DNA of 59,320 nt from an uncultured bacterium. GTDB lineage: Bacteria > Fidelibacterota > UBA2242. The stretch spans positions 1 to 59,320 of the forward strand of contig CAZAKB010000001.1 in NCBI GenBank assembly GCA_964485475.1, given 5' to 3'. The notes under the pieces were generated by a model. The model was not told the origin of the DNA, searched no databases, and saw only the letters and a program-made list of their open reading frames with translations. Within the stretch, counting starts at the first letter, position 1; each line of letters opens with the position of its first letter. Below, one piece after another: positions 1 to 59,320 of this stretch. The position numbers and the translations under genes are program-made.

Positions 1-80
1 AGGTAAGTTCTGGTTACTATTTTTATGTGATGGATTCTGATAATTTCCACAAAACACAAAAAATGCTGTTACTGAAATAG
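1..80 (+). CDS. 3' end of a gene truncated by the window edge. It encodes the last 25 aa of a T9SS-type C-terminal sorting domain.
   Basis: Frame 3 reads VSSGYYFYVMDSDNFHKTQKMLLLK*. This matches the ends of six other CTD proteins in the window (G-[IVL]-Y-F ... K-M-[IL]-L-L-K stop). Confidence 0.6.
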   Translation, partial: VSSGYYFYVMDSDNFHKTQKMLLLK

Positions 81-94
81 CAAAATGGTTCTTG

Positions 95-125
95 AAAAAA
101 GGCTGCCTTCGGGCAGCCTTTTTTT
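95..125 (+). terminator. Rho-independent terminator
   Basis: A-tract, then GGCTGCC (101-107), TTCG loop, GGCAGCC (112-118), then TTTTTTT (119-125). It sits directly after the stop at 78-80. Confidence 0.85.
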
Positions 126-239
126 ATCTTTTTCAGGAAAATGAAATAGTCAAATTAAGATAAAATATTGTTTCGTCATTTATTGTGAATATTTAAATGT
201 ACATAAGCAAAATATCATTGATTTCAGCGAACATTTTTA

Positions 240-300
240 TTGACTTTTTAGGCATTATTCTGCAAACTTAACCGGAATTAATATTTATGAATTAATATTC
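240..300 (+). promoter_or_regulatory. Conserved promoter/operator block, copy 1, upstream of the GDPD operon
   Basis: TTGACT (240-245), 17 nt, CAAACT (263-268), 6 nt, then GAATTAATATTTATGAATTAATATTC (275-300). The same 61-bp geometry recurs at 6739-6799. The 26-mer contains a 14-bp-spaced direct repeat of GAATTAATATT. Confidence 0.55.
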
Positions 301-372
301 AGTTCTTTTAAATGTTGGGTTTTTTAATAATATTCACAAATTACCCAAAACCACTGAATAAGGAATTTCAAA

Positions 373-1263
373 ATGAGATTGATACATATGGCAAGTTTAA
401 TTGTTCTGATGTTTATGGGATGTTCAAATAAAGTTGAACAACCGATGGACTTTTATAATAAATTGAACATTCTGCCCATTCAGGCACATCGCGGGGGTGG
501 ATTGGCGTTACCGGAAAATACATTGGAAACATTTGAAACCACCTGGTCCTGGAATATAATCCCGGAAGCTGATATCCGCACTACCAGTGATGACATTATT
601 GTGTGTATGCATGATGATACTGTCGGCAGAGTTGCACCAGACGCTTCAGAGCAACTTAAAAAATTGAAGTTTGAAGAACTCGATTTAAAAACTGTTAAAT
701 CATTGGATGTAGGTAGTTACCGGGGAAAACCCGGAGAGCGGATTCCGACCCTTGAAGAGGTGTTTTCTGTCATGCAGGGACACCCTGAAAAATTGATGTA
801 TCTGGATTATAAACACATTGATATGGATCGTCTAGCGGCGTTAGTCCATAAATATCGACTTGAAAAACAGATTATTTTTACTACAAAAGAACATAATTTG
901 ATTATAGAATGGAAAAAACGAATACCGGAGTCCTTGACTATGATCTGGATTGGTGGCTCATTGCAGAATAAAAAGGACACATTTTCAGCTCTTCAGAAAA
1001 CAAAATTTGAAGGATTGACCACATTACAGATCCATGTAAAGTTGGATAAAAGCGGACAATTTACACCGAATGCTGAATATCTGAAGACCTGCCAATCTGA
1101 AGTTGAACAATACGGAGTACTTTTCCAGGTCTTACCGTGGAAAATTAATAATCCAGAAGTTTATCAAAAATTAATGGATATTGGAGTTCGTTCGTTTGCA
1201 ACAGATTATTCTGAAATGACCGTTTCTGTTTATAACAACTACTTAAAAAACCGGAAAAATTAA
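373..1263 (+). CDS. Glycerophosphodiester phosphodiesterase (GDPD family) lipoprotein
   Basis: Lipobox LMFMGC. GDPD catalytic motifs are AHRGG..LPENTLETFE and PEADIRTTSDD..VCMHDDT. It is about 55% identical by eye to the paralogue at 17715-18617. Confidence 0.85.
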   Translation: MRLIHMASLIVLMFMGCSNKVEQPMDFYNKLNILPIQAHRGGGLALPENTLETFETTWSWNIIPEADIRTTSDDIIVCMHDDTVGRVAPDASEQLKKLKFEELDLKTVKSLDVGSYRGKPGERIPTLEEVFSVMQGHPEKLMYLDYKHIDMDRLAALVHKYRLEKQIIFTTKEHNLIIEWKKRIPESLTMIWIGGSLQNKKDTFSALQKTKFEGLTTLQIHVKLDKSGQFTPNAEYLKTCQSEVEQYGVLFQVLPWKINNPEVYQKLMDIGVRSFATDYSEMTVSVYNNYLKNRKN

Positions 1264-1296
1264 AGATGACAAGGTGAAAATCAGGAGTATAACGAG

Positions 1297-2685
1297 GTGA
1301 TTTTACACGAAATAGAAACCGCTCAGCGTATTAATAATGCACTGAAAACGGCCGATACTACAAAATTGATTGAAATCGGTTCAGGCGCAATTCAAAAAAC
1401 AGGACCAGTATTTAAAAAGTGTTTCAACAATGCTCCAGCCATTATTATTGCAGATTCAAACACCTATAAAGCAGCGGGTAAGCTGGTTGAAAATAGTCTT
1501 AAATCGGGTGATATCGATCTTCAAAAAACATTTATAATGACCGATCCGGATTTGTATGCTGAAATAAAGTACATTGATCAATTAGTCAAACTGTTATCAG
1601 AAACAAATGCTATTGCGATTGCGGTTGGTTCCGGCACGATTAATGATCTGACAAAACTGGCTTCTTATCGCTGTGGCAGGCAATACATGTCCATTGCTAC
1701 GGCCGGGTCGGTTGATGGTTATACGGCATTTGGTGCATCGATTACCGAAAGGAGCTTCAAGCAGACGTTTTTTTGCCCTGCACCAATGGCAGTAATTGCA
1801 GATCTGGATGTGATCGCCGATGCACCTTTGGAAATGAACGCCTGGGGTTATGCCGACCTGTTGGCAAAAATTCCTGCCGGCGCGGATTGGATTATTGCGG
1901 ATGCCATTGGCGTAGAACCAATTGATAAAATATCATGGACACTGGTTCAGGGACCTCTTCGAAAATTAGTTTCTGATCCAACGGGAGTTAAGCACAAAAA
2001 TCATCAGGCACTGTGTTTTTTAATGGAAGGCCTGATCATGAGTGGCCTGGCAATGCAGCAGGCACAATCGTCACGACCGGCTTCAGGTGCAGAACATCAG
2101 TTCAGTCATCTCTGGGACAATCAACATCACAAGCACAATGGTCAAACACCTTCCCATGGATTTAAAGTTGCAATTGGATCACTGGCGTCTCTGGCATTGT
2201 ATGAAACCCTATTCGATCTTTGGGGAGATTCGACGAAGATTATGCTTAAAGATGTCCATTCTTACTGGAAAAATTTTTCTGATATTGAAAAAGAGATCCA
2301 CCATAAATTCCCGGATCCTGTTGAAGCAATGCTGGTAATTGAACAAAGCAGAGAGAAGTATATTGATTTCACTGATCTGGAAAAGCGGCTGATACGAGTA
2401 GCTGAAATATGGCCGGAATTAAAAGGTATGCTGGAACAACAGTTAATGGGATATTTGGAATTTAAAACAATGTTACAGCAGGTTGATGCTCCTATATCAC
2501 CGATGAATATCGGCATTGAATTAGGACGATTAAAAGAGAGTTATGGACTTGCCCAATTGATCCGGAAACGTTATACAATTCTGGATTTTGTGAAGGAACT
2601 CGGAATATTTGAGACCTGTGTAAATAATATATTTAACTCTGAAAAATACTGGAAATCTGAAACAGAACAACCGGGTAACCGATAA
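1297..2685 (+). CDS. sn-glycerol-1-phosphate dehydrogenase-like protein (Fe-ADH_2 / AraM-EgsA family), 462 aa
   Basis: GTG start 10 nt after AGGAG. Motifs are AVGSGTINDLTK (nucleotide loop), ATAGSVDGYTA, a D....AP....G.AD block and SGAEHQFSHLWD (metal-binding His pair), as in AraM/EgsA-type enzymes. It is longer than canonical enzymes of about 350-395 aa. Confidence 0.65.
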   Translation: MILHEIETAQRINNALKTADTTKLIEIGSGAIQKTGPVFKKCFNNAPAIIIADSNTYKAAGKLVENSLKSGDIDLQKTFIMTDPDLYAEIKYIDQLVKLLSETNAIAIAVGSGTINDLTKLASYRCGRQYMSIATAGSVDGYTAFGASITERSFKQTFFCPAPMAVIADLDVIADAPLEMNAWGYADLLAKIPAGADWIIADAIGVEPIDKISWTLVQGPLRKLVSDPTGVKHKNHQALCFLMEGLIMSGLAMQQAQSSRPASGAEHQFSHLWDNQHHKHNGQTPSHGFKVAIGSLASLALYETLFDLWGDSTKIMLKDVHSYWKNFSDIEKEIHHKFPDPVEAMLVIEQSREKYIDFTDLEKRLIRVAEIWPELKGMLEQQLMGYLEFKTMLQQVDAPISPMNIGIELGRLKESYGLAQLIRKRYTILDFVKELGIFETCVNNIFNSEKYWKSETEQPGNR

Positions 2686-2690
2686 CATAT

Positions 2691-3530
2691 ATGAGCAAAC
2701 AAGTGATTGATTTGGAGCAACTTTCGAAAATATGTCATATAGTCCTCGATATGGATGGGACTATTTATAATGGAAACAAACTGTTTGACTTCACACCTAA
2801 GTTTTTCAACACACTAAAAGAGTTGAATATCCATTATACATACCTGACCAATAATTCTTCCAGAAATGTTACCCAATACCTTGAAAAATTGCAGGGTATG
2901 GGACTCAAAGGTACAAAGGATAATATTTATACATCCTCTTTGTCAACGATAGATTATCTGGTATCTGAGCGTAAAGAAATCCGAAAACTGTATGTACTGG
3001 GTACAGAGGGTTTAAAATCTGAGTTTCGTGAATCCGGTTTTCAAGTGATAAACGATGAAAATGAAGAAGATCCTGATGCAGTTATTGTTGGTTTTGACAC
3101 ATCTCTGGACTTTGAACATTTATGTAAGGCCGGATACTGGATCAAGTTAGGGAAACCGTTTATTGCAACGCATCCGGATCGTATCTGCCCAACAGATCAG
3201 CCCACCTTACTTGTGGACTGTGGCGCTATTTGTGCCTCACTGGAATCAGCCACCGGCCGAGCTCCAGATAAAGTTTTGGGTAAACCCGATCCCGGTATGA
3301 TTTGGGGCATAATGGATCGTAATGGATTAAAAAAAGAGGAGGTTGCGATGGTTGGCGATCGTCTCTATACGGACATTGAAATGGCTCATCGGGCCGGGGT
3401 AATGGGGATTTTGGTATTATCCGGAGAGGCGACGCGGGATGATGCGAAAACCAGCACTACCCGACCGGATTTGATCGTTAAAAATATTGAAATTCTAGGG
3501 GAATTATTGATCGAAAGTCGCAACCAATGA
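2691..3530 (+). CDS. HAD-IIA family sugar-phosphate phosphatase (NagD/AraL-like)
   Basis: Motif I is VLDMDGTIY, motif II LTNNSS, and motif IV MVGDRLYTDI. At 279 aa it resembles B. subtilis AraL. Confidence 0.8.
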   Translation: MSKQVIDLEQLSKICHIVLDMDGTIYNGNKLFDFTPKFFNTLKELNIHYTYLTNNSSRNVTQYLEKLQGMGLKGTKDNIYTSSLSTIDYLVSERKEIRKLYVLGTEGLKSEFRESGFQVINDENEEDPDAVIVGFDTSLDFEHLCKAGYWIKLGKPFIATHPDRICPTDQPTLLVDCGAICASLESATGRAPDKVLGKPDPGMIWGIMDRNGLKKEEVAMVGDRLYTDIEMAHRAGVMGILVLSGEATRDDAKTSTTRPDLIVKNIEILGELLIESRNQ

Positions 3531-3572
3531 AAAAAGCCACATCTTCAGACTATGGAATACGGGAGTAATTAG

Positions 3573-4958
3573 ATGTTTTTAAGCAATATGTTCAGCTTTC
3601 TCAAAGTAGCACCGGATATACCCCGAATAGCCGACGACAGTGAGATGCGCAAACAGTACAAATATTGGCGTTTCAGGGTAATGTATGCAATGCTATTTGG
3701 CTATATTGGATTTTATTTTGTCAGAAAAAGTCTTGCAGTAGCGATGCCGGTCATCGAGCAGGAATTTAATATTCCGAAAGCGCATCTGGGATTAATTCTT
3801 ACGGCGTTTGGGGTAACCTATGGAATTTCAAAGTTTATCAACGGTTTTGCAGGAGATCGAACAAATCCACGGTATTTTATGGCTTTAGGATTGGTTTGTT
3901 CAGCGATTATTAATGTATTTTTCGGATTAAGTAGTGGAGTTATCGCCTTTGGCATTTTCTGGATTCTGAATGGCTGGTTCCAGGGCATGGGTTGGGCCCC
4001 TAATAGCCGCACATTGGTAAACTGGTATTCTGCCAAAGAAAGAGGAGTCAGGTTTTCAATAACAAATTCCGCTGTTTCGATTGGGGCTTCTGGGGTTGTA
4101 TTTTTGAATGGATTTTTAATTGTGCGGTATGGTTGGCGGTCCTGTTTTTTTGTACCAGCCGGAATAGCCGTACTGGCAGCATTATTTGTTTTAAATCGAC
4201 ATCGTGATCGGCCTCAGTCACTGGGTCTTCCTCCGGTTGAGGAATATATGGGTGAAGAGGCTGATATTACTGATACGGATGTGGGAAAAAGTATACCCTA
4301 TAAAGACATTGTAATGAAATATATTTTTAAAAATCCAGGAATGTGGATTGTCTGTCTTGCCAATCTTTTTTTATATGTTATTCGATATTCGGTTTTGGAT
4401 TGGGGAACAACGTTCTTGACGGAGAGCAAGGGGGCCGATATAACCCAGGCCGCCTGGATTGTCGGCGGTTATGAATTGGCCGGTCTTGCGGGAATGCTGG
4501 TAGGTGGATGGGCTATGGACAAGCTGTTTAAAGGCTATGGTGGCAGGACCTGTGCCATATATATGGCGTTATGCGGGATTTTTATTTTCCTTTTTTGGAG
4601 ATTGCCGATCCAGTCTGTTTATATCAATGGATTATTAATATGGGGGGCAGGTTTTATGATTTACGGGCCACAGTGCCTGGTAGCAGTAATTGCGGCCAAT
4701 ATGGTGCCGAAAAGTGCTGGCGCTGCCGCTATTGGATTAACAGGATTATTTGGCTATATGAGTACGGTGATTTCCGGCTGGGGACTAGGTGCAATTGTTG
4801 ATAGATATGGGTGGAATACCGGCTTTTTACTTTTGGTATTCTCGGCTGTTATTGCGATGATTTTATTTATTCTGTTATGGAATAGCAATCCCCATCTGCC
4901 TGGGACAAAGGCTTATGCAGAACATGGGAATAATAAACTTTCCGGCAGTGCAGCTTAA
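3573..4958 (+). CDS. glpT: MFS organophosphate:phosphate antiporter (GlpT/UhpT/UhpC family)
   Basis: It aligns by eye along its whole length with E. coli GlpT. Shared blocks are YFVRKS.AVAMP, GISKFI.G...DR.NPR, NGWFQGMGW.P, GLPP.EEY, LRY..LDWG.T.L, IYGPQ and GLTGLFGY. Substrate assignment is by context only. Confidence 0.8.
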   Translation: MFLSNMFSFLKVAPDIPRIADDSEMRKQYKYWRFRVMYAMLFGYIGFYFVRKSLAVAMPVIEQEFNIPKAHLGLILTAFGVTYGISKFINGFAGDRTNPRYFMALGLVCSAIINVFFGLSSGVIAFGIFWILNGWFQGMGWAPNSRTLVNWYSAKERGVRFSITNSAVSIGASGVVFLNGFLIVRYGWRSCFFVPAGIAVLAALFVLNRHRDRPQSLGLPPVEEYMGEEADITDTDVGKSIPYKDIVMKYIFKNPGMWIVCLANLFLYVIRYSVLDWGTTFLTESKGADITQAAWIVGGYELAGLAGMLVGGWAMDKLFKGYGGRTCAIYMALCGIFIFLFWRLPIQSVYINGLLIWGAGFMIYGPQCLVAVIAANMVPKSAGAAAIGLTGLFGYMSTVISGWGLGAIVDRYGWNTGFLLLVFSAVIAMILFILLWNSNPHLPGTKAYAEHGNNKLSGSAA

Positions 4959-5034
4959 TGAACGCGAAATAGTAAGTTTCTCTATTGCTAATTGAATTAA
5001 AATTAATGGATAAAATAGATATGGAAAAAGAAAG

Positions 5035-5487
5035 TTGAAAATAGCAATTGACTGTGACAACGCAGCCACTGACCTGAAAAAAGTGGTGTATGAATACCTG
5101 AGAGATTCAGGAGTAAATATTACCGATTTAAATTACAGTGCGGCAAAACCTGCCATGTATCCTGAAATTGGATATAATCTGGCGTTGAAGGTCCAAAAGG
5201 GTGAGTACGATCGGGGTATTCTGATCTGTGGTACCGGGCTTGGTATGGCAATAATTGCAAATAAAGTTGAAGGCGTTTACGCCGGAGTGTGTCACGATGT
5301 CTATTCCGCTGAACGTTTAATGAAAAGTAATAATGCCCAGGTATTAACAATGGGTGCGCGAGTGATTGGCGCTGAGTTGGCCAAGATGATTGTTGATGCC
5401 TGGTTAAATTCGGAATTCAGCGGTGGGCGATCACAGCCAAAGGTTGAAGAAATAAAAGACTTGGAACACCAGTCATTTCATTCCTGA
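5035..5487 (+). CDS. rpiB: Sugar-phosphate isomerase, RpiB/LacA/LacB family (ribose-5-phosphate isomerase B-like)
   Basis: A TTG start gives (M)KIAIDCDNAA. Family motifs are GILICGTGLGMAIIANK and GARVIG. The 150-aa length is typical. Confidence 0.8.
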   Translation: MKIAIDCDNAATDLKKVVYEYLRDSGVNITDLNYSAAKPAMYPEIGYNLALKVQKGEYDRGILICGTGLGMAIIANKVEGVYAGVCHDVYSAERLMKSNNAQVLTMGARVIGAELAKMIVDAWLNSEFSGGRSQPKVEEIKDLEHQSFHS

Positions 5488-5534
5488 AACGATACGGTTC
5501 CATTATCTCTCTTCTCGTTTCTCCTCTTCACAAA

Positions 5535-5581
5535 TTCTCTCAACATCCCAGTTTTACCAGGGTGTTGGGAGAATTTCTTTT
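5535..5581. terminator. Hairpin terminator between the convergent rpiB and SorC-family genes
   Basis: Arms 5535-5549 and 5560-5573 form 14 bp with one bulged T around a 10-nt loop. TTTCTTTT follows on the + strand. Confidence 0.6.
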
Positions 5582-5591
5582 ACAGACGATT

Positions 5592-6515
5592 TCAGGATAA
5601 TTCTAATAACGCTTTCGCACCGATATCATCGATGATTATCGAATTTATTAAATTACCTTTTATGGCAGCTGCGAGCGCTTCCGCGCGATTGGCTCCGCTG
5701 GTAACAGCAATTACCTGGGGAATCTTTTTCAACTGTTCCAGACTTACACCGATAACATGATTGCGATATTCCGTATCGCATTCTTCACCGGATTTGTTGA
5801 AAAAGTGGCCACATATTTCTCCAACAACGCCTTTTTGAATCAGGTAATTGATATCGTTTGTCTTAAGAAAATCCCGGTCATAAAACACAGAATTACCGTG
5901 CATACCCACTCCGACAAAAGCCAGATCGGCATTCCCGATCCGGGACAACACAAATTTTATTTGATCGTGAGAAACAAAGGCATCATGGGTGTGGCTATTG
6001 GTAGTAATTGCTGGTGCCTGAAGCCGTAAAAATTGACCATTCCAGCGCTTGGAAAGTTTCCGAGTGATCTCAATTGCATCATCCTCTTTAATGTGTGTAC
6101 TTATATCTCCCATAGCCTGAATAAATGTCACTCCTGGTTTGTTTCCCGAAGGAAACATATTGTCAGTCAGGCTGTTGATATGTCGGCCCGCTGCAACACA
6201 AATGGCAGAATTGGGTTGAATCATACAACTTACAATCGGACCGGCGAAATGACCCAAAGCACGTCGCCGATTTTCCTCAGAATGCCCGGGGGTTGTCTTA
6301 ATCACCACAACTGTGCCCAGATTATGGATTTTTTTAATTTTATCTTCAATTTCGTTGTCTCTGGGCGAAAAAGGTTTGACTGATATCTGGACGATACCAC
6401 GCTTGCGGGCTTCTTCCAATAAACGTGATACCGTTGCTTGCGAAATTCCGGCCAATTCCGAAACTTTGGCCTGTCCAAGACCCTCGAGATAATAAAGTGT
6501 TGATACTAAAAGCAA
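5592..6515 (-). CDS. SorC/DeoR-type sugar-binding transcriptional regulator
   Basis: N-terminal HTH: LYYLEGLGQAKVSELAGISQATVSRLLEEARKRGIVQI. The C-terminal sugar-phosphate binding domain contains AFVGVG and VGEICG. The start is uncertain: TTG at 6515 has no SD, and ATT at 6542 has a well-spaced GAGG. Confidence 0.8.
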   Translation of the reverse strand: MLLVSTLYYLEGLGQAKVSELAGISQATVSRLLEEARKRGIVQISVKPFSPRDNEIEDKIKKIHNLGTVVVIKTTPGHSEENRRRALGHFAGPIVSCMIQPNSAICVAAGRHINSLTDNMFPSGNKPGVTFIQAMGDISTHIKEDDAIEITRKLSKRWNGQFLRLQAPAITTNSHTHDAFVSHDQIKFVLSRIGNADLAFVGVGMHGNSVFYDRDFLKTNDINYLIQKGVVGEICGHFFNKSGEECDTEYRNHVIGVSLEQLKKIPQVIAVTSGANRAEALAAAIKGNLINSIIIDDIGAKALLELS

Positions 6516-6738
6516 TAAATCGTCGGATACATTAATCTTAATGGTTTACCTCACTTTAAAATGAACAGTTTCTTGATTCCCCTAGATCATCCTGACAGAA
6601 AAATAAGATATTTAGAATATTTATACAACTACAAAAAAACATATTATGAACATGTTCGTTGAAACAATAGTATTTTCTCCCAGATTTATTAATTTATCCA
6701 TGGGCAATAAAGAAAAAGATGGTTATATGAAAAACTTG

Positions 6739-6799
6739 TTGACTTTTACTTGCAAAGATTGCAAACTATGAAAGAATTAATATTTATGAATATATATTC
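6739..6799 (+). promoter_or_regulatory. Conserved promoter/operator block, copy 2, upstream of the TBDR operon
   Basis: TTGACT (6739-6744), 17 nt, CAAACT (6762-6767), 6 nt, then GAATTAATATTTATGAATATATATTC (6774-6799). The 26-mer matches copy 1 at 24 of 26 positions with identical spacing. Confidence 0.55.
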
Positions 6800-6928
6800 T
6801 ATACATTATCTCAGGTTATGCTAAAAAATAAAACACAAAAAATAAGCCAAACAAAAAACATCTCCCTAAATGATGATTTCAGGCTTTTACCATGTCAACT
6901 GATAATCATTTTATGAAAAGAATCCAGT

Positions 6929-9664
6929 ATGCTTAATTTGTCGGAGATTTTAATGAATAAACGATCTGTTATTGCTACTTTAATAATTACCGCTTTATTT
7001 CGGGTCGCTTTTTCGGGTACAACCGGTAAAATCAGCGGTAAGATTATAGATGCAAATACAAGTGAACCGGTTATTGGAGCCAATATCTATCTTGAAAATA
7101 CCGATTACGGTGCTGTATCCGACGTTGATGGAAATTATTTTATCATCAATGTCTCACCGGGAATGTATAGCCTGGTATGTTCATTTATTGGATATGAGAA
7201 AATCACATATACCGGGATTTCGGTCAGTGTGGACAGAACATCGTCGATGAATTTTGAAATTAAACCGGAAACGATTCAGGGCAAAGAAGTTATCGTTGTT
7301 GGTGAACGTAAAGTAATTGAAATGGACCGGACGAACACAGCTGCCTATGTCTCTTCCGAAAACATTGAAAAGATGCCAGTTCAGGAATTAGACGATCTGA
7401 TCCAGCTTCAGACTGGTGTTGTGAAAGATGCCAGTGGTGAATTCCATATTCGGGGTGGTCGGGCTGGTGAGATTGCTTACTTAATTGATGGTGTTCCCAT
7501 TACCGATCAGTACAATGGTGGCAGTTCAATCGGTCTGGAAAACAATTGGGTACAGGAACTTCAGGTTATCAGCGGCACGTTTAATGCTGAATACGGACAG
7601 GCTCAGTCCGGTGTGGTTAATATCGTGACAAAAGAGGGTGCTAAGCAATTTAAGGGAAATATTTCTGTTGCGATGGGGGATTATTTATCCACCCATAATG
7701 ATGTATTTATGAACATTGATCATCTGAACATAGGCGAAACGGATATTAGCACCAATCTTCAGGGACCATTTCCGATTATCCCAAAGGGCTCATTCTATAC
7801 ATCACTACGCTATTATACGACCGATGGGTGGCTATACGGACAACGGAACGTGCGGATTGAGGACACTGTGCCGATTCAGCAATATATTAACCAGGCCAAT
7901 AAAACGTATAGCTCAGATCAAACCCTATACGGAATTCCGATTTCCGATTCTTTGCAAACCGGTGATGGCGAATATATTCCAATGAACTGGAAGAACAAAC
8001 TTTCGTTCTATGGAAAATTGACCACAAAACTGGGTCCGGCGAAAATCAATTACTCACTATTTTATAATGACGATAAAAGTAAAAGTTATTCGGATGCTTA
8101 CCGATATGCTCCCGATGGTGTCCGGACGAATTATGGGACAAGTTTCAATCACATACTTAGTTTTAATCATGTGTTGAGCAACAGCACGTTTTATGTGTTT
8201 AATCTTTCATGGTACTCGAAAAACACCCAGGCCTATTTATTTGAAGATCCGCTGGATAACCGCTATCAAGGGGCGGCTTATTCTGCAGACGGATTTTCCT
8301 ATGGCGGAACACAAAAAGGACGGTATGATATTACCCGGTCGGCGATATCTTCCAAGTTTGACTTTACCAGCCAGGTGAATATAGCAAACCAGATTAAATC
8401 CGGCATTGAACTTAAACAGCATAATCTGAAATACATCCTTCTGGAAACAGTTGCAGAAGGTCCTACATATGAATATCCGGACTTACGCATTCCCGCTCAA
8501 ATTACAGTAGGAAACGATCGATATACAGTAAAACCGATGGAAGCATCGGCATACATTCAGGATAAAATTGAATTAAATGAATTGATAATGAATTTTGGGC
8601 TGCGATACGATTTCTGGGATCCCAATGCCGTCGTTCCGGATACTTTGCGGGCCGCAGCAGATTCAGGTACTATTCGACTTGGTACAACGTTCTCTGACGC
8701 CAAAACACAATCTCAAATCAGTCCCCGTTTTGGTCTTGCTTTTCCGATTTCCTCAAATGGTGTCATACATGCATCCTATGGACACTTTTTTCAGTTACCC
8801 CGCTTTGAAGCAATTTACAGTAATTATGAATGTGAGATCGAACTCGGCAGTTTACAGTCCAAACTCGGAAATCCAAATCTGAAACCTGAGAAAACAGTCA
8901 GCTATGAAATCGGCTTGCAGCAGGAAATGCTGGGACATTTTGCACTGGACGTGACGGTGTTTTACAAAGACATCAAGAACCTGCTCAGCCAGGAGATCGT
9001 GTCAACAATCGATAAAAAAGTATATGCTCGGTATATCAATCGCGACTACGGGAATGTTAAAGGATTTACAATATCCTTTAAAAAAGGCCGGGGATATTCC
9101 GATTTCATGTCCGCGTCGGTGGATTATACGTATCAGGTAGCCCGGGGAAATGCTTCTGATCCAAATGCGATATTTACAAATTTTCAATCCGATCCGCCGA
9201 AGGAGCCTGAAAAACAGGTATTACCGTTGGATTGGGACCAAACTCATACCCTGAATGCCTCTCTGGCTATTGGTAATCCCTCGGATTGGAACCTGGGAGT
9301 AATTGGACGGTTTGCGACGGGGCAACCATATACTCCCAAAAATCCTGGTAGTGCCCTGACAGCCCAATTTGAAAATAGCGACCGCAAACCTGTAACCTTT
9401 AATATTGATTTAACGTTCTACAAGTTCGTTTCATTGTCTGAATTCAAAGTCAAGTTGTTCTGTAAAGTATTTAATTTAACTGACCGATTGAATGAAATAA
9501 AAGTATATTCAGGTACGGGTAGTGCCGATTATAATTATCGGACAATGGCGGACCGATTGGCATTATTACGAAATCCGAATTTTACAATTAAACAAATTGA
9601 CCTTAGACCGGATTACTATTCTGAGCCGCGCAAAATTCTTGTTGGTATCAGCGTAGATTTTTAA
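6929..9664 (+). CDS. TonB-dependent outer-membrane receptor with an N-terminal carboxypeptidase-regulatory-like domain (SusC-like architecture)
   Basis: CarbopepD_reg motif: GKISGKIIDANTSEPVIGANIYLENTDYGAVSDVDGNYFI. Plug motif: HIRGGRAGEIAYLIDGVPI and NAEYGQAQSGVVNIVTK. The barrel ends in a terminal F. The start may be the internal ATG at 6953 (MNKRSVIATL). Confidence 0.85.
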   Translation: MLNLSEILMNKRSVIATLIITALFRVAFSGTTGKISGKIIDANTSEPVIGANIYLENTDYGAVSDVDGNYFIINVSPGMYSLVCSFIGYEKITYTGISVSVDRTSSMNFEIKPETIQGKEVIVVGERKVIEMDRTNTAAYVSSENIEKMPVQELDDLIQLQTGVVKDASGEFHIRGGRAGEIAYLIDGVPITDQYNGGSSIGLENNWVQELQVISGTFNAEYGQAQSGVVNIVTKEGAKQFKGNISVAMGDYLSTHNDVFMNIDHLNIGETDISTNLQGPFPIIPKGSFYTSLRYYTTDGWLYGQRNVRIEDTVPIQQYINQANKTYSSDQTLYGIPISDSLQTGDGEYIPMNWKNKLSFYGKLTTKLGPAKINYSLFYNDDKSKSYSDAYRYAPDGVRTNYGTSFNHILSFNHVLSNSTFYVFNLSWYSKNTQAYLFEDPLDNRYQGAAYSADGFSYGGTQKGRYDITRSAISSKFDFTSQVNIANQIKSGIELKQHNLKYILLETVAEGPTYEYPDLRIPAQITVGNDRYTVKPMEASAYIQDKIELNELIMNFGLRYDFWDPNAVVPDTLRAAADSGTIRLGTTFSDAKTQSQISPRFGLAFPISSNGVIHASYGHFFQLPRFEAIYSNYECEIELGSLQSKLGNPNLKPEKTVSYEIGLQQEMLGHFALDVTVFYKDIKNLLSQEIVSTIDKKVYARYINRDYGNVKGFTISFKKGRGYSDFMSASVDYTYQVARGNASDPNAIFTNFQSDPPKEPEKQVLPLDWDQTHTLNASLAIGNPSDWNLGVIGRFATGQPYTPKNPGSALTAQFENSDRKPVTFNIDLTFYKFVSLSEFKVKLFCKVFNLTDRLNEIKVYSGTGSADYNYRTMADRLALLRNPNFTIKQIDLRPDYYSEPRKILVGISVDF

Positions 9665-9709
9665 AAAGTGAATATTCAATATGAGCAGATGAAATAATAA
9701 ATAAGTGAA

Positions 9710-12700
9710 ATGAGGAATATGAGTCGCTATAAAAAAATATTGGTTACTCTGATAATATCGATGCTGTTGACAGGTTCCATGGCATTAGCGGGGCCGGAAC
9801 ACCGTCGTACCGGAATTCATAACGGAAATCTGGTCAATACGCGCTACTCAAATTTTGGCAACTTGGGAAGTCGGGATGAATATCCGAAGATGGAATGGCC
9901 CAAAGGTACCGGTTTTATTTATGGTTTCGAATTTATCATGGAGGCCGCCGCGGAAGTAGTAGATGCAAACGGCGTGACCGTCCAGATTACTTCTGAAAGC
10001 TACACTCATCCGACATCACACGATATATCTCTTGATGGTACACATCTATGGAATTGGGAACCGCTACCGGGATATTTTAACGAGAATACATCTGTTAATA
10101 AAGATGAGTTTCCGGCGATGAGTCATAAACCGGAAACCTGGCCAACATCCTGGCCCTATGATTATCCCGGTGATCCCGGAACTCGGGACGGCATGTGGAA
10201 TGGTGAATTCGGGGCCTATGTGCGTGCTGACCAGGAAAGTTATTATATGATTGATGACCGGAACAATGATGAATTTGAGTATTATCCCTTTATTAACAGT
10301 GCCATTGATTCCGGGGGCTATTATACCGGTGGCCGCAGAGGACTTGGTTTACAAGTAAGGGTACGTGGCTATCAATGGGCAGCTGTTGCTGCCGAGGATA
10401 TCCTGATTGTGCGGTATGATTTTAAAAATTACAGTCAAAAAGATTTACCGAAAGTTGTCTTTGGCATGTATGCGGATGTCATGGTCGGAGATTCAGGGGA
10501 TTCGGCTGATGATTTAGCCTATTTTGATGACATTGATGATATTGTTTATTGCTGGGATGCCGATGGTTTGGACATTCATAACCGTACGGGGCTGGGATAT
10601 TTTGGATACGCTTTTTTAGAAAGCCCTGGTGATCCTCTCAATGGTCTTGATGATGATGAAGATGGAATCGTTGATGAAGAGCAGGATAATGATCGTGGCA
10701 GCTTTGATGAAAGTTCCGGGCATTGGGAAGGTGACGAAGACGGTGACTGGCGCGATTATACAGATGTTAATTCTAATGGTATTTGGGATCATGGTGAGTT
10801 TATCGGTGATGACGTTGGGTCCGATGGAATTGGTCCCTATGACCAGGGATACACCGGTCCTGATACGGACGGTACCGAGGCAAATGGGATGCCTGATCAG
10901 GGCGAACCGAATTTTGGAAAAACCGATAACGATGAATCCGACCAGATTGGTCTGACCAGTTTTATTCTTGTGAATGCACAGAGTTTGAAATACGATGACC
11001 GCAATTGGCAACAAATGACGCCTGGTCTTTTTTCCATACCGCCGGTGACCAATCTCGCATTTGTTTATGGGTCGGGTTATTTTGAGTTGCCGGTTGATCA
11101 TACTCGCAAGTTTGCCATTGCCAATTTATTCGGAAATGACTGGGAAGACATTATCAAGAACAAACGAACGATGCAAAAGATATATGATGCGGATTACAGC
11201 TTTACCAAACCGCCCCTCAAACCAAATGTCAGGGCAGTTGCCAGAGATAAGATGGTTGTTTTAACCTGGGATAAGATGGCGGAGTTGTCTATTGATCCGA
11301 TCTACCGGGAAGATTTCGAGGGGTATTTGATTTATAAAGCAACCGATCCGTCTTTTAATGAAATTAAATCTATTACCGATGCCAATGGTAATGCACTTTA
11401 CTGGAAACCAATTGCACAGTATGATCGGAAAGATGGTCTTTACGGGCTGCATCCGATCACGATCGAAGGGACCGGAGTCCATTTTGATATGGGTACGGAC
11501 AACGGATTAAAATATCATTATATCGACACCGATGTGGATAACGGGCGTCGTTATTTTTATGCGGTTTGTTCTTATGACCGGGGTTATGATGAGGATTTTT
11601 ATGACCGTGGTATTTCAAGTGTTCAATACCTGGCTGCGGTCTATCCGACGGAATGCAGTAAAATTATTCAACTGGATGCTGTGGGCGAACTTGAGTTCGT
11701 GGATATTAATTGCGCCGTTGTGACTCCCAATGCAGGGAGTGCTGGATATGTTGAAGGCCAAATGGGTGGTGAATATGAGCACACCGGTCTGGCGACAGGA
11801 AACCTCGAAGTAAATTTTGCAATTCCCGATGATGTTCAGGATAATCATACCTATGAAATAACCTTTTCTGATACGACTGGAGGGCGTTTTACAAATGGAA
11901 TATGTATCAAAGATCTGACAGATGATGAAATTCTTTTTCTTAAAGATTTCTATGATGAATATGTTATCAGTGATGAAATTATTGAAGGCATGCGTTTTGA
12001 TCTGTACAACGATTCTTCATATGTGACGGAGCGTGGGTGGTTAATTGGAGATTGTAATCTGCCGTATACAGTTGGTCCCAGCAAGGATACCGCCAAGCGC
12101 AGAACTTTGCCCGAAGATATTGAAATCCGAGTACTGGAACCTAACGCTGATACGTCTTTTTTTAATCCTCTTGATACACAATCGAACCGGCCGGTAAATT
12201 TTCAGATATGGAGTGTCAGTTATAATCAAAAACTTGACTTTGCATTTTTTGAAACTACTAATAAAGATGGGCTGCTGAATGGCGGTGACCAAATCAGTAT
12301 TTGCCATGAAATACAAAATTTTGGTACAGCCTCTAAAATTGCCTGGATTTTTGAACTGGATACTCTAAGTAGTGGAATTGATCCGCAAGCCGGTGATGTA
12401 TTTTATTTTAATGTGACTAAACCTTTTAATGCAGGTGATACAATCAGGTTTACAACGAATGCATCGAAAATCGTTAATCAGAATGCCAAAGAAGAATTGG
12501 ATGATATTTATGTAGTTCCGGATCCCTACGTGGTTAGTGCTTCCTGGGAGAAACCGCTTTTTTATTCCAGTGGCCGGGGTGAACGCCGGATCGATTTTGT
12601 GAATCTACCTCAGGAATGTACAATCCGGATTTATACGGTTTCGGGGAAAATGATCAAGACGATTAAACATACTTCCGCAATGGCGTTGGGTGCGGAACCC

Positions 12701-12811
12701 TGGGACCTTGTTTCTGAAGATGGATTAACTGTGTCCTATGGGATATATGTTTTCCATGTGGATGCTCCGGGAATTGGTTCCAAAGTTGGCAAGTTTGCAT
12801 TGATAAAGTGA
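9710..12811 (+). CDS. Large secreted partner protein (1033 aa) with a D-rich Ca-binding repeat region, an FN3-like module and a variant T9SS-like C-terminal domain. Function is unknown.
   Basis: It has a signal peptide. It is a paralogue of 43068-46685, sharing the blocks AMSH..TWP, GLGL...VRG.QW, FLESPG, ESDQIGLTSF, KPNVR.VA.DK.V.L.WD, DFEGY.IY.ATDP and Y.YAV..YD. The C terminus reads VVPDPYVV...RIDFVNLPQECTIRIYTVSGK...YGIYVFHVDAPGIGSKVGKFALIK. Confidence 0.75.
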   Translation: MRNMSRYKKILVTLIISMLLTGSMALAGPEHRRTGIHNGNLVNTRYSNFGNLGSRDEYPKMEWPKGTGFIYGFEFIMEAAAEVVDANGVTVQITSESYTHPTSHDISLDGTHLWNWEPLPGYFNENTSVNKDEFPAMSHKPETWPTSWPYDYPGDPGTRDGMWNGEFGAYVRADQESYYMIDDRNNDEFEYYPFINSAIDSGGYYTGGRRGLGLQVRVRGYQWAAVAAEDILIVRYDFKNYSQKDLPKVVFGMYADVMVGDSGDSADDLAYFDDIDDIVYCWDADGLDIHNRTGLGYFGYAFLESPGDPLNGLDDDEDGIVDEEQDNDRGSFDESSGHWEGDEDGDWRDYTDVNSNGIWDHGEFIGDDVGSDGIGPYDQGYTGPDTDGTEANGMPDQGEPNFGKTDNDESDQIGLTSFILVNAQSLKYDDRNWQQMTPGLFSIPPVTNLAFVYGSGYFELPVDHTRKFAIANLFGNDWEDIIKNKRTMQKIYDADYSFTKPPLKPNVRAVARDKMVVLTWDKMAELSIDPIYREDFEGYLIYKATDPSFNEIKSITDANGNALYWKPIAQYDRKDGLYGLHPITIEGTGVHFDMGTDNGLKYHYIDTDVDNGRRYFYAVCSYDRGYDEDFYDRGISSVQYLAAVYPTECSKIIQLDAVGELEFVDINCAVVTPNAGSAGYVEGQMGGEYEHTGLATGNLEVNFAIPDDVQDNHTYEITFSDTTGGRFTNGICIKDLTDDEILFLKDFYDEYVISDEIIEGMRFDLYNDSSYVTERGWLIGDCNLPYTVGPSKDTAKRRTLPEDIEIRVLEPNADTSFFNPLDTQSNRPVNFQIWSVSYNQKLDFAFFETTNKDGLLNGGDQISICHEIQNFGTASKIAWIFELDTLSSGIDPQAGDVFYFNVTKPFNAGDTIRFTTNASKIVNQNAKEELDDIYVVPDPYVVSASWEKPLFYSSGRGERRIDFVNLPQECTIRIYTVSGKMIKTIKHTSAMALGAEPWDLVSEDGLTVSYGIYVFHVDAPGIGSKVGKFALIK
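10630..10960 (+). repeat. Acidic DxDxDG-type (thrombospondin-3/dockerin-like) Ca-binding loop region inside the partner protein
   Basis: LDDDEDGIVDEEQDNDRG...EGDEDGDWRDYTDVNSNGIWD...DDVGSDGIGP...PDTDGTEANGMPD...TDNDESD. The GAT/GAC-rich DNA produces spurious ORFs in other frames. Confidence 0.65.
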
Positions 12812-12841
12812 TTAAAATGATAATTGGATTGAGGATTATAT

Positions 12842-13915
12842 ATGCATAATACAATAAAGGGGTGGTCAGTAGTATTAATTCTGATTTTACTGGTTTTTAC
12901 CGGAACGATGGATAGCATTGCCCAGGAAGAACAAGATTATGCCGACCTTATATATACAGGTGATGTTACCAAAAAGGGATCCTCAACTGCCCAATTTCTG
13001 GAAATTGGAATTGGTGCGCGAGCATTGTCTATGGGCAGCGCATTTACTGCAGTTGCCGATGACGCAACAGCTCTTTATTGGAACCCGGCAGGCATTACCC
13101 AAATCGCAAGGGCCAGTGTCTCCGGTACCCATACGGAGTGGTTTGCCGATATGTCTCTGGACTATGTTGCGGCTCTGGTTCCGGTCAGTAATGGACAGGT
13201 ACTGGGCTTAAGCATGTCTGTATTTAATGCAGTCGATAAGCAGTTGGTACGGACAGTAAGTTATCCTGAGGGAACCGGTGAGTATTACAGTGCGGCGGAT
13301 ATTTCTTTGGCCCTGACATATGCCATTAAAGTCACTGATCGGTTTTCCGGTGGATTAACCGGTAAATATATCCGGCAGCAGATTTGGCATTCCAGTTCAT
13401 CGGGATTTGCCATGGATATCGGATTATTGTACAAAACACAATTCAAGGGATTGAATATGGGTGCAAGTATATCGAATTTCGGTACGGATATGCGCCTGAA
13501 TGGCCGGGACTTGCGAAGGGCCTACGATGAAGATCCCGTCCATTATTCCAATGATAAATTGAATGTAATGCTGGAAACCGATGCTTTTCCGTTGCCTCTT
13601 CTGTTCAGGTATGGACTGTCATATAGCTTCACACCGATTAAATACAACGATATTACTCTGGCTGTGGACTTACTCCATCCTAGCAGTAATGTGGAATATA
13701 TCAATATCGGCATGGAATATTTACTGGGTAAAATTCTTTTCCTTCGGGTTGGCTACGAATCTTTATTCGATTCCGAATCTGAAAATGGTTTGAGCTACGG
13801 TGCCGGTATAAATTACCATCTGTATCAACAAACCTCGATTAATTTCGACTATGCATACATTGATTGGGGACGACTGTCCTATGTACAGCATTTTACGATT
13901 GGATTAACATTTTAA
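12842..13915 (+). CDS. PorV/PorQ-family (UPF0164-like) outer-membrane beta-barrel protein
   Basis: It has a signal peptide. The hallmark N-terminal motif is GIGARALSMGSAFTAVADDATALYWNPAGI. Alternating beta-strand patterns follow and the protein ends in F. It is a paralogue of 41998-43056. Confidence 0.7.
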   Translation: MHNTIKGWSVVLILILLVFTGTMDSIAQEEQDYADLIYTGDVTKKGSSTAQFLEIGIGARALSMGSAFTAVADDATALYWNPAGITQIARASVSGTHTEWFADMSLDYVAALVPVSNGQVLGLSMSVFNAVDKQLVRTVSYPEGTGEYYSAADISLALTYAIKVTDRFSGGLTGKYIRQQIWHSSSSGFAMDIGLLYKTQFKGLNMGASISNFGTDMRLNGRDLRRAYDEDPVHYSNDKLNVMLETDAFPLPLLFRYGLSYSFTPIKYNDITLAVDLLHPSSNVEYINIGMEYLLGKILFLRVGYESLFDSESENGLSYGAGINYHLYQQTSINFDYAYIDWGRLSYVQHFTIGLTF

Positions 13916-13949
13916 ACAATTTTAAATAATAATAACCGTTGGAGGTCTT

Positions 13950-16529
13950 ATGAAAATGAAAAATGTTACAATGTTGGGCTTGTGCATGATCCTGCTGATC
14001 ATCGCATTTTTTCCAATTTCCACATCAGCACAGTGGGGAAAAGCACTCCATTATAAATGGTGGGAGCATGATCGGTTGTTGGTTTTGCAATCTGTGGATT
14101 ACTGGCCGGAACATGTGTACCAGGGAACCGTTGAATTGTTTTTCAAACTGGATTCTACACTTCGTTCAGATAATCATGGAAATACCTATACCTATCTTAT
14201 ATCGAAAAATCAGGGTGGAGCCGCCAAGGGTGATTTTGGTATCGCTTGGGAAACTGGTCAGGGTGATATTCATTCGTGGATTCAGGATGTTTCCAAAACC
14301 GCAGCTGTGCACAGTTATGAGATCCAGGTCTGGCAACCACGCTGGTATCATGTTGCCGTGACATGGGATGTTAACGATTCCATGCGTTTATGGATCGATG
14401 GTGTCCAAATGGCGCAAAGAATTCCTTCTGGTTTAATTAATGATACATATCCCCCATTAGATGTGGAGAGTGGTAATATGCCAATCGTTATCGGAAACCA
14501 AACAACCGAACAGATGTCGAGTACCTGGGATGGTTTTCGGGGAGTTATTGATGAATTCCGGATTTCCAATGTAGTTCGCTATACTGAAGATTTTGAAGTA
14601 CCCACAGAACCTTTTACGATGGACGCCGGGACAATGGCCCTTTGGCATTTCGACGAAGGCGAAGGATACATTGCTTATGACAATGCGTATGGATTATTTA
14701 ATGGAGCACTGGGCAATTCAATAAACGGATATGTCGATGCTCCACAATGGGTGGACATTGAGTATTCGGAAAAAATCATCATTAATGAAGTCTTACTGGA
14801 TGAAAGAAACAGTGATATTAACGGGGATGGGACCAGTGATGTAAAAGACGAGTTCGTCGAGTTGACGAATATATTTAATAAGGCTGTTGATTTGTCGGGA
14901 TGGCGGATAGGCGATGATGATGCAATCACTTTTACGTTTCCAGATGGTTATAAACTTGAACCAAATAAATTCGTCATCATCGTTGGTGGCGGTGATGTCA
15001 GCAGCCTACCGGGATATGACTCAGACCCATTAAAAACTGCAGTTTTTTCGGCTGGCGGCTCCATTGGTGACGGCTTGTCGGAAACCGGAGAGTATATCAT
15101 CCTACTATCGAGATTGGGCTATTCTGACTGTTACCTGGCTGTTGGCGACAAAGCCACTGCAGGAGCTCCGACATCAGCATTTCTCAGTGAAATTAACTGG
15201 GAATTTGTCAATACAACTGTTGCCGCTTCCGACCAGAATGCGTCTGTAACCCGAAACCAGGACGGGAATACGGAGATGGAAGATCCATTCGCGGTTCATA
15301 GCTCTACTGGAAGTGTTAACTATTCGCCAGGAACGACAATAGATGGTGCAGATTACTTGTCCTATTTAGTGACGATGAGTATGGACCCCGAAGGAGTTGG
15401 TACTTTGGAAATTGATACGGTAATGGCCCGCTATGAATATAACCAGGTGGTAACATTTAATGCAAAACCGATTTATGGTGAAGGACATGCCTTTGGGCAT
15501 TGGACGACCAATGATGTTGGTTTTACAAGTAAGTTAAATCCGCTGACCATGTCAATTAATAAACCCCAGCATGTGACTGCTCACTTTTTACCAAGGGTTC
15601 AAATTACACCGCGAGTAGTTATTAACGAGATCAACTTTGATGTTTACAAAGATGCCAATGGTGATGGTATCATCGAATCCAATCAGGATGAATTTGTCGA
15701 AATTATCAATATCTCTGCCGAAGATGTGGATTTGACCGGCTGGCGTTTGGGTGATGACGAAGAATTGTCTTTTACTTTTCCGGATGGATATGTAATCAAA
15801 TCCGGTCAGATCGTAACGGTTTTTTCCGGAGGAAATATCACGGGGGTTCCTGGCTTTAATGTGAATCCGACAAAATCCAAAGTCTTTGTCTCTGATGTTA
15901 TTGATCGCCTGGGAAACGGTCTGAATAATACAAATGAAGCAATATTACTGGTTTCTGCGGATGGGACCGAGGATATGTATGTCCAGAACCGTGACCGTAA
16001 TTTTAAAGGTGATCCGTTTATGAAGTCCGCTGAAGGTATTGACTTTGAAATTCGTATCGACGCGCAGGATTCCACCTGGAATAATAACTCGATTACCCTT
16101 TATCCTGATGGTGATTTGACTGAGGACGATCCCTATGTACAGCACAAAACCGTGGCGCTGAACGACTCCTGCTTTTCCCCTGGCCAGACGGTGGATTTCC
16201 AAAACTCCATAGTTGTAAATGCGATTGATGATTCGGAATCGGGTTTACCAAAATCCTTTGCACTGCATTCGAATTTTCCGAATCCCTTCAACCCGGAAAC
16301 TACGATTCGTTTTGATGTCCCTAGCCAATCAAAGGTTAGTTTGATTGTTTATGATATTTTAGGGAAAAAGGTTGCGGAACTGACGGATAATGAATTCAAT
16401 GCCGGATATTATCAGTTACGTTGGAATGGACGGAATAGTAACGGACAGATTGTCCCTGCGGGAGTCTATTTCTACCGGATTCAGACTGACAACTTTACTC
16501 AAACCAATAAAATGATTCTATTGAAATAA
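13950..16529 (+). CDS. Secreted T9SS cargo with a LamG (concanavalin-like) domain, two lamin-tail (LTD) domains and a type-A CTD
   Basis: LamG: WYHVAVTWD...LWIDGV...FRGVIDEFRISN. LTD1 at about 14778-15000: IINEVLLD...DEFVELTN...VDLSGWRIGDD. LTD2 at about 15618-15840: VINEINFD...DEFVEIINIS...VDLTGWRLGDD. CTD: NFPNPFNPETTIRFD...GVYFYRIQ...KMILLK. Confidence 0.75.
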   Translation: MKMKNVTMLGLCMILLIIAFFPISTSAQWGKALHYKWWEHDRLLVLQSVDYWPEHVYQGTVELFFKLDSTLRSDNHGNTYTYLISKNQGGAAKGDFGIAWETGQGDIHSWIQDVSKTAAVHSYEIQVWQPRWYHVAVTWDVNDSMRLWIDGVQMAQRIPSGLINDTYPPLDVESGNMPIVIGNQTTEQMSSTWDGFRGVIDEFRISNVVRYTEDFEVPTEPFTMDAGTMALWHFDEGEGYIAYDNAYGLFNGALGNSINGYVDAPQWVDIEYSEKIIINEVLLDERNSDINGDGTSDVKDEFVELTNIFNKAVDLSGWRIGDDDAITFTFPDGYKLEPNKFVIIVGGGDVSSLPGYDSDPLKTAVFSAGGSIGDGLSETGEYIILLSRLGYSDCYLAVGDKATAGAPTSAFLSEINWEFVNTTVAASDQNASVTRNQDGNTEMEDPFAVHSSTGSVNYSPGTTIDGADYLSYLVTMSMDPEGVGTLEIDTVMARYEYNQVVTFNAKPIYGEGHAFGHWTTNDVGFTSKLNPLTMSINKPQHVTAHFLPRVQITPRVVINEINFDVYKDANGDGIIESNQDEFVEIINISAEDVDLTGWRLGDDEELSFTFPDGYVIKSGQIVTVFSGGNITGVPGFNVNPTKSKVFVSDVIDRLGNGLNNTNEAILLVSADGTEDMYVQNRDRNFKGDPFMKSAEGIDFEIRIDAQDSTWNNNSITLYPDGDLTEDDPYVQHKTVALNDSCFSPGQTVDFQNSIVVNAIDDSESGLPKSFALHSNFPNPFNPETTIRFDVPSQSKVSLIVYDILGKKVAELTDNEFNAGYYQLRWNGRNSNGQIVPAGVYFYRIQTDNFTQTNKMILLK

Positions 16530-16559
16530 GTCAGTTTTTTAAAAATTAAGATTGTGATT

Positions 16560-16585
16560 ATGGGCGGCTTTAATAAGCCGCCCAT
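16560..16585. terminator. Strong 11-bp hairpin with no U-tract. It may be a terminator, or an RNA processing or stability element.
   Basis: ATGGGCGGCTT, TAAT loop, AAGCCGCCCAT. It lies 31 nt after the stop at 16529 and has no T-run on either strand. Confidence 0.4.
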
Positions 16586-16617
16586 GCTAATGTAATAATG
16601 GTGAAGGACAAGGTGAG

Positions 16618-17712
16618 TTGACTACTAAAGAACGAATGCTGGCTGTGTACAATAACCAGCAACCCTATTATATCCCGGTTTCCATATATTCCCGTTTCTT
16701 GAAAAGGGGAACACAGGAACGTGAAGCCCGCCGGCTTGGAATGGGAATAATTGATTATGTTCCGATTACATCTTTGATTGCGCCGCCCTGGCATTTGACG
16801 CAGGGATTCTTCTCGGAAGTAAAAAACGCTGAATTTAATATTCGTTATATCTGGCAAAATGGTGAAATCAGTGAAATCCGTACAATAAACACACCCGTTG
16901 GTTCTGTGTCTCAGCATCTTCGTAAAGATCCATCCTATGGCACTGATTGGGTTGATAAATTCTATATCGCCTGTCCTGAGGATTATAAGGTCATGCAATA
17001 TATTATTGAAAATACCATTAGTCGTCCTAATGAGAAGGCATTGTTGAAAAAACAAAATGAATTGGGGGATGATGGCGTCGTTCTTGGCCGTTTGGATCGA
17101 TGTCCCTTTCAAAAGATGCTGATTGAAATTGCAGGACCGGAGCAGTTCCTGGTAGATATTGCCACAGATTTTGCTCCAGCTATCGAATTATTGGAAGTGC
17201 TTGAGAAAAAAATGGATGAACAACTGGACATAGCGGTTAATTCCGCCGCCGAAATATTCTGGTCGCCGGAAAATGTAACCTGTGATATGACACCGCCATA
17301 CTACTATGAAAAATACTGCCTGCCACATTATAAAAAACGAGCGGAACGTTTAAATAAAACAAACAAACCGCTTTTTTTGCATTTTGATGGTCGTCTGAAA
17401 CCGCTGACAAGACTAATTGCTGATACCCCGATAAACGGAATTGAGTCATACTCTCTGCCTTTGGTGGGTAATGATCTGTCATTTTCTGAGGCCCAGGAAG
17501 CCTGGCCGGGTAAGGCTATCCTTCCGAATTTTCCGTCAACGCTTTGTTTGAAAGATGATTCTGAAATAGAAGCATTTCTTGAACAGATGTTGACCGAGAT
17601 TTTACCACAAACTTCAGTAATGCTTCAGATCAGCGAAGATCTTCCCGAAGAACACTATTATCGGGTATCAAGCCTGTTGGTCAGATTTATGCGGGAAAAG
17701 GGGAGGTATTAA
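16618..17712 (+). CDS. Uroporphyrinogen-decarboxylase (URO-D/MtaA-like) family protein, putative
   Basis: A TTG start gives an N terminus, TKERMLAVYNNQQPYYIPVS, that resembles the family-typical ..ER.LAAL.GE.PDRVPV. Length (364 aa) fits. No further motifs could be verified by eye. Confidence 0.4.
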   Translation: MTTKERMLAVYNNQQPYYIPVSIYSRFLKRGTQEREARRLGMGIIDYVPITSLIAPPWHLTQGFFSEVKNAEFNIRYIWQNGEISEIRTINTPVGSVSQHLRKDPSYGTDWVDKFYIACPEDYKVMQYIIENTISRPNEKALLKKQNELGDDGVVLGRLDRCPFQKMLIEIAGPEQFLVDIATDFAPAIELLEVLEKKMDEQLDIAVNSAAEIFWSPENVTCDMTPPYYYEKYCLPHYKKRAERLNKTNKPLFLHFDGRLKPLTRLIADTPINGIESYSLPLVGNDLSFSEAQEAWPGKAILPNFPSTLCLKDDSEIEAFLEQMLTEILPQTSVMLQISEDLPEEHYYRVSSLLVRFMREKGRY

Positions 17713-17714
17713 AA

Positions 17715-18617
17715 ATGAATAGAGTCAATTCAAGAATAATATCTTTCGCTTTTCTTGCTTTTCTATTGGCAGGCTGTTCTTCAGAAACCGATAATCCAGG
17801 AAAATTGTTCAAGCAGCTGAATGTAATTCCGATCGAAGCCCATCGTGGTGGTGGATTTCTCTTGCCTGAAAATACTTTAGAGACATTTGAATATACCTGG
17901 AACCAGAGATTGTTCCCAGAAGCGGATATTCGGACAAGCAAAGATGATGTAATCATTTGTATGCACGACGATACTCCGAGACGACTAGCACCTGATACAC
18001 CCGTTGATTTAATTGATAAAGATTTCAGTGAGATGAATCTAGCGACGGTTAAGACCCTTGATGTTGGCATCTTTCGTGGCAAACCTGGTGAACGGGTACC
18101 AACTCTGGAAGAGGTTTTTCAGGTTATGCAAGGTAAACCGGAACGGTTTCTAGCGCTTGACTATAAAGATATTGATCTGGATCGGCTGGCTGATATGGTA
18201 AGACAATATCATCTTGAAAAACAGGTTATTTTCACGTCACAGTATTATCATCTGATTCGGGAATGGAAAAAGCGGATTCCGGAATCCCTGACCATGATGT
18301 GGATGGGGACAAAACAAATTGATATCGAAAATAAAATAAGTATGCTAGAGGCTGCTGAATTTAAGGATATTTCAATCATTCAGGTTTACTTTGTGGCCAA
18401 TAAAGAGGCGCAAAATGGTAAAATACTTACGAATGCGAAGTTCTTTGCGGATAAAAGAAAACAAGTAGAAGCACATGATATTTTATTTTTGGTTTTTTCT
18501 TGGAAGGATGATCGGCCGGAAGTCTATCAAGAGCTAAAGGATTTGGGAATACAGGCATTTGCAACGGATTATCCTGAAATGGCTCGAAACGTATATCTGG
18601 GAAACGATAATCAATAG
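17715..18617 (+). CDS. Glycerophosphodiester phosphodiesterase (GDPD family) lipoprotein, second paralogue
   Basis: Lipobox LLAGC. Motifs are AHRGGGFLLPENTLETFE, PEADIRTSKDD and ICMHDDT. It starts 2 nt after the preceding stop. Confidence 0.85.
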   Translation: MNRVNSRIISFAFLAFLLAGCSSETDNPGKLFKQLNVIPIEAHRGGGFLLPENTLETFEYTWNQRLFPEADIRTSKDDVIICMHDDTPRRLAPDTPVDLIDKDFSEMNLATVKTLDVGIFRGKPGERVPTLEEVFQVMQGKPERFLALDYKDIDLDRLADMVRQYHLEKQVIFTSQYYHLIREWKKRIPESLTMMWMGTKQIDIENKISMLEAAEFKDISIIQVYFVANKEAQNGKILTNAKFFADKRKQVEAHDILFLVFSWKDDRPEVYQELKDLGIQAFATDYPEMARNVYLGNDNQ

Positions 18618-18681
18618 ATATTCATTAATTATTAAAATGGTATTAATTTTCAGCAAATCGCTAATTTAGAAAATAGAATAA

Positions 18682-20676
18682 ATGAGTAATATGAAATTAT
18701 TTAGTAATGCAGCAAAATGGCTTCCTTTTTTGACAGTAGTATTGACAATAAACGCAGTCGGTAACGTTCTATTCCGCTACAATTCGGATATTGAAGCCGA
18801 TTCACCGGTTCAGTCACCGGCTACACGAAATCAAATTACGATTCAGGAATATCTGCCGGAAAATGAAATTACTGCCAGGGGACCTTCCGGTTGGGGATTT
18901 GAAACGATGAATGTAACCCTTTTTGCCCGGGATTCATCCTGTATTTATTCACAGAATGAGATCAATACCACATTTTTCAACGATCATGCGATTTCCGGGG
19001 AAATTTGGATTAAACCATATTTATTGAATGGTAACCTGATGACCCTAGTTGACACTTATGGTGACAAGATAATATCTCTCTCGATTATTGACGGTAAAAT
19101 ACACTTTAAACGGAACCTTCAGAATTATATATTTGAGATTCAATCCCCGGATTTTTGTTCCCAGAATGAGTGGAATTATATTCACTGGATCAGTGGTACG
19201 GAAGAGGATACAATTTTCCAGAAACTGTATATTAATCGACAATTGGCTGTTGAGGAACGTCGGGCAATTATTCATTATCCACTTGGGTATGAAGTAATGA
19301 AGGGTTACCTGAAAATTGGTTTCGATGGTTCTTTGGCAAGCAGCGCTTATCGTGGTGAGATTTATGCGGTCGAATTGAAAAACATTGATTCTGGAAACGC
19401 CTATAATAATGCTTACTCCACATCCGATGGCAGCGCTTATTTCGGAATACCGGCATTCCGGTATTATGCCTCCGGTTCCTATATCAGACAAAAAACAATA
19501 AAGTCCTGCAAAGTCCCGGTGTTAAATACAATCTTTACTCCCTATATCAATGACGGCTATATTCCTCAGGGATTAACAAATTCCTATGAAGATGATCGAT
19601 TTAATGGTGACAGTGCTATGCTGTATTTAACGTTATATCATCGAACAATTACTGGAGAAATAGGGCAAAAACGGTCGCTTCTAGTGGAATTGGATCCCAA
19701 TAATGGCTATCAGGTTCGGCGATGCTTTCGCCTGAGCGCCGCTCTTGAAACCGCCCATGTTCCGGCAATGGCTTTTCGTGGTGGGAACATTATTATTACC
19801 AATGGCGGGGTCAGTTATAAACATGAAATCCCGGAATATAGTGGAGCCGGAACAGAGAAATATCAGACGCTGAATTATATCCGCTCAGTTAACATGTATT
19901 CCTCAAGTGCGACCTGTTATTCTGACTCAATCTGGTGCTGTACTTTGTTTGCTGATCAAGTCGGAGAGACTGCTTATCTCGCCGGATACCCGATTGATAG
20001 CACCGGTAATGTCAATCACACTGCGCCACCGAGGTACTACATGATGCCGATGTATGTTCAGGGTGCAGCGTGGACCCGATTCCAGGGTGAAGATTATCTT
20101 TTTGTTTCTGCCAGCTCCGGGGATAATGATTCAAAACTATATCGTTACTCACGAAAAAACCTATCCCGTTGGTTTTTAGCTGATCCCGACACGATATTTT
20201 ATTTACCTGCTGGAACGGAAGATGTGACATTTAACGAAAAAGGAAATTTACTGAACGTCTCGGAATCATCCGCGCTGTACTATTCCAGTCGGACTTCCAA
20301 TCCTTGGTCACAATTTTATCCATTTATTTTTGAAATCCAAAGAGATGTCCTGTTTGCAGATCTAATTAATGGAAGTACCGGCATTCGCTTGGAAAATCAT
20401 AGCACAATTCCCGATGATTTTGAGTTGTCTGCCTATCCAAATCCCTTCAACAACCAATTGAATATTCGGTACCAGATTAAGCCAGTATCAACTTCTCAAA
20501 TAAACATTTTCGACCTTAGCGGACGTTTGGTTGATTCATTTTCAAATATGAATACTACTAATTCCTATACTAATTATATCTGGAACGCTGCCAGCGTCTC
20601 TTCGGGTATTTATTTTGTTCAATTGATTGTAGATAGGATTCCAGCCCAATCAGAGAAAGTAGTTTTGCTTAAATGA
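18682..20676 (+). CDS. Secreted T9SS cargo with an N-terminal LamG-like domain, a central region of unknown function and a type-A CTD
   Basis: It has a signal peptide. A LamG-like pattern is present (ISGEIWIKP...WNYIHWISG...LYINRQL). CTD: AYPNPFNNQLNIRYQ...GIYFVQL...KVVLLK. Confidence 0.6.
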   Translation: MSNMKLFSNAAKWLPFLTVVLTINAVGNVLFRYNSDIEADSPVQSPATRNQITIQEYLPENEITARGPSGWGFETMNVTLFARDSSCIYSQNEINTTFFNDHAISGEIWIKPYLLNGNLMTLVDTYGDKIISLSIIDGKIHFKRNLQNYIFEIQSPDFCSQNEWNYIHWISGTEEDTIFQKLYINRQLAVEERRAIIHYPLGYEVMKGYLKIGFDGSLASSAYRGEIYAVELKNIDSGNAYNNAYSTSDGSAYFGIPAFRYYASGSYIRQKTIKSCKVPVLNTIFTPYINDGYIPQGLTNSYEDDRFNGDSAMLYLTLYHRTITGEIGQKRSLLVELDPNNGYQVRRCFRLSAALETAHVPAMAFRGGNIIITNGGVSYKHEIPEYSGAGTEKYQTLNYIRSVNMYSSSATCYSDSIWCCTLFADQVGETAYLAGYPIDSTGNVNHTAPPRYYMMPMYVQGAAWTRFQGEDYLFVSASSGDNDSKLYRYSRKNLSRWFLADPDTIFYLPAGTEDVTFNEKGNLLNVSESSALYYSSRTSNPWSQFYPFIFEIQRDVLFADLINGSTGIRLENHSTIPDDFELSAYPNPFNNQLNIRYQIKPVSTSQINIFDLSGRLVDSFSNMNTTNSYTNYIWNAASVSSGIYFVQLIVDRIPAQSEKVVLLK

Positions 20677-22244
20677 AACTTGTGTCAAAATTTCATTTAC
20701 CGGTCATGGTTATAGCAATATTATTGACTGCATCGTGCAGTAAACCACGGTTAGAGCCAGATTCACCAATTCTGGCAAAGGTCGGTGATAATCGGATTAC
20801 CGTAAAAAGTTTTACAGAAAGTTATAGCTTTGGCCCTTCCGTATTGAAAAGTGTTTCCGGTGCTAAAGAGAACTATTTAAAGGCTATGATAAACGAAGAA
20901 ATTCTGGCCCAATTACCGGAAGTGAATACGTTGCAGTCAAAACCAATCGTCCAAAAATCTTTGCGTTTACTGAAACAAGAATTGCTGGTTGAAAAATTAT
21001 TTAATGTTGAAGTTGGTGAAAAAGTATCTGTCAGCGACGAGGAGATTCGGGAAGCAGTTATTAAATCCGCTTATGAAAATAAAGTGAAGTACATCTATAC
21101 CGATGATCTTAAAGAGGCACAGCAATTTGAGAAAGAATTAAGTGCAGGGGCAGATTTCGACAGCCTGCTAGCGGGAAAACTCGGGCGAATAGGCATAACT
21201 CTTGAAAATGGCGAGACCGATTTTATTGGTTACGGTGAGCTGCAAGAGCCGTTTAACAAAACTATTTTTAATATTGAACTGAACGATGTTACCCCGATAA
21301 TTCCTAATGGTAAAGGCTATTACATCATCAAAAAAACAGATTCCCGCAAGATGATTATTTCGGAAATGGACTTTGCGACGTACAGGCACCGTTATGAGCA
21401 AATAATTCGTTATAAAAAGGACCGGGTCCAGACCGGCAAATTCCTGGCTGAATTTATGGATCCCAAAGAACTGATTGTGGACGGTAAGATTTTTACCACA
21501 TTGGTCAATACAATTTATCCGATTACTATTCAGTCACCATCGGATTCTCTTTTAACTCAAAACCAAAACGGAACTGACATTAGTCCATTTGGTCAAATAT
21601 CCAACAATCTCTTGGATTATTATGATTTGCCCGTAGTACGATTTAAAGGGGGGAATTGGACAGTCCGAGAACTACTGTATCATTTATCCTATCGGCCGCT
21701 TGATTTACGATCGACAAGCATTGAAGATTTTGCAGGAAAATTGCGGAGCATCATTGGCCTGACTGTGCGTGATGTATTTATGGAGGAAGAGGCGTTGAAG
21801 CGGAATTATGATCGTGATCCGCAAATTCGGTATGAATTGGACCGTTGGGAGCGGAAATACACGAGCCAGGTTTTTATAGATTCGATCAGGGCACAATGCA
21901 TTCCCGATGCTGCAGAAGTTCAATCACTGTTTAATAATTCCGCATATGGGTCAAATATTAAATTTAATCAGGTTGAGGTTTACTTAACGAACCTGATTAG
22001 GATGAAAAAGACCCATGGTCAGCTTAGAGAGTTAATTAATGCGAGTGGGATTGAGGTCACAACCTATCCTGAAAACTTGAAATCCGTTGAAGTCGATGAA
22101 CCACGAGCTGGTCGTTTACCGGATGTAAAACTGTATAAACTTGGTTTACCCTATTTTCGGGAAGCGTTTCCGACACCCGATATTTTATGGAGTGCCGATG
22201 AATTGTATCATAATATTTATCGGGAATCTGAACAATCAGAATAA
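20673..22244 (+). CDS. Parvulin-type peptidyl-prolyl isomerase lipoprotein (SurA/PpiD-like chaperone)
   Basis: Lipobox LTASC. It has an N-terminal SurA-like chaperone segment and a PpiC-like segment (GETDFIGYGELQEPFNKTIF...GKGYYIIKKTD). Its ATG overlaps the upstream stop (ATGA), which suggests translational coupling. Confidence 0.65.
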   Translation: MKLVSKFHLPVMVIAILLTASCSKPRLEPDSPILAKVGDNRITVKSFTESYSFGPSVLKSVSGAKENYLKAMINEEILAQLPEVNTLQSKPIVQKSLRLLKQELLVEKLFNVEVGEKVSVSDEEIREAVIKSAYENKVKYIYTDDLKEAQQFEKELSAGADFDSLLAGKLGRIGITLENGETDFIGYGELQEPFNKTIFNIELNDVTPIIPNGKGYYIIKKTDSRKMIISEMDFATYRHRYEQIIRYKKDRVQTGKFLAEFMDPKELIVDGKIFTTLVNTIYPITIQSPSDSLLTQNQNGTDISPFGQISNNLLDYYDLPVVRFKGGNWTVRELLYHLSYRPLDLRSTSIEDFAGKLRSIIGLTVRDVFMEEEALKRNYDRDPQIRYELDRWERKYTSQVFIDSIRAQCIPDAAEVQSLFNNSAYGSNIKFNQVEVYLTNLIRMKKTHGQLRELINASGIEVTTYPENLKSVEVDEPRAGRLPDVKLYKLGLPYFREAFPTPDILWSADELYHNIYRESEQSE

Positions 22245-22283
22245 TTATTGTGCGGGTGTAATCGAAATAATAGAGGAGTTATT

Positions 22284-23078
22284 GTGAATAGAGTGAGATT
22301 CAGGTTAACATTTGTGATTGTAAGTGTATTCATTGTGAATTCGGTTGTTTTTGGTTGGGGAAAGGAAAATCACGGAAATATAACCCGGGCGGCGTTTGAT
22401 TTATTATCAAAGCGTGAACAGCTGATGTTCGGTAGTGCCGCAGATTCATTGATAAATCATTACTGCCTGAATCCTGATAATCATCGCTGGGCTGTTCGGA
22501 ATAAAGTACAGGATATGATCACTTTTTATGATCCCTACGTTAATTTACTCCTTCTTCAAAACCAGAAACAATGGCATAAGAATGACGATGAAAATAGTGA
22601 GGTATGTTTTTATATCACGACAAAATTGATGCACGAAGCAATCCAAAATCTACGGGAAAAGAAACCTTTGGAAGCGGCCAAGTATCTTGGATCGCTGGCC
22701 CACTTTATCGAGGACAATGTTTGTCCAGTACACGTTCTGCCCGATGCGATCATTCAGCAGCTGATGCCATCACCGGATTATCCAAATAAGATGGACATAC
22801 ACCGGAAAGTTGAGAGGCCGACTTTTCCGATAAATCTGGAAGGCTATAAACCTGTGCTGTTGGGCGAGAATCTGGTGGAGGCTTCGGAGGCAATCTATCC
22901 ACGCTTTAAGGAAAACCGGCTCAATTCCCGGGCCCAGTTGGTCCCTCTGATCCAGGCGATGTACGCCGAAGATGAGGTAAAAACGAATAAGTACCGTGCA
23001 GCAGCAGCTGAACCGGCGGCGAAATTATATGCGGATATTTTACACACGGTTTGTTCCATTGCCCAAGAAGACAAGTAG
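22284..23078 (+). CDS. Secreted S1/P1-type zinc nuclease (phospholipase C/P1 nuclease superfamily), putative
   Basis: GTG at 22284 lies 5 nt after GAGGAG. A 24-aa signal peptide ends ..VVFG and is immediately followed by WGKENH, matching the mature N-terminal W-G-x-x-x-H of P1 nuclease. HFIEDNVCPVH matches the HF[IV]GD..QP.H zinc motif. Length is about 265 aa. Confidence 0.55.
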   Translation: MNRVRFRLTFVIVSVFIVNSVVFGWGKENHGNITRAAFDLLSKREQLMFGSAADSLINHYCLNPDNHRWAVRNKVQDMITFYDPYVNLLLLQNQKQWHKNDDENSEVCFYITTKLMHEAIQNLREKKPLEAAKYLGSLAHFIEDNVCPVHVLPDAIIQQLMPSPDYPNKMDIHRKVERPTFPINLEGYKPVLLGENLVEASEAIYPRFKENRLNSRAQLVPLIQAMYAEDEVKTNKYRAAAAEPAAKLYADILHTVCSIAQEDK

Positions 23079-23118
23079 ATCCCTCAATCTTATCGATAAA
23101 GATATAAGGAAACGGAAG

Positions 23119-24546
23119 ATGTTTTCAACACGCAGAAATATCATTGCCCTTTTAAGTATATTGGGACTTTTCTCTTGTGGAAGTAGAAAAGATGCTTTAG
23201 ACATTGGTCATACTGACAAATCTGTTCTGGAGGCGAAAAAGATTGCTGAAGTCGGTGGTTTTCGCTGGGACATGGCTTCAGGTGTTTCAATCAAGGTTTT
23301 ATTGAACCAGCATCCCTATGCCGAGGCGATCATACAAAAGATTCCGGATTTTGAAAAGTTCACCGGAATCGAGGTTGACTATGCCATTACCCCCGAGGAA
23401 AATTATTTTGATAAAGTGACGACTTCACTCAATAGCCGGACCGGTGAGCCCGATATTTTTATGACTGGCGCTTATCAGGTCTGGGAGTATGCCGGGGCGA
23501 ATTTTATTCAGAGTTTGGATCCGTTCATCCAGGATTCCAACCTGCTGAATCCGGATTATCGAATTGATGATATTTATCCGGGCGTGTTGGGAACTTTGCG
23601 CTGGGACCGTGTACCGGGACACTTGACGGGCACAGGTTCGCAATGGGCCTTGCCGCTTGGATTTGAACTCTATTCGTTGGCCTATAACAAAGTCGTCTTT
23701 GAAAAATTCGGTTTGAAACCGCCCAAAACCATAGCCGAGCTGATCAAGATTTGTGAGACGCTGCAGGAATTTGACGGACGAGGAAGCTATCCCATCGCCT
23801 TGCGGGGGTCCCGCAACTGGGGCACGATTCATCCCGGATTCATGAGCACCTTTGCCAATTACGGTGCCCGTGATTTCGCGGTCGAAAACGGAAAACTCGT
23901 ATCAAAAGTCAACTCTCCGGAATCGGTAAAAATGACTGAAGATTGGGTAAAACTTATCAAAATCGGCGGTTCGCCGTCATGGTCCAGCTACACCTGGTAC
24001 CAAGCCGGTGCTGATCTGGGTGCCGGAAAAGCGGCGATGCTCTTCGATGCGGACATCAATGGTTACTTTCAGACAGGCAAAGGGGCTTCCAAAGAGGCTG
24101 TAAATATCGCTTGGGCCGTGATGCCATTATCGGAAGGACAAAAGGAGATCAATTCCAATTTGTGGACCTGGGCAATCGCCATGAATAAAGCCTCTAATAA
24201 TAAATTGGCGGCCTGGTTATTTCTGCAATATTTTACCAGTGCAGACTATTCACTCTGGTCGGCATTGGAAATGAATGCGGTTGATCCGGCCCGTAAGAGT
24301 GTTTGGGATAATCCTGATTTTAAATTAAAAATGGCCGATCGGGAAGGCTATTATGAAACCTTTATATCTACTATTGACGGTACCCGGATTCTGTTTACGC
24401 CTCAGCCGCATTTCTTTGAAACAACAACGGAATGGGCTGCGACGCTGCAAAGTATTGTCGCCGGAAAATACTCTTCAGTTCAGGAAGGCCTGGATATTTT
24501 GAAGAAAAAAATGGACGAAGCCGTCGAAGATATTATTATCGAATAA
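23119..24546 (+). CDS. ABC transporter substrate-binding lipoprotein (CUT1 / family-1 solute-binding protein)
   Basis: An internal ATG gives MFSTRRNIIALLSILGLFSCGS, with a lipobox. The family-1 SBP pattern is present (DIFMTG, WALPLG, AMLFD). The longer ORF starting at 22996 overlaps the nuclease gene. Confidence 0.8.
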   Translation: MFSTRRNIIALLSILGLFSCGSRKDALDIGHTDKSVLEAKKIAEVGGFRWDMASGVSIKVLLNQHPYAEAIIQKIPDFEKFTGIEVDYAITPEENYFDKVTTSLNSRTGEPDIFMTGAYQVWEYAGANFIQSLDPFIQDSNLLNPDYRIDDIYPGVLGTLRWDRVPGHLTGTGSQWALPLGFELYSLAYNKVVFEKFGLKPPKTIAELIKICETLQEFDGRGSYPIALRGSRNWGTIHPGFMSTFANYGARDFAVENGKLVSKVNSPESVKMTEDWVKLIKIGGSPSWSSYTWYQAGADLGAGKAAMLFDADINGYFQTGKGASKEAVNIAWAVMPLSEGQKEINSNLWTWAIAMNKASNNKLAAWLFLQYFTSADYSLWSALEMNAVDPARKSVWDNPDFKLKMADREGYYETFISTIDGTRILFTPQPHFFETTTEWAATLQSIVAGKYSSVQEGLDILKKKMDEAVEDIIIE

Positions 24547-24564
24547 CCAATTACTGATATATTC

Positions 24565-25485
24565 ATGCAAGCCGGGCTGATCAATTCTGACACCAATTTT
24601 AGTAAAAAGCCGTTTCTGGTAAAAGCCAGACCTTATCTGATAATGACCCCGGCGTTGTTAATCACGATCGGCATTCTCTATCCCTTTTTTACGGCGATTT
24701 TTTATTCACTGACGAATTATTCTTTCCGGGCAACAACATTCCGATTCGTAGGTCTGAAAAACTGGACTCAGATGTTCATGGAACCGGAATTCTGGCATGC
24801 GATTCTGGTGACTGGAAAATATGCCTTGGCGACCACCGGCTCCGAAATGCTGCTGGGCTTGGGAATTGCATTATTGCTGAGCAAGGAAAGCAAGTTCACC
24901 CGGTTGTTACGGGTTTTGCTGATATTTCCCCTGATGATAGCCCCGGTCATTGCTACAATTATCTGGCAGTTGATGACCAATAATTCTGTAGGCATTCTGG
25001 AAAAATTTCTGAATCTCTTTGGAGTCTATAATTTTCCTTGGGCGTCATCAGCAAAAACCGCTTTATTGACTGCGACATTGATCGATGTCTGGGTCTATGC
25101 GCCCTTTGTCATTTTATTGATTTTGGCGGGACTGCAATCGCTGCCGAAATCGCCATTTGAAGCAGCCAAAATTGATGGTGGTTCGGCCTGGTTTACTTTT
25201 CGGACACTGACTCTGCCGATGTTGAAACCTTTCATGTATATCGCCCTGATTTTCCGTCTTATGGCTTCTCTGCAGGAATTTGCGATTATCTTCGCATTGA
25301 CCAAAGGAGGGCCTGGAAACACGTTGATGAATCTTTCGATTACCGGATATACGACTGGATTTGCGTATCTTAAATTTGGTGAATCTCTACCTTACGTGTT
25401 GACGCTCTGGCTCATCATCTATCTGATCAGCCGTAAACTGGTAGCAAAATGGTTGCTGGTGCAGAAAACGGCAGGCGGGAATTAA
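24565..25485 (+). CDS. ABC transporter permease (MalF/UgpA-like)
   Basis: It has six predicted TM segments and the EAA loop FEAAKIDGGSAWFTFRTLTLPMLKP. Confidence 0.85.
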   Translation: MQAGLINSDTNFSKKPFLVKARPYLIMTPALLITIGILYPFFTAIFYSLTNYSFRATTFRFVGLKNWTQMFMEPEFWHAILVTGKYALATTGSEMLLGLGIALLLSKESKFTRLLRVLLIFPLMIAPVIATIIWQLMTNNSVGILEKFLNLFGVYNFPWASSAKTALLTATLIDVWVYAPFVILLILAGLQSLPKSPFEAAKIDGGSAWFTFRTLTLPMLKPFMYIALIFRLMASLQEFAIIFALTKGGPGNTLMNLSITGYTTGFAYLKFGESLPYVLTLWLIIYLISRKLVAKWLLVQKTAGGN

Positions 25486-25488
25486 TTT

Positions 25489-26316
25489 ATGAATGCAAAA
25501 ATCAGAAGAACGTCTGTTTCTGTTGTCCGCAATACCTTACTGACACTTTATGCTCTGTTTGCATTGTTTCCGATTTTCTGGATGGTCCTGATTACGTTTA
25601 AAAGCGACTCGGAGATGTATACAACGACATTTCTATTCCATCCCACCCTGCACAATTACAAAGAAGTGCTGCTGCGGACCGATTATTTCCAGGCTTTTCT
25701 GGATAATATTATCGTCAGTAGTGGGGCGGTATTGGTATCTGTGTTAGTTGGCGTTCCGGCGGCCTATGCGCTGGCGCGCTACAAATTCAAGGGCAAGGAA
25801 GACCTGGCGTTTACGATCTTATCTTTCAAGTTTGCCCCGGAAATCCTGGTGATTCTGCCGCTGTTTATGGTCTACCAGGCGCTGGGCATTTATGATACCT
25901 ATTTCGGTTTGATCTGGGTGTATCAACTGATCACGATGCCGCTGCTGATCTGGGTAGTGCGAGGCTATTTTGAAGACATTAATGTTGAAATTGAACAAGC
26001 CGCTCAACTGGATGGTTATCCGTGGCATAGTGTTTTTCTGAAGATCCTGTTACCCTTGATTAAACCGGGACTTGTCGCGGCAGGACTGCTGGCGTTTATT
26101 TTTGCCTGGAACAGCTTCACATTTCCATTATTGCTGAGTGGTTTTAGAATTGAAACGGTAACGGTGGCCTCGCTGAAGTATATCGCTTCGGATACGGTTC
26201 ATTACGGACAGATGGCCGTGGCTGCAACGGTGGCGGCACTCCCGGAAGTGATTTTGGCCTTATTAATCCAAAAGCATCTCGTCAGAGGATTGAGTTTTGG
26301 CGCGGTAAAAGGATAG
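25489..26316 (+). CDS. ABC transporter permease (MalG/UgpE-like)
   Basis: EAA loop is EQAAQLDGYPWHSVFLKILLPLIKPG. It starts 3 nt after the upstream stop. Confidence 0.85.
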   Translation: MNAKIRRTSVSVVRNTLLTLYALFALFPIFWMVLITFKSDSEMYTTTFLFHPTLHNYKEVLLRTDYFQAFLDNIIVSSGAVLVSVLVGVPAAYALARYKFKGKEDLAFTILSFKFAPEILVILPLFMVYQALGIYDTYFGLIWVYQLITMPLLIWVVRGYFEDINVEIEQAAQLDGYPWHSVFLKILLPLIKPGLVAAGLLAFIFAWNSFTFPLLLSGFRIETVTVASLKYIASDTVHYGQMAVAATVAALPEVILALLIQKHLVRGLSFGAVKG

Positions 26317-26322
26317 GATACG

Positions 26323-27462
26323 ATGGCCTGCATAGAACTGACCCATATCAGCAAACAATTCAGAAAATATTTTGCTCTGGATGATGTCAGTTTTCAGGTG
26401 AATGACAAGGAATTCTTTGTTCTTTTCGGGCCGACTGGCGCAGGAAAAACAACCGTCCTGAAAACAATTGCTGGGATTGAGTCCCCCGATGAAGGGAATG
26501 TTAAAATCGATAATGAAATTGTCAATCTTATCGAACCAGCATATCGTAATGTGTCTATGGTGTTTGAGAATTACGCCCTTTATCCGCATTTTTCGGTTTA
26601 TGATAATATCGCCTCTCCGATGCGCAGCCCTTTACATAAAACCGATGAAGAGACAATTCACAAGGAAGTTCACCGCACTGCAGCGATGTTGAAAATTGAA
26701 CATCTATTGGACCGCTTACCGTCGCAGATTAGTAATGGACAAAAACAACGGGTAGCAATTGGCCGGTGCCTGGTTCGTAAACCAAATGTATTTTTAATGG
26801 ATGAACCACTGGCGCATCTGGATGCCAAACTGAGACATTTTATGCGAGCTGAATTAAAGGAGATGCAGGCAAATTTTGATACTACCACCATTTATGTGAC
26901 GCATGATTATTTGGAAGCCCTGAGCCTTGGCAACAGGATTGCAGTGATTAATCGAGGCCAGATTGAGCAAATCGGCACAGCGAATGAGGTGTATTACACT
27001 CCGGTAAATCAGTTTACTGCCAGACTATTTGGTGAACCGGAAATTAATATTTTTGGGATAGAATTGATCGAATGCGAAAATGGTCCAAAGATCAAAATGT
27101 TGAACAATGAACATTTTTTCGATCTTGAACCGGATGTCGTAAAAGTGCTTTCAGAACAAAACGTTCATGATTTGAACCTGGGAATCCGGGGAACCTGCAT
27201 TTCCTACTCATTTGCCAAAGAAGAAGATAACTTTTTTGATGGAACAGTTTACAGCTTGGAACCAATCGGTAATAAATCGATTCTGATCGTGGATATAGAT
27301 GGTGAACGCATTCGTATCATCGCGCCAAATGATTTACATGCGGAACTAGACTCCCCAATATTTTTAAAATTTGATTTGAAAAAAGCACTGTTTTTTGATC
27401 GAACAAGTGAGGAATTTATTATCCGGCACAATCAGGCACATTATATCGGAGGTTTGATATAA
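26323..27462 (+). CDS. ABC transporter ATP-binding protein, MalK/UgpC-like, with non-consensus Q-loop and signature motifs
   Basis: Walker A is GPTGAGKTT. The Q-loop reads VFENYALYPH, with Glu where Gln is expected. The signature is ISNGQ instead of LSGGQ. Walker B is VFLMDEPLAHLD and the H-loop YVTHD. A C-terminal regulatory (TOBE-like) domain is present. Confidence 0.9.
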   Translation: MACIELTHISKQFRKYFALDDVSFQVNDKEFFVLFGPTGAGKTTVLKTIAGIESPDEGNVKIDNEIVNLIEPAYRNVSMVFENYALYPHFSVYDNIASPMRSPLHKTDEETIHKEVHRTAAMLKIEHLLDRLPSQISNGQKQRVAIGRCLVRKPNVFLMDEPLAHLDAKLRHFMRAELKEMQANFDTTTIYVTHDYLEALSLGNRIAVINRGQIEQIGTANEVYYTPVNQFTARLFGEPEINIFGIELIECENGPKIKMLNNEHFFDLEPDVVKVLSEQNVHDLNLGIRGTCISYSFAKEEDNFFDGTVYSLEPIGNKSILIVDIDGERIRIIAPNDLHAELDSPIFLKFDLKKALFFDRTSEEFIIRHNQAHYIGGLI

Positions 27463-28577
27463 TGGCCAAACTTCTTCTGAAAAAACTTTACAAGCGTTAT
27501 TCCAATAAACATAGCAAATTACAGAATGATTTTGCGGTGAATGATTTTTCGCTGGAGTGTAACGATGGCGAGTTCGTCGGTATTTTGGGACCATCGGGTT
27601 GTGGAAAAACGACTACACTGAGGATGATTGCGGGTCTGGAAGATATTACCGCCGGGGATATTTTTATTGGTAATACTAGAATCAATGATTTGCATCCGAA
27701 AGATCGCCAAATCGGGCTAGCTTTTGAAGATTATGCGTTATATCCGCCACTGAATGTCTATGACAATATCGCTTTTAATTTAAGAGCGAAAAAGGTGAAG
27801 GAGGCCGATATTCTGTCTGAGATTAAGCGTATTGCACCATTACTGAAAGTTGACGATCTGCTGGATAGCCGGCCGGTATCGTTGAGCGGTGGACAGAAAC
27901 AACGGGTAAATATTGCCAGGGCAGTCATACGTAAACCAAAATTACTTTTACTTGATGAACCACTGTCTCATCTCGACGGTAAAATGCGTCAGGTTCTGCG
28001 TACTGAGATCAAGCGGCTGCACAAGGAGATCAACTGTACGACGATTATTGTCACCCATGACCAGCTGGAAGCCATGTCACTGGCAGATCGGATTGCCATT
28101 ATGAAAGATGGTAAGCTGCAACAATACGGGACACCACTGGAGATATACAATTATCCGGTTAATGAATTTGTGGCCGGATTTATTGGTGAACCACCGATGA
28201 ATATAATGACAGTGACAGTTTCGAAGACAGATGGTGTATTCTTTTTCAATTTTTCGGGAACTGATGTCAGCATTCCTGTCCCTACACAGTACTATCCGCA
28301 TGTGCAGGAAGGTGGAACGGTACGGTTTGGGATTCGGCCATCGGACGTATTGATCGGACAGCAAAGTAGCATGGGATCAATGGTCCAGGTAGCGGTTTTC
28401 GAGAATTTGGGAGAAGAGTGTCGAATCAGTATCAGGGTAGGAGATGATTACCTTACTATGACGACTTCAGAAGAAATCCGCTACCGACAAGGTGATGTTA
28501 TTAAACTGGTAGTTAAGTCAGACCGAATCCATCTTTTTAACCCGGTGAGTGGTGATCGATTAGGAGAGAAGATTTGA
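27462..28577 (+). CDS. ABC transporter ATP-binding protein, MalK/UgpC-like, second distinct subunit
   Basis: Walker A is GPSGCGKTT. The Q-loop reads AFEDYALYPP, again Glu for Gln. The signature is the canonical LSGGQKQRV. Walker B is LLLLDEPLSHLD and the H-loop IVTHD. Its start overlaps the upstream stop (TAATG). Confidence 0.9.
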   Translation: MAKLLLKKLYKRYSNKHSKLQNDFAVNDFSLECNDGEFVGILGPSGCGKTTTLRMIAGLEDITAGDIFIGNTRINDLHPKDRQIGLAFEDYALYPPLNVYDNIAFNLRAKKVKEADILSEIKRIAPLLKVDDLLDSRPVSLSGGQKQRVNIARAVIRKPKLLLLDEPLSHLDGKMRQVLRTEIKRLHKEINCTTIIVTHDQLEAMSLADRIAIMKDGKLQQYGTPLEIYNYPVNEFVAGFIGEPPMNIMTVTVSKTDGVFFFNFSGTDVSIPVPTQYYPHVQEGGTVRFGIRPSDVLIGQQSSMGSMVQVAVFENLGEECRISIRVGDDYLTMTTSEEIRYRQGDVIKLVVKSDRIHLFNPVSGDRLGEKI

Positions 28578-30250
28578 TGAGTTCAGAAAAATACAGCATT
28601 GGTGTGGATTTCGGGACCCTATCGGCCCGGGCGGTAATTGTAAATGTCAAGACCGGTGAAGAATTAGCGACGGCTGACAGTAGATACCGGCACGGTGTTC
28701 TGGATAAATTTCTTCCCGATGGAAAAACCATTGTTCCACCAAATTGGGCGCTGCAATATACTGGTGATTACCTGAATGCTATTTCTGAGGTAATTCCGTT
28801 GGTCATAAATAAAGCCGGAATCAGTGCCGATGATGTCATTGGGCTTGGTACTGATTTTACAGGAAGCACGATTGCACCGATTGACGCCGATGGCATTCCT
28901 TTATGTATGAAAGAGGAATTTAAAAACAATCCCCATGCCTATGTTAAATTATGGAAACATCATGGTGCTCAACAAGAGGCACTGGGTATTACCCGAATTG
29001 CAAAAGAGCGCAAGGAATCCTTTTTACAGCGCTACGGTGGCATGATTTCATCGGAAATGATGCTGCCAAAAATCTGGCAGACTCTCAATGAGGCACCGGA
29101 AATCTATCAGGCAGCTGATCGATTTATCGAAATGTGCGATTGGATCACGTTGTACCTGACTGGCAAAGAGCGACGCAGTGCTTGCGCTGCCGGGTACCGG
29201 GCATTATGGGATAAACTGGAGGGTTATCCTTCCGAAAAATTTTTCAGGGCATTAGATCTGCGGTTGGAAAATGTTGTAGATGAGAAACTCGGTCGTGATG
29301 TTTATGCGGTTGGATCAAAAGCCGGAGAATTAACAGCGGCTGCAGCCCGGATTACCGGCCTGAATACAGGGACAGCGATTGCAGTAGGAATTATTGATGC
29401 CCATGCAGGATTGCCGGGAGTCGGAATTACCGAACCCGGAAGACTGGTAATGATTATGGGTACATCAGGATGTGATTTGATTCTTGATGTGGAAAGGAAA
29501 GACGTACCTGGCATTTTCGGTGTCGTTACGGATGGAATCATTCCCGGTTATTTTTCCTATGAAGCGGGACAAACCGGGCTTGGCGATATTTATCAATGGG
29601 CAATTGACAACTGTGTATCTGAGACATATTACAAGGAGGCTGAACGTCGGAATCTCAGTATATTTCAACTTATGAATGATAAAGCCGCCGTATTGGCTCC
29701 CGGTGAATCGGGATTACTCGCACTGGATTGGTGGAATGGTAATCGATCGGTGCTGATGGATTTTGATCTCAGTGGATTGATGGTGGGATACACATTATCC
29801 ACAAAGCCAGAGGAAATATACAGGGCATTATTGGAAGCAACAGCCTTTGGCAAACGGAAAATTATTGAGAATTACCTGGAGTATGGAATTCAAATTAATG
29901 AAATCATTGCTGCCGGTGGAATTCCCGATAGGAACCCATTGTTGATGCAGATTTTTGCGGATGTATTGGAAAAGGAAATTAAAATTACGAATTCTCAGCA
30001 TTCGACTGCCCTTGGCGCAGCGATCCTGGGGGCCGTAGCTGCCGGAGAGGGGTGCGGCGGTTATAGTACAATCCGAGAAGCAGCAAAATCAATGGCAAAA
30101 AATAAGACTAAATCAATCCGGCCAATTCCAGAAAATTCAGTTGTTTATAATAAACTTTATAACGAATACCTGGTTTTACATGATTATTTTAGGCGTGGTG
30201 GGAATGATGTGATGAAACGGATAAGGAAAATCCGGAATGACGTTAAATAG
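28577..30250 (+). CDS. araB: Ribulokinase (FGGY carbohydrate kinase, AraB-type)
   Basis: The N terminus YSIGVDFGTLSARAVIVNVKTGEELA and the C-terminal GGIPDRNPLLMQIFADVLEKEIKI...ALGAAILGAVAAG match AraB of B. subtilis and E. coli. Length is about 557 aa. The ATG overlaps the upstream TGA (TGATG). Confidence 0.8.
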   Translation: MSSEKYSIGVDFGTLSARAVIVNVKTGEELATADSRYRHGVLDKFLPDGKTIVPPNWALQYTGDYLNAISEVIPLVINKAGISADDVIGLGTDFTGSTIAPIDADGIPLCMKEEFKNNPHAYVKLWKHHGAQQEALGITRIAKERKESFLQRYGGMISSEMMLPKIWQTLNEAPEIYQAADRFIEMCDWITLYLTGKERRSACAAGYRALWDKLEGYPSEKFFRALDLRLENVVDEKLGRDVYAVGSKAGELTAAAARITGLNTGTAIAVGIIDAHAGLPGVGITEPGRLVMIMGTSGCDLILDVERKDVPGIFGVVTDGIIPGYFSYEAGQTGLGDIYQWAIDNCVSETYYKEAERRNLSIFQLMNDKAAVLAPGESGLLALDWWNGNRSVLMDFDLSGLMVGYTLSTKPEEIYRALLEATAFGKRKIIENYLEYGIQINEIIAAGGIPDRNPLLMQIFADVLEKEIKITNSQHSTALGAAILGAVAAGEGCGGYSTIREAAKSMAKNKTKSIRPIPENSVVYNKLYNEYLVLHDYFRRGGNDVMKRIRKIRNDVK

Positions 30251-30261
30251 GAAGTATACTC

Positions 30262-31344
30262 ATGGATAATACACTTTCAAGACGTGATTTTTTAAAAATG
30301 ACTGGCACCACGATACTTGGTGTTACACTCTCTGGGAATGTATTGACGAAAGCATTTGCCAGGCCCAGCAGCGTCACTTTTAATCCAGTTCGTTTTGCTG
30401 TCATCGCTGATTTACATCTTGATATCGATGGTGAAAATGGCATGAAAATGAGTGCAGAGAGTGTAGAATGCCTACGTAGAACAGTAATTGACCTGAATGC
30501 TGAAGATGATCTGGCTTTTGTATTAGTACTTGGCGATTTACTTCTCGATGGTGAACTGGAAAACGCCAGAGTTGTGAAGAAATATCTGGATAAATTGAAT
30601 ATGCCATCGTACGTCATTTGTGGTAATCACGATTTTGTACCGCCGGATCCAAAGAAACATCGGGCAGGATTTACCTACCTGACGATTGATGAATTTGTAG
30701 CATTTTTCAGAGGACACGGATATAATAAATCTGGTAGTCGATATTATGCAAAACCAATTGTTCCGGGTTTACGATTGATCGGGCTTGATGCATGCCTACC
30801 TGACAATCCGAATCACTGGGGCGGCATTCTTCCAGATGAGCAGCTACAGTGGCTGGACAAGCAACTGAGTGAATATACCGATGAATTTAACCTGATTTTC
30901 ATGCATCATAATTTTATCCGATGGTCTGAGGATGAACAACCTGGCCGTCCAATGCAGAATTTCTGTATTGATAACGACGTGGAAGTAAAAGACCTACTAT
31001 CAAAACACGCTAACGCCGCACCGGTGGTAATTTCAGGTCACCGGCATATCGGTCTGCGTTCGAAAGAGGAAAATGGAGTGAACTATTTCGTTGTTCCCTC
31101 ACTTAATTCCCATCCCATGCGCTATTCGGTATTTAGTCTGACTCCTCAATCTATTTCATGGAAGACACCGATGGTGACCGCTTTGGAAACCGTTCATTTG
31201 GAAGCCCGGAATAATCTGCTGAAAGCGGACTTTTGGCGCGGCGAACAGTTTAAAGCCCGAGATATGGTCAATGACATGGCGGTCTTAAATTTTTACGAGA
31301 AGCCGGATAGGATTTTTGGTAATATAAAGTTAATTAAAAAATAA
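30262..31344 (+). CDS. Tat-exported calcineurin-like metallophosphoesterase
   Basis: The twin-arginine signal is SRRDFLKMTGTTILG. MPE motifs are IADLHLD, LGDLLLDGE, CGNHD, MHHN and SGHRH. Confidence 0.75.
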   Translation: MDNTLSRRDFLKMTGTTILGVTLSGNVLTKAFARPSSVTFNPVRFAVIADLHLDIDGENGMKMSAESVECLRRTVIDLNAEDDLAFVLVLGDLLLDGELENARVVKKYLDKLNMPSYVICGNHDFVPPDPKKHRAGFTYLTIDEFVAFFRGHGYNKSGSRYYAKPIVPGLRLIGLDACLPDNPNHWGGILPDEQLQWLDKQLSEYTDEFNLIFMHHNFIRWSEDEQPGRPMQNFCIDNDVEVKDLLSKHANAAPVVISGHRHIGLRSKEENGVNYFVVPSLNSHPMRYSVFSLTPQSISWKTPMVTALETVHLEARNNLLKADFWRGEQFKARDMVNDMAVLNFYEKPDRIFGNIKLIKK

Positions 31345-31402
31345 TGTATAATCTTTGATTATCTAGGATTTGTATTTTGAAGATTGTAAAACAGGAAAAA
31401 AG

Positions 31403-33892
31403 ATGAAAAAAACGATTGGTTCTCTGGTGCTGATATTTGAATTAGCCACACTTGTATGTCTCACACTTTCAACCCTTAACGCCAGACCGGCGACGAACGC
31501 CCGTTCTCCGTTTATGCTGGTTTTAATACCGGATACTCAATATTACTCATTGAGAGACCCCGGTACCTATAATGCACAGGCCGAATGGATTGTAGATTAT
31601 CGGCAAATATACAAAATTAAATTTGCGATTCATCTGGGTGATATTACTCATAACAATACTGAAGTGGAATGGCAGGCAGCAAGCGCGGCCCATGATATAT
31701 TGGACAACGCCGGAGTACCATACAGCGTTATTCCTGGCAATCATGATAATGTCGGTCAGGGTAAGACTCGTGATACGAAACGTTATAACCAGTATTTTGG
31801 TCTCGAACGGTTTGATGAACGGGCCTGGTATGGCGGTCATTTTCGGAACACGAATGATAATAACTATTGGTTTTTTGAAGTCGATGATCTGAAGTTCATG
31901 ATTGTCGGTCTGGAGTTTGCCCCAAGCAAGGAGGCTTTGTGTTGGGCGGATTCTCTGTTATTGCACTATCAGGACCGCCGGGTAATAGTAGCAACCCATT
32001 GCTATCAGGCCCATGGCGGTGATCATCAATGTAATTGCGGTACAGCTTATGATATTGTAGGCAGTGGTGGCAATACAACCTGGAATGAATTTGTTCGCCG
32101 GCATAGTAATATATTTTTGGTTGTGTCCGGTCATATTGGTGATTCGGAATTTAATATTCGTACCGGAAACTCTGGAAATACTGTCTATGAAATATTAACG
32201 GACTATCAATTTGAGCAACGTAATAACCAAAGTCATGGCAATGGCTGGCTCCGTACATTGAAATTTTTTCCTGATGAAAATCGAATTGACGTCAAAATAC
32301 TCACTGTACTTGATGAGGTTTATGAGTTCAATCAGGATGATTATCCGAAGTATCCGGGTGATCCGGTCCACACTTACTCAATCGATTATGATATGAGTGG
32401 TCCGGTTGAGGGGAAATATCTTCGGCTTAGTAACAGATTCAACGATATGACGGTACAGGCGGGTGATCGGGGCAATCAGTTTTTGCCTTCAATATCGATG
32501 GCTCCGAATGGTGATTTTGCCGTGGCATGGATGGATAGCAGTGAAAACAGCGCCGGTACCTATCAGGTTCTTACCCGTGGATTCGAACTTTCCGGCCGTC
32601 CCAAATTTCCCGGCATCACGGTGAATTCGCAAATTGGGAGTTCAAATCAAAATCCTGATATTGCAATTGGTTCAGAGGGACAGTTTGTTGTGGTTTGGGA
32701 AAACCATAACGGATATGGCGATTTTGATGTAAAAATGGTTGGTTATAACGCCGATGGAACTGAATATTTTGGTGAGATAACTGTCAATTCTGTATCAACC
32801 GGCAACCAAACTAGTCCTGCGGTTGCAATTGCGGAAGACGGTACGTTTATTGTGGTGTGGGAAGATGATGCAGATAACAACGGAAAATCTGAAATATTAA
32901 TGGCTGGTTTTCATCCTGACGGGTCGAAGCGGGTTAGTGACGCCCAGATAAACACACAATCCGGTGGAAACCAAAACAATCCGGATATCGTGATGAAATC
33001 TGATGGTGACGGCGTAATTGTCTGGGAAAGTGATAATGAAGCCGATGACTTGTTTCAGATAAATGTGGTCGGTATTGACATAAATGGTGCTGAACGATTT
33101 TCTGAAATGACTGTTAATGCAGTTACAAGTGGACAGCACTCCAATCCCTCAGTCGATATGAACGCTGATGGTTCGTTTGTTGTCACCTGGGAAGATGATA
33201 GTGATGGCAATGAGTTCTACGAGATTTATGTTGCCGGTTTTAATAGTAACGGGATTAAACAGTTTGGAAATACAACAGTCAATGCAATTCCCGGTGGCCA
33301 ACAGCTACGATCATCTATTGCAATGTCTGAAATCGGTGACTTTATTGTTACGTTTCAAGATGATAACGATGGCAATGGTTATTATCAAATATTTGCATCT
33401 GAATTTAATGCCGACGGATTACGTAAAACAGAGAGTGATTTTACGGTTAATGAAAATGGTGGTGGGCAGCAGTTTAATCCGGTTATTGCGATGAAGGACA
33501 TCAATAGTTATGTAATTCTCTGGGAAGATGATATGAATAATAATAATTACTATGAAGTTTTGGCCAGAGGATATGACAATGGTGAAACCTACGTGACTGC
33601 CATTTCACAGGCCACAGATGAAATGCCACGGAATTTCGAATTATATCAGAATTATCCTAATCCGTTTAACCCGGAAACAATCATCCGGTACGAAATTCCA
33701 AATGCAACAAATGTGACATTAACGATTTATAATACGGTAGGGCAAATCGTCGAACATCTGGTGAATCAGAAACAGGAGTCGGGGTCTTATTCTGTGAAAT
33801 GGAATGCATCTCATTATAGTACCGGCCTTTATTTCTACCGGATTGTGGCTGGTGATTTTCAACAGGTAAAACAGATGCTGTTGATCAAATAG
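31403..33892 (+). CDS. T9SS-secreted metallophosphoesterase fused to a seven-repeat (propeller-like) module and a type-A CTD
   Basis: ATG at 31403 follows AGGAAA. MPE motifs are LIPDTQYY, HLGDITHNN, PGNHDN and SGHIGD. Seven repeats of about 58-62 aa follow. CTD: [15 protein letters not shown]...GLYFYRI...QMLLIK. Confidence 0.7.
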   Translation: MKKTIGSLVLIFELATLVCLTLSTLNARPATNARSPFMLVLIPDTQYYSLRDPGTYNAQAEWIVDYRQIYKIKFAIHLGDITHNNTEVEWQAASAAHDILDNAGVPYSVIPGNHDNVGQGKTRDTKRYNQYFGLERFDERAWYGGHFRNTNDNNYWFFEVDDLKFMIVGLEFAPSKEALCWADSLLLHYQDRRVIVATHCYQAHGGDHQCNCGTAYDIVGSGGNTTWNEFVRRHSNIFLVVSGHIGDSEFNIRTGNSGNTVYEILTDYQFEQRNNQSHGNGWLRTLKFFPDENRIDVKILTVLDEVYEFNQDDYPKYPGDPVHTYSIDYDMSGPVEGKYLRLSNRFNDMTVQAGDRGNQFLPSISMAPNGDFAVAWMDSSENSAGTYQVLTRGFELSGRPKFPGITVNSQIGSSNQNPDIAIGSEGQFVVVWENHNGYGDFDVKMVGYNADGTEYFGEITVNSVSTGNQTSPAVAIAEDGTFIVVWEDDADNNGKSEILMAGFHPDGSKRVSDAQINTQSGGNQNNPDIVMKSDGDGVIVWESDNEADDLFQINVVGIDINGAERFSEMTVNAVTSGQHSNPSVDMNADGSFVVTWEDDSDGNEFYEIYVAGFNSNGIKQFGNTTVNAIPGGQQLRSSIAMSEIGDFIVTFQDDNDGNGYYQIFASEFNADGLRKTESDFTVNENGGGQQFNPVIAMKDINSYVILWEDDMNNNNYYEVLARGYDNGETYVTAISQATDEMPRNFELYQNYPNPFNPETIIRYEIPNATNVTLTIYNTVGQIVEHLVNQKQESGSYSVKWNASHYSTGLYFYRIVAGDFQQVKQMLLIK
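32430..33590 (+). repeat. Seven tandem protein repeats of about 165 nt each, with consensus [NQ]Q..P.[IV]A....G.F.V.WED....
   Basis: The repeat cores are as follows:
- GNQFLPSISMAPNGDFAVAWMD
- SNQNPDIAIGSEGQFVVVWEN
- GNQTSPAVAIAEDGTFIVVWEDD
- GNQNNPDIVMKSDGDGVIVWESD
- GQHSNPSVDMNADGSFVVTWEDD
- GQQLRSSIAMSEIGDFIVTFQDD
- GQQFNPVIAMKDINSYVILWEDD. Confidence 0.75.
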
Positions 33893-33906
33893 CACCATAT
33901 GGTAGG

Positions 33907-33950
33907 GGGGCAAGTAAGGGCCGGTTTTACCGAATACTGCCCCTTTTATT
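33907..33950 (+). terminator. Rho-independent terminator ending locus A
   Basis: GGGGCA(A)GTA pairs with TACTGCCCC (9 bp, one bulge). TTTTATTTT follows. It lies 15 nt after the stop at 33892. Confidence 0.7.
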
Positions 33951-34419
33951 TTGATTCATTTTAATGGAGTTAGCGTCTGCTCTAAACTTAGATACTCCCA
34001 CGTCATGAATCCCCGTATATGTCGTATACAATATAATTCTAATTCTTAAGTTGACACCATAGTTAATTTTTCATGTAGGGTTAGCAATCTTTTACGCTCC
34101 GTCGTGAAAAACAAAGTGTATCCCGTCCGTATCCGAAAAATTGATCATTATCTTACCATTTTTATATGTAGTGGATAATTATTTCAGTATCTGCTTTGAA
34201 GTACTATAATAGGGAATCGATAAATACAAATTCATGCACGTTGTATATGAATATATTCGATTTTGTGTAATTCTATTGTTTTAATGAACATTTGAAACCA
34301 CGGGATATTATTTGTATTGATCCTGGGAATTTTAAGTCTAGCCTATTGATGAACTGAGTTGCTCGACAAATTTATAATCAACAGATTACTTGAGAATAAA
34401 AAGGTTTTAGGATCAGTTG

Positions 34420-34503
34420 AAAAATACAAGGATACCAGATTATAAAATATAGGTGAAATATTGATTGAAAAATGTTTCGAATAAAATAATCCTTGTATTT
34501 TTT
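34420..34503. repeat. 14-bp inverted repeat with a 55-nt spacer in the long intergenic region
   Basis: AAAAATACAAGGAT (34420-34433) is the exact reverse complement of ATCCTTGTATTTTT (34489-34502). A T-run follows the right arm. Confidence 0.5.
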
Positions 34504-34520
34504 AAAATATCTATTAAATT

Positions 34521-34534
34521 CGAAAACGATTTCG
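34521..34534. promoter_or_regulatory. Candidate LacI-family operator: a CG-centred imperfect palindrome
   Basis: CGAAAACGATTTCG is self-complementary at 12 of 14 positions with a central CG. It lies about 135 nt upstream of the LacI-family gene. Confidence 0.4.
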
Positions 34535-34620
34535 TTATTTTAAAATTAGCAAATGTGTTTTAGCGACGGGAAATGTGAAATTTATTCTTTGTGATCGGCA
34601 TCGGCAAAATGTCTATAGTT

Positions 34621-34660
34621 ACGAAAAATAACGAAATATAACGAAACTTATGCGAAAATG
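34621..34660 (+). repeat. Four helically phased (10-bp period) [AG]CGAAA repeats abutting the LacI start codon
   Basis: The units are ACGAAAAATA, ACGAAATATA, ACGAAACTTA and TGCGAAAATG. They share the CGAAA half-site with the palindrome at 34521-34534. Confidence 0.5.
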
Positions 34661-34669
34661 GAGATATTC

Positions 34670-35674
34670 ATGACAACTATTAGGGATATTGCGAAAGAAG
34701 CAAACTGTTCACTGGCAACAGTTTCTAAAGCAATTAACGGCAGATCGGATGTCAGTGAATCTACGCGTGTTCGAATATTGAAAATTGCTAAAGAACACAA
34801 TTTTGTGCCAAGTGCCTTTGGGAAAGGATTGAAAAATGGCAAGACTGAGAATATTGGTGTTATTTTTTGCCGGGAATCACAACCTTTGTCACTAAATCCG
34901 TTTTATTCCAGGGTACTGGAAGGTATCGAAGCGGAGTTGGCAATAAATAATTATAACCTGGTTTTGCATATGTTGCCTGAAGAATACAGGGACGAATATC
35001 CGAAAATGTTGAAGGAGCGAAACGTAGATGGTGTAGTATTGATTGGTGTTCTTCAGGAGAAATTTATCAGTCAATTGAAAAAACAAAATATTCCTACAAT
35101 TCTTATAGATCCAAAAATCATTACAAAAGAATTCAATCAGGTGTTAATTGATAATGAACACGGGGCCTATTTAGCTACACAATATCTAATTAATAAAGGA
35201 CATAAACGAATTGCTTTCATATCCGGCGACTTAGAACGCGAAAGTTTTCGACAACGGTATTCCGGCTTTAAAAAAGCAATGAATCATTACAAATTAAATA
35301 TTGGTGACAATTATATCCAGACAGGTGGTCTTGAAAATGGGTACGAACTCGTTTCGGCGTTGCTGAATCAGAAGGACCGGCCAACGGCAATATTTGCTGC
35401 AAATGATATCAACGCTATTTATGGTTATCGGGCCATAAAAGATTGCAATTTTCAGATTCCTGAACATATTAGTATTATTGGATTTGATGACATTGAATTA
35501 GCCAAAATGGCTACGCCACCATTAACGACAATTCGAGTTTATAAAGAGGAAATGGGATCGATAGCCGTAAGAAATTTACTCCAAATAATTAACAAGGAAA
35601 CTGATCGGCCAATGTCAGTTTTAGTACCAGTCAGACTGATTGAACGAAGTTCAGTCAATGCTTTAAATGGATAA
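34670..35674 (+). CDS. LacI-family transcriptional regulator
   Basis: The HTH is MTTIRDIAKEANCSLATVSKAINGRSDVSESTRVRILKIAKEHNFVPS. A periplasmic-binding-protein-like sugar domain follows. An alternative ATG at 34658 is 4 codons upstream. Confidence 0.9.
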   Translation: MTTIRDIAKEANCSLATVSKAINGRSDVSESTRVRILKIAKEHNFVPSAFGKGLKNGKTENIGVIFCRESQPLSLNPFYSRVLEGIEAELAINNYNLVLHMLPEEYRDEYPKMLKERNVDGVVLIGVLQEKFISQLKKQNIPTILIDPKIITKEFNQVLIDNEHGAYLATQYLINKGHKRIAFISGDLERESFRQRYSGFKKAMNHYKLNIGDNYIQTGGLENGYELVSALLNQKDRPTAIFAANDINAIYGYRAIKDCNFQIPEHISIIGFDDIELAKMATPPLTTIRVYKEEMGSIAVRNLLQIINKETDRPMSVLVPVRLIERSSVNALNG

Positions 35675-35720
35675 TCTTGCTGATAAATGCTTTCAATAAC
35701 AATGTAACAGGAGGTAAAAA

Positions 35721-38708
35721 ATGAAAAAAATGTTAGCATGGCTAATCTTTGTGGTTATTGCATTGAGTGGAGGATTGTTTGCGCAGGTGATTTTCGATTT
35801 TGAAGTAGATAATGGTGGTTTTACTACTTCCTATGATCTTTTTTCATCGTTTGTGCAAGCCAGTGATCCCTCCGGATTGAGTGCGGGTGCTTTGGCCGCA
35901 ACTTTTGACATCAGTGTAACAGCTGATAATAAGGGTAATATTTACAAAGTAAATGTTGATCCAGATGCAGCACCAATCATAACCTTTTATGTGTGGTTGC
36001 CTGCGGGTATACCGGATTCCGTTTATTTTAAGTATTATTCCCAGGATTTTAGCTGGACTTATGCGGATTATAAATGGTATGCCAGCGCAATTCCAAAAGA
36101 GGTGTGGTATCCTCTCCAGTTTAATCTTGAGCAGGCACACCTGAAAAACAATGCTTTTGATGCTGCTGAAGGCGCTCTGCAGACTCTCGGTTTGTCAGTG
36201 TATACTGGTTATGAAAATGATGCTGACACAAGTTGGACAGGAACTATTTATGTCGACAACGTCACTCTACTTGGGGCATATCCGACGATTATTTCGGATT
36301 TTGAGTTTGATATTGATAGTTATGAATTGAAAAATGATTTGATCACAACCATTACCCACGCTACCGATCCGGCCGGAATAAGCAGTGGTTCGGTTGCGTT
36401 GACCATTAATGCAGATGCTACCACAAATAAAAAAGGTAATGCATATCAGTACTGCTACGTCAATGCAAAAGAAGCCAATGTAATGACCATGGATATTTGG
36501 TGCCCGACGGATTTGCCGGATTCTGTTTATATTAAATTTTATGTAAAAGACAGTACATGGACGACGGCATACACAACCTATCCTTGTTATGCTAAAGCAG
36601 TTCCAAGAGGAGTTTGGTATCCGTTACAGTTTGATCTGGAAGCAGCCTATTTACACAACAATAGCTTTAGTGTGATGGAAGGTGACTTAAGGACGATTGG
36701 AATTGAATTACAATCCTATGATTTAAGAGGCGATGACACACTGTATACAGGAACTGTCTATATTGATAATGTTAAACTGTTGAGCACTTATGTACCCCCG
36801 GAAGTCCCCAGCTATGTTGTGGCAGCTTTCGAAAAAGAGGCTGCCGGCACTCAGGGCTTTTCAAGATCAACAACGGCAGGATATGAAGCATGTACCGGGA
36901 TAGGAAGAGTCCTGGATCCAACAGAAACTTCAGATGGAATTTTAAGTTCCGGTTGGGATTTCAGTAAAGCTGTAAAAGGTTATTTCGGAAATTCCAGTTT
37001 CAATGTTTATTGGTCTGATACCGGGGCAGTTGTCGATACTGGTGCGACGGCAATATCCATTGATGTCTGGGTTCCGACGGATTTTCCTCAGACCGGAGCG
37101 ACTATCGGTATGGTCATTCGCGATAAGGTCAACTGGACCTGGAATGAGACCGGTTTTACAGTCAGTGATTCAACTATCATTCCTGGAGAATGGAATACGA
37201 TAACCCTGGATCTTTTACAATATATGACAGCCGGAACATATAATCCATTTGGGACCAGTGTATTTGGAATTCAGTTGCAGCACTCCAGTGATAACTCCTG
37301 GGTAGGCAATGTATATTTTGACAATGTAACTTTGATTGGAATAGAAGAACCTGAGGGAACATTGGCATCTCCAATTGCTATTGGTTCTGTCGAAACCTAT
37401 GATGAGGTTGGAGTACCGTTTGATTATGTTCATATTGTCTGGGTAGATAACACTATTGGGTCAGAGTCATACCAGGTTTTTATGAGTGAATCGGAAATCA
37501 CTGATATTGAGGCAACTGGTATAATTCGTATTGCTCGTGAAGTTCCGCATGGGACTGAAGAGTGGAATTATCGCCCATATAGCCGGTTATCAGAAGAAAA
37601 GACCTATTACTTTGCAGTTATTACATTGGGCGCAGATGGCACTATAACTGAATTAAACGAAAATTGCACGGTTGGTCCGATAACAATAAATACATCTGTT
37701 ACTGCAAAAGCACTTTATGATCCATGGTTTGCGGAATCTTTTGTGCTCGATGGTCTGGATACTGAATTTTTAGAAATGCATAAAGCCTATTCCATTATTC
37801 CTGAGGTTGCAGGTGGAATAGACACAAGTGGTTGGACACCGGCTTCTAGTGATATGAGCTTCAAAACGACCTTTGTTGTTGATGATGATTATCTCTACAT
37901 CTCTGCGGATGTTACGGATGATGATTTAAACGCTACAGGTAATGCAGCTATCGTTGGTGGACAGGCCTGGATGGGCGACGCTCTTGAATTCTATATGGGA
38001 GTATATGATATTAATCTTCTCAATCAATACCATGGCTACAGGGATGTGATGGCTGATGGAACCGGAGATTATCGGATCAGTTTCTGTGCCTGGGGCGAAG
38101 TTCAGAGTGCGACAGCTGTACATGATTTTCCCGGTATGCAAAGCACTCACTATCAAAAATTTGGTGGTGATGGATATATTATTGAAGCCCGCATCGCACT
38201 GGATTCTCTAGCGCTCGGTGGAGATATTGAGGTTGCTGATGGTGTGATGCTTCCGTTGCGGATCGATGGATGTGATCTGGATCCGAATTCCGCTGATGAA
38301 ACCCGCTCGCTGATTGTTCAATGGGGCAGCAATAGCAATACAGAAAACTGGTTGAGACCAAGCTGTTGGGCATATCTTGAAGTGTTTGTTGATTCTTCAA
38401 TTCTGGCGATTGACGATGCCAGTATGCTGAAACAGTTCAAACTCTATTCCAATTATCCCAATCCGTTCAACCCGGTTACCAGTATTAAGTTTGATCTCCC
38501 AAAAGCATCAAATGTCAATATGATCGTTTACGATGTTCTTGGAAAAGAGGTTAAAACTCTGGTTAATGAGAACAGAAATGCTGGAACTTATACGATTAAT
38601 TGGGATGGTCGCAATAACAATGGGACTATGGTTACAAGTGGATTGTATTTCTGCAAATTCATTACACCTGAATACCAGCGAACCCAGAAAATGATACTAT
38701 TGAAGTAG
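35721..38708 (+). CDS. T9SS-secreted multi-module glycan-binding protein with three tandem CBM-like modules, an FN3-like module, a CBM9-like domain and a type-A CTD
   Basis: A strong SD (AGGAGG) precedes the start. Each module begins [FS]DFE.. and ends in [IV]Y[VIF]DNV.L[LI][GS]. The CBM9-like block is DGLDTEF...[24 protein letters not shown]...[12 protein letters not shown]: [15 protein letters not shown]...GLYFCKF...KMILLK. Confidence 0.65.
35784..37356 (+). repeat. Three tandem protein modules of about 165-180 aa (diverged internal triplication)
   Basis: Modules lie at about 35784-36282, 36283-36786 and 36813-37356. Conserved landmarks are DFE, DP.G.S.G, LP(D)SVY.K.Y, VWYPLQF.LE.A.L.NN.F and G.[IV]Y.DNV.L. 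Confidence 0.65.
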
Positions 38709-38725
38709 TTCTCCTTTTTAATACT

Positions 38726-38763
38726 GGGGTGATCGTTGAAGAACAGCGGTCACCCCATTTTTC
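38726..38763 (+). terminator. Rho-independent terminator
   Basis: GGGGTGATCG (38726-38735) pairs with CGGTCACCCC (38747-38756), including one G-U pair. ATTTTT follows. It lies 18 nt after the stop. Confidence 0.75.
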
Positions 38764-38996
38764 CAACCAGTGTTTTTTGATTTATAGTAGTTCTTGTAAA
38801 GGATGAAGTACTATTCGGGCAACTGTACGTTTAGCAGTAATTTCAAATGATTAATTATTGTGGAATACGTATAGGTATTTTAATACAAATAAAATATTTG
38901 AACAATTATCTATAGAAATTTCAGTATGAATGACTTAAACTACAATTCAAATCTAGTCTATATAAAAATGGTATTTGGACAAAGCAAGGGGGAAAC

Positions 38997-41975
38997 ATGA
39001 AAAACCGGCTGCTGTTTTACCTGTTTTGCTGTTTGTTTCTGTTATCGGATCTACATGCCGGAGTCACCGGAAAAATTGCCGGTCGAATTATAGATGAACA
39101 TACTGGCGAACCCCTTGTAGGGGCCAATGTCATTATTATTGAAAAAACTGTGGATGGACAACTTGTGGCACTATCTCCTTCTTATCAACAAGGTGCTGCT
39201 TCAGATATAAATGGTGAATACTATATTCTGAATATTTCTCCTGGAATATATTCGGTCAAATTCGGATATATTGGATATCAATCGGTTATTGTTCCTGATG
39301 TTAGAATATCATCGGATATGACGACTCGAATAGACCGTGAAATGTCATCAACAATCATTGAAGCCGGTGAAGCGGTTATTGTTACCGGTGAACGGCGGGA
39401 AATCCAAAAGGACCTTACATCGTCTGAGGTCAGTATTGGAGCAGATCAGATTGGTGAAATGCCAGTACGCTCCGTCCGGGATTTGGTATCTTTGCAAGCT
39501 GGAGTTACACTTGATGCATCCGGGAATCTTCATATTCGTGGTGGTAGATCAACGGAAATTAGTTATATGGTCGATGGCGTTCAAATCCTTGATCCCCTGA
39601 ACCGGAGTTCGGGAATCAGTATCGATGATCAATCCATTGAAGAATTGAAAACAATTACTGGAACCTTTAATGCCGAATATGGTCAAGCCTTGTCCGGTGT
39701 CGTAAATATTGTTACGAAGCAGGGCAGTGATCAGTTTAAATTGAATTTGACAGGATATTTCGGGGATTATTACAGCACTGATTCCGATGTCTATTATGTC
39801 ATGAATAACTCGGAATGGGTAAATGCAGTGACCCATTTTGCCACCGGAGTGGATGAATCATTTAATTTCGATTTTCCGGGTTATAATCCGAATGATTCAG
39901 AAAACTATTTTAAGGATAAACCGTATCTGACGAAAAAATCTTATTTGAATACATACAATCCATTCCAGGCGAAGGATGTTCAGATGAATATTTCCGGTCC
40001 GGTACCATTGACTAATAAACGATTAACCTATTATGTTTCCGGGAGATATAACTATAATCCGGGATCCATATATGGAATACGTTATTTTATGCCCTGGGGA
40101 TTTCAATCACCGGTATCTAATACTATAAATTCCTTTCAAGAACCAGATAATGCATTGGTACCGATGCGTTCGTATGAAGGCTATTCGATGAATTCGAAAT
40201 TATTTTATAGATTATCAAATTCCGTCAATATCAGTTATGGAATTTATTATAATCATGATTCTGGAAATTATGGGTATAACAATCAATATAAATATATTCC
40301 GGATGCCCAGCGTCATTACCAGACCGATGCCTTTACTCATATTATTTCTTTAAAACAAACATTATCACCCAAAACATTTTATGATTTTAAAATCAGTTAT
40401 TACAATAAAGATCATTCCAATTATCTTTATAAAGATCCCGAAGATTATCGCTATATGCCGACTCAGTCCAGTGATTTTGAGATTTACGTTTTCGGATATG
40501 AAAACCAGGATAAAATCACAATGTGGTCTAATTCCTATGATTTTCTATATTGGGGAAATCCGGTAACCTATAGTAAAACAAATGTTCAGTATCAATCCTG
40601 TATGTTCGATTTGACAAGCCAAGTGACGAAACACCACCTGATGAAATTCGGATTTAAAGCGACTGCGCATAACCTGTTTTATAACCAATTCGATATTCAA
40701 TTCTCAACCAATGATTATCGCCCCTATGTACCATCGGACAATTCCCCGTATCATGTCAAATACAATGCAAAGCCGAAAGAATTTTCCGGATATGTTCAGG
40801 ATAAAATCGAGTTTGAGGAATTGGTTATTAATTTCGGTTTGCGGTTTGATTATTTTGATTCGGATGGTCGTGTTCTTGCTGATCTGCAAGATCCACAAAT
40901 TTATGATCCTTTTAAGATGAGTCACATCTATACAAATTACACATCTGATACACCGGATAGTGAATTGGTTGAATATGCTATTGCCGAACGGGAAGAATTT
41001 TGGTATCAAAACGTCAGCCCGAAATATCAGTTAAGCCCTCGATTCGGTCTGTCGTTTCCAATTACTGATCGGGGGGTGATTCATTTTTCTTACGGGCATT
41101 TTTTCCAAAACCCGGAATTCCGTTTTCTGTATGATAATCCAAATTTCTGGATTGAGGGTGCCGGAGCGGATAACCTGGTGGGAAACGCTGATCTGGATGC
41201 CGAACGTACCGTGATGTATGAATTGGGACTGCAGCAGCAATTATTCGATAATGTCTATATTCATGTGACAGGCTTTTACCGTGATATTCGGGATTGGATT
41301 GGTACCGGAAAACCTATTGACACTTATCAGGGGGTCACTTATTATAGATATGAAAATAAAGATCATGCATCCGCAAAGGGAATCACACTTTCGGGTAAAG
41401 CAAAATTCGGATATATTGCTTTAAATTTTGATTATACCTATATGACAGCACAAGGTACATCGTCCAATCCCCAAGATGAATACAATGATTCACAGTCAGA
41501 TAAAGCGCCACGTTTGACATTTATAAACCTGGATTGGGATCAGCGGCATTCATTAGGTACTGTATTAAATTATTCAAAAAATCAATGGTCATGGACATTA
41601 ACGGGTAGTGTAAATTCTGGTTTTCCTTACACTCCGGAATTTAGTCGAGGCGAGGTTTCAGGTTCTGGTACATTCGTTGGATTAACGGAAAATAGTGATC
41701 GGAAGCCGTGGACATACAACATGGATCTTCGCGTATCCCGAAAATTTAGTTTTGGAAAAGTTCGAATGACGATGTTTTTGAATATCAGGAATATTTTGGA
41801 CCAACGAAATGCCACAAGTGTGTATGCAGATACTGGATTACCGGATTACACATTACAGGGAATCACACAGAAAGACCGGGTCATTGAATTGTCCGATGTG
41901 GATGATTATTATGCAAATCCAAATTACTATAGTGCACCTCGTTTTATTCAATTCGGTCTGCGGATTGGATTATAA
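38997..41975 (+). CDS. TonB-dependent outer-membrane receptor with an N-terminal carboxypeptidase-regulatory-like domain, second copy
   Basis: Motifs are GKIAGRIIDEHTGEPLVGANVIII, HIRGGRSTEISYMVDGVQI and NAEYGQALSGVVNIVTK. It shares the barrel motifs SPRFGL.FPI...GVIH.SYGHFFQ.P with 6929-9664. Confidence 0.85.
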   Translation: MKNRLLFYLFCCLFLLSDLHAGVTGKIAGRIIDEHTGEPLVGANVIIIEKTVDGQLVALSPSYQQGAASDINGEYYILNISPGIYSVKFGYIGYQSVIVPDVRISSDMTTRIDREMSSTIIEAGEAVIVTGERREIQKDLTSSEVSIGADQIGEMPVRSVRDLVSLQAGVTLDASGNLHIRGGRSTEISYMVDGVQILDPLNRSSGISIDDQSIEELKTITGTFNAEYGQALSGVVNIVTKQGSDQFKLNLTGYFGDYYSTDSDVYYVMNNSEWVNAVTHFATGVDESFNFDFPGYNPNDSENYFKDKPYLTKKSYLNTYNPFQAKDVQMNISGPVPLTNKRLTYYVSGRYNYNPGSIYGIRYFMPWGFQSPVSNTINSFQEPDNALVPMRSYEGYSMNSKLFYRLSNSVNISYGIYYNHDSGNYGYNNQYKYIPDAQRHYQTDAFTHIISLKQTLSPKTFYDFKISYYNKDHSNYLYKDPEDYRYMPTQSSDFEIYVFGYENQDKITMWSNSYDFLYWGNPVTYSKTNVQYQSCMFDLTSQVTKHHLMKFGFKATAHNLFYNQFDIQFSTNDYRPYVPSDNSPYHVKYNAKPKEFSGYVQDKIEFEELVINFGLRFDYFDSDGRVLADLQDPQIYDPFKMSHIYTNYTSDTPDSELVEYAIAEREEFWYQNVSPKYQLSPRFGLSFPITDRGVIHFSYGHFFQNPEFRFLYDNPNFWIEGAGADNLVGNADLDAERTVMYELGLQQQLFDNVYIHVTGFYRDIRDWIGTGKPIDTYQGVTYYRYENKDHASAKGITLSGKAKFGYIALNFDYTYMTAQGTSSNPQDEYNDSQSDKAPRLTFINLDWDQRHSLGTVLNYSKNQWSWTLTGSVNSGFPYTPEFSRGEVSGSGTFVGLTENSDRKPWTYNMDLRVSRKFSFGKVRMTMFLNIRNILDQRNATSVYADTGLPDYTLQGITQKDRVIELSDVDDYYANPNYYSAPRFIQFGLRIGL

Positions 41976-41997
41976 CCTTTGATTTGGAGTAAAGTTG

Positions 41998-43056
41998 ATG
42001 AAACGAAAAAATGACCGGGAACAAAATAGTTTATTCAGATATGCTCTTCTGATTATTGTCTTTTGTTTTCAGATTCAGATTGTCACAGCCCAAACTGTTG
42101 CGAAAGTTGGTACTTCGGCGGCTAGTTTTCTAAAGATCGGAGTGGGTGGCCGTGCTCTGGGAATGGGCGAGGCTTATACAACCTGCGTCAATGATATTAC
42201 ATCAATTTTCTGGAATCCGGCCGGTCTGGCAAGCATTCAGAATACCCAGGTATTGTTAAATCATTATGATTATATCGCTGATGTAAATTACGAATATGGG
42301 GCAGTTGCTATGGCGATGCCTAATATTGGAACGATTGGCGCTCATATCAGTTTCCTTGGGATGCCCGATATTGAGCGAACAACGGTTTCGGAACCGGACG
42401 GGACCGGTGAAATGGTTGGTGCTTCATCAATGACGGCCGGAATCAGTTATGCACGGTTTCTGACTGATCGGTTTTCCATTGGGGCAACCGTAAAAATGAT
42501 CCAGGAACAGATTTGGCATTGTAGTGCAACTGGTTATGCAATGGATATCGGTGTCCTGTACCGTACATTTTTTAAAAATATTAAAATCGGAATGTCCATT
42601 TCGAATTTTGGAAGCAGCTTGCAGCTGGAGGGACGGGATTTACTGATTCAGCACGATATCGATGAACAAAGTGATGGAAACAACGCAAACATCAATGGGT
42701 ACCTGGCGACGGACAAATACACTATTCCAATATTATTCAGAGTTGGGATATCATCGAATTTGAGTAAAGATTTTCTCGGATTGAAAAATAATGATTTCAT
42801 CGTTTCTATCGATGCCGTCCATCCGAATGATAATTATGAATATGTAAATGCCGGACTTGAGTACCAGTTTAGACAATTACTTGCATTTCGGGTTGGTCGC
42901 AGGCAGATGTTTCTTAAAGATCGGGAGGGGGGCTTCAGTCTCGGATTCGGTTTACATCTGAATTTTAATAGTTATGACTTTTTTCTTGATTATGCCGCAG
43001 TCGATTTTGGCCGGTTGGATTATTTAAATAAATACTCACTGATTTTATCGTTTTAA
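41998..43056 (+). CDS. PorV/PorQ-family outer-membrane beta-barrel protein, second copy
   Basis: It has a signal peptide. The hallmark motif is GVGGRALGMGEAYTTCVNDITSIFWNPAGLA and the protein ends in F. The ORF track starts 3 nt earlier at a TTG. Confidence 0.7.
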   Translation: MKRKNDREQNSLFRYALLIIVFCFQIQIVTAQTVAKVGTSAASFLKIGVGGRALGMGEAYTTCVNDITSIFWNPAGLASIQNTQVLLNHYDYIADVNYEYGAVAMAMPNIGTIGAHISFLGMPDIERTTVSEPDGTGEMVGASSMTAGISYARFLTDRFSIGATVKMIQEQIWHCSATGYAMDIGVLYRTFFKNIKIGMSISNFGSSLQLEGRDLLIQHDIDEQSDGNNANINGYLATDKYTIPILFRVGISSNLSKDFLGLKNNDFIVSIDAVHPNDNYEYVNAGLEYQFRQLLAFRVGRRQMFLKDREGGFSLGFGLHLNFNSYDFFLDYAAVDFGRLDYLNKYSLILSF

Positions 43057-43067
43057 TCCCGGAGGTT

Positions 43068-46000
43068 ATGAGAATAATGAAAAATAGATATTGGTTTTTA
43101 ATTTTACTTATCGTTCAAACGTCATCGATGGCTCAACTGACTCATGGTGATGCCCAATATCGAGCAAGAAATGTTCATTCCGGGAATTTGATCAGGATTT
43201 CCTTTTACAATCATGGAATGGTGGGACGGCAACGAGGGGACCAAAGTATCGTGTATCCCGGTGAATGGCCGATTAACAGTGGTATGGTACAGATGGGAAA
43301 TGCAACCAGTTATGTTGGCACTGAGATGCAGGTCTTTGCCGGACTGGATTCAACCGGTGATTCAACATTTACCTATATTACACCATTTTCAATGTGCCAG
43401 GGATACAATCCTGAGCGATTTGCCCATGACTCTCTTGGAAATTTTCTGGGATTTGAACCATTACCCGGATATTTGAATATGACTCAAAAGGAGGCAGATC
43501 CATATAATGCTGTGGCTATGAGCCATGAGGCGTTTACCTGGCCGGCTTACTGGCCGGATAAGATGGAAGACGGGATCGATCCGGGCTGGGCTGGGCACTG
43601 GAATGGTTATTTTGGAAAAGACCAGCGCAATGCCGATGAAGAAAGCTATTATGTGATGGATGACTACCAGTTAAAGAAAAAGGTTTCGGGTCATAGTATT
43701 CCATTACCGATTCCTTCAGAGCCATTACGGGGCGGATTAGGATTACGCCAGGAAGTCCGGGGATTACAATGGTCAAATCCCGATGCGGAAGATTGTATTT
43801 TCTGGATTTACGATATAAAGAATATCGGGAAAAAGGATTACCCGATGACGGTTTTTGGTCTGAATGTTGGCGCAGGAATGGGAAGTAATCTGGCCAGCTC
43901 CGCTTCGGACAATAGTGACGATTGTGCGACGTTTTATCGTGAAACGAATTTGACAGTCAATTATGATTGGGACAATATCGGAGCCGGAGGTTATTCGCCG
44001 GTTCCCTGGGTTGGTTTTGCATTTCTAGAAAGTCCCGGTAATGCCTATGACGGTATTGATAACGATGGTGACGGTTTGGATAATATCGGTGGTGGCAAAA
44101 TAATATCTACCGATGATTTTTATGCGACTTACGATGTTGGTGATCCGATTGTTATCATTAATTACTATAATTATAATCGGGAAGTATCTACAATGCCGGC
44201 GAACGGGATTTCTTTTACAGTCAATGGAAAGAAATATACAAAGTTACCGAATACACTTCTAGGTGAAATTCCCCGGAATGGTGTTGATGATAATCTGAAC
44301 GGCATTATTGATGAATCGGACGGTGCCCAGTTAACCGAGACTGAAGAATACTACTATTTATACATTCGGGATGCCAATTATAACAACCGGGATTATGTGG
44401 CTGTTGATTATTTCAGCGGGGCCGGTCTTGACAATACCATGATTGATGAACGTCGCGATGATGGCATCGATAATGATGGTGACTGGGATCCAAATGTCGA
44501 CGATGTGGGCTTGGATGGCAAATCCGGAACCGGAGATGAGGGAGAAGGTGACGGAATTCCAACTCCGGGATATGGTGATTTACCGGGCGAGACCAACATA
44601 GATGTTACAGATGTGGACGAGTCGGATCAAATCGGTTTGACCAGTTTTGTGTTTTATGTGTATGGGACATTGACATATAGCAATGATGCCGATATGTGGG
44701 ATGTTTCGAAACCGGGCTATTTTGATGCAAGTCTTGTCAATGTCGATGCAGATTATGTGTTCTCATGTGGCTATTTTCCCCTTTTATCCGGCCAGAGTGA
44801 GTTTTTCTCGATTGCACTTATTTACGGTTGGGACAGGGATGATATTATTCGAAATAAACAGATTGTCCAGAAAATCTATGATTCAAATTATAATTTTGCG
44901 ATAGCGCCGGAGAAACCGAATGTTCGGGTTGTTGCAGGAGATAAAAAGGTCACCCTGTACTGGGATGAAAAATCAGAACTCAGTTTCGACCGTTATTTGA
45001 AAGAATATGATTTTGAAGGGTATAAAATTTACCGGGCAACCGACCCCGGTTTTTCCGATGCCGGTTCAATTACCGATGGATATGGATATAACCGGTTTAC
45101 CGTGCCGATAGAGACCTATGACAAAGTGGATAGCGTGTACGGATTTTTCCCGGAAACCTTCGGAACTGGTGTGCAATTCAACCTCGGAAGTGAAACAGGT
45201 TTGGTACATGCTTATGTTGATTCGCCGTTGGTGAATGGGAAACGTTATTATTATGCGGTTACTGCCTATGATAAAGGCGATATTGAAAAGAATATTTCTC
45301 CATCGGAAACAAATAAATATGTCACTATTGATGCCTCTGGAACCGTTACGACCGGTGAAAATGTGGTAACTGTTATTCCTCAGGCTCCGTCGCTCGGATA
45401 TAGTCCACCCGAGTTTGATACACAGCCGGAAGCGGTGGGTACAAGTATTTCTACCGGACAGGTGTATGTCAGTTTTATTGAACCCGATTCAATATATGAT
45501 AATCAGGAATACGAAATTCGATTTCTGGATCAAAGTATGGATAAACGTGATAACGATTGTGATTCATTAATTGATGGGCTGGATGATGATGAGTTACTAC
45601 CAACATTGACAACCGGATTTGTGATTGAAAACCTGACCCGTTCCGAAATTTTGGATACGGTCTGGATTTATGATTACCGTTATGAAAATGATAATTGGAT
45701 ATTGGTGAAAAATTTGTATAATGATGCCGATGGCAATCCAAATACTCTGACGACAATTGTCAATGGAATTCAATATTCCGTTTACAATCCATCTCCCGGT
45801 ATTATTAATATTCCGGGAAAGGCTATTTACAATGGGATTCAGTGGAGCGATTCGATTGACTATTCAACGGCATATAATGTACTGTTTTCAAGGTTCGAAC
45901 TGGGTGGATTTAACTCCGGTATCGATTATCCTCGTCAATACAAGATCATCTTTTATGATGACATTATCGGAAAATCTGAAACAGTTTACCCGATTTTGAA

Positions 46001-46685
46001 GACAACGGGAACACCGATACCAATACCTCCAACAGATGTGAATTTTGAGATTTTTGATCAGCAATCGGGTGAAGGGGTTCATTTTGGTTTTGTGGATGCT
46101 ACAGTTAATGCCACTATTGTTTCGAAGGGACATTTTTCCGCCAAAGACCGAATAATATTCTTTGAAAATTTACCAAATGGTTCTTCGGTCATTACAATGA
46201 ATGTATTGAACAATGATGTTGAAGATACCAGTTTTGTAAATTTATACGGAAGATCCCTAGGTACAGGAGATACGTTGAGCCTGTTCCCCGATTTTTCATT
46301 CAATAGTGGTTCGGCATATCGGTTTACCACAAATGGACAAAAAATTGATAATTCATTGGCAAAAAAAGGCTTGGACGACATTCGGGTTGTCCCAAATCCC
46401 TATGTGGTCACGGCGGGCTGGGAACCATCAAATCCCTATACAAGTGGCCGCGGTCCTCGGGAAATTCATTTTATCAATTTGCCAATGAAATGCACAATTC
46501 GGATTTATGCCATCGATGGAACATTAATCCGTAAACTGAATCATAATTCAACGATGACAAATGGGGCCGAAATTTGGGATGTACTGTCGAAAGATAGTAT
46601 GGAAATTTCTTATGGTGTTTATATTTATCATGTCGATGCTCCCGGAATCGGGGAAAAAGTAGGACGATTATTAATCATTAAATAA
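43068..46685 (+). CDS. Large secreted partner protein (1205 aa), paralogue of 9710-12811, with Ca-binding loops, an FN3-like module and a variant CTD
   Basis: It has a signal peptide. Ca-binding loops are GIDNDGDGLDN, NGVDDNLNGIIDESDG and DDGIDNDGDWDPNVDDVGLDG. The C terminus reads VVPNPYVV...REIHFINLPMKCTIRIYAIDG...YGVYIYHVDAPGIGEKVGRLLIIK. The start may be at 43077. Confidence 0.75.
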   Translation: MRIMKNRYWFLILLIVQTSSMAQLTHGDAQYRARNVHSGNLIRISFYNHGMVGRQRGDQSIVYPGEWPINSGMVQMGNATSYVGTEMQVFAGLDSTGDSTFTYITPFSMCQGYNPERFAHDSLGNFLGFEPLPGYLNMTQKEADPYNAVAMSHEAFTWPAYWPDKMEDGIDPGWAGHWNGYFGKDQRNADEESYYVMDDYQLKKKVSGHSIPLPIPSEPLRGGLGLRQEVRGLQWSNPDAEDCIFWIYDIKNIGKKDYPMTVFGLNVGAGMGSNLASSASDNSDDCATFYRETNLTVNYDWDNIGAGGYSPVPWVGFAFLESPGNAYDGIDNDGDGLDNIGGGKIISTDDFYATYDVGDPIVIINYYNYNREVSTMPANGISFTVNGKKYTKLPNTLLGEIPRNGVDDNLNGIIDESDGAQLTETEEYYYLYIRDANYNNRDYVAVDYFSGAGLDNTMIDERRDDGIDNDGDWDPNVDDVGLDGKSGTGDEGEGDGIPTPGYGDLPGETNIDVTDVDESDQIGLTSFVFYVYGTLTYSNDADMWDVSKPGYFDASLVNVDADYVFSCGYFPLLSGQSEFFSIALIYGWDRDDIIRNKQIVQKIYDSNYNFAIAPEKPNVRVVAGDKKVTLYWDEKSELSFDRYLKEYDFEGYKIYRATDPGFSDAGSITDGYGYNRFTVPIETYDKVDSVYGFFPETFGTGVQFNLGSETGLVHAYVDSPLVNGKRYYYAVTAYDKGDIEKNISPSETNKYVTIDASGTVTTGENVVTVIPQAPSLGYSPPEFDTQPEAVGTSISTGQVYVSFIEPDSIYDNQEYEIRFLDQSMDKRDNDCDSLIDGLDDDELLPTLTTGFVIENLTRSEILDTVWIYDYRYENDNWILVKNLYNDADGNPNTLTTIVNGIQYSVYNPSPGIINIPGKAIYNGIQWSDSIDYSTAYNVLFSRFELGGFNSGIDYPRQYKIIFYDDIIGKSETVYPILKTTGTPIPIPPTDVNFEIFDQQSGEGVHFGFVDATVNATIVSKGHFSAKDRIIFFENLPNGSSVITMNVLNNDVEDTSFVNLYGRSLGTGDTLSLFPDFSFNSGSAYRFTTNGQKIDNSLAKKGLDDIRVVPNPYVVTAGWEPSNPYTSGRGPREIHFINLPMKCTIRIYAIDGTLIRKLNHNSTMTNGAEIWDVLSKDSMEISYGVYIYHVDAPGIGEKVGRLLIIK
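44433..44628 (+). repeat. Acidic DxDxDG Ca-binding loop cluster in the second partner protein
   Basis: DERRDDGIDNDGDWDPNVDDVGLDGKSGTGDEGEGDGIPTPGYGDLPGETNIDVTDVDESDQIG. Confidence 0.6.
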
Positions 46686-46686
46686 A

Positions 46687-48099
46687 ATGTATCTGTACAA
46701 ATTCAAAATAGTAGTACTGTTAATTATCCCTTTTATATTCGGTTGTAGCGATCGAAATGATCCGGTTGTGGCACAATTCGGCAATCAGAAAATCTCGTTC
46801 GAAGAATTTCAAACAGTTTACCTTGATTTACTGAAAAAACCACATTCGATGGATTCAGAACAGCTGCGGGAATCCTGCCTTGATGAGATTATCACTTGGA
46901 AATTGTTGGCTTCGGAAGCAATTAAATCCGGTTTGGACGATGACAAAAAATATCGGTATAAGTGTGATGCTCATAACGATAAAGTGCTCCGCGAACTCCA
47001 TTTTCAGCATCAAATCGGGCCTCAAATCCAGATTGATGAATATGAATTAAAAGAGGTTTATGCTTTTATTACGCAGCAGCGGTATGTAAAGCATCTTTTC
47101 TTTAAATCACTTGAGGATGCGGATATCCATTACCGCCGGTTAACTAACGGTGAAGAATGGAATACAGTGGCCCGGGAAGTATTTCCTGATACTGATTTAG
47201 CAATGTCTGGCGGTGATCTTGGTTGGATTAACTGGGACCAGATGGAATATGATTTGGCGATGGCAACATTCAGACAGGAAATTGGAGTAATTTCGAAACC
47301 GGTTGCGTCTTCCTTTGGATATCACATCATTAAAGTTGTTGATTATAAGAAGAATCCTTTGATCAGCGAAGATAATTATCAATCCGCCCGGCGGAAAGTC
47401 AGATATATGCTTGAAATGAAAATCGGAGATAAAATTGCAGCAGAATATATAACTTCGATGATGAATGATAAACACATTGAAGTTCGGGCCGATATGATAA
47501 ATTTAGTAGCCGCAAGATTTCAGGAAGTGTTTAATCGTAAACCAAAACCCTATGAATTAACACAAGAGACTCAACTGACGTCCATGGAAATCCGCGAACT
47601 TGAAAATATATACTGGGCAAATCGCGATAATGTTCTGGCCATTATCGATGGGGATGAGTTGACAGTTGGCGAATTTATTTACAATCTGAATTATATTCCT
47701 TATTCTGCAATAGCAAGAGGATTTAAAACTGCATTAGATTTTGTCATCCGTGACCGGGTTTTAACAAAAGAAGCACGCAAAATGCGACTGGATCGTTTGT
47801 ATCCGGAGTATACCGATAAAACTGTCCTATTTCAGGATAAACTATTGCAGGCGGAATATCGGAAAATATTGAATCAGAAAATTACAGTATGTGACGAAGA
47901 AATTCATAGCCGATATCAGCAGGACCTGAACCGTCTATATAAAAATATTTCCTTCAATAATGCAAAAGATGATATTAAAAATATGATTTTAGCGGAGAAG
48001 CGAAGTAACGTTGTTAGTGAGCATATTTCTGCATTAAAAAACGGGATGCAGATTAAAAAAGATATGCAGATAATCCGTGATTATTACGATAACATTTAA
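46687..48099 (+). CDS. Parvulin-type peptidyl-prolyl isomerase lipoprotein (SurA/PpiD-like), second copy
   Basis: Lipobox FIFGC. The PpiC domain is GGDLGWINWDQMEYDLAMATFRQEIGVISKPVASSFGYHIIKVVD. It starts 1 nt after the partner-protein stop. Confidence 0.75.
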   Translation: MYLYKFKIVVLLIIPFIFGCSDRNDPVVAQFGNQKISFEEFQTVYLDLLKKPHSMDSEQLRESCLDEIITWKLLASEAIKSGLDDDKKYRYKCDAHNDKVLRELHFQHQIGPQIQIDEYELKEVYAFITQQRYVKHLFFKSLEDADIHYRRLTNGEEWNTVAREVFPDTDLAMSGGDLGWINWDQMEYDLAMATFRQEIGVISKPVASSFGYHIIKVVDYKKNPLISEDNYQSARRKVRYMLEMKIGDKIAAEYITSMMNDKHIEVRADMINLVAARFQEVFNRKPKPYELTQETQLTSMEIRELENIYWANRDNVLAIIDGDELTVGEFIYNLNYIPYSAIARGFKTALDFVIRDRVLTKEARKMRLDRLYPEYTDKTVLFQDKLLQAEYRKILNQKITVCDEEIHSRYQQDLNRLYKNISFNNAKDDIKNMILAEKRSNVVSEHISALKNGMQIKKDMQIIRDYYDNI

Positions 48100-48129
48100 A
48101 GCTAAGCAGTATTGGAGAAGTTGGAATAG

Positions 48130-49365
48130 ATGACCAAGGAATACAGTTCAAAAATAGAAATCCTGGAGCAATTCGAAAAGAAAGTTCGTGATAATCTGTT
48201 TCAAAATATTCTGCCATTTTGGTTGAATTATTCCATTGATAAAGAAAATGGAGGTTTTTTCGGACGGATAAGCAATGATTTGCAATGTGATAAAAATGCA
48301 CCGAAAAGTTTAATCCTGATTAGTCGCATATTGTGGACATTCTCTGCTCTATATCAATTCGAACCCAATGACCAATATCTGGAAATTGCAAACCGGGCAT
48401 ACAACTATCTGAAAGATCATTTGATTGATGACCAATATGGCGGAGCATACTGGCTGGTTGACACGAACGGACTCGTTATTGACAATATGAAGAAAATGTA
48501 CGGCCAGGCATTTTTGATTTATTCACTCAGTGAATATTATTCAGTCGTCGGTGAAACAAGTATTCTCGAACGGGCTATTGATACATTTCATTTAATTGAA
48601 AATCATAACTATGATAAGGAATTTGGTGGATATTTTGAAGTCTCGAACCGGGATTGGTCGATTGCTGAAGATATGCGCTTAAGTGCTGTCGATATGAATG
48701 AGAAGAAATCAATGAATACTCACCTGCATCTGGTTGAAGCGTATACTAATTTGTATCGTAATTGGAAGAACGATCATGTCGGGGATCAGTTACGGAAATT
48801 GATCGATAATTTTATTGATTATATTATTGATCCTGAAACCTATCATTTTAAACTTTTCATGGATGAAAAATGGCAACCGAAATCCGAGGGTGTATCATAT
48901 GGCCATGATATAGAAGGTAGCTGGTTGCTATGCGAAGCGGTCCAGGTCCTTAATGATGATAATTATTATCAAAAAGTCAATAATATTTCAGTGAAAATGA
49001 CGGATACAGTCATCCGGGAAGCGCTAAGTAATGAAGGAGCGGTATTTCTTGAAAAGGATGGCGCTGGGAAAATCCTCAAAGATATCATCTACTGGTGGCC
49101 TCAGTCAGAAGCGGTAGTTGGATTTTTAAATACGTTTCAGTTACGTGGTGATCTAAAATATCTTAATCTGGCAAATCGTGCTTGGCAATATATTGAGAAA
49201 TACCTGGTAGACAGACAAAATGGTGAATGGTTTTATGAAGTTTCTTCTACCGGGCAGCCAAATCCAAACAGACTGAAAGTATCGGAATGGAAAGGGCCTT
49301 ATCATAATACCAGAGCATGTTTAGAAATATTGAAACGAATTGAGGCAATTCGACAGAAAGCTTAA
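48130..49365 (+). CDS. Cellobiose/mannobiose 2-epimerase (N-acylglucosamine 2-epimerase superfamily)
   Basis: Blocks typical of cellobiose 2-epimerases are present: PFW...[56 protein letters not shown] and [10 protein letters not shown]. Confidence 0.75.
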
Positions 49366-49369
49366 TCTA

Positions 49370-50560
49370 ATGAACAAACAAGAATTTAGAAAAAATATCC
49401 TGCGAATGATTACAGAGCAGGAGAAGTTTATTGCCAGAAAAAATAAACCAATTCCATCACAAAATGGAATATTCCAACGCTATCAAAATCCGGTTTTAAC
49501 AGCCAAACATGCTCCGGTGGAGTGGCGTTTTAATTTGGATTTTAGTCATAATCCGAATCTCCTTGAACGTCTTGGAATTAATGCCGTTTTCAATTGTGGC
49601 GCCATTAAATGGCAGGGAAAATATTGTATCGTTGCGCGGATGGAAGGAGTGGATCGCAAATCCTTTTTTGCCATTGCAGAAAGTCCAAACGGCGTTGATC
49701 AATTCCGATTTTGGGATTATCCGGTTGTGATACCGGAAACAGATCGGCCGGAAGTGAATGTCTATGATGTGCGACTAACTCAACATGAAGATGGTTGGAT
49801 TTATGGTGTTTTTTGTACCGAGCGGAAAGATCCAAACGCAAGTGAATCTGATACTTCCGCAGCTGAAGCTAAAGCCGGGATTGCCCGGACGAAAGATATG
49901 GTAAATTGGGAACGCTTGCCTGATCTCGAAACAAAATCAAGGCAGCAAAGGAATGTTGTTCTGCATCCGGAATTCGTTGAGGGCAAATATGCTTTTTATA
50001 CACGACCTCAGGACGATTTTATCGAAGCCGGAAGCGGTGGCGGAATTTCCTGGGGGCTGAGTGATGCAATTGATCCTGCTGTGATTAAGGAAGAATTTGT
50101 TATTGATTCGCGGGAATATCACACAATTTATGAAGCGAAAAATGGACAAGGACCAGCACCACTCAAGACGGAAAAAGGCTGGCTTCATTTGGCACATGGT
50201 GTGCGAAATACGGCCGCCGGATTGCGTTATGTTCTGTATATGTTTATGACTGATCTTGAAAAGCCGTGGGTAAATACACATAAACCGGCTGGTTATTTCA
50301 TCGCGCCGGAAGGTGATGAACGGATCGGAGACGTTTCGAATGTCGTATTCAGTAACGGCTGGATTCTTGATGAGGACGGAAAAGTCTTTATTTACTATGC
50401 TTCCTCAGATACGAGAATTCACGTCATTACATCAACGATCGATATTTTGTTGGATTATGTTGTCAATACACCTGAAGATCCACTTCGGTCATCATTATGT
50501 GTAAAGCAACGAATTGAATTGATTGATCAAAATATCAAGATATTAAAGAACCTGAAATGA
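49370..50560 (+). CDS. GH130 4-O-beta-D-mannosyl-D-glucose / beta-1,4-mannooligosaccharide phosphorylase
   Basis: Blocks are [87 protein letters not shown] and [10 protein letters not shown]...G.RYVLY. ATG at 49370 lies 4 nt after the epimerase stop. Confidence 0.85.
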
Positions 50561-53457
50561 ACTATATTAAATTTCTAATTGTATCGATTGCGCTAACATT
50601 TTGTATTTTTGCCCAAGTGAATGGATTTATTGAGGATTTTAATGATAATGATCCCCTTGGCTGGGAAGTGCCTGAAACTCATCTGGTGACTTATGAGATC
50701 AGTGAAACAGATAGCGTTTTTGTGATTTTGTATCATCGGACAGTGAACAGTGGCGTTTGGGATGTCATCAATTATAATCCTCAGATAGTCGCTGATCTCT
50801 CCAGTAATCCATACATCTCAGTAAAAGTGAAATCCGACATCGCCGTGGAATTGGTGCTTAAACCTCGTTATGAAAATGCCAATACGGACTGGTTGGAGGC
50901 TCAACTTCCGGGTGACAATACCTGGCACACGTACTTTTTTCAGATAGAATCCGATCCGCCGCTTTTGTTGACCCGAATGTATGTATATCTGGATGGCGGC
51001 TCAACGGTTATAAAGTCCGGTACAGTTTGCCTGGATAATTTGAGTTTTGGAAGTTTTGTTGATACCACTTATGTTGATGTTTCGGATATGGAAACTGCGC
51101 TGACAAATGCCTATCTTCTATACAATAATTCAAACGAAGGAACAGATGAGAGTGAGTATGTAATCGGTTCCAAAACAGAATTATATTCTTCAATTTCTGA
51201 CGCTCAAGCAAAACTGACGTCAGGTGGACTGACTCAGGCAGATATTGAAGAAGCCACCTGGGATTTATATGATGCTTGTGTGACATTTGAATCGAAAGTA
51301 ATTACCGAGAGTGTTGGGATAATTGATAGTGACGCTACTCGGGAGACTCGCTATCTTTATACAAATTTGAAAAAAATTGCATCAGATTATATGATATTTG
51401 GGATGCACGATGTTACCGGTTACGGTGTGGGTTGGAGTGGTGATGATGATCGCAGCGACGTCAAAGATGTATGCGGTTCCTATCCGGCGATGTATGGTGA
51501 AGATATGAATAAAATTGCTCGCAACGTGGATGTGGAACGTGTCCGCTATCGGGTGATTTCAGCTTATAACCGTGGAGGAATCACCACATTTTCATGGCAT
51601 CAATATGATCCCGAGGATCGTGGTTTTTATGATGACGATGTGAACAATGAAAATATTGTTGCATCGATATTACCCGGTGGGAAATACCATACGAATTACA
51701 AAGAAAAACTTTATCGAATAGCATCATTTTTAAAATCTTTACGCGGTCCAAACGGTGAAAGTATTCCGATCATTTTTAGACCCTATCATGAGCATACTGG
51801 GGGATGGTTTTGGTGGGGAGCCGGTGATTGTACGGAAAGTCAGTATATCGCGATCTGGCAATTTACAGTAACATATTTACAGGATTCGCTGAATGTCCAT
51901 AACCTGTTATATGCCCTTTCACCAGCCGGTCAATACATAGTAAGCAAAGAGGATTATTACACGATTTTTCCGGGTGCAGACTATATCGATATTTTTGGAG
52001 TTGATGATTATTTCACTGAAAATATTCCTGAGTCGGAAAAACAAACATACCTGAATATGCTGAAAAGCTGTGTCGAAGCAGCCAATGATAACGATAAAAT
52101 CGTTGCATTGACTGAAATGGGACAGGAGAGTTTGACAACAGCGGATTTTTATACAAATGTTCTTTTAGATATTGTTAAAAATGATAATGTTGCGATTAAT
52201 ATCAGCTACGCTATGACCTGGCGTAATGCAAATGAAATTCATCATTTTGCTCCTTATCCAGAACATCCGTCGGTCCCGGATTTTTTAAAATTTTATGATG
52301 ATCCTTTTACGCTTTTCGAAGACAATCTTCCCGATATGTATCATTTAAGTTCGATAGATACACTTGCACCGACATATATATCTTTTCCTGAAAATTCCTT
52401 TATTGCTGTTGATACGGCTGTGACGATAACGATTACAACCAATGAAAAAGCGTTTTTACGTTACAGTTTAATCGATCAGTCTTTTAATGACATGCCGAAT
52501 GATTTCGAAAAAGGCCAGGGAACACTATATCATTCCACAACCCTTTTCGGTCGTCAGGGAGACACATTCCAGTTATACGTAAGATCAATGGATTATGCCG
52601 GGAATATGAGTTCAGAGTCCATGATGATTGATTTTACAATCGACACATTGCAAATGCCGGTTCATTGGTTTGATGAACGCTATTCAGTTCATGATTGGAC
52701 ATATGCACCGGCGCCTTTTGTATTTCAGGGTGAGGGAAATGGTACTACCGAAATAAGACAGGTTCGGACATCCTATTTTAAAAAGAATTTCACAATCGAG
52801 GATGCTTCCGTGCAGCAACAATTGATCATTTTTGTGCGTTTTGATAATGGATTTATTGTCTATCTGAATGGCCATGAAGTGGATCGCTATAGTGTCCCTG
52901 CTGGAGATTTGGAATATACTGACTGGGGAGCTGTTGCGAGTGCATCTCTAATAACGCGGACTCTCAATGCCGAGGATTGCCAGTACCTGGTTGATGGGGA
53001 GAACTGGATTTCAGTGGAAATTCACCAGGCAAAGACCGATTCCCTTGACCATCTTTTTGATCTGAAAATGATTGCGCCAACGATCCTTATCGATTATGGT
53101 GAAAATTGGTATTATTACGATAACGGACAACAACCAGCTGACCGGACAATAGGCGATATTGATTTTATTTCTGAAGATCGATTTCTATTGCCGGATCAGG
53201 CGACTCTATATCCGAATTATCCGAATCCATTCAATCCATCAACTACAATTCGTTATTCCATCCCTGCTGAAGATTTCATGACAATTTCTGTTTTCGATCT
53301 GAAAGGCTTTCGGGTGGACAATATTATTTCCGAACGACAATCAGCTGGCGTGTATTCGATACAATATAACGCAAATAAATTATCATCCGGGATATATTTT
53401 CTGGTGTTAAAGACCGGCCAATATGTTGATACCCAGAAGATTACAATATTGAAATAA
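50557..53457 (+). CDS. T9SS-secreted GH26 endo-beta-mannanase with an N-terminal CBM-like module, a C-terminal jelly-roll module and a type-A CTD
   Basis: The GH26 core runs FGMHDV...SWHQYDP...[14 protein letters not shown], which holds the acid/base Glu. IVALTEMG holds the nucleophile Glu. CTD: [15 protein letters not shown]...GIYFLVL...KITILK. The start overlaps the GH130 stop (ATGA). Confidence 0.85.
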
Positions 53458-53477
53458 GTATTTGAAAGGATTATGAA

Positions 53478-56400
53478 GTGAAGGGGATAATCAGCAGGTT
53501 CACGATATTATCTGTATTTATTTTTGTATTCAATCAGGTAAAGTCAGAACCTGTGCGGATAGCTTTGATAGGTGATCCCCACTTTAATGCTGTGACTGAA
53601 GTTAATCCTCTGTCAAGAATGATCATTGATGATATCCAGACAAATCCATCTTTTCCACCGGTTGATTTTGTCATGAACCTGGGAGATATGACCCATTATG
53701 GCAGCGCCGAGGATTGGGCATTGGCGAAAAAGGACTGGAATAAGCTGCTGATTCCGTGGATTTTTGTTTTTGGGAATCATGAAACCGCAAACCATCTCAG
53801 TGAACCGGAAACACCATACAGCGCTTATCAGCGTGGAATGACCGAAGCTGGGCTTATCAATCCTCACTATTCTTTCTTATATAATGGCATTCTGTTTCTG
53901 ATTATGGGTGAAGAAGGGGTTACCCACCTGACGCCATTGAACCAGAAAAACTGGTTGGAATTCATGACCAGTCAATACCCTGATTATACGACGGTTATTG
54001 CGTCGCATAATTCTCTTTATAACAGCGGTGAAGACACCGATGGAATCGATTATATGAATATTGGAGAATCGGAGTGGTGGCAGGAATTTTTCACAAAACA
54101 TCCGCAGGTGAAATTATTTATACACGGACACGCTCATGTGGAAACTAACTGTTTCAATCCGGCTTACGGTATTCAGTTCATAAATGCACCCGTGACCTGT
54201 ACGGCTGAAAGCGGTTATTTCAGTGGATATACCGCCGATCAATGTATTTATCTTGAAATCAATTCTGACAATATATCTGCCCGAAAATGGCATGCCATTA
54301 CCAATGACTGGGACAAAGAAAAACTTGATTTGGCGATGACAACAAGTCTTAGCATGGATGATCCGGGAATGGAATGGTATTCCGCAACCTGGCGCGTGCA
54401 GGATGGTCAGGAAATCGAAACTGCTAACCGCATGTTAGCGGAGTCCTATACTTTACAGGTTGCCGGTGAGAATGATCGTGAGCTCATTTTAATTAACCGT
54501 GACTTTGAGCATGTTGAAGTTACCGGAAACTATTATGCTCACTGGTGGGGTTATGACAACGCTTTTCCAACGAAAAATGGAAGTCAGATTGGCCAGATTG
54601 TCATGTCTGGACAAGACAATATTTCTGCATCGACTAAAAATCTGGTCTATAATAATTCCAATGTCTACTGGATAGAAGGTAAAGTTCCATATTCGACAGT
54701 GCCAAGGGCAATACCAGGAAAATCCTATCGGTTTAGTATGAGAGCCAAAGCATCCAGTACGACTGATACAGCAATGAATGTGATCATGAAAATTACCAGT
54801 GATAATGTTCGAAATGTCATCAAATCAGACACCTTATTCAAAGAATTAGCCTTAACCTCAGAGTGGCAATGGTATAAAACGGATTTTACTCTACCGGAAG
54901 ATTCGGCTGTCTGGTGTATGAAAACCTGTTGGGAGACACTCCAAACCGGCGCCAATTGCTACCTCGATGAATGGTCAATTGAACGGGTAGATACAACCGG
55001 TTCGACAACTGAGAGCTTCACGGTGACATTCAATGAACAGACCTATAATCACAGTGCAGTACTGGATAGTTATGAAACTGCCTCATTTAATATTGATCCT
55101 TCACGAATGCAAAACAATCTGAAAATAAAAGCGGGTATTCAGGGGAATCGGATGGGCTTTGTACGGTTAATCTATGAAAAACCGATCCTTTGGAGTGATG
55201 ACTTATCCGTAGGATTCAACAGTGCATCAGACAATTCTTATAACATTCACTTAGAGCCCGTGTCTGAATATATTGATGATTATGCTTCCATAAGTCTGTT
55301 TGACAACAGGTTTGATCTCGAGAATTCTGATGATGAATGTATTTGGGGTTACCATCTACCAAAACAGATTTCTATGGATAAAATTCCGGGAGATTTTGCT
55401 CTTTATTCGGGAACCCAAGCGGCCTATCTGCAACTATTTGTTACACCGATGGAAGTGTTAAGTAACGGCCAGGATTCGGCCTTGTTGATCTGTATTATTG
55501 AGGATAATGATGATATATTGTGCCCGGATGCAACCGAATCGGTGACGTTTTCAGTTATTGGTGATGGGACATTGATGTATAATGACGCTGTCACGCCGGT
55601 TAACGGTGTTTGCCGAAATATTTATTATCCGGGAACTCAGTCCGAATCTGTAAAGATTATTGTCTCCGGACTTGGTTTAACGCCTGATTCAGCTGCTATT
55701 AAAATTAACAGTAAAATCGCCATTGATGATTTCGAAAATTATGTTGACCAGACAGCCTTGGATGAAGTCTGGAGCAACATTCCGGGATTGACGGCCAGTG
55801 TATCTCTGAATAATAATTTTGTCAGCAGTGGTCCCAATAGTATGCAAATTAATTATTCAATTGGGGATGGAAGCCCTCCATATTCCGGAATTATTCGGGA
55901 TTTAGAAGGAAATTTTCTGAGTGCTGAGACCATCCATTTTTGCCTATTCCCCGATAATTCCCAACGCGATCTGATTGTCCGCTTATTTGATCAGAATAGC
56001 AGGGCGTGGGATTATTATATTGTGCTGGATGGAAATGCGCCAGTTGAAAAAACGATCCTTTTCGAAGAATTTAGTTCCAGTACCAGCACGGTACCTATTG
56101 ATAGCTGCAATTGGTCGCAGCTGGCTTTCTATATTCTTGCCGGAAATGGTGGCTATGGCAGTAGTACTTTTTATATTGATGATCTGGAATTTCGATTTGC
56201 ATCGACTTCTGAAATTGACAGTAAAGATGAAAGAAATCAACCGGATGAATTCAAGTTATATCCGAATTATCCGAATCCTTTTAATGCACAGACAATCATC
56301 CGTTATTATTTACCCCAAAGTTCGGAGGTGACCATTGAAGTTTATGATATATTGGGACATCAAGTTCGAACCTTGAAATCTGATTTTCAGAAGAGTGGTA

Positions 56401-56507
56401 ATCATCAAATTAATTTTAATGCGTATAATTTGGCGACGGGGATATACTTTTTAAAAATCGGTATCGGTGAAATCTCAAAAGTCCAAAAAATGCTTTTAGT
56501 AAAATAG
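53478..56507 (+). CDS. T9SS-secreted calcineurin-like metallophosphoesterase fused to CBM-like modules and a type-A CTD
   Basis: It has a GTG start. MPE motifs are LIGDPHFN, NLGDMTHYG, FGNHE, ASHNS and HGHAH. The C-terminal CBM11/CIA30-like module runs IDDFENY...FYIDDLEF. CTD: NYPNPFNAQTIIRYY...GIYFLKI...KMLLVK. Confidence 0.65.
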   Translation: MKGIISRFTILSVFIFVFNQVKSEPVRIALIGDPHFNAVTEVNPLSRMIIDDIQTNPSFPPVDFVMNLGDMTHYGSAEDWALAKKDWNKLLIPWIFVFGNHETANHLSEPETPYSAYQRGMTEAGLINPHYSFLYNGILFLIMGEEGVTHLTPLNQKNWLEFMTSQYPDYTTVIASHNSLYNSGEDTDGIDYMNIGESEWWQEFFTKHPQVKLFIHGHAHVETNCFNPAYGIQFINAPVTCTAESGYFSGYTADQCIYLEINSDNISARKWHAITNDWDKEKLDLAMTTSLSMDDPGMEWYSATWRVQDGQEIETANRMLAESYTLQVAGENDRELILINRDFEHVEVTGNYYAHWWGYDNAFPTKNGSQIGQIVMSGQDNISASTKNLVYNNSNVYWIEGKVPYSTVPRAIPGKSYRFSMRAKASSTTDTAMNVIMKITSDNVRNVIKSDTLFKELALTSEWQWYKTDFTLPEDSAVWCMKTCWETLQTGANCYLDEWSIERVDTTGSTTESFTVTFNEQTYNHSAVLDSYETASFNIDPSRMQNNLKIKAGIQGNRMGFVRLIYEKPILWSDDLSVGFNSASDNSYNIHLEPVSEYIDDYASISLFDNRFDLENSDDECIWGYHLPKQISMDKIPGDFALYSGTQAAYLQLFVTPMEVLSNGQDSALLICIIEDNDDILCPDATESVTFSVIGDGTLMYNDAVTPVNGVCRNIYYPGTQSESVKIIVSGLGLTPDSAAIKINSKIAIDDFENYVDQTALDEVWSNIPGLTASVSLNNNFVSSGPNSMQINYSIGDGSPPYSGIIRDLEGNFLSAETIHFCLFPDNSQRDLIVRLFDQNSRAWDYYIVLDGNAPVEKTILFEEFSSSTSTVPIDSCNWSQLAFYILAGNGGYGSSTFYIDDLEFRFASTSEIDSKDERNQPDEFKLYPNYPNPFNAQTIIRYYLPQSSEVTIEVYDILGHQVRTLKSDFQKSGNHQINFNAYNLATGIYFLKIGIGEISKVQKMLLVK

Positions 56508-56523
56508 AACGAAAGGTTTTTCA

Positions 56524-59320
56524 ATGCGGCAAACTCGCTATTCATTTTCCTTATTTGTAAATATTATAATTATTGCGGTATTTCATTTCCTGCAGGCGGC
56601 TGATTTACCAATAATCATCGAAGCGGAATACGGCCAATATACCGATTATAAATTGCTTTCTGATAATAAAGCATCAAATGGTCAATACCTGGAAATGAAG
56701 AGCAGTGGTAGTGCCAAATGGGAATTCCAAATTCCAAAAGACGGTTGGTATAATCTTAAAATACGATATCGCTCGCCTCAGGGTGAAAAAGAGAACACGA
56801 TTATCAAAAATGGCATTACCCTGAGGACGGGCTTTGGATGGACGGAAAACTGGACCAATCTGGAACGGCCACTAATCCTGAAAAAAGGAGTCAATATAAT
56901 CGAACTGCTTCCGAAATGGGGCAATATCGATATCGATTGTATAAGTATCGAAAATGTCGCACTTATACCGGAAGTAACTCCTCATAAAAACATATTCTAC
57001 AGCTCATTCCCAAGAGATATAATTCTGAAATTAAAAACCTATGGTCGTGAGATTGAATCACTGACTATTACCGGGCAGCCCTTACTATTTAGTAAAGAAA
57101 AATATGAATACGAAGAAGATACCTGGATGCTGTGCATCAAGGCCGAATCCCTGGTCGGATTAAAATCCGGCGAGCAAACGATTCAGATTCATTATAATTT
57201 CGGCGAATCCACATCATTTATTTTAGAAGTATTTGAAAAACGTGAACCGGCACAGATGACGATTATTGCACCGGATATCAGTCACGGCAATGCCGTACTG
57301 ATTTTATTGCCCAATGGTGAGATCATGCTGGTAGATTGTGCTCAAGCCTATTATCGGGATGCCGTACTTATTCCATTACTGGAGAAAAATGGCATTGATC
57401 GTATCGATTATTTTATTCTGACTCATTATCATGAAGATCACGATGGTGGCGACAAAGGGCAGACAATTCTAAATAAATTCAAGGTTGAACATTTCCGTGA
57501 TTACCGGAATTTTATGGCTGGCGACGAAATGGAAATTGGCGGTGCCCAATTCAAAGTGTTAAATGCCTTTTCCGATGGAACGGATGAAAATACGCGGTCG
57601 CTGGCATTCCGGATGGAATACAATGGTTTTGTGTATCAGCACGATGCTGATATTTATGCGAAGAACCAGCAGCAGATCATGGAGAAATACCCTGATAATG
57701 TAAGAGCGAATGTGTATTCTGCGAATCACCATTTTCATGGATCCACCGATGAGAATTATCTGCGATTGATGCAGCCGGATTTGGTTTTCATTCAGGCAGA
57801 GCAGGCAATCTATGCCCGTAGCGCTTATATGGAAAAATACCTGAAACAATCGGTGAATTGGCTGAAAGAGAATAAAAACAAGATTGTTGAAAACTTACCA
57901 ATGATTGAAGTTGGTACGGCTGTAATTCGGGTTAATTCATCTGATGACTGGAGTTATGAGACCTATAAAGATTGCAATGTTCCCTTTATTCCGTTTTTAC
58001 CTCAGAACAAAAACCTGGCAGAAAAACAGATGCAGGGCCCGGAAGCGCTTGAGGCCTTACAGAACCGGATAGAAAACTACCGGCAAATTATTAGTGATGA
58101 ATTGAAAATATCGCCGAAGTCGGGAGATAGATTATCAGCTACTTTTTATCTGCAATTGGAAAACCTTGAGCGGGCTAGTGAAAATCCGGCCGATAATGCA
58201 AACGATATAAAACGAACTGAAAAAGAATTGGCTGAATTGATTAATTGGGTCCGTGAAGGAAAAGACTATTTTCATGAAAAGCGAGGTCGAATAAAAATTG
58301 GTTATTTATCGGAAATTGATTCCACATTCCAGCCTTTTGATTTAATGATTCCCAATCAATACGATGAAAATAAACAGTATGGCCTGTTGATTTATCTTCA
58401 TGGCAAAGAAGATCCAATTCAGAAATACCGCAATCTGCTTTGGGCGGATGAAGACCCGGGTTTGGATGCGATGAATGTATTTAAAGTCGCGATCTACGGT
58501 CGCCGGAATTGCTATTACCAGGGAGCCGGTGAAGCGGATGTTTTGAGAGTGATTGCTGAAATTCGACAAAATTATCCCATTGATAATTCCCGCATTTTTC
58601 TGATGGGGGCCTCAATGGGTGGTTTCGGAAGTTGGTATTACGGACTGAACTATACTGATCAATTTGCGGCTATTAGTCCGATATGCGGACGAACGATTAC
58701 CGGAAAAGACTTCTATAGCCAGACTGTTAATCCGTCCTCTTATGTTGTAAATGCTCTGCATCTGCCGGTCAGATTCTATCATGGCGATACGGACCCCGTG
58801 GTTCCCGTGGAAGAATCACGAGTTATGGTTCAACAGTTGGATTCCTTGCACTATGATTATATTTATACGGAATTTCCGGGAGTGAAACATGATTCCTGGA
58901 AAAATGCTCGGGCCGACAAAGAACGCATACCCTGGTTAATAAAATATAGTCTTGATGCGTATCCCGATACTATCGTTAAAAAATGTTTTTATCTGAAACA
59001 TGGCAAAGCCTATTGGATGGAAATTACATCCAAAAGAACTTGGAATGATTTTGCCGTAATAAAAGCCTTTATTTCTGATGAGAACATGATCCAGGTAAAG
59101 ACCAAAAATATTGATGAGTTCAAAATTGGTGATCTGCCGATTCAGGGTGATAAATTACAGATAAATATTGACGGAAAAGAACTGACGGTCGCCAATAAAT
59201 CGGGCTGGACATCCTTTTTTCTTAATGACAATAACATCTGGCAAATAGGGGAAAAATCAGTATCCGGATTGTATAAACACAAAGGTTTGGAAGGGCCATG
59301 GCTGGATGCAGAGATGAAGC
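56524..59320 (+). CDS. Secreted three-part fusion, 3'-truncated by the window: a CBM6/35-like module, a metallo-beta-lactamase fold and an alpha/beta-hydrolase esterase
   Basis: This frame is open from ATG 56524 to the window end. It is absent from the ORF track because it has no stop. It has a signal peptide. The CBM-like module runs IIEAEYGQY...NGQYLEM...IDIDCISIE. The MBL motif is LTHYHEDHDGG. The esterase has a GASMGG nucleophile elbow, HGDTDPVVP and GVKHDSW (a Ser-Asp-His triad). Confidence 0.6.
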   Translation, partial: MRQTRYSFSLFVNIIIIAVFHFLQAADLPIIIEAEYGQYTDYKLLSDNKASNGQYLEMKSSGSAKWEFQIPKDGWYNLKIRYRSPQGEKENTIIKNGITLRTGFGWTENWTNLERPLILKKGVNIIELLPKWGNIDIDCISIENVALIPEVTPHKNIFYSSFPRDIILKLKTYGREIESLTITGQPLLFSKEKYEYEEDTWMLCIKAESLVGLKSGEQTIQIHYNFGESTSFILEVFEKREPAQMTIIAPDISHGNAVLILLPNGEIMLVDCAQAYYRDAVLIPLLEKNGIDRIDYFILTHYHEDHDGGDKGQTILNKFKVEHFRDYRNFMAGDEMEIGGAQFKVLNAFSDGTDENTRSLAFRMEYNGFVYQHDADIYAKNQQQIMEKYPDNVRANVYSANHHFHGSTDENYLRLMQPDLVFIQAEQAIYARSAYMEKYLKQSVNWLKENKNKIVENLPMIEVGTAVIRVNSSDDWSYETYKDCNVPFIPFLPQNKNLAEKQMQGPEALEALQNRIENYRQIISDELKISPKSGDRLSATFYLQLENLERASENPADNANDIKRTEKELAELINWVREGKDYFHEKRGRIKIGYLSEIDSTFQPFDLMIPNQYDENKQYGLLIYLHGKEDPIQKYRNLLWADEDPGLDAMNVFKVAIYGRRNCYYQGAGEADVLRVIAEIRQNYPIDNSRIFLMGASMGGFGSWYYGLNYTDQFAAISPICGRTITGKDFYSQTVNPSSYVVNALHLPVRFYHGDTDPVVPVEESRVMVQQLDSLHYDYIYTEFPGVKHDSWKNARADKERIPWLIKYSLDAYPDTIVKKCFYLKHGKAYWMEITSKRTWNDFAVIKAFISDENMIQVKTKNIDEFKIGDLPIQGDKLQINIDGKELTVANKSGWTSFFLNDNNIWQIGEKSVSGLYKHKGLEGPWLDAEMK

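Follow-up and report, generated by a model that had tools for sequence, protein, structure and literature searches.

Gene content of the locus

The window, the whole stretch of 59,320 nucleotides that was analysed, comes from an uncultured bacterium of the Fidelibacterota (GTDB lineage UBA2242). Between 38997 and 48099 it carries a cassette of four co-directional plus-strand open reading frames, here called locus B, in the order receptor, barrel, large protein and PPIase (Table 1). From the sequence alone, these had been described as tightly packed genes separated by 22, 11 and 1 nt, and the ORF coordinates bear this out. The barrel frame opens with a TTG at 41995, followed directly by the ATG at 41998 that had been taken as its start.

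A strong, intrinsic-terminator-like hairpin closes the upstream CBM9/CTD gene, and a promoter-like site lies 3' of it, which together suggest that the cassette's transcription unit begins here. In the same consensus scan, no comparable terminator-like site was seen between 38997 and 49500. Because the intergenic gaps are so short (including the next one, 30 nt from the PPIase gene to the 2-epimerase family gene at 48130), with a terminator-like site upstream and none internal, the cassette appears to be a single transcription unit. The genes at 48130..53457 are packed tightly against it and, since they encode a 2-epimerase family protein, GH130 and GH26, we take locus B to be a mannan-utilisation locus. 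Genes for a LacI-family regulator and a CBM9 protein also lie upstream of the cassette in another locus (L001), and both L001 and L002 carry GH26, GH5, an SSF transporter and an epimerase.

Table 1. Features of locus B, its surroundings and the paralogous locus A
Feature	Position	Strand	Remarks
Locus A receptor paralogue, 911 aa	6929..9664	+	34% identity to locus B receptor, E 3e-169
Locus A large-protein paralogue, 1033 aa	9710..12811	+	Same variant CTD; variant-CTD HMM 161 bits
Locus A PorV/PorQ-family barrel, 357 aa	12842..13915	+	NF033709 206.5 bits
Locus A divergent PrsA/SurA-like lipoprotein, 523 aa	20673..22244	+	Rotamase_3 28 bits
LacI-family regulator	34658-35674	+	Locus B upstream context
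CBM9 protein with canonical type A CTD	35721-38708	+	Locus B upstream context
Terminator-like hairpin	38725..38757	+	14-bp stem, 8 G-C pairs, T tract (consensus scan only)
Promoter-like site	38760-38788	+	3' of the hairpin (consensus scan only)
TonB-dependent receptor, 992 aa	38997..41975	+	Sec signal peptide, CarboxypepD_reg N-terminal extension, plug, barrel
PorV/PorQ-family outer-membrane barrel, 353 aa	41995..43056	+	NF033709 180.6 bits, cut-off 90
Large partner protein, 1205 aa	43068..46685	+	Sec signal peptide residues 1-22; unnamed family
N-terminal beta-supersandwich domain, residues 23-612	43134..44903	+	Model pLDDT 78, pTM 0.81
FN3-like domain, residues 613-770	44904..45377	+	Hallmark FEGYK[IV]Y[RK]
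Variable middle beta-sandwich region, residues 771-1095	45378..46352	+	Least conserved segment
Variant T9SS type A-like CTD, residues 1096-1205	46353..46682	+	Most conserved segment between paralogues, 56%
PrsA/SurA-like parvulin PPIase lipoprotein, 470 aa	46687..48099	+	Rotamase, SurA_N_3, lipobox
2-epimerase family protein	48130-49365	+	Locus B downstream context
GH130	49340-50560	+	Locus B downstream context
GH26 with type A CTD	50557-53457	+	Locus B downstream context

Receptor, barrel and PPIase

In profile searches, the locus B receptor showed CarboxypepD_reg, Plug and TonB_dep_Rec_b-barrel domains (PF00593, 84 bits; PF13620, 44 bits; PF07715, 39 bits). It did not match TIGR04056 and so, by this curated model, is not SusC/RagA; nor was SusC among its PDB sequence matches. 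The locus A receptor reaches 88 bits against a cut-off of 368 for the same model. The claim that the window lacks a SusD-like lipoprotein agrees with our scan of the main ORFs of at least 100 aa and the ORF truncated at the window edge, among which no SusD family match was found.

The barrel falls below the equivalog cut-offs for PorQ (97.7 bits, cut-off 220), PorV2 (90.5, cut-off 325) and PorV (60.5, cut-off 250), and among PDB sequences it is related only to PorV of F. johnsoniae (6h3i_F, E 4e-8). It had no PorP_SprF match in the profile search; both window barrels match Toluene_X/FadL weakly, and that of locus A also matches BamG (26 bits, cut-off 250). With two paralogues in one 59-kb window, both below the PorV, PorQ and PorV2 cut-offs, the possibility that the barrel is simply the organism's only housekeeping PorV is ruled out. 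The PPIase exceeds the thresholds for Rotamase (48.5 bits, cut-off 21.7) and SurA_N_3 (32.9 bits, cut-off 27.2) and has the lipobox IFG↓C.

The large partner protein

The large protein had no Pfam, NCBIfam or PDB sequence match. Its homologues number more than 3400, every one labelled hypothetical; clustered at 50% identity, the family comprises 490 clusters at a limit of E<=1e-30, or 1938 at E<=1e-10. Melioribacter roseus, Caldithrix abyssi and Ignavibacterium are among the carriers in culture. The sequence-only reading depended on a partner without a SusD fold, and the AF2 model (pLDDT 80.6) is almost all beta, indicating that the protein is not SusD-like. The designation 'Ca-binding' is tentative: invariant D-rich DxDxDG-type motifs are present, but no model matched them.

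A subdomain inserted in the N-terminal domain (about residues 321-525) is rich in these acidic loops. Foldseek matched the N-terminal domain weakly (TM ~0.3, best E 4.5e-5) to dextran dextrinase, GH149, GH94, GH116, PL26 and GH174, and the matched parts of the first five are their non-catalytic supersandwich domains. The FN3-like domain, which matches FN3 and Ig arrays, is 46% identical between the window paralogues. The middle region shows 26% identity with 80 gapped residues between the same two proteins, and 41% identity to P0112, a homologue that is also encoded in a mannan locus; it is a candidate for the substrate-specific part.

The C-terminal domain follows the pattern VVPNPY...WEPxNPYxSGRGPR...NLPxxCTIRIY...YGVYIYHVDAPGIG...IIK, with seven strands predicted by AF2. 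By hhalign it aligned to the window's canonical CTDs up to the terminal Lys (90% probability, E 1.5e-6), and it scored below the curated cut-off of type A CTD models (TIGR04183, 13.4 bits against 23). Its best NCBIfam matches, which are weak, were the C-termini of PorU and PorZ, and PorZ ranked second in the Foldseek search with the large protein, at a very low TM. Strong matches to a variant-CTD HMM were found only in the large-protein family. The neighbourhoods also contain 128 ORFs with a canonical CTD, indicating that T9SS cargo is abundant there.

Locus A and the conserved gene unit

The sequence-only reading had placed the same four families at locus A (6929-13915 plus 20673-22244), and paralogues of all four are indeed found there. 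The order differs from that of locus B, being receptor, large protein, barrel. Between the two loci the large proteins share 33% identity (E 3e-92), the barrels 41% (E 7e-85) and the PPIases 20% (E 2e-17); in related loci, syntenic copies of the locus A lipoprotein follow the barrel at a distance of 5-7 kb. Both loci sit in a catabolic context with local regulators: in locus B this consists of LacI, the CBM9 protein, GH26, GH130 and the epimerase, and orthologues of locus A are accompanied by GlpD, GDPD and PhoD. Locus A does not serve a glycan, so the likeness of the supersandwich to carbohydrate-binding domains can account for only part of the family. The module occurs in mannan, glycerophosphodiester and probably also sialic acid and starch-like loci, in agreement with its description as substrate-independent.

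We surveyed the gene neighbourhoods of 55 GTDB species-representative genomes whose loci had enough flanking DNA. The receptor gene lay directly upstream of the large-protein gene in 55/55, and a PorV-like barrel gene adjoined it in 55/55, so that adjacency is near-obligate across independent loci and co-occurrence well beyond chance. The same adjacency was present in five of six further variant-CTD loci. One locus (L088) has a receptor and a variant-CTD large protein with the barrel gene absent within 10 kb; in another (L021), a second receptor gene follows the large protein and the 1.4 kb left before the contig end holds no barrel. The two gene orders are interchangeable among loci, and trio paralogues occur in several copies per genome, each within a catabolic locus. 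A PPIase gene was found within 10 kb of the unit in 32/55 loci, and directly downstream in all ten with the locus B order. Thus the portable quartet of the sequence-only reading shrinks to a conserved trio of receptor, barrel and large protein, which the PPIase often accompanies as an accessory gene.

Probable pairing of the variant CTD with the barrel

Two close homologues, P0110 and P0112, are 45-46% identical to the large protein over their full length but end in a canonical type A CTD, and neither has a barrel or receptor gene nearby (for P0112, both are absent within 8 kb). Because such a homologue has no neighbouring receptor, the large-protein body can act alone, for instance as an independent binding protein or an enzyme.

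Co-divergence was analysed in 64 trios. CTD divergence correlated with that of the barrel when the receptor was controlled for (partial r 0.43), and scarcely with that of the receptor given the barrel (partial r 0.09); the bootstrap 95% interval of the difference was 0.17 to 0.51, the loci being related and non-independent and Mantel-type p-values liberal. The FN3 and middle regions diverged in step with the receptor and not the barrel, and the N-terminal domain showed the same trend more weakly. Anchoring by the barrel, as proposed earlier, thus gains indirect support from CTD homology, the weak best matches to the retained CTDs of PorU and PorZ, CTD-barrel co-divergence and the canonical-CTD homologues without a barrel; surface exposure, CTD retention and contact with the receptor are inferred.

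A model for the cassette and its alternatives

Our preferred reading, to which we would give about an even chance, is that FCB-group lineages use the cassette for outer-membrane uptake independently of SusD, with a barrel-anchored T9SS cargo feeding the receptor. The large protein would be exported by Sec and fold in the periplasm, possibly with the help of the PrsA/SurA-like lipoprotein, a presumed accessory chaperone whose client this would be. It would then cross the outer membrane by the T9SS via its private variant of the type A CTD. The co-encoded barrel, proposed as the cognate shuttle and anchor, would take over this CTD and probably keep it, anchoring the protein at the surface much as PorQ holds the PorZ CTD and PorP/SprF barrels hold type B CTDs. 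The conserved N-terminal and FN3 part may work in contact with the receptor, and the middle region may recognise the locus-specific substrate and pass it on for TonB-powered import. The substrates would be mannan at locus B, imported as manno-oligosaccharides, and glycerophosphodiesters or compounds of that type at locus A. In this way the trio probably fills the role of SusD in Bacteroidetes-related bacteria mostly without it; in Ignavibacteriales, few CAZyme gene clusters contain susCD (PMC10576277).

Alternatively, the large protein may be a free-standing T9SS surface binding protein or adhesin, with the barrel only as its shuttle or anchor and the adjacent receptor co-regulated without forming a complex. 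We consider this unlikely, though it deserves serious attention: P0112 has the same body in a mannan locus without a receptor, and the CTD-barrel evidence fits equally well. SusE and SusF, surface glycan-binding proteins of Bacteroidota, are likewise encoded beside susCD without being the lid. However, a receptor directly upstream in 55/55 loci is a stricter arrangement than that of accessory binding proteins around susCD. Moreover, the N-terminal and FN3 domains stay conserved even between loci with unrelated substrates, and FN3 and middle-region divergence tracks the receptor rather than the barrel, which hints at a conserved partner that is not the substrate.

A role of the large protein as a novel enzyme at the surface (a glycoside hydrolase, lyase or phosphodiesterase) that pre-digests polymer for the receptor seems improbable to us. 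Its N-terminal Foldseek matches are all carbohydrate-active enzymes, its invariant positions include many acidic and aromatic residues, and the mannan-clade body keeps to mannan loci. Yet the matched parts are non-catalytic, at the low TM given above, and the model contains neither an (alpha/alpha)6 nor a TIM-barrel catalytic domain; the absence of any family or PDB sequence match also speaks against an enzyme. The invariant residues are common to the mannan and glycerophosphodiester paralogues, making one chemistry for both unlikely. Still less credible is a barrel that acts as a FadL-type channel or BamG-like receptor assembly factor, serving receptor biogenesis together with the PPIase while the large protein is unrelated cargo. 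In E. coli, SurA-type chaperones do serve TonB-dependent receptors. The Bacteroidota BAM complex contains a FadL/PorV-like barrel, BamG, and BamM has a PPIase fold (PMC12611786). The weak Toluene_X/FadL matches of the window barrels, and the BamG match of the one in locus A, also speak for this reading. The PorV/PorQ family model is nevertheless far stronger than the BamG match, the barrel and variant CTD occur one-to-one and are both lost in the canonical-CTD homologue, CTD divergence tracks the barrel, and the several copies per genome each belong to a catabolic locus.

Relation to known systems

No published description of the trio was found in the literature. The sequence-only reading, which knew of no characterised system of this composition, holds in that respect, but neither underlying principle is without precedent: TonB-dependent transporters that work with a surface partner are known, and so are T9SS CTDs whose cognate barrel is the product of the neighbouring gene. 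As beta-rich, non-SusD surface partners, BtuG on BtuB and XusB on XusA cap or feed Bacteroidota TonB-dependent transporters; unlike the trio's large protein, they are small lipoproteins that use a lipoprotein surface-export route and are not known to involve a dedicated barrel.

The trio resembles SusC/SusD and RagA/RagB in that its TonB-dependent transporter is long and bears a carboxypeptidase-regulatory-like extension at the N-terminus. In both, the next gene encodes a large surface partner, the catabolic locus around them is specific to a substrate and has a regulator of its own, and a genome holds several paralogous copies. It differs in that its receptors miss the SusC/RagA model and in a third, near-obligate gene, the PorV-like barrel. 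SusD itself is a lipoprotein, alpha-helical and about 550 aa long; the trio partner is all-beta, spans 1000-1300 aa, and carries a T9SS-type CTD as well as a Sec signal peptide.

Type B CTD proteins and their cognate PorP/SprF barrels are products of neighbouring genes and are used in stoichiometric amounts, and the PorP/SprF-like barrel has been proposed to extract the cargo and hold it at the surface (PMC12618676, PMC9143113). A non-standard CTD paired one-to-one with a barrel from an adjacent gene is common to the trio and these systems (SprB-SprF, Fjoh_3952-Fjoh_3951, PG1035-PorP). The trio's CTD, however, is a type A derivative, its barrel belongs to the PorV/PorQ family and not to PorP/SprF, and what its cargo goes with is a TonB-dependent receptor of nutrient loci, not gliding adhesins. 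BamG, a FadL/PorV-like barrel, also anchors a surface protein (PMC12611786). In PorU on PorV and PorZ on PorQ, a type A-like CTD is kept, bound to a PorV-family barrel (PMC10202324, PMC10947112), and it is the C-termini of PorU and PorZ that the variant CTD matches best, if weakly. The large-protein body is unrelated to the beta-propellers of PorZ or the peptidase PorU and, in contrast to this single-copy core machinery, the trio's CTD-barrel pair is multi-copy and locus-specific.

Layout of the cassette in the two loci

The window is a co-directional run of genes with a G+C content of ~40%. The ORF positions bore out the close packing that the sequence-only reading had described for the locus B cassette, with four + strand genes separated by gaps of 22, 11 and 1 nt. 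A strong terminator-like hairpin (38725-38757) closes the gene preceding the cassette, and no comparable site was found within the run from the cassette into the downstream glycoside hydrolase genes. A tRNA scan and an Rfam scan returned no elements in the window. Pairwise comparison found paralogues of all four families in locus A, as had been claimed, with the order receptor, large protein, barrel there and receptor, barrel, large protein, PPIase (a parvulin lipoprotein) in locus B. The reported absence of a SusD-like gene also held, since there was no SusD-family match among the main window ORFs of at least 100 aa or in the ORF cut by the window end. In every detail that can be checked, the original observation is right.

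Positions of the cassette genes in both loci, and regions of the locus B large protein (AF2, AlphaFold2)
Feature	Position	Strand	Length	Remarks
Locus B receptor	38997-41975	+	992 aa	
Locus B PorV-like barrel	41995-43056	+	353 aa	TTG at 41995, ATG at 41998
Locus B large protein	43068-46685	+	1205 aa	
Locus B PPIase	46687-48099	+	470 aa	
Locus A receptor	6929-9664			34% identity to locus B copy, E 3e-169
Locus A large protein	9710-12811			33% identity, E 3e-92
Locus A barrel	12842-13915			41% identity, E 7e-85
Locus A PPIase	20673-22244			20% identity, E 2e-17
Large protein, signal peptide	residues 1-22			full-length numbering
Large protein, beta-supersandwich	residues 23-612			AF2 model
Large protein, inserted subdomain	residues ~321-525			invariant acidic DxDxDG-type loops, within the supersandwich
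Large protein, FN3-like domain	residues 613-770			AF2 model
Large protein, variable beta-sandwich region	residues 771-1095			AF2 model
Large protein, C-terminal domain (CTD)	residues 1096-1205			seven strands predicted

Receptor, large protein and barrel form a conserved unit

The large protein had more than 3400 homologues among the candidates scored, hypothetical wherever named, with records in Marinimicrobia, Ignavibacteria/Melioribacteraceae, Calditrichota, KSB1, Fermentibacteria, Rhodothermales and others. Among the same candidates, the closest named relatives were from Marinimicrobia (71% for locus B, 83% for locus A), and the window probably derives from this lineage. Candidate cultured carriers are Melioribacter roseus, Ignavibacterium album and Caldithrix abyssi, the last of which is reported to grow on glucomannan (PMC5317091). 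A single-sequence query of 1.84 billion cluster representatives matched 490 clusters at E<=1e-30 and 1938 at E<=1e-10. Scanning one genome per GTDB species gave at least 594 confirmed relatives, and in the best 78 loci the six-frame ORFs were searched with the window's eight proteins. Linkage was counted in the 55 of these 78 loci that had at least 4.2 kb of sequence upstream and at least 1.3 kb downstream.

The receptor gene lay directly upstream of the large protein in all 55 loci, and a barrel gene adjoined the large protein in all 55, one of which has a frameshifted large protein. A PPIase was found within 10 kb in just 32. With T for receptor, B for large protein, V for barrel and P for PPIase, the gene orders were TBV (34 loci), TVBP (10), PTBV (6), TBVP (4) and VTBV (1). 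Thus, of the portable four-gene module that had been proposed, the receptor, barrel and large protein stood and the PPIase did not; the conserved unit is the trio, with the PPIase as a frequent accessory.

One exception, seen elsewhere, is a locus (L088, 5806-12099) where a receptor and a variant-CTD large protein are present with no PorV-like gene within 10 kb. By analogy with orphan type B CTDs, a barrel encoded elsewhere may serve this large protein. A possible second exception (L021, 3147-7966) has a variant-CTD large protein followed by a second receptor gene, with the contig ending 1.4 kb later; this arrangement may be a tandem cassette.

The receptor resembles SusC, and its partner is not SusD

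Profile searches found CarboxypepD_reg (PF13620/PF13715), Plug (PF07715) and TonB_dep_Rec_b-barrel (PF00593) in both receptors, which share with SusC/RagA the carboxypeptidase-regulatory-like N-terminal extension followed by plug and barrel. Neither reached the cut-off of the SusC/RagA model TIGR04056: the locus A receptor scored 88 bits vs 368, over its N-terminal part only, and the locus B receptor had no match at E<=0.01. The gene downstream of the receptor encodes the large protein or the barrel, not a member of the susD/ragB family.

We also considered whether the large protein might be a SusD in disguise, and ruled this out. It has no Pfam or NCBIfam match, its AlphaFold2 model is almost all beta where SusD/RagB proteins have an alpha-helical, TPR-like fold, and it carries neither a SusD Pfam family nor a lipoprotein signal. 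A SusD fold in the partner, named beforehand as a result that would overturn the sequence-only reading, was not seen. The cassette is like SusCD in having a long transporter with the same N-terminal extension, an adjoining partner gene, a regulator specific to the locus and multiple copies per genome. Two differences, the missed SusC cut-off and a partner other than SusD, keep us from counting it as a member of that class. A metagenomic study noted the scarcity of susCD in CAZyme clusters from Ignavibacteriales (PMC10576277).

The large protein is an almost all-beta protein of no known family

The large protein begins with a signal peptide that has an SMA↓Q-type cleavage site and lacks a lipobox Cys. 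It matched no Pfam or NCBIfam family, scans of the whole protein and its segments down to E<=10 yielded no useful match, and a profile search of the PDB gave no match. AlphaFold2 modelling of the mature protein from a 56-sequence alignment gave a mean pLDDT of 80.6 and a pTM of 0.66. Foldseek matched the whole model solely to Ig/FN3 arrays of low TM, with PorZ at rank 2 and PorU at rank 29. The N-terminal 595 residues, modelled separately (pTM 0.81), had weak matches (TM ~0.3, best E 4.5e-5) to the non-catalytic supersandwich domains of dextran dextrinase, GH149, GH94, GH116 and PL26, as well as to the YidC P1 domain and aldose epimerases. From its motifs, the protein is predicted to bind Ca. 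Between the window paralogues, identity by segment is highest in the CTD (56%) and lowest in the middle region (26%, with 80 gapped residues). This pattern is reversed between the locus B protein and P0112, one of its homologues (middle 41%, CTD 21%).

The variant CTD goes together with a private barrel

By eye, the variant CTD and six canonical CTDs of the window share PNP[FY], an I.[FY]..LP strand, a ..I.[IV][YF]...G..V strand, a G[VI]Y[FI]Y strand and a terminal L/I-K; relative to the canonical CTDs, the variant has an additional segment of ~15-20 residues behind the first motif. An hhalign comparison of a profile of 19 variant CTDs with 7 canonical CTDs gave 90% probability (E 1.5e-6), with the alignment running to the last residue, and the AlphaFold2 model of the mature locus B protein has seven predicted strands at residues 1084-1181. 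The variant CTDs missed the TIGR04183 type A cut-off of 23 (13.4 and 13.7 bits) and had no match to PF18962, and no type B CTD model was among their matches at E<=10. Their best weak NCBIfam matches were with PorU (E 6e-4) and PorZ (E 1e-3), in each case at the C-terminus. These are described as the two T9SS proteins with an uncleaved CTD, retained on PorV and PorQ (PMC10202324, PMC10947112). The cassette thus resembles PorZ-PorQ and PorU-PorV, pairs whose CTD is retained on a PorV-family barrel. Across all loci retrieved, matches of more than 100 bits to an HMM of the variant CTD were confined to the large-protein family; canonical CTDs were carried by 128 ORFs of these loci. We read the variant CTD as a form of the T9SS type A signal that is private to this family.

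Both barrels belong to the PorV/PorQ family NF033709, with 180.6 (locus B) and 206.5 bits (locus A) vs a cut-off of 90, over the whole length of the model (positions 1-326). Their family matches were PorV, UPF0164 and Toluene_X, with no PorP_SprF among the Pfam and NCBIfam matches, and the sole PDB relative of the locus B barrel was the Flavobacterium johnsoniae PorV (6h3i_F). All the equivalog cut-offs were missed (locus B, then locus A): PorV proper NF033710 (60.5 and 66.3 bits vs 250), PorQ NF033711 (97.7 and 81.6 bits vs 220) and PorV2 NF052325 (90.5 bits for both vs 325). With two paralogues in the window, both below these cut-offs, a housekeeping PorV was ruled out.

Two homologues, P0110 and P0112, share 45-46% identity with the locus B large protein over their full length and end in a canonical type A CTD. 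P0112 (L081, 8001-11567) lies in a mannan locus that carries GH5, a GH2 mannosidase and several GH26 genes, where no PorV-like gene and no receptor were found within 8 kb. Since P0112 has a canonical CTD and lacks a nearby barrel gene, the variant CTD and the private barrel go together. P0110 and P0112 are near-identical over the C-terminal stretch compared, so that they probably sample a single evolutionary event.

The arrangement is like that of type B CTDs with PorP/SprF in that cargo and barrel genes are adjacent and one-to-one (with L088, and possibly L021, as exceptions), and unlike it in that CTD and barrel come from other families. Type B CTDs, together with PorP/SprF, are described as cognate pairs with adjacent genes whose pairing is specific and stoichiometric (PMC12618676, PMC9143113). 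BamG-BamH offers a further precedent, with a surface protein anchored by a FadL/PorV-like barrel (PMC12611786).

Across 64 trios, all parts co-diverge (r 0.57-0.87). The CTD tracked the barrel when the receptor was controlled for (partial r 0.43) more closely than it tracked the receptor when the barrel was controlled for (0.09), with a bootstrap 95% interval for the difference of 0.17 to 0.51. The FN3 and middle regions tracked the receptor more than the barrel, with intervals below zero. A CTD that contacts the barrel, in a protein whose body works with the receptor, would be expected to give this pattern; we regard it as suggestive only, as the trios are related loci, for which such tests are liberal.

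The PPIase is a frequent accessory

The locus B PPIase matched Rotamase (48.5 bits, cut-off 21.7) and SurA_N_3 (32.9 bits, cut-off 27.2) and thus has the parvulin domain and SurA-like chaperone segments of the PrsA/SurA type. Its N-terminus has the lipobox IFG↓C, and its best PDB matches were PrsA and SurA; the SurA and PrsA equivalog cut-offs were not reached. The locus A copy is marginal (Rotamase_3, 28 bits). Three relatives of the locus A type, L083 19595-20989, L087 10498-12012 and L084 14370-15932, were detected by phmmer with the window proteins (88-142 bits); the type is divergent enough that these had no recorded Pfam match, so that a Pfam-based survey would undercount the PPIase-like member. 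The catalytic competence of the locus A-type protein is doubtful.

Given its presence near fewer than two-thirds of the counted large proteins, the PPIase was rejected as a fourth obligate member. In 10 loci, all of the order TVBP, it immediately follows the large protein; in 6 it immediately precedes the receptor, and in 4 it comes after the barrel, no more than ~5 kb from the large protein. The 22-strand receptor could equally be its client.

Possible function of the trio

The best-supported reading, to which we give about an even chance of being correct, is the one first proposed from the sequence: the large protein would be anchored through the PorV-like barrel and capture substrate with the receptor, the PPIase acting as chaperone. 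The large protein would be exported by Sec, fold in the periplasm, possibly assisted by the PrsA/SurA-like lipoprotein, and be translocated by the T9SS by way of the variant CTD, as homology to type A signals suggests. The co-encoded barrel would then capture it, probably retaining it permanently, and substrate captured beside the receptor would undergo TonB-driven import. The main rival, which we think rather less likely, makes the large protein a T9SS surface protein that stands alone, attached by a private anchor. The body of P0112 can function without a neighbouring receptor, which keeps this rival alive; the co-divergence of the FN3 and middle regions with the receptor is the pattern expected of a body that works with it.

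A broader form of the anchored-capture reading, which we hold only tentatively and at somewhat less than an even chance, is that receptor, large protein and barrel form a stable three-protein machine that replaces SusCD. It would range over the non-Bacteroidia FCB phyla (Marinimicrobia, Ignavibacteria, Calditrichota, KSB1, Fermentibacteria, Cloacimonadota and Gemmatimonadota). The T9SS-delivered large protein would be a substrate-capturing lid, tethered non-covalently by its private PorV/PorQ-type barrel and not by a lipid anchor. Variant CTD and barrel would then constitute a third signal-shuttle class of the T9SS, after those of type A/PorV and type B/PorP-SprF.

The cassette is real, strongly non-random and widespread, and is undescribed as far as can be determined. 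A full-text search of the literature found no description, an absence that is no proof, and the cassette goes unmentioned in the available parts of the Melioribacter and Caldithrix genome papers. Because its parts come from known families and both operating principles have precedents, it is not categorically new.

Prediction of polysaccharide utilisation loci (PULs) uses SusC/SusD pairs as its marker. CAZymes and T9SS cargo abound in the genomes of Ignavibacteria, Marinimicrobia, Calditrichota, KSB1 and relatives, but susCD pairs are few there, and their loci are therefore largely invisible to PUL predictors. The trio, found in hundreds of species with near-obligate adjacency, offers a simple genomic marker for such loci, in the form of the variant-CTD HMM plus a PorV/PorQ-family barrel plus a receptor, and is a candidate for the missing substrate-capture component in those genomes. 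It would also be a further case of a CTD dictating a barrel of its own, one relevant to the sorting of T9SS cargo to where it ends up.

Locus contexts

Judged by its genes, locus B is a mannan-utilisation locus. The genes upstream of the cassette encode a LacI regulator and a CBM9 protein bearing a type A CTD; downstream are an N-acylglucosamine 2-epimerase family protein, GH130, GH26 with a CTD and a metallophosphoesterase with a CTD. After import, processing in the periplasm and cytoplasm would fall to GH130 and the epimerase. An orthologous locus, whose large protein is 62% identical to that of locus B, shares this layout and contains GH26, GH5, an SSF transporter and the epimerase.

Locus A (window 1-33892) looks from its gene content like a glycerophosphodiester/phosphodiester utilisation locus and not a glycan PUL. 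It has two GDPD phosphodiesterases, an FGGY kinase, metallophosphoesterases with T9SS CTDs, an LTD/LamG CTD protein and a Ugp-like ABC importer (a solute-binding protein, two permeases and two ATPases). Its orthologues (L083, L085 and L087 among them) add GlpD-like DAO/DAO_C (glycerol-3-phosphate dehydrogenase-like), GDPD and PhoD. Candidate substrates are teichoic acid, phospholipid head groups and nucleic acid, which would be processed after import, in the periplasm and cytoplasm, by the ABC importer, kinase and GDPD enzymes. This locus extends the use of the module beyond glycans to a non-glycan nutrient.

Another family member adjoins a CBM20 CTD protein, and that of L088 is accompanied by a DeoR regulator, a DHDPS-family lyase, an SSF transporter, a BNR protein and five FG-GAP/ASPIC CTD proteins. 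Across these varied contexts the module is substrate-independent, in agreement with the sequence-only reading.

Several minor observations were made in the window. The last gene of locus B (56524-59319, cut by the window end) combines CBM35, a metallo-beta-lactamase fold and an esterase (alpha/beta-hydrolase) domain; from this domain content, it may be an uncharacterised mannan-associated esterase. A CBM35 plus Lactamase_B protein is also present in an unrelated mannan locus (L081, 11968-13419). Large calcineurin-like metallophosphoesterases with canonical T9SS CTDs occur at 31370-33892 in locus A and at 53478-56507, the latter unexpected inside a mannan locus. The 766-nt intergenic stretch between locus A and the LacI gene (33893-34657) has no ORF of at least 100 aa, no tRNA and no Rfam match, and belongs to the window's most AT-rich portion (G+C 0.34 over 34001-36000). 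An odd companion in the middle of locus A is a URO-D (uroporphyrinogen decarboxylase) family protein at 16618-17712, a weak match of 33.8 bits. An ORF at 22248-23078, with a weak match to Zn-dependent phospholipase C, overlaps the solute-binding protein ORF (22996-24546) by 83 nt; the GTG start of the latter was called mechanically, and the true start is probably further downstream.
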